Source of the DNA: a virus | Lineage: Duplodnaviria; Heunggongvirae; Uroviricota; Caudoviricetes | Virus record (IMG/VR): IMGVR_UViG_2563366942_000005 | Location: 1-23,814 of that record | Direction: 5' to 3' (one strand) | DNA: 23,814 nt | In this document: positions 1-23,814 of the stretch, one piece after another | Layout: every line of letters starts with the position of its first letter | Numbering within the stretch: position 1 is the first letter of the stretch | The notes under the pieces: generated by a model | Told to the model about the DNA's origin: nothing | What the model saw: the letters and a program-made list of their open reading frames with translations, nothing else | Databases searched by the model: none | Program-made: the position numbers and the translations under genes

Positions 1-1269
1 ATGAAGCTCACAGCCAGACAGGTCGAGACCGCAAAGCCAAAAGAAAAAACCTACAAAATGGCCGACGGCGGCGGTTTGTATCTCGAGATTTCGCCTAAGG
101 GGTCAAAATACTGGCGCATGAAATACAGACGCCCCTCAGACAAAAAAGAGGATCGCCTCGCTTTTGGTGTTTGGCCTACTGTGACGCTTGCTCAGGCAAG
201 AGCAAAGCGCGATGAAGCTAAAAAACTGCTAGTGCAGGGCATTGACCCAAAAGCCGAACAGAAAGAAGCTCAGGCCGAGAATTCGGGGGCATATACATTC
301 GAAACCATTGCTCGTGAATGGCACGCCAGTAACAAACGCTGGAGTGAAGACCATCGCTCGCGCGTTCTTCGCTATCTTGAGCTTTATATCTTCCCTCACA
401 TTGGTTCGTCCGACATTCGTCAGCTCAAGACTAGCCACCTGTTAGCCCCGATTAAAAAAGTTGATGCAAGTGGTAAGCATGACGTCGCGCAGCGACTTCA
501 GCAGCGTGTCACGGCTATCATGCGTTATGCAGTACAGAACGATTACATCGACTCAAATCCAGCCAGTGATATGGCTGGTGCTCTATCGACAACCAAAGCG
601 CGACATTACCCAGCTTTACCCTCTAGCCGGTTCCCTGAGTTTCTTGCACGTCTTGCTGCATATCGTGGCCGTGTAATGACACGGATCGCGGTTGAGCTTT
701 CCTTACTAACTTTTGTGCGTTCCAGTGAGTTGCGTTTTGCGCGTTGGGATGAATTCGACTTCGATAAATCTCTATGGCGCATACCTGCAAAACGAAAAGA
801 AATTAAGGGAGTGCGTTATTCGTATCGTGGTATGAAGATGAAAGAGGAGCATATCGTTCCGCTGAGTCGTCAGGCGATGAATTTGTTAGACCAGTTAAAG
901 CAGATTAGTGGTGATAAAGAGATGCTTTTCCCGGGGGATCATGACGCCACTAAGGTTATGAGTGAAAACACAGTGAATAGCGCATTGCGTGCGATGGGAT
1001 ATGACACAAAAACCGAAGTCTGCGGGCATGGGTTTAGGACGATGGCACGTGGTGCGTTGGGTGAGTCAGGATTATGGAGTGATGATGCTATAGAACGCCA
1101 ACTGAGCCATTCAGAGCGCAATAATGTTCGTGCAGCTTATATTCATACTTCTGAACATCTAGATGAGCGGCGTCTTATGGTTCAATGGTGGGCGGATTAT
1201 TTAGATATAAGTAAGCATTCTCAAGTCACTCCATATGAGTTTGCAAATATGCTTAAAGTTAAAAAGTAA
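1..1269 (+). CDS. int: P4-family tyrosine integrase (site-specific recombinase)
   Basis: 422-aa ORF with the typical P4-type integrase N-terminus (MKLTARQVETAKPK...DGGGLYLEISPKGSKYWRMKYR) and a C-terminal catalytic region (HGFRTMARGAL ... YIHTSEH). It is the first gene of the element and is oriented away from the presumed upstream tRNA. Confidence 0.9.
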   Translation: MKLTARQVETAKPKEKTYKMADGGGLYLEISPKGSKYWRMKYRRPSDKKEDRLAFGVWPTVTLAQARAKRDEAKKLLVQGIDPKAEQKEAQAENSGAYTFETIAREWHASNKRWSEDHRSRVLRYLELYIFPHIGSSDIRQLKTSHLLAPIKKVDASGKHDVAQRLQQRVTAIMRYAVQNDYIDSNPASDMAGALSTTKARHYPALPSSRFPEFLARLAAYRGRVMTRIAVELSLLTFVRSSELRFARWDEFDFDKSLWRIPAKRKEIKGVRYSYRGMKMKEEHIVPLSRQAMNLLDQLKQISGDKEMLFPGDHDATKVMSENTVNSALRAMGYDTKTEVCGHGFRTMARGALGESGLWSDDAIERQLSHSERNNVRAAYIHTSEHLDERRLMVQWWADYLDISKHSQVTPYEFANMLKVKK

Positions 1270-1291
1270 GAAATACCGGTCAAAAGCTAAC

Positions 1292-1759
1292 TTATTTTTT
1301 CTGCATTTGACCGAGTGTAATTACAGTTATTAATATGATGTGAATAATATTAAGAATGAGAATGTATAAACCACATTTCAAAATTGTCAATGCAACATTA
1401 AATGGCATTATGATAGCCACCATGCATAATAAAAATGTGACCAATAAAAAAACAATGCTCTGCCCATATAGATGGTAGAAGATATTTATATATCCTTGCT
1501 GTCGCCACTTTAGAAAAGAAGTTTTATCAGACACTGATATGATATAAGCACCAATTGCAGCAATGAATCCTGTCATTGTGAAACTAAAAGTACCTAATAG
1601 TGTAGCGATGCCAATTATACCTTCAGGTTTTATCTCTATGTATTGGTTTTCACAAAACACCGCAATGAGAGTAAAAATAACAGCAGTAAGAATGCTTACA
1701 CCCCATGTGGCTATATTAATTTTTACTATTGCTTGGTTAGTAAGCATTGTCATCCTCAA
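1292..1759 (-). CDS. Small multi-pass membrane protein (155 aa), hypothetical; putative effector of a two-gene cargo module
   Basis: The protein is dominated by about 4-5 long hydrophobic segments (e.g. WGVSILTAVIFTLIAVF, IIGIATLLGTFSFTMTGFIAAIGAYII, IVFLLVTFLLCMVAIIMPF, LYILILNIIHIILITVITL). Its start overlaps the upstream gene's stop (ATGA at 1756-1759). The region is AT-rich relative to the flanking satellite genes. Confidence 0.6.
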   Translation of the reverse strand: MRMTMLTNQAIVKINIATWGVSILTAVIFTLIAVFCENQYIEIKPEGIIGIATLLGTFSFTMTGFIAAIGAYIISVSDKTSFLKWRQQGYINIFYHLYGQSIVFLLVTFLLCMVAIIMPFNVALTILKCGLYILILNIIHIILITVITLGQMQKK

Positions 1760-2697
1760 CTTTTTGCTTTGTGGTAACTTTCTGTTTTTAGATCATTCCA
1801 CACTGGATCAATAATACCTGAATGTATGCGTCCAGTAAAATTTTGTGCGTATGTACTCAATTCACTTATCACAACTTGGTTTTTGTATCTTTTTTCAAGT
1901 ATTTGATCTTCAATCTTTACTTTGAGATGAGGGTTTATTATATCAAAAATATTCTGATTCTTATCTAAAATAAACTCTTTTACATTTGATTGAAATTCAT
2001 CTGCCTTGGCTCTGAAATAAATTTCTGCATACTCTTTATCTTCAGATGAAGATAAACTTGAGAGTAATGGTTGTATATAATCTTTCACATTCTCTTTTCT
2101 ATTTTTTCTTTTTACGATAATTTGCACTTCCATATTGTCTGATGGGGCCTTGCCAAACAATCCATTTATTACATCTCCAACAGAATCATTATTTAACTTC
2201 ACTCGTGCTTCAGTGATGAGTTTGAATTTTGTAGCCGATGTAGATTTGATTTCTATTTTTAATGTGCAAAGCTCGAAGGTGTAAATATGTGATTGAAAAT
2301 CTTGATTAATTATTTCGTTAATGAAGAATTGCAAATCATCAATGTCAGCATTACCTTTACCCTCGGTTACTCCGATTATTGAATGTTTAGGGTCAATAAA
2401 AAAGTAAGTAACTTTCTCTAGACTATCTTTACCAAGTACAGAAGCCAAATCATTTACTACACCAGTTGCTCTATCTACAGCTTTAAATGCTGTAGTAATT
2501 GCTGGCGTGGTCAAATAGTATATGCCATCAAATGAGGTGGGCATGGCTAGGTACAGTCTTTTTAACCCTTTGTTTTTCTCAAAAAGAGATTTTTTTCTAT
2601 GCAAACAAAAATTTTTGATAATATCTGAAATGTTATCAAAATAAACTTTTTGATTTCTATTGTCGGTTATTGTGTAAGTAAAATAATTTAACTTCAT
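1756..2697 (-). CDS. Hypothetical protein (313 aa), soluble, no recognisable motif; upstream partner of the membrane protein
   Basis: Long ORF with the start ATG at 2697 preceded by an AAAGAGA Shine-Dalgarno-like sequence. It is AT-rich and translationally coupled to the 155-aa membrane protein. It occupies the position of the P4 gop/beta/cII variable region between int and cos. Confidence 0.65.
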   Translation of the reverse strand: MKLNYFTYTITDNRNQKVYFDNISDIIKNFCLHRKKSLFEKNKGLKRLYLAMPTSFDGIYYLTTPAITTAFKAVDRATGVVNDLASVLGKDSLEKVTYFFIDPKHSIIGVTEGKGNADIDDLQFFINEIINQDFQSHIYTFELCTLKIEIKSTSATKFKLITEARVKLNNDSVGDVINGLFGKAPSDNMEVQIIVKRKNRKENVKDYIQPLLSSLSSSEDKEYAEIYFRAKADEFQSNVKEFILDKNQNIFDIINPHLKVKIEDQILEKRYKNQVVISELSTYAQNFTGRIHSGIIDPVWNDLKTESYHKAKS

Positions 2698-2942
2698 GTT
2701 CTCTTTCGCCTAGAGTGCTTATTTTTATATCATTGATCAGAAATATACTTTTAACAAGTATGCCTACTCATTTTTTTGGGTAGGTTCAATATATTATGTG
2801 TTGGTATTGTTCACCTGCATGCCTCGTAAGAGCATCAAACCTACTCTATGCATTTGCCACTGATCCATAATCGTTTATCTGCATACATCTATGATGTACT
2901 CAGGTTTCGAAAATAAATGTGCATCATTGCTATTGGCGCGCA

Positions 2943-2961
2943 GTGCTTTCCCCGCCTCGCC
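2943..2961. other. cos site (19-nt cohesive end sequence of P2/P4-type phages, reverse orientation)
   Basis: The sequence GTGCTTTCCCCGCCTCGCC at 2943-2961 is the reverse complement of GGCGAGGCGGGGAAAGCAC, which I recall as the P2/186/P4 cohesive end. It lies between the psu 3' end and the cargo cassette, as in P4. Confidence 0.75.
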
Positions 2962-3125
2962 CGCCCGCTTTGCAGGGCGGTTTTAATGCAGTTGCACAGT
3001 CACGCTCAGGCCGCGCCGGGAATGGCGCGGTCTGCAGAGAATGAGGCAGGAAAACGCATGCAAAGCCATGCACCTTATCGATGCATGGCTTTTTTCAGTA
3101 AAAACGGGCGGATTTTCGGGGAATT

Positions 3126-3698
3126 TTACACAGACTGACGTGATGCCAGTTGCGCACTTTTACGCGAAAAAATCATGTTCTGCGCAGGAGTGAATTTTTC
3201 ACGGCTGTCATCCACCGAAGCCGCGTCAGGCCTGAATCCGATGGTCGTTAAAATGTCGCTATCCTGTGCGGAATAATTAATTTTTTCACCCTTCGCAAGC
3301 CAGGACAGGAGGGCTTCACGCAGGGCATCTGTGGCACGCTGTATGGCACAGTTTCGGGCAATGGCCGTCAGCTCACTGTAGCCCATCAGCTCCGGTGCCA
3401 GTGCCGCCGCCAGTGCTGTGCCGTGCTGCTGCATAAAATCATTCAGCCGATCGCGGATGCTGATGTGCTGAACGGCTTCATGCGAACGAATATAACGACC
3501 GGCGGCCTGATTCACCTGCCATTTTCTGACTTCGATAATATTGCGTAATTCGTCCAGGCGACTGACGTTTCTGCCTTCTCCTGACAGAAGCCGCAGATAT
3601 TCCTGTTCGGCCGCAGCCAGCTCATTTTTGCGTTGCAGCCATGCTGCTTTGTTATTCTGACAGGTGTCAAAGGCCTGCTGTAAGGCTGTGCTTTCCAT
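3126..3698 (-). CDS. psu: Psu, polarity suppression protein / capsid decoration protein
   Basis: 190-aa ORF beginning MESTALQQAFDTCQNNKAAWLQRKNELAAAEQEY, which matches my recollection of P4 Psu in both length and N-terminal sequence. It is the last gene of the sid-delta-psu operon. Confidence 0.9.
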   Translation of the reverse strand: MESTALQQAFDTCQNNKAAWLQRKNELAAAEQEYLRLLSGEGRNVSRLDELRNIIEVRKWQVNQAAGRYIRSHEAVQHISIRDRLNDFMQQHGTALAAALAPELMGYSELTAIARNCAIQRATDALREALLSWLAKGEKINYSAQDSDILTTIGFRPDAASVDDSREKFTPAQNMIFSRKSAQLASRQSV

Positions 3699-3771
3699 CG
3701 TTATCTCTTTCTCATCATGCTGAAGAATAAAAATACGGTGTGCGGCGACGGCCGGTGTTAACCGGCAGCCC

Positions 3772-4272
3772 TCATTCCAGACGCAGCGAATATGATTGTG
3801 TTTTTAAGCGTACTGGCGGCAGTTCCTGTTTTTCATGCAGGCTTTCTGCCAGTTCGTCCGGCGTGACCGGGCGGACAATGAAGCGGTTGATGGTCTGAAG
3901 CGTTTTAAACACCAGACCACAGCCCGGATCCGTGCACACATAAAAACGCTCGGTGACTTCCTGAGACAGACGCCGCGATGTTCTTGACAGTGCAAGGCCT
4001 TTACATCTCCGACAACAATATCCGGTAACAAGCATTCTTTTCGGGCGTTTCATGCTACCGGAGGCTGACGTCAGTGAATCGCGGTATCTCTGTTTGCCTG
4101 AAATGTATTCCATTCCTGAATCTTTACTGTCAGAGAAAAAGCTTTCACTCGCTTCAAATGTCGCAGAGCAATAAATATTCCGGCACTGTGCAATCATTAT
4201 CTTGGTGCCATCGTCCATGAAATGTGCGCGACGGGTGTGAGCAACATGTCCACACGACGGGCAGTAAATCAT
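3772..4272 (-). CDS. delta: Delta, late-gene transcriptional activator (tandem Ogr-like zinc-finger domains)
   Basis: 166 aa with two Ogr-type Cys motifs (CPSCGHVAHTRR...CRNIYCSATF and CCRRCKGLALSRTSRR...CTDPGCGLVF). Size and duplicated-domain architecture match P4 Delta. Its start overlaps the sid stop. Confidence 0.9.
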   Translation of the reverse strand: MIYCPSCGHVAHTRRAHFMDDGTKIMIAQCRNIYCSATFEASESFFSDSKDSGMEYISGKQRYRDSLTSASGSMKRPKRMLVTGYCCRRCKGLALSRTSRRLSQEVTERFYVCTDPGCGLVFKTLQTINRFIVRPVTPDELAESLHEKQELPPVRLKTQSYSLRLE

Positions 4273-5003
4273 GACAGCAGTCCTCTGGCCTTAAGCTCTG
4301 CTCCCTGCTGGTCTATTTTGTCCTGCCACACCTTGCGCTGTGCCGGTGTGCCTGCCACCTCATAATCCATGTGCGGGAGTGTTGCCGCTGACAGTCCGGT
4401 CAGCCGGAGAACCGGCTCGCCGGTGAGGCTGATTTGCATCTGTTTAATTTTCTGTTCCAGCGATGATTTCACCTGCTGCATGACAGCCTTTTCCGGTGCG
4501 ACGTAGCCCTGATGGCCGGTGGTGTTGGCGAGCGGATTTTCCTGTACCAGGATACTCAGATGCATTGCCCGGACAAGCGCCTCACAGGTTTCATTCAGGG
4601 CGTGTTCCAGCTCATGCTCTGCATACAGACTCAGAAGGTGATGATGTGCCTTCCGGTAGGCGGTGGCCGTGCTGTCACACGCCCCTTTCAGGCGTTCACG
4701 TTCAAAATTCAGCACCACGGCCAGATTGTCATATTCCTGTACCAGCTCCCGGCGTGCCACGCGCTCAATGTGGCGCTGTTTCAGCTCGTCGCTCAGGACA
4801 CCACCGGCTGCACGAAAGGCCGTGCGCCAGTCGTCAGCGTCGTTTCCGTCGGCCTGCGCCAGCGCATTTTTTTCCTGCTCTGCCCGTTCAATGGCCGTGA
4901 CGGTCTCATCCATCAGACGGGCGTTCTCAAGATGGGCGGCTCTGGCCTTTTCCAGTTGTGCCAGCGCGGATTGCAGATATTCAGGGATGGTGTTGTCAGA
5001 CAT
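4269..5003 (-). CDS. sid: Sid, capsid size-determination (external scaffold) protein
   Basis: The ORF track gives 250 aa from an upstream Met. The ATG at 5003 (MSDNTIPEYLQ...) gives 244 aa, matching the P4 Sid length. The protein is alanine/glutamate-rich and helical in character, and is followed directly by delta and psu. Confidence 0.85.
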   Translation of the reverse strand: MSDNTIPEYLQSALAQLEKARAAHLENARLMDETVTAIERAEQEKNALAQADGNDADDWRTAFRAAGGVLSDELKQRHIERVARRELVQEYDNLAVVLNFERERLKGACDSTATAYRKAHHHLLSLYAEHELEHALNETCEALVRAMHLSILVQENPLANTTGHQGYVAPEKAVMQQVKSSLEQKIKQMQISLTGEPVLRLTGLSAATLPHMDYEVAGTPAQRKVWQDKIDQQGAELKARGLLS

Positions 5004-5172
5004 TTTCCGGCTCCTCGTCACTTCAGGTTAAGAAAATTGTGACGTACACCGGACAACAACACGACGCATTGCAGATGTGCCAGCCCTGACACAGGAGACT
5101 CATCCTCAGACCGGCAAGCCAGGAAAAGGTCGCAGGAAAAACCGGCTTACTGTTTGTTTTTTTATATTTTAC

Positions 5173-5276
5173 TGTTCACCTCTGTTCACCATAAGAAAAA
5201 AGATAAGTAATACAGTAAGTTAAAGGGTGAACAATCGCAGTAATGACTGTTCACCGTCTGTTCACCACTGTTCACC
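5173..5276. repeat. Cluster of TGTTCACC octamer iterons (P4 ori-like alpha-binding sites)
   Basis: Six exact copies of TGTTCACC or its complement GGTGAACA at 5173-5180, 5183-5190, 5226-5233, 5248-5255, 5259-5266 and 5269-5276, in the intergenic control region between sid and vis. The same octamer is reported as the P4 type I iteron. Confidence 0.7.
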
Positions 5277-5554
5277 CGTTGATGGGCTTTTTATGCTGTT
5301 TATTACTGTTTATTTTTATTAATTAACTGAAATAAATAAGAAAAAACAATTTGCATTTCACTATAAAAAATTCCAGGTCCTTCAGAACCCTTTGAGACCC
5401 TTCCAGTCCGGATGGATAAAAAACACACAGCCATTGTAAGGTTGCCGGAACAAATTCCCCCTGTTGCGTCTGCTGAAAATATTCACAAAATAAAGCGCTA
5501 CCCGAAGCCGGACGGACTTATCCGGTGCTGTATGGACATTAACGAGGTAGCCCG

Positions 5555-5821
5555 ATGCAAGCTGTTTTTTCTTCCCCGTCTCCCGCCCCTGTTACGCCAC
5601 TGATGCCGCTGCCGGACATCACGCAGGAGCGTTTTTTACGTCTGCCGGAAGTGATGCACCTGTGCGGCCTGTCACGCTCGACCATCTATGAACTCATCCG
5701 TAAGGGGGAATTTCCGCCGCAGGTGAGTCTTGGCGGTAAAAATGTGGCCTGGCTGCACTCTGAAGTCACCGCATGGATGGCCGGACGCATTGCCGGACGC
5801 AAACGGGGGGACGACGCATGA
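5555..5821 (+). CDS. vis: AlpA/Vis-family small DNA-binding regulator (excisionase-like helix-turn-helix)
   Basis: 88-aa ORF with the AlpA-type core ([46 protein letters not shown]). GAGG lies upstream of the ATG. Position is equivalent to P4 vis (orf88). Confidence 0.8.
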
Positions 5822-6210
5822 TGATGCCCGCTCTGCAAAAACTCCCTTTTTCTGGCTTGCCTTTTTCCGGCATTTGCGGATATAGTTTTTCCGCTGCCGC
5901 AAAATCGGCAGCCGGGCGTAGGAACCCGTGTAACTCGAAGGCGACATATGACGCGCCATGCGTCTTTTTTTGTGTCGCAATCAACGCCACAGAGCGCCAG
6001 ATTATGGTGTGGCGTGTGGTTTGCCGTGCAGGTATGATCCTGTTCGCAATCGCATGTTATGCCACTGAGTCAATGGTAGCTCAGGCGGGGCAGCCTCCGG
6101 GCTGGCCGGTATTCTTCGAGGCCGGTATTCCTACCCCCGTCTGGGCTATCGCCATCGAGCGTAGGAACTCCGGCGATAGCAGTTATTTGCTACTCGAAGG
6201 AGACTGCCTT

Positions 6211-6408
6211 ATGGCTACAACCCTTACCCCTTCACACCCTGAATTTGTCTTTGTGTTTGCGGCTGTCCGTCGCGCAGACCGTCATCCCCGTATCTGCATG
6301 CTTCGCACCGTCGCCGGTGATGAACGCAGCGCCCGCCGTTCCCTTGTCCGTGACTATGTGCTCTCCCTTGCTGCCCGTCTGCCGGTGGTGGAGGTGTCCC
6401 GTGCGTAA
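6211..6408 (+). CDS. Small hypothetical protein (65 aa) in the satellite early/immunity region
   Basis: ATG at 6211 preceded by AAGGAG. Its stop overlaps the GTG start of the next ORF. The upstream part of the 211-aa six-frame ORF containing it has a non-protein-like composition and is not called. Confidence 0.35.
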
Positions 6409-6688
6409 TAAAAAAGCCCCTCAGACCGTCTCAGCACGTCATGACGCCCGTGAACACCTCAGCATTGAGGCTTACCATAAGCTCAACCGCGCCAGCGCCG
6501 TATCCCAGTTTGTTGGGGGTGATTTGATTCACCGTGAACTCTCCGGCCTGCATCAGCTCTACATTCCGCATATTTTCAGCTACCTGAATGAAGATATTGA
6601 TTTTGTGCTGAATGAGCTGAAAGCCAAAGGCCTGTGCCGCGATTTTCTCGCCCAGCAGAAAGACCGGGGAGACAGGACGCATGTTTGA
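6401..6688 (+). CDS. Small early protein, epsilon-like by position (possible helper-derepression protein); start uncertain (GTG 6401, or upstream ATGs at 6356/6320/6245)
   Basis: ORF immediately upstream of the 151-aa and 106-aa genes and alpha. A GTG start coupled to the preceding stop gives 95 aa. The assignment rests on position and size only. Confidence 0.4.
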
Positions 6689-7136
6689 TTTTCCCCAGCC
6701 CGGTGAGATTTACCGTTCTGCCGGTTTTCCCGATGTGGCCGTGGTCGGCATTCTGGAAGACGGTATTCCGTGGGAAATGCCGTACCGCTGCCCGGAAATT
6801 GTCTGGAACCCGTACCGCCGTAAATTCAGTATCCTTGTGCGTATCCTCGCTGACGGGCGCACCACAGACATCCCGCTGGGGCGTTTTCTGCGGGAATTTA
6901 CCTGTGACCGTCCTGACCTGTTCAGACGCAGCCCCGTAAACCGGCATGCGGTACTGAAAGAAATGGCCGGAGACCCGGAATTACAGAAATGGCGGGAGAA
7001 ATATCTGGATATTTACCCGCAGGACCCTGTTCCGGTCAGCCGGGCGGCACCGGTGGCGCGGGAATGGCGGGAAATTCCCCGCACGGAGCCTGACCCGGAA
7101 ATCACCCCGGATAACAGTTACCGCAATTATCTGTAA
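6681..7136 (+). CDS. P4 orf151-like early protein
   Basis: 151-aa ORF with GGAGA upstream of the ATG, overlapping the previous stop. Size and position upstream of orf106/alpha match P4 orf151. Confidence 0.6.
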   Translation: MFDFPQPGEIYRSAGFPDVAVVGILEDGIPWEMPYRCPEIVWNPYRRKFSILVRILADGRTTDIPLGRFLREFTCDRPDLFRRSPVNRHAVLKEMAGDPELQKWREKYLDIYPQDPVPVSRAAPVAREWREIPRTEPDPEITPDNSYRNYL

Positions 7137-7271
7137 TTAAAAAACGACACCCGAAAAATTAAATGTGCGTATTCGCGCAGGGATACGCACGTCTTCAGGA
7201 GACGCAGATATGCCTTATCAGTTAATGCAACCGGCACGGAATGCAGTCATCTGTCACAGGGAGGAAAGCAA

Positions 7272-7592
7272 ATGAAAACACCCTTACCGCCCGTCTTACG
7301 CGCAGCCCTTTACCGTCGTGCTGTCGCCTGTGCCTGGCTGACCGTGTGCGAACGTCAGCACCGCTACCCGCATCTCACCCTTGAATCACTGGAGGCGGCC
7401 ATCGCCGCTGAGCTGGAAGGCTTTTATCTGCGCCAGCACGGTGAGGAAAAAGGGCGTCAGATAGCCTGTGCCCTGCTGGAAGATTTAATGGAATCCGGCC
7501 CCCTGAAGGCCGCGCCGTCGCTGTCCTTTCTCGGGCTGGTTGTGATGGATGAACTCTGTGCCCGTCACATAAAAGCGCCGGTACTGCACTGA
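7272..7592 (+). CDS. P4 orf106-like protein (possibly Cnr-like copy-number regulator)
   Basis: 106-aa ORF with a strong Shine-Dalgarno sequence (GGGAGGAAAG) immediately upstream of alpha. The Cnr identity is from memory of P4 literature and was not verified. Confidence 0.55.
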
Positions 7593-7606
7593 AGGAGAAC
7601 AACACC

Positions 7607-9940
7607 ATGAAAATGAACGTAACCGCCACCGTCAGCCATGCGCTCGGCCACTGGCCGCGTATTCTCCCGGCGCTGGGGATTCAGGTGCTGAAAAACCGTC
7701 ATCAGCCCTGTCCGGTCTGTGGCGGGAGTGACCGCTTCCGTTTTGATGACAGGGAGGGGCGCGGCACCTGGTACTGCAATCAGTGTGGTGCCGGTGACGG
7801 CCTGAAACTGGTTGAAAAGGTGTTTGGTGTCTCCCCGTCCGACGCGGCCACAAAGGTGGCTGCCGTGACCGGCAGCCTGCCACCGGCTGACCCGGCAGTG
7901 ACGACCGCCGCCGTTGCTGAAACAGACGCTGCCCGGAAGAACGCCGCCACACTGGCACAAACCCTGATGGCGAAAACCCGTACCGGAACCGGTAACGCCT
8001 ACCTGACCCGCAAGGGCTTTCCCGGCCGGGAATGCCTGATGCTGACCGGCACACACAGAGCCAGTGGCGTGAGCTGGCGCGCCGGTGACCTTGTGGTGCC
8101 ACTGTATGACGACAGCGGCGAACTGGTTAACCTTCAGTTAATCAGTGCTGACGGCCGTAAGCGCACCCTGAAAGGCGGACAGGTCAGGGGCACCTGTCAC
8201 ACCCTTGAAGGACAGAATCAGGCCGGAAAACGTCTGTGGATAGCGGAGGGATACGCGACCGCACTTACCGTGCATCACCTGACCGGTGAAACGGTGATGG
8301 TGGCGCTTTCTTCCGTGAACCTCCTTTCTCTGGCCAGCCTTGCCCGGCAGAAGCATCCGGCCTGTCAGATTGTCCTTGCCGCAGACCGTGACCTCAGCGG
8401 TGACGGCCAGAAAAAAGCCGCCGCAGCCGCAGATGCGTGTGAGGGTGTTGTTGCCCTGCCGCCGGTCTTCGGTGACTGGAATGATGCCTTCACGCAGTAC
8501 GGCGGGGAAGCCACCCGTAAGGCCATTTATGATGCCATCCGGCCACCGGCTGAAAGCCCGTTCGACACCATGAGCGAAGCGGAGTTTTCCGCCATGAGTA
8601 CCAGCGAAAAGGCCATGCGTATCTATGAGCATTACGGCGAGGCGCTCGCGGTCGATGCCAACGGCCAGCTTCTGTCCCGCTATGAAAATGGTGTCTGGAA
8701 GGTGCTGCCGCCACAGGACTTTGCCCGGGATGTGGCCGGGCTGTTTCAGCGTCTGCGCGCGCCGTTCTCCTCCGGGAAGGTGGCCTCCGTGGTGGACACC
8801 CTGAAGCTGATTATTCCGCAGCAGGAAGCCCCCTCCCGCCGCCTGATTGGCTTTCGTAACGGCGTGCTCGACACGCAGAACGGTACGTTCCACCCGCACA
8901 GTCCGTCACACTGGATGCGCACCCTGTGCGATGTGGATTTCACCCCGCCGGTGGACGGTGAAACGCTGGAAACCCACGCTCCCGCGTTCTGGCGCTGGCT
9001 TGACCGTGCTGCCGGTGGTCGTGCGGAAAAACGCGACGTGATTCTGGCCGCACTGTTTATGGTGCTGGCAAACCGCTACGACTGGCAGCTCTTTCTGGAG
9101 GTGACCGGTCCCGGCGGCAGCGGCAAAAGTATCATGGCCGAAATAGCCACCCTGCTGGCCGGGGAGGATAACGCCACATCGGCCACCATTGAGACGCTGG
9201 AATCCCCGCGTGAACGTGCCGCGTTAACTGGCTTCTCACTGATACGCCTGCCGGACCAGGAAAAATGGAGCGGCGACGGTGCCGGACTCAAGGCCATCAC
9301 CGGCGGCGATGCGGTGTCCGTTGACCCGAAATACCGGGATGCATACTCCACGCATATCCCGGCGGTAATTCTGGCCGTGAACAATAACCCGATGCGCTTC
9401 ACCGACCGCAGCGGCGGCGTGTCACGCCGGCGGGTGATTATTCACTTCCCGGAACAGATAGCCCCGCAGGAGCGCGACCCGCAGCTTAAGGACAAAATCA
9501 CCCGCGAGCTGGCGGTCATCGTGCGTCACCTGATGCAGAAGTTCAGCGACCCGATGCTCGCCCGGTCACTGCTTCAGTCCCAGCAGAACTCAGACGAGGC
9601 GCTGAACATCAAACGGGATGCCGACCCAACGTTTGATTTTATCGGCTATCTGGAAACCCTGCCGCAGACCAGCGGCATGTATATGGGGAACGCCAGTATC
9701 ATCCCGCGCAATTACCGTAAATACCTCTATCACGCCTATCTGGCCTACATGGAGGCAAACGGCTACCGGAATGTACTCAGTCTGAAAATGTTCGGGCTGG
9801 GGCTGCCGGTGATGCTGAAGGAATACGGACTGAATTACGAGAAGCGCCATACCAAACAGGGGATACAGACCAACCTGACGCTGAAAGAGGAAAGCTACGG
9901 CGACTGGCTGCCAAAATGTGACGACCCTGCAACAACCTGA
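7607..9940 (+). CDS. alpha: Alpha protein: bifunctional primase-helicase with origin-binding domain
   Basis: 777 aa, the same length as P4 alpha. It has an N-terminal zinc-binding primase motif (CPVCGGSDRF...CNQCGAGDG), a Walker A motif in the central helicase domain (GPGGSGKS) and a C-terminal DNA-binding region. Confidence 0.95.
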   Translation: MKMNVTATVSHALGHWPRILPALGIQVLKNRHQPCPVCGGSDRFRFDDREGRGTWYCNQCGAGDGLKLVEKVFGVSPSDAATKVAAVTGSLPPADPAVTTAAVAETDAARKNAATLAQTLMAKTRTGTGNAYLTRKGFPGRECLMLTGTHRASGVSWRAGDLVVPLYDDSGELVNLQLISADGRKRTLKGGQVRGTCHTLEGQNQAGKRLWIAEGYATALTVHHLTGETVMVALSSVNLLSLASLARQKHPACQIVLAADRDLSGDGQKKAAAAADACEGVVALPPVFGDWNDAFTQYGGEATRKAIYDAIRPPAESPFDTMSEAEFSAMSTSEKAMRIYEHYGEALAVDANGQLLSRYENGVWKVLPPQDFARDVAGLFQRLRAPFSSGKVASVVDTLKLIIPQQEAPSRRLIGFRNGVLDTQNGTFHPHSPSHWMRTLCDVDFTPPVDGETLETHAPAFWRWLDRAAGGRAEKRDVILAALFMVLANRYDWQLFLEVTGPGGSGKSIMAEIATLLAGEDNATSATIETLESPRERAALTGFSLIRLPDQEKWSGDGAGLKAITGGDAVSVDPKYRDAYSTHIPAVILAVNNNPMRFTDRSGGVSRRRVIIHFPEQIAPQERDPQLKDKITRELAVIVRHLMQKFSDPMLARSLLQSQQNSDEALNIKRDADPTFDFIGYLETLPQTSGMYMGNASIIPRNYRKYLYHAYLAYMEANGYRNVLSLKMFGLGLPVMLKEYGLNYEKRHTKQGIQTNLTLKEESYGDWLPKCDDPATT

Positions 9941-9956
9941 CCCTCATAACTCATCT

Positions 9957-9980
9957 GACCGGCATCTGCCGGTCTTTTTT
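9957..9980 (+). terminator. Putative intrinsic terminator downstream of alpha
   Basis: GC-rich hairpin GACCGGCATCTGCCGGTC followed by TTTTTT, 17 nt after the alpha stop codon. Confidence 0.6.
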
Positions 9981-9998
9981 CATCCCTGAATCCCCCGA

Positions 9999-10275
9999 AG
10001 GTGAACAATCCACTGTTCACCCTTCACCGTATATTCACCAGTTATCACACTGAAATTAAAAGAGAAAAACGAAAGGTGAACAGTGTGAACAATCAAATCA
10101 AAAAAAACTTTTTTCTTCCTGAGTGATTTCAGTGCGGAGGATTAATCACCGGTATGAGTCACACCGGCAGAATGCCGGAGGTGAAGAATCGAATGTTCAC
10201 CCTTCACCCATTATTCACCACCTATCACTCTGAAATAAAAGGAGAAAACAGAAAGGTGAACAGTGTGAACAGTTC
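9999..10275. repeat. Tandem direct repeat (two imperfect units of about 100 bp, period about 180 bp), each carrying TGTTCACC/GGTGAACA iterons plus an A-tract/T-tract; crr-like cis replication region
   Basis: Unit 1 (about 9999-10100) and unit 2 (about 10179-10280) align along their length. Full octamers lie at 10000-10007, 10014-10021, 10075-10082, 10194-10201 and 10255-10262, with degenerate copies between. Each unit ends in an A8/T6-type tract. Confidence 0.7.
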
Positions 10276-10484
10276 TTTCGAAAAAAAATTTTTTATGTGG
10301 ATAAAAGATGCACTGGTTTGGATCCGAGCTACGGATCCAAACTTACTGATTAAAAATGATTTAACTTTCCGATTTATTGATGGGCTGAAAATAGATTGGT
10401 CAGAAAAACAGTGGGGGCACAAAAGGGGGCATATTTCATTGTTGTGTTTTATTATTTGTTTTTTATCATTAACTTATTTTGATG

Positions 10485-10506
10485 TTTGAGTCCGGCCTTC
10501 GCACCA
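10485..10506 (+). other. attR: partial direct repeat of a tRNA-Leu 3' end (integration-site core)
   Basis: TTTGAGTCCGGCCTTCGCACCA closely resembles the 3' end of E. coli leuX tRNA (TTCGAGTCCGGCCTTCGGCACCA, from memory), with no tRNA body upstream. The position just past alpha/crr is where attR is expected. Confidence 0.6.
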
Positions 10507-10895
10507 CATCGTATGCAAATCGAGTCGCTCAAGGGCGGCTTTTTTTGTGCCTGTGTTTTCACTACTTTGTTTGTATGTAACGCTGATAATCTAAGAACTT
10601 CGGAAGCCCCATTCCCATCAATGATGTTCATTCATCATCCTGAAAATTAAGTAGATATAAAACTTCATTGCCTTGGTCTAATGGCTCAGGAAATAGATTG
10701 CATTTAGCGAGTGGCATTCTTAATGTGCCATTGTTTAGCCATGAAACGATGCGTAAAATTGCTGATTTTATGTGTCAAAGGCCCGCAACCGGAGATGTCC
10801 TTACTTCAAGGATCAACCACTATTGGCGTATCCTTTTACTATCTTGATTCAATTCAGCAGGTTATCGTCAAAAGTACAGCGAAGAGAGAGAAAAG

Positions 10896-13787
10896 ATGAT
10901 TGGTACAACACCTTATCATGCGAAATATTTTGCGCATGAACTTTCCATTCTCCATTCAAACAATGGGGTGGACCGTCTGTCTCAATCGCTGTTTGATGCA
11001 AGCGTAGATCTAAATCCTCATCAAATTGAGGCGGCTCTTTTTGCTATTGAAAATCCGCTAAGCAAAGGTGTTGTGCTTGCCGATGAAGTTGGTTTAGGTA
11101 AAACCATTGAAGCGGGGTTAGTGCTTTGCCAGTTGTGGGCTGAAAGAAAACGTAAACTGTTGATCATTTGTCCTGCTTCACTGCGTCGCCAATGGGCGAG
11201 CGAGTTACAGGAAAAGTTCAATCTACCTTCTCAGGTGTTGGACGCGAAAACGTATAGCCAGCTTCAAAAAGAAGGGATCCATAATCCCTTAAATAATAAA
11301 TCGATCACTATCATGTCATACCACTATGCTGCTCGGTTAGAAGAAAAATTGGTGGCTGAAATGTGGGATCTGGTTGTTATCGACGAAGCCCATAAACTGC
11401 GTAATGCTCATCGAGAAAGTAACAAAATGGGGCAAGCGTTAAAGCGTGCGCTTGATGGGCGGAAAAAATTACTACTGACCGCAACGCCTTTACAGAATTC
11501 GTTAATGGAACTGTATGGCATGTCGACGCTTATAGATGAACATACCTTCGGCGAAGTTAAAGCGTTCAGAAAGCAATATATGCAGGCAGATAGCGATATT
11601 GCGGAGTTGAAGGGGCGATTGTCGCGTTTTATCAAACGAACTTTACGCAAGAATGTGCTGGAGTACATCAAGTATACAGAACGTAAAGCGATCACTATTC
11701 CTTTCTATCCGAGCGAACAGGAGCAGGATCTTTATGAACGCGTACAAAAATTGCTTGAACGTGAGGATAGCTATGCCTTACCAAAACGACACCGGCATCT
11801 GACGGGGCTTATTCTCAGAAAGCTACTTTCCTCAAGTACGAAAGCTGTATTGAATAACTTGCAGATCCTTAAGAGTCGTTTAGAAAGGTTAAAGCTGGAA
11901 GGTATCGTTGAAGATGATATGAACATCATCCAACAGATCATAATGGATGACGATCTTGAAGATGACATCGTGGAAGATGCCGAATCAGTGGCTTTAGATA
12001 CCGAGTGCAAAGTTGTCGATTCAGACGCGCTTCAGGCAGAAATCAATGAGCTGGAATCACTCATTGTCAAAGCAGAACAGATTGGCACTGATACCAAATC
12101 AAAAGAGTTGCTTTCTGGCCTGGAGCAAGGTTTTGCACAGCTTGCCGAAATGGGGGCTGCAAAAAAAGTCATCATCTTCACGGAGTCAATGCGAACTCAA
12201 CAGTATCTTGCACATTTTCTGGAAAACAATGGCTACCAGGGGAAAGTAGTAACCTTTAGTGGCACAAACAATACACCGCAGGCAAACAAGATCTACCAGC
12301 AATGGCGCGAGGAATATCAGGGATCTTCTCGTATTACCGGGTCGGCGCAAATTGATAAACGCTCGGCTTTGATCGACCACTTCAAAGATCATGCTGAAAT
12401 CATGATAGCTACAGAAGCTGCAGCTGAAGGGGTGAACCTGCAATTTTGTTCGCTACTGATCAATTACGATTTACCCTGGAACCCACAACGCATTGAACAG
12501 CGTATTGGACGTTGTCACCGATACGGGCAAAAATTTGATGTGGTTGTTATTAACTTCCTCAATCAGCGAAACCAGGCCGATCAACGCGTTCTTGAACTCT
12601 TAACTGAAAAGTTCAGCCTGTTTGATGGCGTGTTTGGCGCATCGGATAGTGTGCTTGGCAGCATAGAAAATGGTGTGGATTTTGAAAAAAGGATCCAGTC
12701 AATTTATGAGTCATGCCGTACCCCCGAGGAGATAGAGCTGGCTTTTGAAAGGTTGCAGAAAGAGCTGGAAGATGAAATCAATCTCAAGATGCAGAAGACG
12801 CAAGAACAGTTGCTTGAGCATTTTGATGAAGATATTCACGATATCCTTAAAATAAGGCTTGATGAAGCTCGGGAGCGTCTGGATAAAGTCGGTCGTTGGT
12901 TTTGGGCCGTGACCTGTCAGCAGCTCAAACAATATGCTGATTTTGATCATGAGCATCATCGTTTCACTTTACGTGAATCAGTAAATGAACTGCCTGTCGG
13001 GCAGTACCAGCTGTTGCGCAAAGATGGTAGGCAAAATAGTGCGTTACAAATGCAGGATCACCACAGTTTTGCATATCGGATCAATCATCCGCTGGGTGAG
13101 TACGTCATTGAGGGGGCTAAGGTCCAGGAGACGAAAACAGCTGAAGTCATCTTCGATTACAGTAACCACACAACGAAAGTCTCGGTGGCTGAGCAGCTGA
13201 AAGGGCAATCAGGGTGGTTAACACTAAATTTGCTTACTGTTGATGCGTTTAACAGGCAGCAATTTTTAGTCTTTACCGCAAAAACTGACAACGGACGTGT
13301 GGTAGATGGTGAAGCTTGTAAACGTCTGTTCAACTTGTCTGCAATAACCAACGAAAAGCTGGATAATTCGGCAAGTTCAGATGCATTACCTGATGACTTG
13401 ATCTTACTCAAGAACAGGCAAATTGACGCCAGACTTGCGGAAGTTCTGGAGCAGAACAATGTCCTTTTTGAAGCTGAAAGAGATAAGCTGGAAAAATGGG
13501 CTGAAGATATGATCTTTGCGGCGGAAGAAGCATTACGCGATACCAAAATGCAAATCAAGTCGTTAAAGCGAGAAGCCAGACTGGCGCAATCGATGGAAGA
13601 ACAAAAGCAAAACCAGGAAAAGCTGAAGCTACTGGAACGGCAGCAGAAACGCCAACGTATGGAAATTTTTGACATTGAAGATGAGATCGCTGACAAGCGG
13701 GATGAACTCATCAGTGCCCTTGAAGAGCGGATGAAGCAAAAAACGGATATCACCGAGCTTTTTTCCATCCGCTGGAAAGTTATTTAA
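10896..13787 (+). CDS. SNF2-family (SWI2/SNF2) helicase/ATPase with about 400-aa coiled-coil-rich C-terminal extension; DrmD-like
   Basis: 963 aa with helicase motifs I (LADEVGLGKT), II (VVIDEAHKLRN), III (LLTATPLQNS) and VI (QRIGRCHRYGQ). It is the first gene of an AT-rich three-gene operon, with AGAGAGAAAAG upstream of the ATG. Confidence 0.9.
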   Translation: MIGTTPYHAKYFAHELSILHSNNGVDRLSQSLFDASVDLNPHQIEAALFAIENPLSKGVVLADEVGLGKTIEAGLVLCQLWAERKRKLLIICPASLRRQWASELQEKFNLPSQVLDAKTYSQLQKEGIHNPLNNKSITIMSYHYAARLEEKLVAEMWDLVVIDEAHKLRNAHRESNKMGQALKRALDGRKKLLLTATPLQNSLMELYGMSTLIDEHTFGEVKAFRKQYMQADSDIAELKGRLSRFIKRTLRKNVLEYIKYTERKAITIPFYPSEQEQDLYERVQKLLEREDSYALPKRHRHLTGLILRKLLSSSTKAVLNNLQILKSRLERLKLEGIVEDDMNIIQQIIMDDDLEDDIVEDAESVALDTECKVVDSDALQAEINELESLIVKAEQIGTDTKSKELLSGLEQGFAQLAEMGAAKKVIIFTESMRTQQYLAHFLENNGYQGKVVTFSGTNNTPQANKIYQQWREEYQGSSRITGSAQIDKRSALIDHFKDHAEIMIATEAAAEGVNLQFCSLLINYDLPWNPQRIEQRIGRCHRYGQKFDVVVINFLNQRNQADQRVLELLTEKFSLFDGVFGASDSVLGSIENGVDFEKRIQSIYESCRTPEEIELAFERLQKELEDEINLKMQKTQEQLLEHFDEDIHDILKIRLDEARERLDKVGRWFWAVTCQQLKQYADFDHEHHRFTLRESVNELPVGQYQLLRKDGRQNSALQMQDHHSFAYRINHPLGEYVIEGAKVQETKTAEVIFDYSNHTTKVSVAEQLKGQSGWLTLNLLTVDAFNRQQFLVFTAKTDNGRVVDGEACKRLFNLSAITNEKLDNSASSDALPDDLILLKNRQIDARLAEVLEQNNVLFEAERDKLEKWAEDMIFAAEEALRDTKMQIKSLKREARLAQSMEEQKQNQEKLKLLERQQKRQRMEIFDIEDEIADKRDELISALEERMKQKTDITELFSIRWKVI

Positions 13788-13807
13788 TTGATTTGAAAGA
13801 GAAAATA

Positions 13808-16800
13808 ATGAGTAAGTACAACGAATTAGTTAAGAAGCTAAAAGAAATTTTTCAGATTGATCGACCAGAACTGGATTTCGGTATTTATCGTATTTTAAAT
13901 GCACGTGCTGATGAAATTAACGACTATCTGGATAATAAGCTGAAGGCCAAAATCCAGTCTGCGCTGGCGGATGCAGGAAATGCCAATAAATCAGAATTAG
14001 AACATCAGTTGCAACTGACAATAAAAGCGGCAACTGATGCGGGTGTGGACCCTGCTGATAGCCCGAAAGTACAGGAGCTTAAAAAGCAACTGGCGGCTAT
14101 GGCATCCGGAGCAAATGAGCATGAAAATGCAGTATTTTCCCATCTGCTGACTTTCTTTTCGCGTTATTATGACAACGGCGATTTTATCAGCAAACGCCGT
14201 TATAAAGGTAATACCTACGCCATCCCTTATTCTGGCGAAGAAGTGATGTTGCACTGGGCAAATAAGGACCAGTACTACATTAAAAGCGGTGAAAACTTTG
14301 CTAATTATTCATTTAAATTAGATGATGGTCGTAAAGTTAGCTTTAAATTGCTCGCAGCGGACACAGCAAAAGATAACCGTAAAGATAATGAATTAGATCG
14401 CTGCTTTGTACTTATTGAGCCGCATGTTCGTACCAAAATTGATGAAGAAGGCGATGAGTACGAACAAGAATATAAGCCAGTAGAAGTGGTGAAAACTTCA
14501 TCTGTGGTTGACGGTAAACTCGTTGAAACAGAAGAGTTAGTTATTCACTTCGAATATAAGGCCATGAAAAAGGGCACTAAGCAGGATGCTTTAGTGCAGT
14601 CCGCTATTTCAACAATTCTGGCTGATAAAACAGTTCAACAGCATTGGGTTGATCTTGCTAAACGTGCGCCAACAGAAAAAAATCCGTCACGTACAGAGTT
14701 GGAGCGTCATCTTACAACTTATACCCAGCGTAATACAGCAGACTACTTTATTCATAAAGATCTCGGTGGTTTTTTAACTAACGAACTGGATTTTTATATT
14801 AAAAATGAAGTAATGAATCTCGATAATGTGCAAAATGCAGAAGTGTTTGCCAATATTGAGAAACAATTGCGCATGATTCAATGTTTGCGTACTGTTGCGC
14901 TGGAACTCATTGCATTTTTGGCACAAATTGAGAATTTCCAGAAGAAACTTTGGACTAAGAAGAAGTTTGTTGTTTCAAGTAATTACTATATTACTATGGA
15001 CAAAATAAGTTCAGAGTTTTACAGTGAAATAATTAATAATGAAAAAATAGTCCAAGAATGGATTGAATTAGGCATCTTAGATGAGAAGCCATCTACCTCT
15101 GATGTGGAGTTGCTCAAGTTTGCAACAGTTAATTTATCTCATTTAAACGGAGATCTAAGGAAAAAAATATTAAATAGTATCAATGATATTGACGATAATG
15201 TTGATGGCGTTTTTATTAATGGTGATAATTATCAAGCGTTAAATCTTTTGAAGAAAAATATAATTCCGTAATTGATTGTGTCCATATAGATCCACCATAT
15301 AACACAGATACTAGTGGTTTTTTATATAAAAATAGCTTTAAGCATTCAAGTTGGCTGAGTATGATGGATAGCCGTTTGCTTTTTGTTAAAAATTTACTCA
15401 GTGAAAATGGTGTATTTTTTTGTCATATTGATGAAAATGAATATGAGCGACTTTATTTAATTAATAAACAGTTAGGTCTTATCGATGCAGGGACAATTAT
15501 TTGGGATAAACGCAATCCCATGAATGGTGGTAGTGGCATTGCGATTCAACATGAATATACTACTTGTTTTACAAAGAACATGATTTCTATTAATAAGAAA
15601 AATGAGAATGTATTAGAAATACTCGAATATGCAAAATTAATTAAGAATAAATATCCTGTAATTAACAGTGAAGCAAAGAAAAAATTTTATGATTGGGTAA
15701 CAAAGAATAAAAAACTTACTGGAGGTGAACAAGCTTACAAATATATCGATGAGAAAGGTCGAGTGTACCAGAGTGTCAGCCTCCGTGCCCCAGAGCCAAG
15801 GACTGACAAGAAATTCTATATACCATTAATTCATCCAGTTACCGGGAAACCATGCGCTATGCCACCAAATGGTTTTTCTCGTACCCCAGAAACATTAAAA
15901 GATATGATGGATAAGGGGGATATACTATTTGGTGTTGATGAAACAACGCAACCTAGACAGAAAGCATATTTATATGCTGACGCTAAAAAGCAAATAACAT
16001 CAATAATTCAGGATGCTAAAAAAGGAAAAACTCAAACAACTCATCTTGGAATTGATTTTCCTTATTGTCACTCAACTTCTTTATATAATTATTTAATTGG
16101 GAGTGCATCTCATAATAAAAATGAGATAATATTAGATTTTTTTGCTGGTTCAGGAACAAGTGGCCACTCAGTCATAGAGTTGAATCGTAAGGATGCGGGT
16201 TCAAGGAAATATATACTTGTTGAACAGGGGGAGTATGCACAAAATGTAACTTTAAGCAGGTTGAGAAAAGTTATATTCAGTAGCAATTGGAAAGATGGTA
16301 AAGCTATGGATTCAACGACAGGCTCATCTCATATACTTAAAGTTATGAAAATAGAAAGTTACGAAGATGTATTAAATAGCCTTCGATTTGAACAACAAAA
16401 AGAAATAAAAGATCTTTTTGATACAGTGAATGAATCAGTAGCAAATGAGTATTTAATAAAATATATGCTTGAAACAGAAAGCAAAGGTTCACTACTCAGT
16501 ACTGATAATTTCAAAAAACCATTTAACTACGAAATGGATATTGCGACGGATTCCGCCGGTGCCACTGAGCGTAAAAACATCGATTTAGTTGAAACTTTCA
16601 ACTATCTCATTGGTTTACATGTGAAATCCATCGAATCCAATATCGAACGTGGCTATGTGCGTGTTGAAGGAATGCTACCAACAGGCGAGCGTACCCTTAT
16701 TCTGTGGCGCGATTGCGACAAGATCGGTTATGAAGAATTGAATAAATATGCCAGCCGATTCGATTTATATGCAAAAGAAAACACGTTCGACGTTATCTAT

Positions 16801-16929
16801 ATCAATGGCGATCATAACTTACCTACCGCCTTTACCGTTGATGAAGAAGACGGCGAGATTGTTCGTAGCCTGAAAATCCGCCAGATCGAACCTGAATTCT
16901 TGAACCTGATGTTTGCGGAGGAGGTTTAA
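13808..16929 (+). pseudogene. Large beta-class N6-adenine DNA methyltransferase (about 1040 aa if fused), split by a frameshift near 15229-15271
   Basis: The N-terminal ORF (frame 2) ends at 15271 just after ...GDNYQALNLLKKN. Frame 1 is open from 15229 and reads SVIDCVHIDPPYN (motif IV, DPPY) and then DFFAGSGTSGHSVIELN (motif I, FxGxG). The two halves are one methyltransferase with the frame shifted inside an A-rich stretch (GAAGAAAAATATAAT). Start ATG taken at 13808 (MSKYNEL...). Confidence 0.8.
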
Positions 16930-17291
16930 GAATGGCTAAAAAACCAACCACCGGTAAAGCTGTTAAAAAAGAGACAAACAGCAAACTGAGCTTTCATAAG
17001 CAACTGGTTTTGAACCGCTTTATGTTCCATTTTTTTAAAGATGGCACATTGCAAGGTTTAAAGAATCGGTTAGGTGAAGATCGCTTTGAAGGCATCCATG
17101 AAGATGGCCAAAGCTTGTTCTTCCATGAGCTGAGTAACTATTTATTCGAGGTCGATCTTATCGATCTCGATGAACTGCGTCGTTACGATCTCAATATCGT
17201 ACAGCACTGGCAGCAGATAACTGAGCACCGTAATCGGGTGATGCTGCCAACTTACTGATTTAGTGTATGATGGTGTTTTTGAGGTGCTCCA

Positions 17292-17567
17292 GTGGCTTCT
17301 GTTTCTATCAGCTGTCCCTCCTGTTCAGCTACTGACGGGGTGGTGCGTAACGGCAAAAGCACCGCCGGACATCAGCGCTATCTCTGCTCTCACTGCCGTA
17401 AAACATGGCAACTGCAGTTCACTTACACTGCTTCTCAACCCGGTACGCACCAGAAAATCATTGATATGGCCATGAATGGCGTTGGATGCCGGGCAACTGC
17501 CCGCATTATGGGCGTTGGCCTCAACACGATTTTACGTCACTTAAAAAACTCAGGCCGCAGTCGGTAA
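17292..17567 (+). CDS. insA: IS1 InsA (transposition inhibitor / N-terminal part of InsAB' transposase)
   Basis: 91-aa protein [42 protein letters not shown]..., matching IS1 InsA. Confidence 0.95.
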
Positions 17568-17989
17568 CCTCGCGCATACAGCCGGGCAGTGACGTCATCG
17601 TCTGCGCGGAAATGGACGAACAGTGGGGCTATGTCGGGGCTAAATCGCGCCAGCGCTGGCTGTTTTACGCGTATGACAGTCTCCGGAAGACGGTTGTTGC
17701 GCACGTATTCGGTGAACGCACTATGGCGACGCTGGGGCGTCTTATGAGCCTGCTGTCACCCTTTGACGTGGTGATATGGATGACGGATGGCTGGCCGCTG
17801 TATGAATCCCGCCTGAAGGGAAAGCTGCACGTAATCAGCAAGCGATATACGCAGCGAATTGAGCGGCATAACCTGAATCTGAGGCAGCACCTGGCACGGC
17901 TGGGACGGAAGTCGCTGTCGTTCTCAAAATCGGTGGAGCTGCATGACAAAGTCATCGGGCATTATCTGAACATAAAACACTATCAATAA
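17486..17989 (+). CDS. insB: IS1 InsB reading frame (expressed as InsAB' transposase by -1 ribosomal frameshift)
   Basis: 167-aa ORF matching IS1 InsB (...[50 protein letters not shown]...). It overlaps insA in the -1 frame. Confidence 0.9.
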
Positions 17990-20900
17990 GTTGGAGTCAT
18001 TACCCGTAATCGCAAAGAAGACACCGTGCTGAATATGAAATATTTTCAGTACTTGTCGCTTCTGTTTACCGAGATCTACCTGGACTGGTACTTCAATCGT
18101 AAACAGCAATTACTCGATGGGCTAAATAACGAGCTGGCAGCATACAATGCTGAAAATGATAAAACAGCAAAAGACCGGGCTAATCAGTTCAAATCATACA
18201 TTCTAGATGACTTGAATAAACTTGCATACTGGAACGCTACCGGTTCGGGTAAAACACTGCTATTGCATGTCAATATTTTGCAATATTTACATTATTTCCA
18301 GAACGGTAATACCCACCATTACCCGGATAAAATCATCCTGCTTACGCCGGATGAACGCCTGTCGAAGCAACATTTAGATGAGCTGGAAAACTCAGGATTT
18401 ACCCAATACCAGTTATTCGATAAGAGTAAATCTGCGCCCTTCAAAGGCACGATTGAAGTTATTGATATCAATAAACTTGCCGATGAAATGGGTGACAAAA
18501 CTGTTGCCGTTGAGGCATTTGAAGGCAACAATCTGGTTCTGATTGATGAAGGGCATAAAGGCACCGGAAGTGCTGCTGGTGCCTGGATGCGCCGTCGTGA
18601 CAAATTAACACGTGACGGATTTGCGTTTGAATATTCAGCAACTTTTGGCCAGGCAGTAGCCGGTGGCAATAATGTTGAGGCAGTTGAAACAGAAATTCAG
18701 AAGAAAAAAGCAAAGCTGCTTTTTGAAACAACGGCCTTAGGTAAACTGAACGAAGAAGAGTTAGCGCAAATAGCATTAACCAGCGAAGAAAAACGAGATG
18801 CGCGTATTCAGGCGACGCGAGAGGTCTATGGAAAATCGATTCTGTTCGATTACTCCTATAAATTCTTCTATGAGGATGGTTATGGTAAAGAATCACTGAT
18901 TCTTAACCTTAATCCTGAAGAGGATAAAAAAGATGAGCGTCGGTATGAGTATTTTACCGCGTGTTTGCTCAGCTTTTATCAGCAACAATATTTATTCAAT
19001 AAGAATAAAGAAAAATTAAGTGAATTTAATATCGAAAAACCGCTGTGGGTTTTTGTCGGTAATACGGTAAGTGGTGAAGATTCAGACATTCACGCAGTAT
19101 TGCGTTTTTTAGCATGGTTTTTAAACCACGAAACGCAGGCAAAAGCGTGGATTAACGATCTCATTAAAAATAAAGCGCGAATCCTCGATACCAAAGAGCG
19201 TAACATTTTTGAAAATCGCTTTACTGCACTAATGAACGCTCCGGAAGATATCTACGCAGATATTCTTTCTCGCTTGTTTAACACCACTCACTCTGGTCAG
19301 CGACTGCGAGTTCTGAATTTAATAGGCAGTAAAGGTGAACTGGCATTACAGGTTGGTGAGGCCGAACCGTTTGGCCTTATCAATATTGGTGATGCACCGT
19401 CTCTTTACAAAATGTGTGAAGAGGATACGACATTTGATTATCAGAGAGATGATTTTGCAAAGTCACTCTTTCATACGTTAAATGACAAAGACTCGCGACT
19501 ACATATTTTGATCGGCTCGCGAAAATTTACTGAAGGCTGGAGCAGTTGGCGCGTCTCAACGATGGGATTGCTCAATATGGGCCGTGGAGAAGGTTCACAG
19601 ATCATTCAGTTATTTGGTCGTGGCGTACGCCTTAAAGGTCGCAATTATTCTTTGAAACGCAGTACACCCGGTGAGCGTCCGAAAGGGTTGCATCTGGAAA
19701 AATTAGAGACACTGAATGTATTCGGTGTACGTGCCGATTACATGGCAACCTTTAAACAATACCTGGAAGATGAAGGGATTACGCCAAGTGACGAGATCCT
19801 TGAGCTGAATTTTGAAACTCGGCCAAATATGCCAGCAACCAGGCTTAAAACACTTAAGCTTAAAGATGGTTATAAAGATAATCAAAGACTCGGCTTTAAA
19901 CGTGTCTATTTTCCCGAATTGTATGAAGTTCCTGCTGATTTTCAGGGGAAAATTAAGCAGCCGCATATTAAGCTGGACTTATACCCGAAACTTGAGTCGA
20001 TTGATACCAGCAGAAAAGGGGACAATACTCCGGTTAACGTGCGCAATGAAGCGAAGTTAGATTATAAAATCATTAGTGCATTTGATTTTGATCGGCTTTA
20101 TCTCGCCATTCAGAATTATAAACTACAACGCGGCTGGTCAAATTTACGTGTGGATAAACAACGTTTGATCGACTTTTGTACCGGTAAGACAAAGATCGGA
20201 AATAGTTGGTATACCCTTTTGATTCCAGCTTCAGAGCTTGAGATTAAGCAATATGCAGATATTGCTAAGCAGGAAGATATTATGCTTCGTCTGCTGACTG
20301 ATTATACTGATCGCTTTTACAACACCTTGAAAAATGCTTATGAAGGTCAGTTTTATGAAGTCACGCAGGTGAAAGAAGATGATCCTGGTATGATCAAAAT
20401 GTACCATTTCGAGATCGAAGAAACTGATGATGGGTTGGCTTATGCCAGTCGGCTGGAACAATTACAACAATTGGTCATCGACGGCGAAATCGGTAAAGCA
20501 AAATCCTGGAGTGCATCCGGGATGGTTGCTATTACCTTTGATAAACATCTCTATTACCCGCTTCTTTCGATTGAAAAAAATGCCAATATACCGCTAAAAA
20601 TGCGACCGGCAGCACTTGGTGCGCCAAGCGAGATTACTTTTGTTCAGGATCTTCAGTCTTTTGTTGATTCGACAAAAGGGCAGAAAATTATTGGTGATAA
20701 AAGTTTATATCTGCTAAGAAATGCGGATTCTAAAAATAAAGGCCTGGGCTTTGCTACTGCGGGTAATTTTTATCCGGATTTCTTATTGTGGTTAGTCGAT
20801 GATAAAAGTGGTAAACAATGGCTAAGTCTTATTGATCCAAAAGGCATTCGCAATCTTAATCTTGATGATCCGAAGTTCGGATTATATAAAGAAATTAAGA

Positions 20901-21100
20901 ATCTTGAACATAAATTATCGGATGATAACTTATCATTAAGTGCATTTATTGTTTCTGAAACTTGTTATGTTGACTTAGTAAACGTACCTGACTCAAAAGA
21001 AAATCTGGAAGCCAGAAATGTGCTTTTTATTGAGGATACAGGCCCCGTTTATCTGGAGAAGTTATTCAGTAAGATGGTTAGCGAGTAAATAATTATGATT

Positions 21101-21131
21101 CTGTTCCATATCTCTGTGAGATATGGAACAG
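21101..21131. terminator. Strong hairpin between convergent genes (likely bidirectional terminator)
   Basis: CTGTTCCATATCTC-TGTG-AGATATGGAACAG forms a 13-14 bp perfect stem. It lies 13 bp after the operon's last stop codon and immediately after the stop of the minus-strand 100-aa ORF. Confidence 0.6.
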
Positions 21132-21134
21132 ATA

Positions 21135-21437
21135 TTATCGCCAATGTGCAGGAATAATTAGGTCAAACGATTTTGCTGCATATTCAAGCATTTTTATTAT
21201 TTCCCTGTGTCGTTCCTGGTCGAACGGCTGTCCATTTTTTCTACACTCTATAATCCCTTGTAACTCTTTTAGGTTAAACATATCAAGAAGATAAAAGTTT
21301 TTCCATGTTGGTTGCCCGAAGAGGTTATAGACTGTTTCTGTAGCATCTCTCTCACTTGCTAATCTTTTCTCTCCGTCTATTTTTTCAAAAAATATTTCAG
21401 CTGTTTCTTTATCATCATAAGTATTTAACAATTCCAT
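21135..21437 (-). CDS. Hypothetical small protein (100 aa), AT-rich orphan
   Basis: ORF of 100 aa (MELLNTYDDKETAEIFFEKIDGEKR...) on the strand opposite to the operon. It is AT-rich and has no recognisable motif. Confidence 0.45.
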   Translation of the reverse strand: MELLNTYDDKETAEIFFEKIDGEKRLASERDATETVYNLFGQPTWKNFYLLDMFNLKELQGIIECRKNGQPFDQERHREIIKMLEYAAKSFDLIIPAHWR

Positions 21438-21749
21438 TATGATTTTCCTGATTAATGAATTGATATCACGATAATTATATCATGAATAGATGTAAATTTA
21501 CTATGTATATAAATTAGTGTACAATTCAACATGCCAATTGTTTTTTAATTTGTAATTTCGATTGGTTAATAACTGGATTCTCTTATAATGAATATATATT
21601 TACTCTGACTAGAATATTTGTAAACGTATTTTATATTGAGATTTTAAAATTGATTTGTGGCTATGTACTCATAAATACTACTTTCGGTGTCAGAAAATAC
21701 TTTATCTATTACATTTAAAATCCTAGGTGAAAGATATATAATGGCTACC

Positions 21750-22622
21750 TCACCCCCTAAAAACCTCTTTTCGATGCCACTCCACAAACCCCTCAAAAGG
21801 GTAATTTTTACGCACCTGTGGCAACGCAATAGTTTTCCCGTCAAAATCCCAGAATAATCTCTCAACGATCCCTCCGCCGTTTACCGCATCCGAGACCAGT
21901 ACCCGCATATTTTCATCCAGGCCAATCGATCCTTTATCAAAGGCTTTATGGTGTATTGCGCAAAGCGCCAGACCATTGGGGATTTCACAAGGGCCGCCGT
22001 GCTGTTTCCATTTTATATGCGCCGCTTCCAGCGCGACGGTGGTGTCGTCGTGGCGCATATTAAAGCCACATATCGCGCACTGGTAGTTATAAGCGCGTAA
22101 TACATTTTTGCGAAATAACGGGTCGCGCTGTTTACGGATTTGCTGGAGATCAAAACCCAGCTCGTCAGCAATTTCTTCCTGAATACTCTCGGTGAAGTGC
22201 GCTTCGAGTATCTGTTGCGCCAGAGTATTGATGAGTTTTTTATTGCCGGTTACCAGGGCGTAGTGCTGTTCATCGAAACCGCCTGCAACGTGGTATTCGT
22301 TCAGTTCCTTCACTGGCGGTTGTCGGCTGCTCCCTGCTGTTGAGCAAAGCTCGGCATTGTGTAATTGCCAGAATCCGTCGCCTTGTAATCGCCAAAACGG
22401 CATATCAGGTCGGTACTGTGAACGCTGTGGCCCAAAACGTTCCAGTAAACTGTGCAGAGGTTCGTAGATTTCCGATCCATAATCGAAAAGGCGTGGATGT
22501 CCATTCAGGTATCCCGCTAATACGTATAGCAATAACAATGGTTTATGCGGTGCGCGCTGTTCACCCTTATGCCAGATTTTTATATTGGCAATTGCCTGCT
22601 GTAGCGATTTACTGGAAGCCAT
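21750..22622 (-). CDS. HNH-motif endonuclease with N-terminal uncharacterised domain (candidate modification-dependent/Type IV-like restriction nuclease); start taken at the Shine-Dalgarno-supported ATG (MASSKSL...)
   Basis: The C-terminal region carries an HNH signature (YQCAICGF...ALEAAHIKWKQHGGP...NGLALCAIHHKAFDKG). The six-frame ORF extends to a TTG at 22679, but AGGGA precedes the ATG at 22622. Confidence 0.75.
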   Translation of the reverse strand: MASSKSLQQAIANIKIWHKGEQRAPHKPLLLLYVLAGYLNGHPRLFDYGSEIYEPLHSLLERFGPQRSQYRPDMPFWRLQGDGFWQLHNAELCSTAGSSRQPPVKELNEYHVAGGFDEQHYALVTGNKKLINTLAQQILEAHFTESIQEEIADELGFDLQQIRKQRDPLFRKNVLRAYNYQCAICGFNMRHDDTTVALEAAHIKWKQHGGPCEIPNGLALCAIHHKAFDKGSIGLDENMRVLVSDAVNGGGIVERLFWDFDGKTIALPQVRKNYPFEGFVEWHRKEVFRG

Positions 22623-22833
22623 TGATATCCCTGGCAGTGAAATAATTGCGATCATGCTCGCAAATTTTCTGCTGTTCAAGCCTGCAAGTGAAGATATATT
22701 ACCTTGATCTCATTTGTTTTTTTGCTGCCTGTGTGCCCTAATTGCCATGCGATGTTGCACCGACGCAAACCACCGTTTATGCCGGAGGAGTTAAAAGCGC
22801 TGATGGATGCGAATAAATCAAATTAATGAACGC

Positions 22834-23814
22834 TCACCTTTCGCGCCAAAACTGCAAAATTGCTTCTACAAACCTGTCAGAAATAATCCCTCGACGGGCT
22901 GCCGCGCTGAAATGACTGCTTCGCAGTGCCGTCGTCCAGTTCTCCGGTGACCGGTACGCTGAACCGTAATATCCCGTGCTTAAATCGTCCGGGTCTTCAT
23001 CAGGCGCGTTCGTCAGTCCTCTTTCACCTTGTTGCTGGAAGTCGACGAAAATAATATTGGCTAAAACATTATTTTGATAATTGCCATAAATAGCTTCATA
23101 CGCATGAGGGAAATTTTCTTTCCAGTACCAGGTGGTATCGCCGCAAAACCAGGGCGCATCAGTAATATTATTAAGCTGAGAATGGTATTGTTTTAGATCC
23201 CTACGAAAGGCTTCAACCATATGATTAAAGTGTTGAGGGTGTGACGCGTAGTCACTGGTCATTAAGTCAAATTCGCCTTGCATCCAGCATACGCCGAGGA
23301 ATTTGTTCTGCGGATTTTTTGTCAGTGCGGCTCGCGTTCTGCTGACTAAATCCTGGTATAGCGGAGTATCCGTTCCCCAACGACAAGCATCATGGCTGGC
23401 TCCGTGCCGTTCTGAATATGTCCCTTCGCTGCCCGCGGTAAAAGCCGATCCGCCACGGCAACACGGAACGATGAGAACCCCTGCGTTATCAGGAATAAAG
23501 GGCAGTAATTTCCGTGCAATATGCAGTGCCTGGCCAACGGTGCCGTACTGTGTTTGATGATTCGTTGCCAGAGGATGGTGATAACCCTGCATATCCTGAA
23601 CATCGTGTGGGCAGTGAGTCAGTGGAATAATGTCGTTAAAGTGACATGACGGGCCTCCGGGATGCGTATGCGCAAATCTCGCTAATTGTTTAATTCTGGG
23701 ATGAGGCGCATCTTCCCTGTCCGGTAATGGCAGTCCTTCGCCATACGCCATGGCATTAGACTGACCAGCAACGGTAAGAACATAGTAATAATCAGGCGAT
23801 ATTATTGCGTTCAT
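22834..23814 (-). CDS. nanS: Sialate O-acetylesterase NanS/YjhS-like protein (core-genome flank)
   Basis: 326-aa ORF (MNAIISPDYYYVLTVAGQSNAMAYGEGLPLPDRE...) recognised as E. coli YjhS/NanS-like from memory. It has SGNH-type esterase character (GQSN motif near the N-terminus). The start codon is at the window edge. Confidence 0.75.
   Translation of the reverse strand: MNAIISPDYYYVLTVAGQSNAMAYGEGLPLPDREDAPHPRIKQLARFAHTHPGGPSCHFNDIIPLTHCPHDVQDMQGYHHPLATNHQTQYGTVGQALHIARKLLPFIPDNAGVLIVPCCRGGSAFTAGSEGTYSERHGASHDACRWGTDTPLYQDLVSRTRAALTKNPQNKFLGVCWMQGEFDLMTSDYASHPQHFNHMVEAFRRDLKQYHSQLNNITDAPWFCGDTTWYWKENFPHAYEAIYGNYQNNVLANIIFVDFQQQGERGLTNAPDEDPDDLSTGYYGSAYRSPENWTTALRSSHFSAAARRGIISDRFVEAILQFWRER

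Follow-up and report, generated by a model that had tools for sequence, protein, structure and literature searches.

A RexAB-type gene pair, very probably a phage-exclusion cassette, in the int-cos hotspot of a P4-like satellite

The stretch of DNA analyzed here (23,814 nt, referred to below as the window) begins with an element of the P4 type, the features of which are listed in Table 1. BLASTN comparison with the P4 reference (NC_001609) showed that positions 1-1208 are 89.5% identical to P4 int and that positions 2962-10506 are 97.4% identical, at the DNA level and over 7.5 kb, to P4 read from 11624 to 4078; the same comparison found no P4 homology between positions 1209 and 2961. With int, cos, psu, delta, sid, the immunity/epsilon region and the alpha primase in P4 order, and with integration at a tRNA, the element is a P4-like satellite. 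The tRNA of the integration site lies outside the window; in strain EC556, which carries an identical locus, a tyrosine-type recombinase annotated in RefSeq adjoins tRNA-Leu and the satellite is found beside ahr/yjgR. The insert that separates int from cos (1270-2935) has a GC content of 31.8%, compared to 47% in int and 55% across the P4 backbone, and is encoded on the strand opposite to int. A first-pass annotation of this DNA, made from the sequence alone, had described an AT-rich insert on the strand opposite to int that replaces gop-beta-cII in a P4 backbone, and this description was borne out. The two ORFs that it had called, one of 313 aa (1756-2697, minus strand) and a downstream hydrophobic one that ends at 1292 on the same strand, are also present.

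To the right of the attP-core end of the satellite (about position 10506), the window carries a defence island. The DPPY motif of the frameshift-split mod gene in this island falls in the interval that separates its two ORFs and is in frame with the downstream one, and the IS1 copy in res has a 9-bp target duplication, CCGTAATCG, at 17228-17236 and 18004-18012.

Table 1. Features of the window, with coordinates as positions in the 23,814-nt stretch
Feature	Coordinates	Strand	Remarks and evidence
P4-type tyrosine integrase, 422 aa	1-1269	+	Left flank of the hotspot; ORF; 89.5% DNA identity to P4 int
Hotspot cargo, about 1.67 kb, 31.8% GC	1270-2935	-	Without P4 homology; stands in for P4 gop-beta-cII
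rexB-like gene, 151 aa from ATG 1747	1292-1747	-	Putative four-TM membrane effector; PADLOC RexB, AF2 model, hydropathy
Gene junction	1748-1759	-	TGA of rexA-like gene 1758-1756; GAGG ribosome-binding site 1757-1754; ATG of rexB-like gene 1747
rexA-like gene, 313 aa	1756-2697	-	Putative cytoplasmic sensor/activator; ORF, coordinates include the stop
Non-coding stretch between cos and rexA-like gene	2698-2942	-	Presumed native promoter; within the pFR86 clone
cos cohesive end, 19 nt	2943-2961	-	GGCGAGGCGGGGAAAGCAC; identical to bases 1-19 of P4 record NC_001609
Rest of P4-like satellite	2962-10506	-	97.4% DNA identity to P4 11624 to 4078; P4 annotation; ORFs
psu	3126-3698		Within rest of satellite
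delta	3772-4272		Within rest of satellite
sid	4269-5021		Within rest of satellite
Immunity/epsilon region	after sid		Within rest of satellite
alpha primase	7607-9940	+	Within rest of satellite
crr and attP core	after alpha primase; satellite end about 10506		P4 alignment
DrmD-like SNF2 helicase, intact	10896-13787		Defence island
Type III mod gene, frameshift-split	13793-15271 and 15361-16929		Defence island
Type III res gene, IS1-interrupted	IS1 inverted repeats 17235-17259 and 17982-18006		Defence island
HNH protein	21750-22679	-	Defence island
SASA-family esterase	22834-23814	-	Defence island

The two genes of the insert form one unit on the minus strand, in which the rexA-like gene (2697 to 1756) is followed by the rexB-like gene (1747 to 1292), i.e., in the rexA to rexB order. 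The minus-strand bases from 1759 to 1756, previously reported as an ATGA overlap, read TTGA, in which a TTG codon shares bases with the TGA stop (1758-1756). A GAGG Shine-Dalgarno sequence was found at 1757-1754, 6 nt upstream of the ATG at 1747; the gap between the genes is 8 nt and the ribosome-binding site overlies the stop of the rexA-like gene. This arrangement is compatible with translational coupling, as had been proposed, yet the genes do not overlap. The second gene had been given a length of 155 aa and an ORF of that length does exist, starting at the alternative TTG 1759. Taking into consideration the GAGG sequence, the presence of 151-aa homologues and the length of 151 aa given both in RefSeq and by Rousset et al., however, the start is almost certainly ATG 1747. 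Short junctions comparable to this one were also found for the related pairs in Klebsiella, Vibrio and Colwellia. A sigma-70 consensus scan of the non-coding stretch upstream (2698-2942) yielded no match of 9/12 or better, and a promoter and terminator scan of 1150-3200 yielded 14 promoter-like sites (8.9 +/- 3.0 expected), none of which is located in 2698-2942. A 9/12 match at 1839-1811 is a candidate for an internal promoter that would serve the rexB-like gene alone, comparable to pLIT of lambda.

The 313-aa protein, in which the first-pass annotation had recognized no motif, exceeds the gathering threshold of the Pfam RexA family (PF15969; 43.1 bits against a cutoff of 25, E 5e-11, profile positions 1-229 of 235), which is described in Pfam as "Intracellular sensor of Lambda phage, Abi component". 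PF15969 was already annotated in all of the database homologues of this protein (24/24), down to 36% identity; homologues come from Salmonella, Klebsiella, Serratia, Lelliottia, Pectobacterium, Colwellia, Idiomarina and Paraglaciecola. A profile of the family matched lambda RexA in hhalign with 83% probability (E 9.5e-6), and structural searches with the protein gave strong matches to lambda RexA at a structure-based identity of about 14-16%. [quoted passage not shown] Its distance from lambda RexA is considerable at the sequence level, as pairwise BLASTP between the two gave no significant match, the PADLOC RexA model gave no match at E<=1, and the PDB yielded no match in sequence searches, whether the query was the protein alone or an 18-sequence profile; among the PDB searches, lambda RexA was found by the structure-based ones only. 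A tblastn search of 50,697 phage records with the protein gave no match. These analyses show that gene 1 encodes a divergent RexA homologue with a RexA/RdgC-like two-domain fold.

The 151-aa protein matched the PADLOC RexB model (PDLC02340) with an E value of 4.4e-6, and the same model matched 16 of the 21 members of its family, with a best E of 2.9e-12. Its AF2 model (pLDDT 88) contains four long helices, with a further short helix in the central loop, and a hydropathy scan agrees with four transmembrane segments, so that the earlier prediction of a multi-pass membrane protein holds. A conserved loop motif of the family, W-R-x-x-G-Y (invariant F..W..GY), aligns with REYGY in the "...KIREYGYM" of lambda RexB. 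By direct comparison the relationship to lambda RexB is weak, with an hhalign probability of 28% and no significant match between the two proteins in pairwise BLASTP, and RexB membership at the sequence level is therefore based on profiles and intermediates. An exhaustive profile search started from the family recovered 97 representative clusters of proteins of 95-170 aa. Lambda RexB matches many of these intermediates (best E 1.5e-12 in a 123-sequence set), including sequences that score strongly to the family of the 151-aa protein, and these shared intermediates provide a transitive link between the protein and lambda RexB. Foldseek of the 151-aa model against BFVD gave weak matches (best E 0.08); the top 50 did not include lambda RexB, and a 165-aa protein of Sbash matched weakly with a probability of 0.80 and E 0.44. 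PHROGs and NCBIfam gave no meaningful match for either protein of the cassette. Gene 2 thus encodes a RexB-like small inner-membrane protein with four predicted transmembrane helices.

The pair had been proposed to be an uncharacterized, novel module, and it might be argued that both genes are labeled as hypothetical proteins in RefSeq and that the PADLOC RexA model misses gene 1. That the cassette represents an unnamed defence system or a rearranged Kiwa is nevertheless scarcely credible, since gene 1 scores above the Pfam RexA threshold and has strong structural matches to lambda RexA, gene 2 matches the RexB profile, and the published designation of the pair is "RexA | RexB". Kiwa (KwaA plus KwaB, DUF4868) was rejected specifically, as at E<=1 neither protein matched DUF4868 in Pfam or a Kwa model in PADLOC, and the gene order is reversed; the first-pass annotation was right to set it aside. 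Homology to an already named system, which that annotation had listed as evidence against its own proposal, was found in the form of RexAB.

The cassette is, in fact, not new. Rousset, Depardieu et al. 2022 (Cell Host Microbe 30:740; PMC9122126) examined what P4-like satellites carry in the psu-int hotspot, and both proteins of the window (313 and 151 aa) are 100% identical to those of their system #22, "RexA | RexB", the second protein of which is annotated as "4 TM". The RefSeq identifiers of the window proteins, WP_000775192 (313 aa) and WP_016235352 (151 aa), appear in Table S1A of that study, and the location is also the same, with psu/cos on one side and int on the other in a P4-like satellite. 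The cassette was cloned from Escherichia marmotae E1118 "under native promoter" as pFR86, "RexAB-like" (PMC9122126). The proteins of this clone are identical to those of the window and its insert corresponds to about window positions 3214-1149, including the native upstream region; in the cos-proximal non-coding DNA, 15 of the 399 bases compared differ between the window and the E1118 clone. On a low-copy plasmid in MG1655, pFR86 was challenged with lambda, T4, P1, 186cIts, CLB_P2, LF82_P8, AL505_P2 and T7 (PMC9122126). It is listed in Table S2B ("additional tested systems") and falls outside the seven systems of Table S2A with "robust and reproducible resistance" (PMC9122126). The native-promoter clone and phage panel that the first-pass annotation had suggested have therefore been carried out, and the peer-reviewed version reports no robust resistance for this clone. 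A 2021 preprint mentions only "moderate protection against P1vir" for "a distant analog of RexAB", which may be either pFR86 or the other Rex-like clone, pFR81. Since the window cassette is the same as system #22/pFR86, with both proteins identical to those of a published, RexAB-labeled and tested pair, it has already been catalogued, cloned and phage-tested, and there is no novelty in the find. The published weak or negative plaque data do not decide the function of the cassette, because the T4 in that panel was the wild type (PMC9122126), against which classic Rex has no effect, its targets being rII mutants.

Comparison with other genomes showed that the two genes travel together. Orthologues in Klebsiella are 90% (gene 1) and 76% (gene 2) identical at the amino acid level, with dN/dS values of 0.044 and 0.102, respectively, at a dS above 1.2, i.e., at saturation; this strong purifying selection argues that neither ORF arose by chance. 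The Klebsiella pair occupies the corresponding slot in a P4-like satellite (the membrane gene was confirmed by tblastn), the Vibrio pair is part of a small element with the order HTH, RexA, RexB-like and integrase, and the Colwellia pair is chromosomal, without obvious mobile context. The two genes remain paired across gammaproteobacterial families, even where protein identity falls to 35-40%. Among 5426 complete E. coli genomes, 21 (about 0.4%) carry the cassette at at least 99% identity, always on the chromosome and with the ORFs intact, and both genes are always labeled "hypothetical protein" in RefSeq. The rexA-like and rexB-like genes therefore represent a conserved functional pair under purifying selection. 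By comparison, the view that the cassette serves no function at present, as cargo that is inert or in decay, is very unlikely. The absence of the cassette from the validated systems of Rousset et al. 2022 (PMC9122126) and the lack of a convincing upstream sigma-70 promoter could be taken to favor it; however, it is contradicted by the low dN/dS of both genes (0.04 and 0.10 at saturating dS), by the intact ORFs in all 21 genomes and by the retention of the pairing across families, and the silence of classic Rex against wild-type T4, the T4 of the panel, weakens the negative plaque data as evidence for decay.

The cassette shares with lambda the order rexA to rexB, with a gap of 15 nt in lambda and 8 nt in the window, and the proteins are of similar size (279 aa for lambda RexA, the structure of which is PDB 8TWQ, versus 313 aa; 144 aa for lambda RexB versus 151 aa). 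The context differs: lambda rex is located in the immunity operon downstream of cI, whereas the cassette is in the P4 int-cos cargo hotspot, far from the P4 immunity region, and thus lacks a lambda-type context of co-transcription with cI. Some accepted Rex-like systems (Sbash, Butters and Rubeelu) also lack this context, and its absence is therefore a difference from lambda and not a failure to belong to the family. Validated Rex-like systems include Mycobacterium phage Sbash gp30/gp31, Gordonia phage CarolAnn gp44/gp43, Pseudomonas putida RexABpp and the Vibrio cholerae integron cassette Sucellos (SclA/SclB). The cassette resembles these four in its two-gene architecture, in which a four-TM membrane protein accompanies a RexA-like protein of the cytosol. 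Each of the four needs both of its genes and has the membrane protein as its effector. According to the literature, Sucellos gives no match to Pfam RexA, unlike the 313-aa protein of the window. P. putida RexBpp causes membrane damage without depolarization, and depolarization by RexB-type proteins is disputed. Within the P4 hotspot itself, Rousset system #4 (169 loci, "weak homology to RexA pfam", cloned as pFR81 "RexA + 4TM") and system #36 ("RexA | RexB", 46 loci) share the location and architecture of the cassette but have other protein sequences and lengths, and thus represent distinct lineages (PMC9122126).

The context of the pair also bears on whether it serves mainly the life cycle of the satellite or of its helper rather than phage exclusion. 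Possible roles of this type include a bias between lysogeny and lytic growth, modulation of host proteolysis or energy, and timing in P2-dependent induction. P4 immunity is RNA-based, and a role linked to CI/Cro, as in lambda, therefore has no obvious counterpart in P4. Moreover, the cassette is located in a variable cargo slot that holds many defence systems and not beside the P4 immunity region, and the occurrence of the pair outside satellites, in the Vibrio integrase element and on the Colwellia chromosome, indicates that it is independent of P4 biology. Although second functions of this kind are known for lambda RexA (RexB has also been named), and although the identical cassette showed no robust anti-phage phenotype in published plaque assays (PMC9122126), a role mainly in the life cycle of the satellite or helper is improbable.

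Overall, the segment is very probably a phage-exclusion cassette of two RexAB-type genes, which a P4-like satellite with integration at tRNA-Leu carries as cargo in its int-cos hotspot. This agrees with the earlier description of the insert as hotspot cargo that pairs a soluble with a multi-pass membrane protein, in the manner of abortive-infection systems with a sensor and a membrane effector. By homology, exclusion would most likely require both proteins and would involve RexB-dependent membrane perturbation or growth arrest. By analogy with known Rex systems, the RexA-like protein may be a cytoplasmic, DNA-binding dimer, RdgC-like in fold, that responds to a signal specific to infection, presumably a phage protein-DNA intermediate. 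Once activated, this sensor would switch on the RexB-like membrane protein, which would then perturb the membrane, leading to ion leak and to loss of energy or integrity. The infected cell would stop growing or die, and the cycle of the competing phage would remain incomplete, i.e., infection would be abortive. As cos adjoins the cassette, a P2-like helper would package and spread it together with the satellite. Tentatively, the cassette could also function in exclusion with a trigger, or a need for a certain context, other than that of lambda Rex, a possibility that is doubtful but not negligible. An exclusion system of this kind might act only on phages that lack a counter-defence of the rII type; alternatively, a P2-helper or satellite background might be needed for expression or activation. 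Either difference would explain why no robust phenotype was seen in plasmid assays in MG1655 with wild-type phages.

The value of this locus as a discovery is small, as the exact pair has been published, labeled as similar to lambda RexAB, cloned and tested. Its practical value lies in annotation: with "hypothetical protein" as the RefSeq label of both genes and a PADLOC RexA model that misses gene 1, automated defence annotation may overlook the cassette, a gap that affects about 0.4% of complete E. coli genomes plus relatives in Salmonella, Klebsiella and Serratia. If the cassette does work in exclusion with a trigger or context unlike that of lambda Rex, the pair would represent a compact and widely conserved model, found from Enterobacteriaceae to Vibrio and Colwellia, for what RexA senses. 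A divergent yet conserved RexAB lineage with good structural models could offer a comparative handle on the signal of RexA, some 70 years after the discovery of Rex.

A weak sigma-70-like match (TTTACT-17-TATTAT, 9/12) is present at 1839-1811 on the minus strand, upstream of the rexB-like start and within the 3'-terminal part of the rexA-like coding sequence. In phage lambda, the pLIT promoter expresses rexB alone, and the match is reminiscent of that promoter. Since the total of the promoter scan barely exceeds the shuffled expectation, this candidate internal promoter is considered a lead only.

Among the other features of the satellite, both crr repeats of P4 have been kept but are diverged, each being approximately 82% identical to the P4 counterpart of the other. 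A Pfam search of the short ORF that overlaps the second repeat found no match.

The gene encoding a SNF2 helicase is located directly to the right of the P4-like satellite end, and type III restriction-modification (R-M) genes are found downstream of this DrmD-like gene; together, these genes represent a defence island adjoining the P4-like element. The two methyltransferase ORFs (13793-16929, plus strand) match one single PADLOC model in different frames, and the DPPY catalytic motif falls between them, in frame with the downstream one. The two would be joined into one ORF by a 1-nt indel close to the run of A residues at ~15250-15263. The split reflects a frameshift that has made the gene a pseudogene, an error in sequencing, or phase variation. 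The gene encoding the restriction subunit (16932-21088, plus strand) is interrupted by IS1 (~17237-18004).

Features of the satellite's right part and of the region to its right
Feature	Coordinates	Strand	Remarks
P4 crr direct repeats, two	9995-10114 and 10175-10294		120 bp each
111-aa ORF	10154-10489	+	overlaps second crr repeat; corresponds to GeneMark-predicted P4p05 region
SNF2 helicase, 963 aa	10896-13787	+	intact; PADLOC DrmD model, E 1.3e-199
Type III methyltransferase, upstream ORF, 492 aa	13793-15271	+	PADLOC model positions 1-489
Type III methyltransferase, downstream ORF, 522 aa	15361-16929	+	PADLOC model positions 524-1057
Restriction subunit, N-terminal ORF, 108 aa	16932-17258	+
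IS1 target-site duplication, 9 bp	17228-17236 and 18004-18012		CCGTAATCG
IS1 inverted repeats	17235-17259 and 17982-18006
Restriction subunit, remaining ORF, 1020 aa	18026-21088	+
HNH-domain protein, 309 aa	21750-22679	-	PADLOC HNH model, E 7.7e-25
SASA/sialate-O-acetylesterase-family protein, 326 aa	22834-23814	-	extends to window end

Outside this element, a distant RexA/RexB-like pair was found in a Vibrio locus (L003 3035-5642; GCA_040104145.1), where a 316-aa RexA and a 162-aa membrane protein show 35-40% identity to the pair in the window. The minimal element carrying the Vibrio pair consists of an HTH_36 protein, RexA, the RexB-like protein and a tyrosine integrase, which suggests that small integrative elements of several kinds serve as vehicles for the RexAB-like module. 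In the E. coli P4 hotspot, the Rex-like systems #4, #22 (the cassette described here) and #36 have been reported at 169, 69 and 46 loci, respectively (Rousset 2022, Table S1B, PMC9122126), and none of them is among the validated systems of that survey. These systems represent three different Rex-like lineages sharing one hotspot, which makes modules of the Rex type a recurrent class of cargo in the E. coli P4 hotspot.

What the first reader, a model, noticed from the sequence alone, without database searches (positions are those of the whole stretch)
2943..2961. Intact cos site adjacent to the cargo cassette implies the cargo is packaged and transduced with the satellite
The 19-nt P2/P4-type cohesive-end sequence is present with no mismatch to the sequence I recall. 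Together with intact psu, delta, sid, alpha and int, it suggests a functional satellite that can hijack a P2-like helper capsid. The unknown two-gene cassette sits within about 250 bp of cos and would be transferred horizontally at high frequency.
Basis: partly seen in the sequence, partly recalled or inferred. Interest (0 to 1): 0.4.

Follow-up and report, generated by a model that had tools for sequence, protein, structure and literature searches.

The report
P4 satellite cos beside RexAB cargo
The 19-base packaging (cos) sequence is real and lies in an apparently complete P4-type phage satellite next to a RexAB-like anti-phage gene pair, but this layout and this exact gene pair were already published in 2022, so the finding is correct and ordinary.

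Summary
Window 2943-2961 (minus strand) is GGCGAGGCGGGGAAAGCAC. It is identical to the cohesive end of P4 and P2, with no chance matches expected. It sits inside the roughly 55-bp P2/P4 cos core (window about 2932-2996).

Window 1-10506 is a P4-like prophage of about 10.67 kb. It has full-length int, psu, delta, sid, vis, the CI RNA, epsilon, cnr, alpha, ori, crr and an attR core. attL lies outside the window.

The "unknown" cassette is a distant RexA/RexB pair. It replaces P4 gop-beta-cII in the known int-psu defence hotspot.

Rousset et al. 2022 already state that this hotspot adjoins cos. They list exactly these proteins and cloned the same cassette (pFR86). It appears only among their "additional tested systems", not the validated ones.

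Packaging and transfer frequency cannot be tested in silico. Being close to cos is not what gets the cargo packaged, because everything between the att sites is packaged.

One extra result: the att-to-cos arm (int plus cargo) is nearly identical across strains whose other arm differs by 2-3%. The switch falls at cos. This fits the published speculation that cos drives hotspot exchange.

Verdict: already known, low interest.

The parts
2943..2961 (-). 19-nt P2/P4 cohesive-end sequence (cos cleavage region), GGCGAGGCGGGGAAAGCAC
   Evidence: Exact unique match with 0 expected by chance. Identical to P4 1-19 and P2 cosL/cosR.
2932..2996 (.). Conserved cos core shared by the window, P4 and P2 (the ~55-bp core of Ziermann and Calendar 1990). 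It marks the boundary between the variable cargo and the P4 backbone.
   Evidence: Alignment of the window, P4 and P2 cos junctions. P2-like phages match window 2936-2996. The right-arm relative L021 becomes homologous from window 2932. The 63-bp core is found in 2430 of 5426 E. coli genomes. The 55-bp core is cited in PMC5694545.
2961..2980 (+). G+C-rich hairpin followed by TTTT, inside the cos core. The window has T at 2974 where P4 and P2 have C, which gives a G-T wobble.
   Evidence: Terminator-like hit, alignment. The fold is no more stable than shuffled sequence, z = 0.16. L021 also has T at 2974.
1..1269 (+). P4-family tyrosine integrase (422 aa), part of the att-to-cos 'left arm'
   Evidence: Pfam Arm-DNA-bind_3, Phage_int_M and Phage_integrase. 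94.6% amino-acid identity to P4 Int residues 5-414. 89.5% nucleotide identity to P4 int.
1292..1747 (-). RexB-like small membrane protein (151 aa, four hydrophobic segments)
   Evidence: PADLOC RexB E = 6.6e-6. Hydropathy layout like lambda RexB. Annotated as hypothetical protein WP_016235352 in relatives.
1756..2697 (-). RexA-like protein (313 aa)
   Evidence: Pfam RexA PF15969, 43.1 bits against a cutoff of 25, E = 5e-11. hhalign against lambda RexA gives 82.7% probability, E = 9.5e-6. Equals WP_000775192, listed as 'RexA' in Rousset 2022 Table S1.
2698..2931 (.). Cargo-specific A+T-rich intergenic region, presumably holding the cassette promoter. It belongs to the left arm and has no homology to P4.
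   Evidence: No similarity to P4 beyond about 10 nt past the cohesive end. Identical in L002, L015 and pFR86. No convincing sigma-70 consensus on the minus strand in this stretch.
3126..3698 (-). psu (capsid decoration and polarity suppression)
   Evidence: 99.5% amino-acid identity to P4 Psu. Pfam Psu.
3772..4272 (-). delta (activator of helper late genes)
   Evidence: 98.2% amino-acid identity to P4 Delta. Pfam Ogr_Delta, two matches.
4269..5003 (-). sid (capsid size determination)
   Evidence: 99.2% amino-acid identity to P4 Sid, full length.
5173..5276 (.). ori: six TGTTCACC type-1 repeats bound by alpha
   Evidence: The P4 record annotates these as ori type 1 repeats.
5555..5821 (+). vis/orf88 (AlpA-type excisionase and regulator)
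   Evidence: 97.7% identity to P4 ORF88. Pfam Phage_AlpA.
5880..6156 (+). P4 immunity region: C4/CI antisense RNA (6069-6156) and its a1b1 target (5880-5932)
   Evidence: Rfam RF01695 at 74.4 bits and RF03163 at 49.1 bits, both above gathering score.
6401..6688 (+). epsilon (derepression of the helper prophage)
   Evidence: 98.9% identity to P4 Epsilon. Pfam Derepression.
7272..7592 (+). cnr/orf106 (copy-number regulation)
   Evidence: 100% identity to P4 ORF106.
7607..9940 (+). alpha (primase-helicase)
   Evidence: 99.2% identity over 776 of 777 aa. Pfam primase, Toprim and D5 domains.
9995..10294 (.). crr: two 120-bp repeats carrying TGTTCACC sites
   Evidence: P4 annotation.
10488..10506 (+). 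attR core GAGTCCGGCCTTCGCACCA. It is 19 nt, one G shorter than the leuX 3' end and the P4 reference attP core. It marks the right end of the satellite.
   Evidence: P4 homology ends at 10506. The same 19-nt form is the norm elsewhere.

Best explanation
Window 1-10506 is a leuX-integrated P4-like phage satellite. Its cos site (the 19-nt cohesive-end sequence within a ~55-bp core) sits where it does in P4, between psu and the int-proximal accessory hotspot.

In this element the hotspot holds a distant RexA/RexB-type two-gene cassette in place of P4 gop-beta-cII.

The inferred mechanism follows P4 biology and was not tested here. On infection by, or induction of, a P2-type helper, Epsilon and Delta cross-activate the helper. 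Vis and Int excise a circle of about 10.67 kb, and Alpha replicates it from ori/crr. Sid and Psu remodel helper capsids to the small size. The helper terminase then cuts at cos and packages the whole circle.

The cargo is therefore carried along because it lies between the att sites, not because it is near cos.

cos has a second role in this lineage: it is the boundary of a recombination module. The arm from att to cos (int plus cargo) is shared almost unchanged among satellites whose other arm has diverged.
For: Shown by the sequence:
- Exact 19-mer, unique in the window.
- The cos junction is contiguous with the P4 right end. Window 2962-10506 equals P4 11624-4078 at 97.4%.
- The core is conserved with P2 and P4. 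The two differences from P4 are at 2942, where the window carries the P2 base, and at 2974, which stays base-paired (G-T) and recurs in the close relative L021.
- An at-least-99%-identical 63-bp core occurs in 224 E. coli records.
- All P4 core proteins are full length. The CI RNA and its targets are present. The ori and crr repeats are present.
- The unit length is about 10,670 bp.
- The cargo is RexA/RexB-like.
- The same cassette lies at the same position, next to cos, in Klebsiella satellites (exact cos) and Serratia satellites (a 3-mismatch cos variant). In Pectobacterium it is at the same position, but no cos was identified.

Module boundary:
- There are 0 differences from L002 and L015 over window 1-2973, then about 2.7% divergence.
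- Pairwise among four strains: left arm 0-7 differences in 2942 bp, right arm 163-204 in 7526 bp, chromosomal flank 10-55 in 1268 bp.
- The best right-arm relative (99.3%) carries a different int and a different cargo, and its homology starts at window 2932.
- pFR86 from E. marmotae is identical on the cargo side and 5.9% different on the psu side.

Literature:
- All P4-hotspot systems in their Tables S2A and S2B, which include pFR86, were tested against P2 and four P2-like phages, and only TIR-NLR protected (PMC9122126). By that report the RexAB-like cassette does not block the helpers tested.
Against: - There is no direct evidence of excision, circularisation or packaging for this element.
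- No attP junction of this lineage was found in JGI metagenome contigs.
- The only IMG/VR copy is a predicted prophage in an isolate genome.
- attL, the upstream tRNA and any helper prophage are outside the window.
- The window has one cos-core substitution (T at 2974) that neither P2 nor P4 has. Its effect on terminase recognition is unknown.
- The attR core is one base shorter than attL. This proved to be the normal state for such elements, but its effect on excision was not measured.
- The arm-identity pattern could come from ordinary homologous recombination using the cos core and the tRNA as anchors. That would not prove that cos was cut.
Confidence: 0.85

Rival explanations
1. The element is a domesticated or cryptic satellite. 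cos and the genes are still intact in sequence, but the element no longer excises or is no longer mobilised, for lack of a compatible helper or because of an att defect. The cargo would then spread only by chromosomal recombination or vertical descent.
For: The attR core is 19 nt against 20 nt in attL. No excised form of this lineage was found in the collections. All 21 E. coli copies are at the same chromosomal locus next to tRNA-Leu where checked. The helper is not visible in the window.
Against: The 19-nt core is the usual non-tRNA att copy. It was seen in 16 of 17 metagenome hits, in the IMG/VR tandem junction and in 6 of 6 E. coli loci with different flanks, so it is not private decay. 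Every core gene is full length at 98-100% identity to functional P4. The left arm is nearly identical in strains whose neighbouring chromosomal DNA differs by up to 4%, which argues for recent horizontal movement.
Confidence: 0.12
2. The 19-mer belongs to a P2-like helper prophage or is a chance G+C-rich match, and is not a satellite cos.
For: P2-like phages carry the same 19-mer and core.
Against: The sequence immediately to the right is P4 psu and the P4 right end at 97% identity. No P2 structural genes are in the window. Chance expectation is 0.
Confidence: 0.01
3. The sharp identity switch at cos reflects ordinary RecA-mediated homologous recombination that uses the conserved cos core and the tRNA/att region as short anchors. 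It would not involve cos cleavage or Int.
For: The cos core (about 60 bp) and the tRNA are the only stretches conserved between different left arms, so any homologous exchange would appear to end there.
Against: Nothing here separates the two. Divergence resumes 4 nt after the att core and within 13 nt of the cohesive end. That is tighter than typical homology-anchor requirements but still compatible with them.
Confidence: 0.4

Closest known systems
Satellite phage P4 (NC_001609): cos and overall organisation
   Same: Identical 19-nt cohesive end. Same order: int - hotspot - cos - psu - delta - sid - ori - vis - CI RNA - epsilon - orf151 - cnr - alpha - crr - att. The backbone is 97.4% identical over 7.5 kb.
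   Different: gop-beta-cII (P4 20-2706) is replaced by a 1.7-kb RexAB-like cassette. int is only 89.5% identical at the nucleotide level. There are two substitutions in the cos core. The attR core is one G shorter than the P4 attP core. The element is about 0.95 kb shorter.
P4-like satellite defence hotspot of Rousset et al. 2022 (PMC9122126), system 22 'RexA | RexB' and plasmid pFR86 'RexAB-like'
   Same: Same locus (between int and psu, adjacent to cos). Same proteins (WP_000775192 plus WP_016235352 or WP_000957222). The pFR86 insert is identical to the window over cos and 127 nt of the cargo side.
   Different: pFR86 comes from E. marmotae with a different psu-side arm (15 differences in 253 nt). 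The paper lists it only among 'additional tested systems', so no defence phenotype is reported for it.
Phage lambda RexA/RexB exclusion system
   Same: Two adjacent co-oriented genes, with rexA first and then a small four-segment membrane protein. Pfam RexA is above threshold. Profile-profile match to lambda RexA. PADLOC RexB hit.
   Different: No significant pairwise BLASTP similarity to either lambda protein. RexA-like is 313 aa against 279 aa. It is carried by a satellite rather than in a lambdoid immunity region. No phenotype is known.
Phage P2 cos (NC_001895) and the 55-bp P2-family cos core (Ziermann and Calendar 1990)
   Same: The 19-mer is identical and the flanking core is conserved. 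The window even shares the P2 base (T) immediately after the cohesive end.
   Different: In P2 the variable old/tin hotspot lies on the opposite side of cos from the P4-type hotspot, for the same orientation of the 19-mer. The hairpin differs at 3 positions.

Membership tests
P2/P4-type cos site | 19-nt cohesive-end sequence GGCGAGGCGGGGAAAGCAC | tested here: met
   0 mismatches, unique in the window. Equals P4 1-19 and P2 cosL.
P2/P4-type cos site | Conserved ~55-bp core around the cohesive end | tested here: met
   Three-way alignment. The window differs from P4 at 2 positions and from P2 at 3. The core concept is cited from PMC5694545 and PMC9122126.
P2/P4-type cos site | Cleavage and packaging by P2-family terminase | not testable with these tools
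   Needs a transduction or in vitro cleavage assay.
P4-like satellite (complete, 'type A') | Core genes int, psu, delta, sid, alpA/vis, ash-epsilon region and alpha, in the conserved order | tested here: met
   tblastn against P4 proteins, all full length. Pfam domains.
P4-like satellite (complete, 'type A') | P4 immunity RNA (CI/C4) and replication cis elements (ori, crr) | tested here: met
   Rfam C4 and c4-a1b1 above gathering score. TGTTCACC occurs 6 times at ori and 5 times at crr.
P4-like satellite (complete, 'type A') | Flanking attL and attR direct repeats at a tRNA gene | tested here: inconclusive
   attR core at 10488-10506 (19-nt form). attL and tRNA-Leu are outside the window but present in the relatives L002, L005, L015 and L016.
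   About 10,670 bp, inferred from attR here and the attL offset in relatives. The limit is quoted in PMC9122126.
P4-like satellite (complete, 'type A') | Helper-dependent excision, replication and transduction | not testable with these tools
   No excised or virion-derived copy found.
RexAB-type exclusion system | RexA-family protein | tested here: met
   Pfam PF15969 at 43.1 bits, above the cutoff of 25. hhalign 82.7% probability against lambda RexA. Pairwise BLASTP is not significant.
RexAB-type exclusion system | Adjacent small polytopic membrane partner (RexB) | tested here: met
   PADLOC RexB E = 6.6e-6. Four hydrophobic segments as in lambda RexB. The gene lies 8 nt downstream of rexA-like on the same strand. 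BLASTP is not significant.
RexAB-type exclusion system | Phage exclusion or abortive-infection phenotype | not testable with these tools
   The published clone pFR86 is listed only under 'additional tested systems', not the validated ones.
P4 int-psu defence hotspot (Rousset et al. 2022) | Variable cassette between int and psu, directly adjacent to cos | tested here: met
   The cargo occupies 1270-2931 between int and the cos core. The exact accessions are in their Table S1.

The most novel reading that the evidence does not exclude
The att-to-cos arm (int plus defence cargo) behaves as a discrete, exchangeable module whose two ends are the satellite's two site-specific DNA-processing sites. 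Chimeras could arise without general recombination in two ways. One is cos-to-cos packaging across tandem prophages, such as the tandem seen in L017. The other is Int-mediated resolution of heterodimers joined through their identical cohesive ends. That would make cos the mechanical cause of defence-hotspot turnover and would explain why integrases co-vary with cargo. Rousset et al. 2022 speculated about cos ends plus a second homologous crossover. An att-bounded, recombination-independent route has not been shown, to my knowledge.
Probability: 0.3. Interest if true: 0.45.

Novelty: already known. Interest (0 to 1): 0.15.

Why it matters
The locus is a clean, textbook-quality example of a defence cassette riding on a P4-like satellite next to cos. 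That explains how small anti-phage systems move among Enterobacterales.

It adds nothing conceptually new. The cos-adjacent hotspot, this exact RexAB-like cassette and its cloning are all in Rousset et al. 2022.

The modest added value is a base-resolution view of the exchange. The int-cargo arm is almost clonal across diverged backbones and hosts, and the switch falls within about 13 nt of the cohesive end and 4 nt of the att core. This is the pattern expected if cos, and possibly att, is where hotspot exchange happens. It also suggests a simple experiment with tandem or mixed lysogens.

Tried and rejected
- Chance match or P2 prophage origin of the 19-mer: rejected.
- attR 1-nt deletion as a sign of a dead element: at first it looked like decay. 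It was rejected because the same 19-nt core occurs with four different right flanks in E. coli, at another element's end in E24377A, at a tandem junction in IMG/VR, and in 16 of 17 metagenome hits.
- Search for an excised or virion form: an attP-type pattern in viral contigs gave only a tandem array. A lineage-specific attP pattern in metagenomes gave nothing. The IMG/VR relative L018 is a prophage call in an isolate genome.
- Cargo annotation: NCBIfam and PHROGs gave no hit for either protein. PADLOC gave no hit for RexA-like. BLASTP against lambda RexA and RexB was not significant. A PDB profile search gave no hit. Only the Pfam, PADLOC-RexB and hhalign profile methods link the pair to Rex.
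- cos-core hairpin as an unusually stable structure: no better than shuffled sequence, z = 0.16.
- Exact source genome: none of the 5426 complete E. coli genomes matches the whole window. The best is F163, at 97% coverage and 98.3% identity, and it lacks the IS1.
- Structure prediction and the large protein searches were not used further because the cassette identity was settled by the literature match.

Full report
**1. Observation**

Window 2943-2961 reads GTGCTTTCCCCGCCTCGCC on the plus strand. That is GGCGAGGCGGGGAAAGCAC on the minus strand.
- The 19-mer occurs once in the window. No shuffle gave a match even when three mismatches were allowed.
- It equals bases 1-19 of the P4 record and the annotated cosL and cosR of P2.
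- Window 2962 continues into the last base of the linear P4 record, so the circular cos junction is rebuilt exactly as in P4.

**2. What surrounds it**

BLAST against P4 divides the left part of the window into three pieces.
- Window 1-1208 is P4 int at 89.5% identity.
- Window 1209-2942 has no P4 counterpart. It replaces gop, beta and cII.
- Window 2962-10506 is P4 11624-4078 at 97.4% identity, ending at the att core.

All P4 proteins are full length.

| Protein | Amino-acid identity to P4 |
|---|---|
| Psu | 99.5% |
| Delta | 98.2% |
| Sid | 99.2% |
| Vis/ORF88 | 97.7% |
| Epsilon | 98.9% |
| ORF151 | 97.4% |
| Cnr | 100% |
| Alpha | 99.2% |
| Int (P4 residues 5-414) | 94.6% |

Other P4 elements are also present.
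- Rfam finds the P4 CI (C4) antisense RNA and its a1b1 target.
- The alpha-binding octamer TGTTCACC occurs six times at ori and five times in the two crr repeats.
- The window starts at the int start codon that RefSeq annotates in relatives. tRNA-Leu and attL lie just upstream, outside the window.
- From the attL offset in relatives and attR at 10488, the element is about 10,670 bp, or 92% of P4.

**3. Extent of cos**

I aligned the cos junctions of the window, P4 and P2. A conserved block runs from about 35 nt on the psu side to 7-11 nt on the cargo side of the cohesive end (window about 2932-2996). This matches the "55-bp core" attributed to Ziermann and Calendar 1990.

Within the block the window differs from P4 at two positions.
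- At 2942 the window has T, which is the P2 base.
- At 2974 the window has T where P4 and P2 have C. This lies in a G+C-rich hairpin and keeps a G-T pair. The closest right-arm relative, L021, also has T here.

The 63-bp core is found in 2430 of 5426 complete E. coli genomes, with 224 records at 99% identity or above. This is a common, ordinary cos allele.

**4. The cargo**

The two genes are 1756-2697 and 1292-1747, both on the minus strand.
- The 313-aa protein hits Pfam RexA above threshold (E = 5e-11). Its family profile aligns to lambda RexA at 82.7% probability, E = 9.5e-6.
- The 151-aa protein hits PADLOC RexB (E = 6.6e-6). It has four hydrophobic segments arranged as in lambda RexB.
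- Pairwise BLASTP against the lambda proteins is not significant. NCBIfam, PHROGs and the PDB sequence search gave nothing.

The pair is therefore a distant RexAB-type system, presumably an abortive-infection or exclusion system. I infer that only from family membership.

**5. It is already published**

Rousset et al. 2022 (PMC9122126) cover the finding.
[quoted passage not shown] They note that P4 uses the P2 terminase and shares the core cos.
- Their Table S1 lists WP_000775192 plus WP_016235352 (or WP_000957222) as "RexA + hypothetical". These are the accessions annotated on this cassette in relatives.
- Their system 22, "RexA | RexB" (listed with the number 69), begins with the window's RexA-like sequence.
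- They cloned the same cassette from E. marmotae as pFR86, "RexAB-like". The insert is identical to the window over cos and 127 nt of the cargo side.
- pFR86 is in Table S2B, "additional tested systems", not in the table of validated systems.
- The paper states that all P4-hotspot systems in Tables S2A and S2B were tested against P2 and four P2-like phages, and that only TIR-NLR protected. By that report the cassette does not block the helpers tested.

**6. Evidence on mobility**

The cargo region is at least 99.6% identical in 20 complete E. coli genomes from pigs, cattle, humans, a dog, a chicken, a frog, river water and marine sediment.

Homologues at 84-96% amino-acid identity occur in Salmonella, Lelliottia, Klebsiella, Serratia and Pectobacterium. 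In Klebsiella, Serratia and Pectobacterium the gene again lies in a P4-like satellite between a 422-aa integrase and delta or psu.
- Klebsiella has an exact cos.
- Serratia has a 3-mismatch cos variant in the same place.
- In Pectobacterium no cos was identified.

No excised or virion-derived copy of this lineage was found. Actual packaging therefore remains an inference from P4 biology.

**7. A recombination boundary at cos**

Several comparisons show the same pattern.
- Against the relatives L002 and L015, the window has no differences over positions 1-2973. It then has about 2.7% divergence beginning at 2974, which is 13 nt beyond the cohesive end.
- Pairwise among four cassette-bearing strains:

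| Segment | Differences | Length (bp) |
|---|---|---|
| Chromosomal flank | 10-55 | 1268 |
| attL to int | 0 | 182 |
| int-cargo arm | 0-7 | 2942 |
| cos | 0 | 19 |
| Other arm | 163-204 | 7526 |

- The best relative of the window's right arm (99.3% identity, homologous from window 2932 onward) has a different integrase (88.9%) and an unrelated two-gene cargo.
- Its divergence from L002, a stand-in for the window's left arm, starts 4 nt after the att core.
- pFR86 shows the same switch in a different species.

The att-to-cos arm is thus inherited as a module. This fits the speculation by Rousset et al. that cos ends seed recombination at the hotspot. It also fits the remark by de Sousa and Rocha that integrases are often exchanged.

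Whether the exchange uses cos cutting and Int, or plain homologous recombination anchored in the cos core and the tRNA, cannot be decided here.

**8. The att caveat, resolved**

The attR core (GAGTCCGGCCTTCGCACCA) is one G shorter than the leuX 3' end and the P4 reference attP. I first read this as possible decay.

The same 19-nt form appears widely:
- in all five related E. coli prophages, with four different right flanks;
- at the end of an unrelated element in E24377A;
- at a tandem-satellite junction in an IMG/VR contig;
- in 16 of 17 metagenome hits.

It is the normal non-tRNA att copy for leuX-targeting elements, so it is not evidence against function.

**9. Verdict**

It overreaches in three ways:
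- Proximity to cos is not what gets the cargo packaged.
- High transfer frequency is untested.
- The cassette is not unknown.

The arrangement and this exact cassette are already in the literature. Interest is low. The only modest addition is the base-level mapping of the module boundary to cos and att.

Noticed in passing
window 1-2973 versus 2974-10506: The att-to-cos arm (int plus RexAB-like cargo) is 0-0.24% divergent among relatives. The rest of the satellite is 2.2-2.7% divergent. The switch falls within 13 nt of the cohesive end, and in relatives within 4 nt of the att core. The best right-arm relative carries a different int and a different cargo.
   Followed up: yes
window 10488-10506: The attR core is GAGTCCGGCCTTCGCACCA, one G shorter than the leuX 3' end and the P4 reference attP. 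The same 19-nt form is found in 16 of 17 metagenome hits and in all the E. coli loci examined. This suggests that the element-borne att copy normally has this form and that strand exchange lies to its right.
   Followed up: partly
window 10896-21088: Just outside attR lies a three-gene system: a DrmD-like SNF2 helicase, a large type III-like methyltransferase and a helicase/restriction subunit. It is intact in strains F163 and E24377A. Here the methyltransferase has a 1-nt deletion near 15253 that splits it into ORFs 13793-15271 and 15361-16929. The restriction/helicase gene is interrupted by IS1 at 17237-18003 with a 9-bp target duplication.
   Followed up: partly
window 21750-22679 (-): An HNH-domain protein matches the NCBIfam 'phosphorothioated DNA-binding restriction endonuclease' model (E = 1e-131). 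It appears intact. The nanS sialate O-acetylesterase gene follows at 22834-23814.
   Followed up: no
window 5893-5970 (+): An Rfam isrK Hfq-binding sRNA hit (72 bits) overlaps the c4-a1b1 target region of the P4 immunity locus. It is probably the same P4 leader transcript under another family name.
   Followed up: no
window 2808-2815 (+): One exact copy of the alpha-binding octamer TGTTCACC lies in the cargo-specific intergenic region, 128 nt from cos. About 0.8 copies are expected by chance in the whole window, so it may be a coincidence.
   Followed up: no
L002 21281-21320 (E. coli EC556, attR): In this relative the attR core is followed by three tandem copies of CTTCGCAC (GAGTCCGGCCTTCGCACCTTCGCACCTTCGCACCA). 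This is a small repeat expansion inside the att scar.
   Followed up: no
L017 (IMGVR_UViG_3300009036_000460) 2430-14194: Two P4-like satellites sit in tandem with different integrases (419 and 422 aa) and different cargos. They are joined by a 19-nt variant att core. Cos-to-cos packaging across such an array would yield an arm-swapped chimera.
   Followed up: partly
L011/L012 5438-5457 (Serratia marcescens satellites): The cos position between delta and the RexA-like gene carries GGCGAGGCGGGGGAAGTAT, which has 3 mismatches to the P2/P4 19-mer. It presumably matches the cohesive ends of local Serratia P2-like helpers.
   Followed up: no

Follow-up and report, generated by a model that had tools for sequence, protein, structure and literature searches.

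The window analysed here, by which we mean the whole stretch of 23,814 nucleotides, is proposed to be the leuX-to-nanS interval of an Escherichia coli chromosome in which a P4-type satellite has integrated into leuX with a second foreign segment, a restriction-like defence cassette, already in place; we assign this reading a probability of about 85%. The satellite extends from position 1 to ~10506. The cassette occupies ~10554-21746 and encodes two helicases, one of the SNF2 family and DrmD-like, the other Res-like, together with a type III-like Mod and a protein of 100 aa (Table 1).

Table 1. Features of the leuX-to-nanS interval, with the evidence for each assignment
Feature	Position	Strand	Evidence and remarks
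P4-type tyrosine integrase	1-1269	+	Satellite left end; 95% identical to P4 Int; PHROG integrase
P4 crr region	9995-10294	+	Two 120-nt direct repeats (9995-10114 and 10175-10294) at 180-nt spacing; repeat search; crr annotated there in P4
Two 12-nt P4 attP arm repeats	10411-10434	+	GTGGGGGCACAA and AAGGGGGCATAT; satellite side of attR; aligned to annotated X51522 arm repeats
attR	10484-10506	+	Reads GTTTGAGTCCGGCCTTCGCACCA; 10488-10506 equals the 20-bp P4 attP core / leuX 3' end minus one G
leuX downstream flank, 47 bp	10507-10553	+	Rho-independent terminator; hairpin 10522-10541, then T-run (terminator scan)
Cassette leader	10554-10895	+	Left edge of variable segment at ~10553/10554
SNF2-family helicase gene, DrmD-like, 963 aa, intact	10896-13787	+	Pfam SNF2-rel_dom, Helicase_C; PADLOC DrmD 1e-199
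Type III-like Mod methyltransferase gene	13808-16929	+	Pfam N6_N4_Mtase; EcoP15I Mod (4zcf) 1.7e-39; PADLOC MTase_III full length
Res-like SF2 helicase gene, split by IS1 (intact product 1126 aa)	16932-21088	+	PADLOC REase_III full length; Pfam ResIII, DEAD; alignment with IS-free orthologues
IS1 in res, 768 bp	17237-18004	+	90.5% identical to K-12 IS1F; 9-bp target duplication CCGTAATCG (overlap of flanking alignments)
100-aa helical protein, conserved fourth cassette gene	21135-21437	-	Copies 59-64% identical downstream of Res at 8 loci in other genera
AT-rich spacer	21438-21746		Right edge of variable cassette at ~21746
Phosphorothioate (PT)-DNA-binding HNH (type IV) restriction endonuclease gene	21750-22622	-	NCBIfam PT-DNA_restrict 1e-131; Pfam HNH_2; match to ScoMcrA sulphur-binding domain
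Second HNH endonuclease gene remnant	22722-22826	+	Annotated partial in F163, E24377A and XH990; intact (651 bp) in EA2
nanS (sialate O-acetylesterase)	22834-23814	-	98.3% identical to K-12 nanS; GC 0.485

The satellite and its attachment site

The gene set of the satellite includes psu, delta, sid, vis, alpha and the C4 RNA, its backbone has a GC content of 0.56, and its cargo slot (1292-2697) lies between int and psu. The window begins at the int ATG, and ARAGORN found no tRNA anywhere in it, in line with the original prediction that the tRNA body would be absent; the tRNA itself and the left junction of the satellite lie outside. The tRNA at that junction is probably leuX, judging from the closest genome, F163 (98.3% identical), in which a tRNA-Leu (leuX) is located 164 bp upstream of the homologous int, and from the known specificity of P4 Int.

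At the other end, a 22-bp near-copy of a tRNA-Leu 3' end had been noticed past the satellite replication repeats and interpreted as attR, and both statements are borne out. The near-copy lies just beyond crr, the sequence from 10100 to 10506 is 99.5% identical to phage P4 through the crr repeats, the attP arm repeats and the annotated 20-bp attP core, and the cognate integrase gene is located at the opposite end of the element. Identity to P4 ends exactly at CACCA, i.e. at the att core, of which 19 of the 20 positions are present, the core here being one G shorter than that of P4 (TTCGCACCA vs TTCGGCACCA). The repeat is related to leuX, the tRNA assigned to the left junction: the leuX 3' end taken from F163 (L002 3753-3837) reads GGTTCGAGTCCGGCCTTCGGCACCA, from which attR differs by one substitution and one missing G. 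The first four nucleotides of attR (10484-10487, GTTT) are P4 arm sequence that resembles the tRNA by chance, so that the deviating T is, by alignment with P4, arm sequence and not a sign of decay of the tRNA copy.

The two differences from leuX and the missing tRNA body could also be expected of a fortuitous match, or of a decayed pseudo-tRNA unrelated to the satellite. We consider this extremely improbable: when the last 30 nt of leuX were aligned locally, with gaps allowed, along the whole window, attR scored 36 and the next best site 20, as compared with maxima of 16-22 in 30 shuffles, and the site coincides both with the annotated P4 attP core and with a breakpoint in many genomes, in most of which the match to the window (99.9% identical) starts only at 10482/10484 and continues rightwards.

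A P4-like integrase would thus have placed the satellite into the 3' end of leuX, leaving an intact tRNA at the left junction and attR at the right. About 98% of P4-like attR sites, and the majority of CP4-like sites, have the one-G-shorter core, and because it is near-universal among the former we propose that P4- and CP4-like integrases may exchange strands within the last ~6 nt of the tRNA, in which case the tRNA 3' end would never be replaced by the element.

The displaced leuX terminator

Immediately beyond attR is the 47-bp downstream flank of leuX, whose predicted terminator fold has a free energy of -14.9 kcal/mol and stem sequences that differ between allelic versions. In unoccupied genomes this flank lies directly 3' of an intact leuX, from which the satellite has here displaced it by 10.7 kb. 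It follows CACCA in 1,330 genomes, as against 152 with the cassette. Since an intB-type integrase or its remnant follows the terminator in several other island types, the 47 bp could be island-borne instead of ancestral chromosome.

The cassette preceded the satellite

Joining leuX to window positions 10507-10800 creates a synthetic empty site. At least 16 E. coli genomes contain this junction uninterrupted and at 100% identity, ~20 further ones contain it at 87-99.5%, and ~36 genomes cover it in full. In XH990, A3 and EA2, leuX is followed by 390 bp and then by SNF2-Mod-Res-hyp-HNH-nanS, and there is no integrase; in E24377A, EC4 and JJ1887, a CP4-like island wholly different from the satellite is located left of the same junction core. 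The comparison with one-island genomes that the original prediction had proposed therefore yielded both leuX-cassette genomes and genomes in which the cassette adjoins a CP4-like island, and the suggestion that the second segment was separate and earlier is confirmed by the direct joining of leuX to it in satellite-free genomes. Because the leuX-to-10507 junction exists at 100% identity elsewhere, the cassette occupied the site earlier than the satellite and does not belong to its cargo.

The opposite assignment, in which the AT-rich block would belong to a satellite reaching ~21500, has the adjacency of the two segments in its favour, and P4-like satellites do carry defence genes (PMC9122126). 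It is refuted by the limit of P4 identity at the att core and by the leuX-cassette genomes that hold the block with no satellite at all, and its probability is negligible; the block also occurs beside unrelated islands, the satellite has its own cargo slot elsewhere, and a P4-sized capsid, which holds roughly 12 kb, would be too small for the resulting element of ~21 kb (PMC9122126). No complete E. coli genome has leuX within ~1.2 kb of the HNH anchor gene described below, i.e. a truly bare site was never seen, and therefore the cassette cannot be demonstrated as an insertion by comparison with an empty ancestor.

Genes of the cassette and their state in this strain

The Mod protein is intact (1040 aa) in the orthologues of F163 and E24377A, and in several homologues the tblastn alignment with the query Mod is interrupted in the central region, across roughly aa 590-770. 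In the present strain, base-by-base comparison indicates that one A was lost from an A-run at ~15253, which leads to a stop at 15271. This frameshift is a single-base homopolymer change and could be a sequencing error. For the Res-like protein, a helicase domain was found, but the searches identified no nuclease domain and no PDB sequence match. The 100-aa protein has no family match in Pfam, PADLOC or NCBIfam and no fold match. An intact cassette would act in a type III-like manner, combining methylation of self-DNA with helicase-driven restriction of unmodified DNA. Read from its genes, the cassette is dead in this strain, with res split by IS1 and mod frameshifted; the order of the two inactivating mutations can only be inferred. 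Neither lesion had been mentioned in the original prediction.

Borders, composition and distribution of the cassette

On the left, the sequence diverges from other leuX islands right after GTGCCTG. The AT-rich block had been placed about 400 bp past attR, and this agrees with a SNF2 ATG 390 bp past the att core and with a GC content of 0.39 for 10554-21746 (IS1 left out), lower than in the satellite backbone and nanS. Its right end had been set too early, at about 21500: thousands of cassette-less genomes match the window from 21745-21747 rightwards. Nor is the sequence core-like from 21500, as had been assumed, because the cassette reaches ~21746 and there adjoins an HNH restriction gene; the interval 21750-22826 holds this gene and an HNH remnant before nanS is reached. 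Of the 5,426 genomes, 4,927 contain at least some of 21089-22833, the stretch in which the PT-DNA-dependent HNH gene is located; by this distribution the gene serves as the conserved anchor at the right side of the hotspot and lies outside the cassette.

The cassette itself is present in 152 of these 5,426 genomes (2.8% of E. coli genomes). Homologues occur at 31 loci in other taxa, those of Morganella, Shewanella, Psychrobacter and others being 81-87% identical in amino-acid sequence, and the four-gene module extends to Gamma- and Zetaproteobacteria and beyond, several copies being located directly downstream of tRNA genes. The low GC content, the patchy presence and the homologues in distant genera together indicate that the cassette was horizontally acquired.

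How the cassette reached the slot

The borders of the cassette are observed, and the route of its first arrival can only be inferred. It is one of many alternative cargoes accommodated between the leuX terminator and the PT-DNA-dependent HNH gene; in other genomes the slot contains McrBC/HsdM or HNH/AAA/PLD systems. Two routes have to be weighed.

The slot may be refilled by homologous or illegitimate recombination in its conserved flanks, without site-specific integration, an explanation to which we give close to an even chance. The anchors at 10553 and ~21746 are kept across genomes with unrelated cargo. Cassette alleles at the same position are 87-100% identical; E. coli core sequence typically diverges less than the lower value implies, which suggests import from related species. 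Of the instances of defence hotspot #37, to which this locus corresponds, 68% have no detectable mobile element (PMC10121019). Exchange of this kind is less easily reconciled with a left anchor of which only the tRNA and 47 bp are common to all, and with junctions that are not fully uniform, the right break in O157 being inside the HNH gene.

Alternatively, the cassette could be an older leuX island stripped of its integrase and right att by deletion and pushed rightwards by the satellite. Such serial accretion is conceivable, but we regard it as rather doubtful. The 47-bp flank is followed by an intB-type integrase or a DUF4102 remnant in K-12, 13KWH46, STEC1590 and O157 F8092B; a homologous cassette in Thiorhodococcus resides in a classical island with an integrase next to a tRNA-Thr and, 22 kb away, a perfect 46-bp repeat of the tRNA 3' part; and at two further loci (L020 and L035) the SNF2 gene is closely preceded by P4-Int-like fragments. 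However, tblastx and blastn searches for an intB-type integrase detected no remnant in 10500-10900, 21080-21760 or 22670-22840, and none is annotated within the cassette in the six cassette-carrying genomes inspected. The leuX scan revealed no second tRNA-3'-end-like repeat above chance anywhere in the window, and the best repeat between the cassette flanks was 17/18 nt (E = 0.67), so the second degenerate att repeat expected to the right of the cassette was not found in 21100-22830. The right junction, which lies 3 nt past the HNH stop codon and is the same in at least one unrelated cassette (McrBC-type, L007), and the break inside the gene in O157 also speak against serial accretion, and the cassettes of Kangiella and a Pseudomonadales MAG likewise follow a tRNA with no integrase between. 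Of the tandem accretion originally put forward, the separate block acquired before the satellite is thus retained, whereas a second site-specific integration finds neither integrase nor att repeat to support it.

Significance

Satellite insertion in leuX and the clustering of defence genes there are already known, and P4-like satellites have been noted integrated beside defence islands (PMC9122126); in this sense the finding, although correct, is an ordinary one. What it contributes is a further, well-delimited case of the leuX defence hotspot, in which the limits of the satellite, of the displaced leuX terminator and of the exchangeable cassette slot are known exactly. The location of attR and the separation of the two adjacent foreign segments had been read correctly from raw sequence without tools. 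Three results can be reused: the slot anchors, which are conserved; the one-G-shorter att core, which is near-universal; and a candidate anti-phage SNF2/type III-like cassette.

Comparison with known systems

The attachment site closely resembles the P4 prophage attR at leuX (X51522), with crr, arm repeats and core at 99.5% identity, an integrase at 95% and the same tRNA target; apart from the shorter core, it differs in the slot between int and psu, which here carries a RexAB-like pair and in P4 the gop/beta/cII region. As in tandem tRNA-linked islands such as KpLE2 and the CP4-like islands at leuX, a mobile element in a tRNA adjoins older foreign DNA and a displaced att copy marks the border, but here neither an integrase nor a separate att repeat accompanies the older segment.

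The locus corresponds to E. coli defence hotspot #37, matched by its leuX position and kind of cargo. This hotspot is anchored by leuX (EcoSal review PMC12707154), is occupied in 97.3% of genomes, and holds 31 system types and sometimes P4 satellites (Hochhauser et al. 2023, PMC10121019). The chromosomal position, the variable defence cargo, the occasional P4-type satellite and the frequent lack of recognisable mobility genes are the same, and nothing essential differs, the present locus being one instance with a particular cargo.

With type III restriction-modification systems such as EcoP15I, the cassette has in common a homologous Mod whose central segment varies like a target-recognition domain, a mod gene preceding a large SF2 helicase gene, and a full-length fit of the PADLOC type III models to both. 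In contrast to EcoP15I, both subunits are far larger (Mod 1040 aa, Res 1126 aa), no solved structure matches the sequence of Res, and the cassette includes conserved DrmD-like SNF2 and 100-aa partners. A DrmD/BrxHII-like SNF2 protein beside an adenine methyltransferase and a large helicase is also found in class 1 DISARM and ARMADA, and ARMADA II occurs in the leuX hotspot of other E. coli strains. The cassette, however, lacks a DrmA/YprA-type DUF1998 helicase, DrmB and DrmC, and its methyltransferase belongs with the type III Mod enzymes (PF01555) and is not PglX-like. An assignment to DISARM was rejected, as no DUF1998 or PLD domain was found in the cassette, the large helicase matches only ResIII/DEAD and REase_III, and the SNF2 helicase scores 666.7 bits against NCBIfam DISARM_DrmD_b, below the cutoff of 950. 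ARMADA, defined by a YprA-like helicase and a PglX-like methyltransferase (bioRxiv 10.1101/2025.09.15.676423), was likewise rejected on the PF01555 methyltransferase and a helicase in which Pfam showed no DUF1998 signature. The four-gene module could, as a tentative suggestion that we hold at clearly less than even odds, represent a distinct defence system, in which a type III restriction-modification core is combined with a DISARM/ARMADA-style SNF2 partner.

The cassette was in place before the satellite

The window is a piece of the Escherichia coli chromosome, bounded on the left by the ATG of the gene for a P4-type integrase and on the right by the start codon of nanS. Strain F163 is the closest complete genome, with 98.3% identity over the full stretch minus one insertion sequence (IS); there, 164 bp lie between the end of the tRNA-Leu gene leuX and the downstream integrase gene. 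In most genomes matching the window, the match spans only 10482/10484 to the window end, at 99.9% identity, a stretch that includes the AT-rich defence cassette. We joined leuX synthetically to window positions 10507-10800 and used this predicted empty site as a query. Sixteen genomes contain it unbroken with 100% identity; the identity is 99.5% in 11 genomes and 87-97% in others. XH990, A3 and EA2 have the order ahr, leuX, 390 bp, SNF2, Mod, Res, the 100-aa gene, the HNH endonuclease gene, a second HNH gene or its remnant, and nanS, with no integrase in the leuX-nanS interval. In E24377A the DNA left of the same att core is a mosaic island (>50 kb) whose right end carries Ag43 and a YeeU/CbtA pair, and in EC4 and JJ1887 the same YeeU/CbtA island end adjoins this att core. 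The cassette is thus separate from the satellite and was in place before it, which is one of the two histories that the original prediction had allowed for a second island. The comparison it had proposed with genomes carrying only one of the two islands showed the leuX-cassette junction without the satellite in XH990, A3 and EA2. Both observations that would speak against it were looked for: the repeat at the junction proved to be related to the tRNA, and in related genomes the AT-rich block is not part of the satellite.

Features of the window and their coordinates
Feature	Position	Strand	Remarks
AT-rich gene pair (313 aa + 155 aa)	1292-2697	-	between int and psu; GC 0.33
C4 antisense RNA, its a1/b1 target (c4-a1b1), isrK	5880-6156		satellite immunity RNAs; Rfam
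P4 identity block	10100-10506		ends at CACCA
att core lacking one G	10488-10506		
leuX terminator flank	10507-10553		47 bp after CACCA
IS1	17237-18004		splits res
100-aa protein gene	21135-21437	-	
Phosphorothioate-DNA-dependent HNH restriction endonuclease gene	21750-22622	-	with the second-HNH remnant, conserved right anchor of the hotspot
Second HNH gene, remnant	22722-22826	+	intact in strain EA2

The right attachment site and its shortened core

A repeat resembling the 3' end of tRNA-Leu, 22 bp long and without a tRNA body, had been taken to mark attR, the right attachment site of the satellite. ARAGORN found no tRNA in the whole window. Positions 10100-10506, which include the site, share 99.5% identity with phage P4 (X51522), and the similarity ends precisely at CACCA; it covers both 120-nt crr repeats, a pair of attP arm repeats and the 20-bp attP core as annotated in P4, GAGTCCGGCCTTCGGCACCA. 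Searched for as an ungapped pattern with at most 3 mismatches, the leuX 3' end gave no match, since the site has a deletion relative to it; a gapped scan with the leuX 3' end recovered the site with a score of 36, the second-best score in the window being 20 and the maxima of shuffled sequences 16-22. The P4 identity running through the attP core and the gapped-scan score therefore identify the site as attR, in agreement with the prediction. It reads GTTT-GAGTCCGGCCTTCG-CACCA. Its T mismatch to the tRNA (TTCGAG) falls outside the core, in P4 arm sequence, and the sole true deviation of the core from leuX and from laboratory P4 attP is one missing G.

This one-G-shorter core is the rule and no strain-specific decay. 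A P4 right arm with core occurs in 244 genomes, 240 of them in the 95-99% identity band, where all matches listed span 67 rather than 68 bases and so have the shorter core; only three reach 99% or more against the GG query. The short core accordingly accounts for about 98% of the genomes with a P4-type right arm, and it is also found at the end of the CP4-like islands, which are unrelated, in the majority of 1,522 genomes. It adjoins three different right flanks (L001 and L041-L044 in our set of loci from other genomes), the unoccupied counterparts of which have an intact tRNA. A recurrent loss that locks the elements in place is a possible explanation. We favour the view that the short core belongs to the attP of the elements and that strand exchange takes place 3' of it, so that the tRNA would never be rebuilt from element DNA. 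On this view the excised circle would carry the core TTCGCACCA, the missing G moving with the element, and the healed leuX would read TTCGGCACCA.

Borders and origin of the cassette

The 47 bp after CACCA include a rho-independent terminator and lie directly after leuX in unoccupied genomes; this flank is common to 1,330 genomes, the cassette itself being present in only 152. The terminator has at least three allelic forms (A, A' and B), which differ in their stem sequences and all fold well (e.g. K-12, L003 ~991-1034), which suggests compensatory change. Several other island types have an intB-type integrase gene or its remnant after the leuX terminator, and the terminator may therefore be island-borne rather than ancestral.

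At the right border, cassette-less genomes match from window 21745-21747, 3 nt past the stop codon of the gene for the phosphorothioate-DNA-binding HNH endonuclease. At least part of the stretch 21089-22833, which holds this gene, is found in 4,927 of 5,426 genomes; K-12 retains just a 248-bp remnant of it. Because this anchor lies between the cassette and nanS, the sequence after 21500 is not simply core: a separate foreign block before nanS had been rightly predicted, but its border is at ~21746 rather than ~21500, and HNH genes follow it. Other genomes carry McrBC with HsdM, or HNH/AAA/restriction/PLD-DUF499-DUF1156 genes, in the same slot between the leuX terminator and the HNH gene, and a bare site, with leuX within ~1.2 kb of the HNH anchor, is absent from all 5,426 complete genomes.

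The cassette has a GC content of 0.39 and a patchy distribution. Its SNF2 protein is 81-87% identical to those of an Enterobacteriaceae MAG, Psychrobacter, Morganella, Enterovibrio and Shewanella, and more distant cassette relatives occur in Vibrio, Kangiella, Legionella, Zetaproteobacteria, Nitrospinaceae and Planctomycetota. The low GC, the patchiness and the relatives in other taxa indicate that the cassette is foreign DNA. A homologous cassette in Thiorhodococcus mannitoliphagus (L023 669-22645) lies, together with a TIR-domain gene, in a 22-kb island whose borders are tRNA-Thr, with an integrase gene next to it, and, 22 kb away, a perfect 46-bp repeat of the 3' part of the tRNA. In Kangiella and a Pseudomonadales MAG the cassette is placed as in E. 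coli, after a tRNA and with no intervening integrase. The E. coli cassette could be an older island of this kind that has been stripped, or it could have arrived via recombination across the conserved anchors. No integrase remnants were found in its non-coding flanks, and neither a Smith-Waterman scan of both strands of the window nor a short-word blast of the left against the right flanks returned a second tRNA-like or att repeat, leaving the degenerate copy suggested near 21100-21750 unsupported. A 17-of-18-nt direct repeat, TTTTTTTG(C)TGCCTGTGT, at the end of the leuX terminator (10540-10556) and upstream of the HNH endonuclease gene (22717-22734) was rejected as an att site; with E = 0.67 it is probably due to chance. 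The original prediction of tandem island accretion is correct in its main points and imprecise at the right border; accretion holds for the satellite and is unproven for the cassette, which has neither an integrase remnant nor a second repeat.

Content and state of the cassette

The SNF2 protein is DrmD-like, with a score under the family cutoff, and Mod is homologous to EcoP15I Mod. The tblastn match to Mod is broken mid-protein in several homologues, and we take the gap for a variable target-recognition region. Over its full length the large helicase fits the PADLOC type III Res model; it has no DUF1998 and matches none of the solved structures. K-12 yjhR, a candidate remnant of the Res-like helicase, was rejected, as it has no DNA similarity. 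The 100-aa helical protein recurs with 59-64% identity on the opposite strand downstream of Res at eight loci of other genera (L012-L016, L019, L034 and L039) and probably serves the cassette as a fourth component or as a regulator; it has no family match, and by Foldseek its single-sequence fold (pLDDT 72) has no PDB counterpart with E < 2. In Enterovibrio, Morganella and Shewanella (L013, L014 and L015 ~9075-10004) an ORF of ~300 aa, which we guess to encode a WYL/BrxR-type regulator, abuts or overlaps the SNF2 start; the E. coli version is without it, and no remnant was found in the window.

Two lesions appear to inactivate the cassette of this strain. The res gene is split by an IS1 flanked by a 9-bp target duplication, CCGTAATCG, an insertion absent from the best-matching complete genomes among the matches listed. 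In mod, one A is missing from an A-run at ~15253 relative to E24377A, giving a frameshift and a stop at 15271; the run is a homopolymer and a sequencing error is possible. We infer that res was lost before mod, since its prior loss would make the loss of mod harmless. In EA2 (L006 20384-23488), mod also lies in two ORFs, split at another position, and loss of this methyltransferase may therefore recur.

The satellite and the comparison with known systems

The satellite, from 1 to ~10506, has the P4 gene set of int (its product 95% identical to P4 Int), psu, delta, sid, a vis-like gene, an immunity region with C4 antisense RNA, and the alpha primase-helicase gene. The immunity RNAs are the sole Rfam matches, none falling in the attR/cassette region. 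The smaller protein of the gene pair between int and psu is weakly RexB-like (PADLOC, 6.6e-6), so that the two may form a RexAB-like abortive-infection pair; they occupy the satellite defence slot of Rousset et al. (PMC9122126).

By their core genes, the cassette module does not qualify as DISARM or ARMADA; from its predicted proteins it is best called a type III-like restriction-modification system with an SNF2 partner; we found no specific description of a DrmD + type III Mod/Res system in the literature. The locus corresponds to E. coli defence hotspot #37 of Hochhauser et al. (PMC10121019), which is occupied in 97.3% of genomes with 31 system types, contains P4 satellites at times and in 68% of cases lacks a detectable mobile element; its anchor is leuX (EcoSal review, PMC12707154). 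Rousset et al. described P4-like satellites integrated beside defence islands and proposed that such turnover builds the islands (PMC9122126). The arrangement is thus of an already known kind.

Follow-up and report, generated by a model that had tools for sequence, protein, structure and literature searches.

The three large genes at positions 10896 to 21088 of the window, the whole 23,814-nt stretch of DNA analyzed here, are very probably an inactivated copy of an Eco86II-type Type III restriction-modification (R-M) system that carries an extra SNF2-family ATPase gene. The triad is already known as a published system and is not a new kind of defense. An earlier note on this DNA had inferred either a minimal helicase-methylase-ATPase architecture of a distinct kind or a degenerate relative of DISARM; neither reading is supported, because genes 2 and 3 match Type III Mod and Res and the unit is published as Eco86II. 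A described system with the same gene content was what the note itself counted against its reading and, with the exception of SNF2 function, the publication of this gene content as Type III Eco86II provides one.

Organization of the locus and its lesions

All three genes are on the same strand, and the coordinates and intergenic gaps reported earlier are confirmed. The SNF2 stop codon ends at 13787 and the mod ATG is at 13808, a gap of 20 bp, and the mod stop codon ends at 16929 with the res ATG at 16932, a gap of 2 bp; the GGAGG upstream of res lies within the end of mod. A purine-rich or GGAGG stretch precedes each of the three start codons, in keeping with the ribosome-binding sites proposed previously. 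The locus was also correctly described as an AT-rich block following the attR of a satellite, with a GC content of 32 to 45% at the three-gene locus compared with 55 to 62% in the satellite. We note that the attR sets the left border of the R-M module, and homology to Escherichia coli NCTC86 begins at 10482. The features are as follows.

10488..10507, + strand: P4-like satellite attR, duplicating the tRNA-Leu (leuX) 3′ end (GAGTCCGGCCTTCG-CACCA matches the tRNA-Leu 3′ end in L006)
10896..13787, + strand: SNF2-family ATPase, intact, 963 aa (SNF2-rel_dom, 8.5e-37; Helicase_C, 1.6e-21)
13808..15271, + strand: mod 5′ part (M.Eco86II allele), encoding the N-terminal domain of about 460 aa and extending up to the frameshift, a single-base gap relative to the intact NCTC86 allele
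15259..16929, + strand: mod 3′ part in the original frame, with the motifs DPPY and FAGSGT on either side of a variable target-recognition region, followed by a conserved C-terminal domain
16932..17236, + strand: res 5′ fragment, codons 1 to 102, truncated by IS1
17237..18004, + strand: IS1, 768 bp; the 8 bp of target sequence duplicated on insertion (CGTAATCG) occupy 17229-17236 and 18005-18012
18005..21088, + strand: res 3′ fragment, with the SF2 translocase core and a C-terminal PD-(D/E)xK nuclease domain
21135..21437, − strand: convergent 100-aa open reading frame (ORF) that accompanies the cassette in Gammaproteobacteria without being specific to it

A frameshift and an IS1 had been mentioned earlier, and both lesions can be placed against the intact NCTC86 allele. 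The frameshift is in mod, where one base is missing from an A-run at approximately 15253 to 15258, near codon 483, and the predicted ORF of the mod 3′ part begins at 15361; res is interrupted by IS1 in codon 102. The intact proteins are 963 (SNF2), 1,040 (Mod), and 1,126 (Res) amino acids long. Since IS1 splits res and mod is frameshifted, both restriction and modification are lost in the window copy, and the SNF2 gene is the sole intact member of its triad. The IS1-res junction was found in none of 5,426 complete E. coli genomes.

The convergent 100-aa ORF adjoins res in Serratia, Salmonella, Shewanella, Arsukibacterium, and Pseudomonas, and has no match in Pfam, PHROGs, or PADLOC. It was considered as a fourth component and rejected, as the family also borders unrelated methyltransferase-containing defense operons.

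Identity with the published Eco86II system

Setting aside IS1 and the one deleted base, positions 10482 to 21600 are 99.96% identical to E. coli NCTC86, and E. coli F9792 and B4103-1 match the locus at 99.9%; relative to the M.Eco86II allele, the window mod has two substitutions in addition to the 1-bp deletion. According to Murray et al. (2021, PLoS One, PMC8259958), Eco86II, EcoF9792I, and EcoB4103II come from these three strains and form a "third group" of Type III R-M systems that mark N4-methylcytosine (m4C), and only one Type III system is present in NCTC86, its extra helicase gene lying 5′ of mod. The paper provides no locus tag, and we equate the window locus with Eco86II because the paper credits NCTC86 with just this one system, including the 5′ helicase gene, and because the two other named strains share the locus. 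The gene order (helicase-like ATPase, mod, res) is the same, and the Res motifs that the paper describes (GSGKT, DExH, and a C-terminal PD-(D/E)xK) are all present in the window, although the window copy differs from Eco86II in being dead for restriction and modification.

Several properties of the system are taken from the same paper (PMC8259958). SMRT sequencing and LC-MS place the Eco86II mark, m4C and not m6A, at the fourth base of GAGCC, a motif common to EcoF9792I and EcoB4103II. Cutting by Eco86II is partial, about 25 bp 3′ of the site, with plasmids carrying head-to-head sites and ATP in the buffer. The additional helicase-like ATPase gene 5′ of mod, whose linkage is reported for more than 500 genomes, is required neither for methylation nor for in vitro cleavage, and mass spectrometry of the active enzyme fraction did not detect its product. 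The earlier designation of gene 2 as a beta-class N6-adenine methyltransferase therefore stands as to its class, with DPPY placed before FAGSGT, but not as to adenine, given that M.Eco86II makes m4C.

The triad distribution, the permuted gene order, the loci with Mod and Res only, and the use of the mod-res junction as an insertion slot are added here to the account of Murray et al. (2021); the accessible part of that paper (PMC8259958) is silent on the Mod N-terminal domain, the permuted order, and the mod-res cargo slot, and the SNF2/DrmD-like class of the extra ATPase is assigned here and not there. Literature searches by the three WP accessions returned no papers, and a search for follow-up work on Eco86II or its extra ATPase found none.

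Mod and Res are Type III subunits

The earlier remark that the methyltransferase and SF2 helicase echo Type III Mod/Res is borne out by full-length matches to PADLOC models derived from REBASE, by fold, and by motifs. Gene 2 codes for a beta-class amino-methyltransferase with the motif order DPPY ahead of FAGSGT and a target-recognition domain between the motifs, is kin to known Mod subunits, and resembles Type III Mod in both sequence and fold. The PADLOC MTase_III model matches Mod over its full length, the mod 5′ part accounting for positions 1 to 489 of the 1,057 in PDLC03646. As in the classical Type III systems EcoP15I and EcoP1I, a beta-class Mod with an internal target-recognition domain is encoded directly upstream of Res, here in one operon, and, as PMC8259958 reports for Eco86II, the site is asymmetric and cut about 25 bp away; Eco86II-type systems differ in marking m4C where EcoP15I and EcoP1I mark m6A. 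Mod is also much longer here, at 1,040 aa compared with 644 aa in classical Type III, with conserved N- and C-terminal extensions. The N-terminal domain of about 460 aa is family-specific and highly conserved, and the N-terminal 480 aa have no match in Pfam, PHROGs, or PADLOC. The structure was predicted on a 46%-identical homologue, P0379, for which confidence is moderate (pLDDT 70) and the most conserved N-terminal segment is modeled with low confidence.

Gene 3 has the architecture of a Type III Res, with an N-terminal SF2 ATPase/translocase followed by a C-terminal PD-(D/E)xK nuclease, as in EcoP15I and EcoP1I. The SF2 core motifs (Walker A ATGSGKT, DEGH, SAT, and QxxGRGxR) are invariant, and the PD-(D/E)xK positions (E975, P1023-D1024, and (D/E)1043-P-(K/H)1045) are invariant or nearly so among 65 diverse homologues. 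We note that this nuclease motif at the end of gene 3 was overlooked in the earlier note. The PADLOC REase_III model matches Res over its full length and is the only PADLOC model that gene 3 matches. The predicted structure is confident (pLDDT 90), and a fold search places the helicase core nearest to Type I HsdR, SNF2 ATPases, and EcoP15I Res; whole-chain searches are dominated by this core, and the nuclease fold is not separately matched. An alpha-beta-beta-beta-alpha-beta order is predicted around the PD-(D/E)xK motif, which fits a restriction-nuclease core. Res has diverged from its classical counterparts, as neither the single sequence nor the 65-sequence family profile finds a match among PDB sequences, and the C-terminal 326 aa have no match in Pfam, PHROGs, or PADLOC.

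The SNF2 ATPase and related defense systems

The third gene of the set, extra relative to classical Type III, is gene 1. Its product, a DrmD-like SNF2 protein with a sub-cutoff score, is what was described for the Eco86II group as an "additional helicase-like ATPase." Its best match is DrmD (PADLOC, 1.3e-199, over residues 31 to 680 only), and it scores 667 bits against NCBIfam DISARM_DrmD_b, below the cutoff of 950, over model positions 22 to 664 of 868. It also matches PADLOC models for BrxHI/BrxHII (1.8e-75) and, in the SNF2 core only, HmaA (7.6e-58). Residues 680 to 963 are a family-specific C-terminal region with a coiled-coil-like stretch at the end, 45 to 70% conserved across 30 loci; the C-terminal 313 aa have no match in Pfam, PHROGs, or PADLOC.

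Class 1 DISARM (DrmD, DrmMI, DrmA, DrmB, and DrmC) likewise has a DrmD-lineage SNF2 protein beside a methyltransferase and a large helicase in a defense island, with drmMI following drmD as mod follows the SNF2 gene, and the locus might be imagined as a degenerate or minimal form after loss of DrmA, DrmB, and DrmC. We regard this as very improbable, since the DrmD_b match is partial and below cutoff, the SNF2 C terminus is different, the methyltransferase belongs to another family, its sequence and fold being those of a Type III Mod, and gene 3 matches REase_III only. The HMM comparison suggested earlier divides, with full-length Type III matches for Mod and Res and a DrmD match short of its cutoff, while none of the three genes has a PADLOC match to DrmA, DrmB, DrmC, or DrmMI. 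The DISARM partners are absent, DUF1998 and PLD as the earlier note had observed and the DrmA/YprA helicase as well, with no DUF1998 or PLD domain in genes 2 and 3 by Pfam, no DUF1998 or PLD gene in the annotation of the equivalent stretch of strain F163, and no regular DUF1998 and PLD partners across 79 loci. Moreover, the three-gene set is ancestral and widely conserved and is not a remnant.

An Hma (helicase-methylase-ATPase) or ARMADA-type system has a negligible probability, despite the HmaA and BrxHI/BrxHII matches and a gene content that is analogous to ARMADA type II, in which an SNF2 motor, a methyltransferase, and a helicase-nuclease also form one operon in E. coli defense islands. 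Hma comprises an SNF2 protein with a NOV_C nuclease (HmaA), an m5C or Trm14-like methylase (HmaB), and an AAA+ ATPase (HmaC) (PMC11232893), but gene 1 lacks NOV_C by Pfam, none of the three genes has a PADLOC match to HmaB or HmaC, and the enzyme types differ. ARMADA type II pairs the SNF2 protein ArmA with a PglX-like methyltransferase (ArmB), a YprA-like helicase with a DUF1998 module (ArmC), and a UvrD helicase (ArmD) (PMC12458937); every partner family is different here, with gene 2 being Mod-like and not PglX-like, gene 3 lacking DUF1998, and no UvrD gene in the annotation of the equivalent F163 stretch, and homology is shown for the SNF2 core only. BREX-related BR systems were also considered and rejected.

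Distribution of the triad and linkage of SNF2

Intact orthologous operons, which the earlier note proposed looking for, exist: the NCTC86 copy is intact, and of 63 informative loci spread over many phyla, 54 retain all three genes. Seven loci have the permuted order mod-res-SNF2, six of them in Pasteurellaceae or Neisseria, and five loci have Mod and Res without SNF2. The mod-res junction is an insertion slot for other defense genes.

Does the SNF2 gene belong functionally to the Type III system, or is it an independent neighboring defense or repair gene that frequently hitchhikes with Mod-Res without joint function? In favor of the latter are the five SNF2-free loci, the published dispensability of the ATPase for methylation and its absence from the active fraction (PMC8259958), and the activity of kin SNF2 proteins elsewhere, in DISARM, ARMADA, ietHAS, and HmaA. 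It is also consistent with pairwise distances across 30 loci, for which the Mantel correlation is 0.87 for Mod-Res and only 0.47 for SNF2-Res, and with this looser coevolution a physical complex of SNF2 with Mod-Res is at most putative. Against independence are the retention of the triad in distant phyla, a linkage that outlasts reordering in seven loci, the association in more than 500 genomes that PMC8259958 reports, the same-strand placement just 20 bp from mod, and the conserved family-specific C-terminal region, and on balance we consider hitchhiking unlikely.

Proposed mechanism and implications

In the intact system, as reported for Eco86II, Mod recognizes the asymmetric site 5′-GAGCC-3′ and places m4C on the fourth base of one strand, and Mod with Res cuts unmethylated DNA about 25 bp 3′ of GAGCC. 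SNF2 is an accessory, needed for neither methylation nor in vitro cleavage, and in vivo would act as a double-stranded DNA translocase, helping Mod-Res to restrict incoming DNA or regulating that restriction. It may be coupled to Mod-Res through two extensions particular to this family, the SNF2 C-terminal domain with its coiled coil and the Mod N-terminal domain of 460 aa. It is conceivable, if doubtful, that the three-component form is a mechanistically distinct class, in which SNF2 docks on the Mod N-terminal domain and provides a second, DISARM-like mode in vivo, for example by acting on DNA that escapes two-site cleavage or by stripping proteins off injected DNA. We note that the linkage is strong and ancient and that SNF2 is dispensable in vitro, both of which bear on this possibility. 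If true, such docking would make these systems a link, in evolutionary terms, from Type III R-M to DISARM and ARMADA.

The window locus itself carries little weight, as it is a dead copy of a published system in which standard tools already recognize a Type III Mod and a Type III Res. The broader pattern is that linkage between a DrmD-lineage SNF2 motor and one Mod-Res family persists in many bacterial phyla, though the motor is dispensable in vitro. The correction from adenine to N4-cytosine methylation matters for the methylomes of strains with intact copies, and knowing what SNF2 does in vivo would reveal how classical restriction and newer methylation-based defense come to use the same motor proteins.

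A three-gene operon with two lesions

The operon codes for an SNF2 ATPase (gene 1), a methyltransferase (mod, gene 2), and Res (gene 3). Below, the ORFs are those of the ORF list, and IS1 was delimited by alignment with L001, the intact locus of E. coli NCTC86:

10488-10507: attR, a tRNA-Leu 3'-end copy
10896-13787: gene 1 ORF, intact, 963 aa
13793-15271 and 15361-16929: methyltransferase gene, split over two ORFs
16932-17258: 108-aa ORF
17237-18004: IS1, 768 bp
Between the 108-aa and 1020-aa ORFs: IS1-sized ORFs
Ending at 21088: 1020-aa ORF

Window positions 10482-21600 align with L001 at 99.96% identity, and relative to it the window copy carries two lesions. The methyltransferase gene is frameshifted near codon 483 by loss of one base from an A-run (A6 to A5, ~15253-15258), and gene 3 is interrupted in codon 102 by IS1, with an 8-bp duplication (CGTAATCG) on both sides of the element. 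In the intact form, genes 1, 2, and 3 code for 963, 1040, and 1126 aa, are separated by 20 bp and then 2 bp, and have purine-rich or GGAGG sequences preceding their starts; GC of this block in the window is 32 to 45%, versus 55 to 62% in the P4-like satellite on the left. The ORF, gap, GC, and attR data thus bear out the anatomy described in the earlier note, including gene positions, gaps, motifs upstream of the starts, the AT-rich block, and attR.

Homopolymer slippage is the classic route to phase variation of Type III mod genes; we note that the A-run here is short for this. At least 80% of the locus is present in 48 of 5426 complete E. coli genomes, and because none of the 5426 contains the window's IS1 junction, the inactivation is private to the window's strain. 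Restriction systems are expected to lose the nuclease first or along with the methylase, an order that the broken res and mod fit.

Identity with the Eco86II Type III system

Type III systems in which DNA is protected by N4-methylcytosine (m4C) are the subject of Murray et al. 2021 (PMC8259958). In the "third group" of that paper, represented by Acinetobacter species H and E. coli NCTC86, a further conserved gene, for an SF2 helicase-like ATPase, lies directly 5' of mod. The authors find this gene linked to Mod-Res in >500 genomes and give its role as unknown, and they assign to NCTC86 only one putative Type III system, Eco86II (PMC8259958). F9792 and B4103-1, listed in Table 4 with a motif identical to Eco86II's (PMC8259958), match our locus at 99.9% identity in sequence searches. 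From these matches we strongly infer that the window locus is the Eco86II system, for which the paper itself lists no locus tag (PMC8259958).

[quoted passage not shown] Given this match, the methyltransferase is not the N6-adenine enzyme proposed in the earlier note, since near-identical M.Eco86II makes m4C in GAGCC, nor is the unit a new architecture, having been published as an Eco86II-type Type III system (PMC8259958). The resemblance to Type III Mod/Res proposed alongside stands, on the Res architecture, the Mod fold, and the published identity.

At the Res C-terminus, E975, P1023-D1024, and (D/E)1043-P-(K/H)1045 vary little or not at all and sit on a predicted alpha-beta-beta-beta-alpha-beta unit with the layout of a PD-(D/E)xK nuclease. 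Type III Res proteins have a helicase and then a nuclease. Our sequence analysis and structure predictions show the Res motifs for ATPase and nuclease, a Type III fold in Mod, and the SNF2 core of gene 1. Conservation across the Mod family peaks at residues ~113-162 (within window 13808-15250; FFSRYYD.GDFIS.RRYKG.TYAIPY.GEEV.LHWANKDQYY.KSGE, many residues invariant), yet this stretch is modeled with very low confidence in a homologue (pLDDT 22-32), as might be seen for a region that becomes ordered only when bound to a partner.

The domains of gene 1 are SNF2-related and Helicase_C. DrmD is its top match in PADLOC and NCBIfam, with DISARM_DrmD_b (NCBIfam) scoring 667 bits, below its cutoff of 950, and covering residues 31-680 only; residues 680-963 are family specific, 45 to 70% conserved across 30 distant loci, and close with a coiled-coil-like stretch. 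None of the three genes matches the PADLOC models DrmA, DrmB, DrmC, DrmMI, HmaB, or HmaC, and DISARM and Hma identities were rejected. Hma (an SNF2-NOV_C protein, an m5C or Trm14-like methylase, and an AAA+ ATPase; PMC11232893) and ARMADA type II (a PglX-like methylase, a YprA-like helicase, and a UvrD helicase; PMC12458937) are analogous in logic, but their protein families differ.

Neighboring genes and cargo

Three other features of the window were noted:

1292-2697 (-): AT-rich gene pair (32 to 34% GC) in the int-psu hotspot of the P4-like satellite
21135-21437 (-): 100-aa ORF convergent with res
21750-22679 (-): SBD-HNH restriction endonuclease, phosphorothioate-DNA-binding, adjoining the Type III module

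Judging from its 313-aa (Pfam RexA, 43 bits, cutoff 25) and 155-aa (PADLOC RexB, weakly, E 6.6e-6) products, the int-psu pair seems to be satellite cargo of a RexAB-like, abortive-infection kind. The 100-aa ORF, noted also with L086-L090, has no family match; its relatives make up 115 protein clusters, and its organism-named matches are all Gammaproteobacteria. It accompanies Eco86II-type cassettes of Enterobacterales, Shewanella, Arsukibacterium, and Pseudomonas, and also lies at the edge of unrelated methyltransferase-containing defense operons, beside DUF1156-DUF499 operons (Aeromonas, Marinomonas) and N6_N4 methylases (Pseudoalteromonas). The SBD-HNH endonuclease, whose NCTC86 copy scores 438 bits with NCBIfam PT-DNA_restrict, thus makes modification-dependent and modification-blocked nucleases neighbors at the leuX hotspot.

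The mod-res junction is only 2 bp in E. coli. Many loci of other phyla (L011, L013, L014, L038, L045, L049, L054, L057, L059, L061, L073, and others) have one or two extra genes there, including YhcG/DUF1016 PDDEXK nucleases, AAA_21 with DUF4276, PLD, AIPR, and Abi_C proteins, which makes it an insertion slot for other defense genes.

Distribution and the role of the SNF2 protein

The Res family is a large one, with 780 representatives at E < 1e-30 (clusters at 50% identity), and relatives are encoded in at least 553 stretches of a species-representative genome collection, in phyla including Pseudomonadota, Chlorobiota, Nitrospirota, Chloroflexota, Planctomycetota, Acidobacteriota, and Spirochaetota. 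Gene order was counted in the 63 loci with enough flanking DNA: SNF2-mod-res in 47, mod-res-SNF2 in 7, mod-res without nearby SNF2 in 5, and decayed or otherwise irregular in 4. Six of the mod-res-SNF2 loci are from Pasteurellaceae or Neisseria; the seventh, from Thermoanaerobaculales (L072), has only a weak SNF2 match. Orthologous operons, which the earlier note proposed seeking, thus keep SNF2, mod, and res together in 54 of the 63. Ahead of mod, two SNF2-less Chlorobiaceae loci (L074 19-7033; L077 3116-6103) encode NACHT-FGE-sulfatase-domain proteins, 790 to 995 aa long, that look like STAND-type defense genes.

The three-gene feature is already known, and for the window copy the question of what the SNF2 protein does is moot, because res and mod are both broken. 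Site recognition and m4C methylation are the Mod step, as shown for the near-identical Eco86II allele; methylation is reported not to require the extra ATPase, and mass spectrometry of the active fraction did not detect it (PMC8259958). Pairwise distances correlate closely for Mod-Res (r = 0.87) and less so for SNF2-Res (0.47) and SNF2-Mod (0.41), which fits a Mod-Res core pair with SNF2 as a looser accessory. A gene that merely hitchhikes with Mod-Res seems unlikely, and a functional tie is suggested by SNF2 linkage persisting where the genes are reordered. We tentatively favor a reading in which the SNF2 protein would work in vivo as an accessory translocase, aiding or regulating restriction and possibly docking through the extensions peculiar to this family. 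The probability left by these two readings goes to different accessory roles, restraint of self-cleavage being one example.

Follow-up and report, generated by a model that had tools for sequence, protein, structure and literature searches.

Gene content and setting of the cassette

The window -- the whole stretch of DNA analysed, 23,814 nucleotides -- carries a cassette of three genes, encoding a DrmD-like SNF2 ATPase, a 1040-aa Mod and a 1126-aa Res, of which only the first is intact here. The features on which the rest of this account depends are as follows.

10486-10507, + strand: attR of the P4-like satellite that lies upstream; it duplicates the 3' end of the tRNA-Leu gene leuX
10896-13787, + strand: SNF2-family ATPase gene, DrmD-like, intact, 963 aa, first in the cassette (Pfam SNF2-rel_dom and Helicase_C)
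13808-15271, + strand: 5' fragment of mod, translating to 487 aa and then a premature TAA; it holds a conserved N-terminal domain and the first ~27 residues of the methyltransferase domain, with the GDN motif
15161-15167, + strand: A7 tract, intact here, a second slippage site in the same mod allele
15254-15258, + strand: A5 tract, site of a 1-bp deletion; ancestrally A6, in codons AAG AAA AAA (K481-K483)
15269-15271, + strand: premature TAA stop made by the frameshift
15272-16929, + strand: 3' part of mod, in the -1 frame, with DPPY, the target-recognition region and motif I (Pfam N6_N4_Mtase, 7.5e-30)
16932-17236, + strand: 5' fragment of res, its first ~102 codons; a 108-aa ORF (16932-17258) runs from here into IS1
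17237-18004, + strand: IS1A-family element of 768 bp, flanked by a target duplication of 8-9 bp, (C)CGTAATCG
18005-21088, + strand: 3' part of res, encoding SF2 helicase motifs and, at the C-terminus, a PD-x17-DPK nuclease motif

The SNF2 gene matches DrmD in PADLOC (1.3e-199) and is annotated in relatives as an SNF2-related protein (WP_000580534.1); the NCBIfam model DISARM_DrmD_b gives it 666 bits, under the 950-bit cut-off. Mod and Res are matched over their full length by PADLOC MTase_III and REase_III respectively, and NCBIfam returned no informative family for either. The order SNF2-Mod-Res is kept in most of 80 species-level loci with a mod orthologue, drawn from Proteobacteria, Bacteroidota, Verrucomicrobiota and other groups.

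Several properties place Mod and Res with the Type III systems. Residues 462-810 of Mod match the experimentally characterised EcoP15I Mod (4ZCF_A; E = 1.7e-39), its C-terminal half (~460-825) being homologous to that enzyme, and the motifs come in the beta-class order shared with EcoP15I and EcoP1I (PDB 4ZCF): GDN, then DPPY (motif IV), which is N-terminal to the recognition region and to motif I (FxGxG). As in those systems, res lies directly after mod and encodes SF2 helicase motifs (Pfam ResIII and DEAD) and a C-terminal nuclease motif of the PD-(D/E)xK type, here PD-DxK; ATGSGKT, DEGH, QxxGRGxR and the C-terminal PD-x17-DPK are each kept at 90% or more in 64 Res sequences from E. coli and from orthologues in other species. 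The differences from EcoP15I and EcoP1I are nevertheless substantial. The present Mod has an extra N-terminal domain of ~455 aa with no Pfam family or fold match (AlphaFold2 mean pLDDT 73.9, pTM 0.51; Foldseek of the prediction against the PDB gave nothing below E = 0.18), the present Res has diverged so far that no PDB sequence matches it, a DrmD-like SNF2 ATPase gene is conserved as a third member, and in the window the system is a double pseudogene. When the N-terminal 455 aa of Mod were used in a homologue search, all 120 matches listed were shorter than 800 aa, mostly contig-end partials or fragments, and the full-length 1040-aa protein was absent among them; natural splits were therefore sought in the 80 species-level loci.

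The mod family was found in 167 of 5426 complete E. coli genomes. Like other Type III mod genes, its alleles swap a central region between conserved ends: a protein-level comparison of three of them (the E24377A, Santai and SI-NP020 types) gives identities of at least 97% for the N-terminal ~395 aa and the C-terminal ~140 aa, against only 0-50% for the central ~560 aa, from motif IV to motif I. A fourth allele length class is represented by the ST648 type. In contrast to other Type III genes, the swapped segment here takes in the catalytic motifs and not the recognition domain only; it coincides with a block of low GC content at ~14950-16500.

The presence of a DrmD-like SNF2 gene beside an adenine methyltransferase and a large helicase-nuclease recalls Class 1 DISARM and ARMADA II (bioRxiv 10.1101/2025.09.22.677730). 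However, a DUF1998 protein (DrmB), a DrmA or YprA-type helicase and a PLD nuclease are all missing from the cassette, its methyltransferase is a PF01555 Type III Mod, and its SNF2 protein scores below the DrmD equivalog cut-off. The DrmD-like SNF2 is thus all that it has of the Class 1 DISARM set (DrmA, DrmB/DUF1998, DrmD, DrmMI), and membership in either DISARM or ARMADA was rejected because DUF1998 and a YprA-type helicase are missing.

A P4-like satellite prophage (int, psu, delta and alpha primase) lies between tRNA-Leu and the cassette in the window; in strains M8, H22 and A3 the cassette directly adjoins tRNA-Leu. Carriage of the cassette as cargo of the P4 satellite was considered and rejected: homology to strain M8 starts inside the M8 tRNA-Leu gene, and homology to the insert-free strains starts in the tRNA-Leu 3' end, at 10484-10507 of the window, so that the cassette is chromosomal hotspot content lying outside attR. 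Its locus is the leuX-anchored E. coli defence hotspot 37, which hosts DISARM among other systems (PMC12707154).

The break in mod and the ancestral base

Translation of mod from the annotated start, ATG 13808 (TTG 13793 in the ORF list), ends in ...LLKKNIIP at the TAA at 15269-15271, the last part of the ORF reading ...NYQALNLLKKNIIP before the stop. A second frame, -1 relative to the first, stays open over 15229-16929 with the sequence ...SVIDCVHIDPPYN...; within it lie the DPPY motif IV (15289-15300) and, further on, motif I (DFFAGSGT, 16135-16158). The first-pass annotation, which was made from the letters of the window, had taken these as the N-terminal and catalytic halves of a single methyltransferase gene broken by a one-base frameshift just upstream of DPPY. 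The translation confirms both frames, and alignment with relatives shows that one base repairs the gene. The canonical GDN...IDPPY spacing, which had been predicted to return with that base, is indeed restored: the stretch aligns residue for residue with residues 90-141 of EcoP15I Mod, the frameshift falling between the GDN helix and IDPPY.

The earliest ATG, GTG or TTG of the -1 frame in the ORF list is ATG 15361, which is 3' of DPPY, so neither fragment made from a canonical start carries motif IV. A Pfam search with the 487-aa fragment gave no match. The uninterrupted frame expected of an active Type III Mod is thus lacking in the window, owing to the premature TAA at 15269-15271, and in annotation the 487-aa and 522-aa ORFs should be merged into one frameshifted pseudogene.

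In strain E24377A mod is intact and encodes a single 1040-aa "site-specific DNA-methyltransferase", WP_000049824.1. Base-level alignment of E24377A and XJ6.1 with the window shows a single difference in the region, GAAG-AAAAAA-TAT (A6) having become A5, and restoring one A to the window yields a continuous 1040-aa ORF with a layout identical to that of WP_000049824.1. A megablast search with the region gave 34 complete E. coli genomes that carry this allele (99.0-99.9% identity), nearly all of them one base longer; an 81-nt probe laid over the tract itself found the extra base in all 34 and an exact match in none. In the 80 species-level loci the mod orthologue matches without exception as one continuous frame, with residues ~1-1040 covered, and in 73 of them the match is held by an uninterrupted open frame of ~980-1170 aa. 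A scan for the exact A5 junction in a genome-contig collection with one genome per species gave 0 matches, which at that coverage is uninformative. The A6 of the E. coli relatives and the single-frame orthologues together make the ancestral state one gene, from which the window has lost 1 bp. The comparison with orthologues that had been proposed has thus supplied the ancestral base, and the reservation attached to it, that orthologues might be naturally encoded as two genes split at this very junction, is not borne out among either the E. coli genomes or the other species.

Reality of the allele and alternatives to inactivation

A sequencing or assembly error, with the true genome having A6 and an intact mod, had been among the three explanations first offered. 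In its favour, homopolymer indels are a common type of error, and A5 occurs in 0 of the 34 complete genomes in RefSeq that carry this allele. The exact 487-aa fragment, however, occurs on 32 contigs and in 60 indexed blocks of a public collection. Its sources include NCBI assemblies (several, e.g. E. coli KTE36), Logan assemblies and an ENA metagenome assembly, from separate runs and samples, the Logan assemblies stemming from at least six separate SRA runs. Homopolymers of 5-6 nt are, moreover, not error-prone on short-read platforms. An error is excluded for practical purposes, and the frameshift is a real, inherited allele. Over as much as 6.3 kb of aligned cassette, loci L003, L004 and L006-L011 match the window at 100% identity; one base in L003 differs from the window. 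In locus L005 (GCA_900450185.1) A5 goes with a 3' haplotype that differs slightly, which could mean a second origin of the deletion, or the assembly may simply be error-prone. It has three other frameshifts within 6 kb, in SNF2 and mod, which suggest homopolymer errors, and it was not relied on.

Phase variation among methyltransferases is classically a property of Type III mod genes (PMC5909438), and the A-tract might in principle be a contingency locus, giving reversible, high-frequency ON/OFF switching of mod and, with it, of a methylation-dependent regulon or of defence. The likeness to the phasevarions (modA, modH, STEC mod) is that a simple repeat within the ORF, upstream of the catalytic domain, changes in length and would so silence mod. 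In addition, natural length variants occur at both of two short A-tracts that lie 93 nt from each other shortly before DPPY: the reported tract is A6 or A5, and that at 15161-15167 is A7, A6 or A8, having changed in both directions and on at least two haplotypes. The survey of phase-variable Type III mod genes, however, used a criterion of 9 or more mononucleotides (Atack et al. 2018, PMC5909438), against which the affected tract has 6 nt and the longest homopolymer anywhere in mod has 7. Again in contrast to the phasevarions, the reported site shows no variation among the complete genomes, being A6 in 34 of 34, and the tract is not kept among alleles, other E. coli mod alleles encoding different residues there. 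Nor was reversion seen in the sub-lineage marked by IS1: of the contigs with the 108-aa Res fragment truncated by IS1, 24 were read (six inspected at base level and 18 grouped with them as similar), and every one also has the 487-aa Mod fragment. The close relatives thus show no polymorphism in both directions at the reported site, and the A5 haplotype has remained identical despite turnover of the neighbouring mobile elements, P4-like or CP4-like. Finally, mod has 12 A/T runs of 6 or more in a cassette with only ~30% GC, so that slippage lesions are to be expected without any design. Phase variation, the second explanation offered at first, is therefore unsupported, and we regard a switch of the phasevarion kind as very unlikely.

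The deletion in the window is not the only lesion in this gene. At least five of the 34 genomes with the window's allele carry others: A7 at 15161-15167 has shrunk to A6 in XJ6.1, MS 21-1 and H22 (at least two haplotypes) and grown to A8 in MB06101, and A3024 has an internal stop. Of the corresponding truncated Mod proteins, three were found on 14, 6 and 2 contigs and that of A3024 on 7, which shows these lesions to be real as well; the XJ6.1-type fragment has one nr entry only. Conversely, in a spread sample res is exactly 3381 nt long in 51 of 52 full-length rows, and the remaining one carried IS1. Thus mod is the usual first casualty in the cassette. This fits its AT-rich composition, with the A/T runs counted above, and it also fits Type III logic, in which loss of Mod is harmless since Res cannot act alone; in EcoP1I and EcoP15I, Res is inactive without Mod. 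The independent frameshifts that recur at A7 (15161-15167) and A6 (15254-15259) of the intact allele, tracts below the survey's threshold, could instead be a contingency switch of low rate, acting ON/OFF at the level of the population, an idea which we think improbable. If it were correct, lineages would shed self-methylation and restriction when these are costly, for example during uptake of mobile DNA at leuX, and would do so without killing themselves, since loss of Mod disarms Res.

The remaining suggestion, frameshift-dependent expression, would have full-length Mod made at a set ratio by a programmed -1 ribosomal frameshift or by transcriptional slippage on the A-run. The direction needed is, as read from the sequence, a -1 shift on an A-run, and A-rich slippery sites do serve recoding in dnaX and in IS elements. 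Here, though, the heptamer in the 0 frame is G AAA AAU and not X XXY YYZ, the 100 nt downstream show no structure (MFE -9 kcal/mol, z = +0.67 against shuffles), and the frameshift is not conserved, relatives encoding a single frame. Productive transcriptional slippage is associated with runs of roughly 9 nt or more, far longer than A5. With slippery heptamer, downstream structure and conservation in orthologues all wanting, programmed recoding is highly improbable and, on the sequence, both it and phase variation are rejected as the main explanation; low-level recoding may still give traces of full-length Mod.

A split enzyme, assembled from the 487-aa N-terminal fragment and a C-terminal fragment made by re-initiation, would require a start upstream of DPPY. 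Candidates are an AUU overlapping the stop (UAAUU, 15271) and an AUA at 15286, and some gene callers have given products of 552 aa or 547 aa from such starts (in L011 and L006), which would retain DPPY. Both codons are, however, very poor initiators in E. coli, and, from the alignment with EcoP15I, the break would part the GDN helix from motif IV within one folded domain. None of the 80 species-level loci has an orthologue organised as a split mod, and the later entry of IS1 into res fits a dead system. We give this arrangement hardly any credence. Among the three explanations offered at first, genuine inactivation is thus the one which the evidence favours.

Interruption of res and the order of decay

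The intact Res of E24377A has 1126 aa. In the window its gene is split by the IS1 element, whose InsA and DDE_Tnp_IS1 domains are seen in the gene calls of L006; the junction between IS1 and res found in the window occurs in no complete genome. Loci L003, L004 and L007 have the A5 haplotype together with an intact 1126-aa res. Since such alleles, identical at the tract, exist without the insertion, the frameshift came first and IS1 entered res later. The earlier statement that the modification arm of the system is off was therefore correct as to the frameshift in mod and too narrow in naming that arm only, res being split by IS1 as well.

Type III Res depends on Mod for target recognition (PMC12707154), so that both arms have probably been off since the first event; restriction was, on this analysis, probably lost at the same step as modification. 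In Type III systems cleavage also needs two unmethylated sites in inverse orientation, and methylation is of one strand. That this divergent Res depends on this Mod is an extrapolation from EcoP1I and EcoP15I, and we infer the loss of the two activities, methylation and restriction, from the sequence.

The course of events that we consider highly probable is the ordinary one of a pseudogene made by slippage while a defence cassette decays, with mod going first and res later. Replication slippage of the ordinary kind took one A from the A6 run of mod in the leuX-adjacent, Type III-like cassette, so that translation of Mod now stops 6 codons before DPPY, and, as no canonical start lies between the stop and DPPY, presumably no active methyltransferase is made. 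The A5 allele is a stable inherited pseudogene common to an E. coli lineage. Loss of Mod probably silenced restriction too, so that the mutation would have done the cell no harm and res could decay in its turn, and IS1 subsequently entered res in the sub-lineage that includes the window. The deletion itself, its reality, its stability and the order of the two events are direct observations. Gene decay of this sort is already known, and the case adds little that is new in kind.

For annotation the consequence is practical: with mod frameshifted and res split by IS1, the SNF2-Mod-Res cassette should be scored as non-functional; software that finds defence systems would otherwise report a Type III system here. 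The lineage also amounts to a small natural experiment on the decay of mod and then res, in which strains remain viable with mod broken and res intact. A broken mod together with a res annotated as an intact protein-coding gene is likewise found in MS 21-1, XJ6.1, H22 and A3024, and the viability of these strains fits the Type III logic by which Res is harmless without Mod.

Probable exchange of the central mod region

In mod, the Type III-like methyltransferase gene of the defence cassette, GC content is 28-35% at window positions ~14950-16500 versus ~42% in the flanks, and this low-GC block is coextensive with an allele-specific central cassette that takes in motif IV (DPPY), the recognition region and motif I (DFFAGSGT). 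Among the proteins of the three E. coli alleles compared (E24377A, Santai and SI-NP020 types), the N- and C-terminal parts are at least 97% identical, with an identity of just 0-50% in the centre. These conserved ends, together with the divergent, low-GC centre, point to a cassette exchange that included the catalytic motifs.

The N-terminal domain of Mod (window 13808-15172, ~455 aa) is strongly conserved across phyla, with ~57-100% identity among the 120 relatives listed. It matches no Pfam family, no fold match was found for it in the PDB, and its AlphaFold model is only moderate (pLDDT 74). Since it stays constant while the alleles exchange their catalytic cassette, it may be a docking module for Res or for the SNF2 protein, the DrmD-like ATPase.

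Further changes in mod and res

15161-15167, A7 tract in mod, 93 nt upstream of the broken A tract and intact in the window
17237-18004, IS1A-family element, 768 bp, with an 8-9 bp target duplication CGTAATCG

The A7 tract differs in length among strains: it is shortened to A6 in XJ6.1, MS 21-1 and H22, on two or more haplotypes, and expanded to A8 in MB06101. The three remaining 7-nt runs showed no indels in the sequences examined, so the A7 tract may represent a genuine hotspot of slippage, though the numbers are small.

In the window res is interrupted after about codon 102 by the IS1A-family element, which is a second inactivating event in the defence cassette, later than the first. The res gene of strain E1654 also carries an IS1, from a separate and independent insertion.

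The copy at 3088-9121 of L005 (GCA_900450185.1) has the A5 allele, that is, mod with the 1-bp deletion. Additional frameshifts affect its SNF2 gene and the 3' half of its mod gene, in mod at a run of six A (nt 1873 of the gene), and two of its 3' SNPs match the E24377A type. There are two readings of L005: a long-read assembly prone to errors, or a recombinant copy that has decayed further.

Flanking elements

21135-21437, 100-aa hypothetical gene, neighbour of the HNH endonuclease gene
21750-22679, - strand, predicted phosphorothioate-DNA-binding HNH restriction endonuclease (NCBIfam NF045808, 1e-131)
22834-23814, nanS, neighbour of the HNH endonuclease gene

ScoMcrA-type SBD and HNH domains are assigned to this same endonuclease gene in related loci; no dnd modification genes lie within the window.

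1-10507, P4-like satellite prophage, comprising:
1-1269, integrase
1292-2697, - strand, two-gene pair between integrase and psu
3126-3698, psu
3772-4272, delta
4269-5021, possible sid gene, proposed from position, with no family match
5773-6408, Ash-family gene
7607-9940, alpha primase
10486-10507, attR, the tRNA-Leu 3' end

The integrase-psu interval is a site of variable defence cargo in P4-like elements. One protein of the pair found there (313 aa) has a RexA domain (Pfam, 5e-11) and the other (155 aa) a weak RexB match (PADLOC, 5e-06); the pair may be a RexAB-like abortive-infection module. In other strains sharing the broken mod haplotype, the satellite is replaced at the same position by a CP4-like island, which encodes a CbtA/CbeA toxin-antitoxin pair.

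Follow-up and report, generated by a model that had tools for sequence, protein, structure and literature searches.

The question raised by this locus is why the last gene of a predicted defence operon carries a copy of IS1: loss of the gene may have been favoured, a shortened product may still be made, or the operon may simply be decaying. The DNA analysed, referred to as the window, is 23,814 nucleotides long. A preliminary description of it had suggested that loss of the restriction component may have been selected. It is very probable instead that an active IS1A element entered the last gene of a three-gene operon that was already non-functional, and that the insertion was neutral.

Organization of the operon

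The operon (the triad) encodes, in this order, a DrmD-like SNF2 helicase, a beta-class methyltransferase of 1040 residues and an SF2 helicase that has a PD-(D/E)xK-like motif in its C-terminal part. It has a GC content of 32-45%. The E. coli triad is conserved and is located just downstream of tRNA-leuX; a tRNA scan of the window found no tRNA gene, leuX being just beyond it. The first gene (10896-13787, plus strand) is intact. It encodes 963 residues with Pfam matches to SNF2-rel_dom (E 8.5e-37) and Helicase_C, and its translation is the same as that of E. coli B-2207. The protein matches the PADLOC DrmD model PDLC02619 with an E value of 1e-199 and scores 667 bits against NCBIfam DISARM_DrmD_b, below the cut-off of 950. 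This SNF2 gene is found immediately upstream of the methyltransferase gene, mod, in E. coli, Salmonella and Serratia. The gene that follows the triad is on the opposite strand, so the insertion has no downstream polarity. A conserved convergent ORF of 100 residues is present beside the triad.

The methyltransferase gene

The second gene (13808-16929, plus strand) encodes a beta-class N6/N4 DNA methyltransferase, which is 1040 residues long when intact and is divided here by a -1 frameshift into pieces of 487 and about 521 residues. The frameshift lies in a homopolymer, A5 at 15254-15258 (plus strand), which is A6 in intact alleles according to the alignment to MS 21-1 and F163. The loss of one base falls at about codon 482, 13 codons before the DPPY motif, and adding one A back recreates the 1040-residue ORF. 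The two pieces match positions 1-489 and 524-1057 of the PADLOC model MTase_III PDLC03646. In the intact allele, PF01555 covers residues 489-812, with DPPY at 495 and FAGSG at 779, as in a beta-class Mod.

Among 34 complete genomes with the allele region, the exact A6 version is present in 31 and A5 in none. Twenty-two fetched loci, taken from independent assemblies, have the A5 tract; it is therefore unlikely that the window alone contains a sequencing error in the homopolymer. The earlier statement that the methyltransferase is also broken is thus borne out.

The third gene

The third gene starts 2 nt past the methyltransferase stop codon and is preceded by a GAGGAGG Shine-Dalgarno sequence. 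Its 5' part (16932-17236, plus strand) contains codons 1-101 and 2 further nucleotides. The 3' part (18013-21088, plus strand) encodes the SF2 motifs ATGSGKT, DEGH, SAT and QLFGRGVR, and a C-terminal nuclease-like motif, PDF...IDPKG. The ORFs that flank the insertion are 16932-17258 (108 aa) and 18026-21088 (1020 aa, with a GTG start).

When IS1 and one copy of the repeat are deleted, a reading frame of 3381 nt without internal stops is obtained, encoding 1126 residues (...ITEHRNRKEDTVLNMKYFQ...). The restored protein and its intact counterpart in E. coli B-2207 do not differ at any residue; the latter is annotated as WP_001085525.1 in B-2207, NCTC86 and E24377A. The exact protein occurs on at least 1000 contigs. 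Homologues of about 1125 residues are found in Salmonella, Yersinia and Serratia, and a search at E<=1e-30 gave 780 clusters, of which the 150 that were listed have lengths of mostly 1000-1130 residues. The distribution of the exact protein and the length of its homologues indicate that the gene is natively a single one. The two ORFs are halves of it, as had been proposed, and not natively separate genes.

The restored protein is matched from end to end by the PADLOC model REase_III PDLC03654 (2326 bits), and its Pfam matches are ResIII and DEAD only. Helicase motifs I, II, III and VI and the PDF...(D/E)P(K/H)G motif do not vary among 34 homologues with 33-59% identity. Searches of the PDB by sequence and by profile found no meaningful relative, and the AlphaFold2 model of the intact protein, built on an alignment of 23 sequences that are 88-93% identical, is unusable (pLDDT 32, pTM 0.25). 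Judged from its motifs, the protein is likely to be a helicase of the SF2 class that carries a PD-(D/E)xK-like nuclease motif toward its C-terminus.

The IS1 element and its target site

The element is 768 bp long (17237-18004, plus strand), belongs to the IS1A type and is oriented in the same direction as its target gene. Its termini are GGTGATGCTGCC... and ...GGAGTCATTACC. The inverted repeats, IRL at 17237-17259 and IRR at 17982-18004, are imperfect (GGTGATG... and GGTAATG...) and match at 18 of 23 positions. Two frames on the plus strand are present, insA (17292-17567, 91 aa), with the Pfam domains Zn_ribbon_InsA and HTH_Tnp_IS1, and the insB' frame (17486-17989), with DDE_Tnp_IS1 at E 6e-78. 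They are joined by an A6C programmed -1 frameshift site (17543-17549, plus strand) into an open 232-residue InsAB' transposase. The Pfam accessions matched in the element are PF03811, PF12759 and PF03400, and NCBIfam transpos_IS1 matches as well. A product of 232 residues is also annotated at this position in the source assembly (L004). Elsewhere in E. coli there are copies that match the element with 100% identity, and their annotation is IS1A family. Of 5426 genomes, 4951 contain IS1, the median copy number being 11.

The octamer CGTAATCG occurs only twice in the window, at 17229-17236 and 18005-18012, directly on either side of IS1; a given 8-mer would recur by chance at a fixed position with a probability of 1.5e-5. 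The complete element with both terminal repeats and an 8-bp target duplication is therefore as the preliminary description gave it. Identity extends over 9 bp (CCGTAATCG at 17228 and 18004), the last C of IS1 being the same as the base that precedes the repeat. The true duplication is 8 bp and not 9, because alleles without IS1 have a single copy of the octamer at the empty site. The usual IS1 duplication is 9 bp. Duplications of 8 bp were reportedly documented for IS1 by Iida et al. in 1981; a literature search on 8-bp versus 9-bp duplications of IS1 returned nothing relevant.

The comparison with IS1-free alleles that had been recommended yielded exact empty sites, 776 bp shorter. A 3201-nt query aligned over 2425 bp (3201 minus 776) with 99.8-100% identity in 12 listed complete genomes. 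Two contigs, L017 and L018, do not contain IS1 and are 100% identical to the flanks at 10482-17236 and 18004-23814, with no SNPs across 12.5 kb. The identity of the flanks supports the earlier view that the insertion is recent. The 108-residue product that is specific to the junction is present in 37 blocks of the public collection, including two NCBI assemblies and several gut metagenomes, and the IS1 allele occurs with two different leuX-integrated elements upstream. The allele has consequently spread; this could be due to hitch-hiking or to a benefit.

Order of events

The A5 frameshift occurs together with an intact third gene of 1126 residues in four contigs, L014, L015, L017 and L018, and every contig that carries IS1 has the A5 tract. 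L017 and L018 are otherwise identical to the window. Because A5 is found with an empty site and an intact third gene, the methyltransferase must have been broken before IS1 arrived; the contigs demonstrate, at the level of sequence, that the frameshift arose first and on the same haplotype.

Subsequently, a copy of IS1A would have transposed into codon 102/103 of the third gene, the staggered cut giving rise to the 8-bp duplication. The insertion would have split the 1126-residue gene into a stub of 108 residues and a promoterless 3' remainder, and the gene is presumably null now. The operon was probably non-functional at that time, since type III-like systems depend on Mod to recognise DNA. 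The insertion into a dead operon was then likely to be neutral, because a Res without Mod would be harmless by type III logic; it would reflect the abundance of IS1 and its preference for AT-rich DNA rather than selection against the nuclease. Neutral decay in AT-rich DNA is, we infer, the simplest reading of the insertion. If IS1 were lost by precise excision between the 8-bp repeats, a rare event, the Res-like ORF would be regained and the methyltransferase would not.

Alternative explanations

Since IS1 is present in many copies and is a frequent breakpoint of short-read contigs (many contigs end in IS1), its position at 17237 might be attributed to a repeat-induced assembly misjoin. However, a 516-kb scaffold with 100% identity to the window contains both junctions and the perfect duplication, and the left junction is seen again in many independent assemblies and metagenomes, which makes a misjoin exceedingly improbable. 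A different alternative is that function is kept. The preliminary description allowed for reinitiation at GTG 18026 or ATG 18035, and read-through or a hybrid promoter at the IS1 end might give rise to a truncated protein from which residues 1-106 or 1-109 are missing. The helicase and nuclease motifs are all downstream of the insertion, IS1 and the gene point in the same direction, a weak Shine-Dalgarno-like element, AAGAAG, is located 5 nt before the GTG, and the source assembly annotates a 1017-residue ORF from the ATG. Nevertheless, a scan of 17700-18300 found no sigma-70-like promoter, and no terminator either, and inspection of the right end of IS1 by hand found TTGGAG as a -35 element and no acceptable -10. 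The residues missing from the GTG product include L25, L27, L82 and R100, which are conserved in the family, and the Mod partner is frameshifted in any case. IS1 insertions are, moreover, classically polar. A functional truncated product is therefore very unlikely.

Selected loss of the restriction component deserves more weight and is still improbable. According to this explanation, the frameshift left the genome unmethylated and open to attack by its own Res-like nuclease, so that knock-outs by IS1 were favoured. The modification and restriction genes are indeed both broken on the same haplotype, and the presence of the IS1 allele in at least 37 collection blocks and in two upstream contexts can be read in the same way. 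A5 has persisted in several independent contigs in which the third gene is intact, and this argues against it. Type III Res, furthermore, cannot find DNA without Mod (PMC4490356). Other strains have taken the same course without losing the nuclease gene: in MS 21-1 the methyltransferase gene has a frameshift of independent origin (A7 to A6), and in E54, LAU-OXA, WP4-S18-ESBL-09 and 300444 the methyltransferase or SNF2 gene carries an independent lesion due to IS1, IS1F or IS100, the third gene being intact in all of these strains. These lineages, at least five in number, indicate that loss of methylation is tolerated and that selection against the nuclease need not be invoked. Cleavage by type III enzymes depends on ATP and on two unmethylated sites in inverse orientation, and their Res is inactive without Mod; the alleles that combine a defective Mod with an intact Res lend indirect support to such a property here. 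The dependence of the Res-like protein on its Mod is assumed from the canonical type III enzymes, with which it shares sequence similarity in the helicase motifs only. The nuclease might also reach DNA independently of Mod, through the intact SNF2 partner, and this would count against neutrality.

Implications

The IS1 event is of an ordinary and already known kind, the routine decay of a dead system, and involves no new mechanism. Inactivation by IS1 with a target duplication is textbook knowledge and the allele is already in public assemblies, so its value as a discovery is small. For annotation, 16932-17258 and 18026-21088 should be treated as one IS-disrupted pseudogene and 13808-16929 as a frameshifted methyltransferase pseudogene, and the strain should not be scored as having an active type III-like system. 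The locus is a clean example of the stepwise decay of a defence operon, in which modification was lost first and the nuclease later, with the pre-insertion haplotype available for comparison.

Comparison with known systems

The triad resembles the type III restriction-modification systems EcoP1I and EcoP15I in several respects. A res gene follows mod and is tightly coupled to it; Mod is of the beta class, with DPPY, a target-recognition region and FxGxG in this order; Res has SF2 motifs toward the N-terminal end and a C-terminal PD...(D/E)xK-like motif; and both proteins are matched over their full length by the PADLOC models for type III Mod and Res. In type III enzymes Mod recognises DNA, and Res hydrolyses ATP and cuts (PMC4490356). 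The triad differs in that its Mod is about 400 residues longer and that no Pfam family matches the N-terminal region of this Mod. Beyond the helicase motifs, the third protein has no significant homology to EcoP1I Res (BLASTP E 0.012, motif VI only; hhalign probability 3% with P1 Res), even though its match to PDLC03654 is full length. The conserved DrmD-like SNF2 gene directly upstream of mod also sets the triad apart from a two-gene mod-res unit.

The combination of a DrmD/ArmA-like SNF2 helicase, an adenine methyltransferase and a large helicase-nuclease in the leuX defence island is reminiscent of class 1 DISARM and ARMADA. ARMADA comprises a YprA-like DUF1998 helicase with a Vsr nuclease, a PglX-like methyltransferase and a BrxHII/RapA-like helicase (10.1101/2025.09.15.676423, PMC13463889). 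The triad has no YprA/DUF1998 helicase (DrmA/DrmB, ArmC), no PLD nuclease (DrmC) and no GajB-like ArmD, and its methyltransferase is of the type III-like PF01555 family, not PglX-like. Assignment to class 1 DISARM (DrmA, DrmB and DrmC with DrmD and DrmMI) was rejected because the triad contains neither DUF1998 nor PLD and its DrmD_b score is below the cut-off; ARMADA types I and II were rejected in view of the Pfam matches of the third protein, ResIII/DEAD only, and the PF01555 methyltransferase.

A literature search for a system that combines SNF2 with type III components found no description. It is conceivable, and we put it forward tentatively, that the triad is an uncharacterised hybrid defence module rather than a plain type III system, in which a long type III-like Mod and a Res-like helicase-nuclease require a DISARM-type SNF2 protein as their partner; the convergent 100-residue ORF may belong to the module as well. 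The natural alleles (intact triad, A5, A5 with IS1, and IS-disrupted SNF2), several of them on near-identical haplotypes, would then be ready-made isogenic knock-outs for its dissection. The IS1 insertion would still be ordinary.

A precedent for the insertion is found in phage P1, in which mod749::IS5 (EcoP1I; AF234172, 4-bp duplication) is likewise an insertion in a gene of a Mod/Res system that is tolerated by the host. There, IS5 is in mod; here, IS1 is in the res-like gene and mod was already frameshifted. The closest parallel is the inactivation of genes by IS1A in E. coli and Shigella, with which the present case shares the length of the element, the partly matching repeats, the insA and insB' frames with their A6C frameshift site, a short target duplication in an AT-rich target and a null allele. 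It differs in the duplication of 8 bp instead of the more usual 9 bp, and in nothing essential.

The IS1 element and the gene that it interrupts

The third gene of the operon, encoding a Res-like helicase-nuclease, is interrupted by a 768-bp IS1 element at 17237-18004. Direct reading of 16800-18300, together with a script, gave GGTGATGCTGCCAACTTACTGAT as the first and ATCAATAAGTTGGAGTCATTACC as the last bases of the element; a script check showed that 18 of the 23 positions of its inverted repeats are identical. The octamer CGTAATCG is present on both sides of IS1 (17229-17236 and 18005-18012), and a script scan detected no further occurrence of it in the 23,814-bp window. The 91-aa insA product (17292-17567) matches Pfam Zn_ribbon_InsA and HTH_Tnp_IS1, and the overlapping insB' frame (17486-17989) matches DDE_Tnp_IS1 (E 6e-78). 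Both products match NCBIfam transpos_IS1, and an A6C slip site at 17543-17549 gives an open 232-aa InsAB'. The intact IS1 with target duplication that the preliminary description had reported is thus confirmed base for base. Other E. coli genomes have IS1A-family copies that are 100% identical to this one. Among the 5,426 complete genomes, 4,951 carry IS1, and the median copy number is 11.

Deletion of IS1 and one repeat fuses 16932-17236 with 18013-21088 into a 3,381-nt ORF free of internal stops. The restored 1126-aa product does not differ at any position from the intact protein of B-2207, annotated as WP_001085525.1 in B-2207, NCTC86 and E24377A, which bears out the proposal that the two flanking ORFs are one native gene. 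The exact intact protein is found in at least 1000 contigs. With a 3,201-nt query taken from around the site, the matches in complete E. coli genomes extend over 2,425 bp, exactly 776 bp less, at 99.8-100% identity. Two empty-site contigs, L017 and L018, match the window with 100% identity over 10482-17236 and 18004-23814 and contain one copy of CGTAATCG. They represent the pre-insertion haplotype, and because of this identity the insertion is recent in sequence terms, as had been suggested.

Occurrence of the insertion

Scaffold KE136749.1 of NCBI assembly GCA_000407965.1 is 100% identical to the window. The public collection has 37 blocks with the 108-aa product specific to the insertion junction, which shows the insertion to be real and in circulation. 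IS1 at this exact site was found in none of the 5,426 complete genomes. The IS1-bearing haplotype, 100% identical over the equivalents of 10482-17360, lies behind two different leuX-integrated elements, a P4-like satellite and a CP4-like island with CbtA/YeeU toxin-antitoxin genes, as a comparison of contigs L007 and L010-L012 with L004 and L005 shows. Either the leuX occupant was replaced after the insertion or the region was moved by recombination.

The methyltransferase frameshift and the order of events

The methyltransferase gene is broken, as the preliminary description had it, by the loss of one A from an A6 tract. The resulting A5 (15254-15258) shifts the frame at about codon 482, 13 codons ahead of the DPPY motif; when one A is put back, a 1040-aa ORF is obtained, which differs from the B-2207 protein by one residue. 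This allele region is carried by 34 complete genomes; the in-frame A6 sequence occurs in exact form in 31 of them, and A5 in none. It is unlikely that A5 reflects a homopolymer sequencing error confined to the window, since independent assemblies and metagenomes gave 22 fetched loci in the identical A5 state and the 487-aa product of the A5 allele is recorded in 60 blocks. Every IS1-bearing contig has A5. In L014, L015, L017 and L018, A5 is combined with an unoccupied site and the 1126-aa gene is intact. The frameshift therefore predates the arrival of IS1.

Strain MS 21-1, whose methyltransferase allele is nearly identical to that of the window, has an independent A7 to A6 frameshift at the equivalent of 15161-15167, 90 nt upstream of A5, and an intact third gene. 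Two homopolymer frameshifts this close hint at slippage-prone sites; A6 and A7 tracts are short for true phase variation.

Decay of the operon

Selection for loss of the restriction component had been suggested as the cause of the insertion. Other E. coli strains bear on this proposal. In E54 the SNF2 gene is disrupted by IS100 and the methyltransferase gene by IS1, LAU-OXA has IS1 close to the 3' end of the methyltransferase gene, and in WP4-S18-ESBL-09 and 300444 IS1- or IS1F-associated deletions have taken out the SNF2 gene together with the 5' part of the methyltransferase gene. These independent lesions always fall in the SNF2 or methyltransferase genes, and the third gene is intact in all four strains. 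The operon is a repeated target of IS-mediated decay; its GC content of 32-45% makes it AT-rich, the kind of DNA favoured by IS1. Since MS 21-1 and the four IS-hit strains keep the third gene, loss of modification with the nuclease gene retained is common and tolerated. Selection may still have acted, but it is improbable and not needed to explain the insertion, and the claim of selected loss is not upheld. Neutral pseudogenisation of an already dead operon would be the simplest account. The tolerated loss fits type III logic, where Mod recognizes DNA and Res only hydrolyses ATP and cuts (PMC4490356).

The third gene closes the operon and its downstream neighbour lies on the opposite strand, so that there is no downstream polarity. 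A truncated product reinitiated beyond IS1 had been put forward as an alternative to loss of function. No sigma-70-like promoter was detected over the IS1 exit, GTG 18026 is preceded by only a weak AAGAAG element, and translation from this codon would leave out residues 1-106, including positions conserved in the family. These observations speak against reinitiation, and on them the interrupted allele is treated as a putative null. The event is an ordinary IS1 insertion. Of the earlier interpretation, what stands is the anatomy of IS1, the native unity of the split gene, the recent date of the insertion and the broken state of the methyltransferase; selection and reinitiation do not stand.

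The satellite prophage and neighbouring genes

The window consists of a P4-like satellite prophage at tRNA-leuX (1-10506) followed by native chromosomal DNA. The satellite contains int (1-1269), psu, delta, sid, an icd-like gene and an alpha-type primase gene (7607-9940), and ends in attR (10488-10506; GAGTCCGGCCTTCGCACCA), a copy of the leuX 3' end minus one G. Native leuX-downstream sequence starts at 10482, and in GPEC1222 these genes directly follow a tRNA-Leu gene. The defence triad is located outside the satellite, in native DNA. The AT-rich int-psu gap (1292-2697, minus strand, 34% GC) contains two genes, for a 313-aa RexA-like protein (Pfam PF15969, E 5e-11) and a 155-aa RexB-like protein (PADLOC RexB, E 7e-6), and looks like RexAB-type abortive-infection cargo. 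At this position QML220614 has two Ser/Thr kinases and a PP2C phosphatase instead. The triad is adjoined by a minus-strand gene (21750-22679) for an SBD-HNH protein, a ScoMcrA-like phosphorothioate-DNA-dependent restriction endonuclease (NCBIfam NF045808, E 1e-131), which is shortened in several other strains; no dnd or ssp modification genes are present in the window.

The operon and its relation to known systems

The operon encodes, in this order, a 963-aa SNF2 helicase, a 1040-aa methyltransferase and the IS1-interrupted 1126-aa protein. The helicase matches PADLOC DrmD (E 1e-199) and scores 667 bits against NCBIfam DISARM_DrmD_b, under the cut-off of 950. Pieces of the methyltransferase match PADLOC MTase_III PDLC03646; it is of the beta class (DPPY, residue 495; FAGSG, residue 779). 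Over its whole length the third protein, once restored, matches PADLOC REase_III PDLC03654 (2,326 bits). A minus-strand ORF of 100 aa without a family match (21135-21437) runs toward the end of the third gene and is perhaps a regulator or a fourth component. In Salmonella, as in one Serratia contig of two, an ORF of 100-101 aa has the same place and orientation beside the triad.

The triad and the convergent ORF are kept, in genomic surroundings that are unrelated, in Salmonella (2,236 collection blocks) and Serratia, and the triad therefore behaves as one mobile module. Identity across Enterobacterales is about 89-93%, a figure taken from the Res-like protein. The Enterobacterales triads (L033-L036) encode proteins of 963, 1041 and 1125 aa and occupy differing defence-island settings: the Salmonella triad adjoins a PLD-helicase and CcdAB, whereas that of Serratia adjoins a ScoMcrA-like SRA protein. 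Such a distribution suggests horizontal spread as a unit.

The third protein is a member of a large family (780 clusters at E<=1e-30) of proteins made as single polypeptides, mostly of 1000-1130 aa among the 150 clusters listed. Invariant in 34 members of 33-59% identity are ATGxGKT, DExH, SAT, QxxGRGxR and a C-terminal PDF, the last followed by (D/E)P(K/H)G. These motifs indicate a predicted SF2 helicase with a PD-(D/E)xK-like motif.

The triad is neither DISARM nor ARMADA because the DUF1998/YprA helicase, the PLD nuclease and the PglX-like methyltransferase are absent. No dedicated description of an SNF2-associated type III-like module was found in the literature searched, and no solved structure related to the third protein by sequence was found. 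The host operon, a mildly interesting by-product of this analysis, is such a module and is widespread. The predicted layout of the third protein, an SF2 helicase and then a PD-(D/E)xK-like motif, resembles that of type III Res, although the sequence homology to EcoP1I Res is confined to the helicase motifs.
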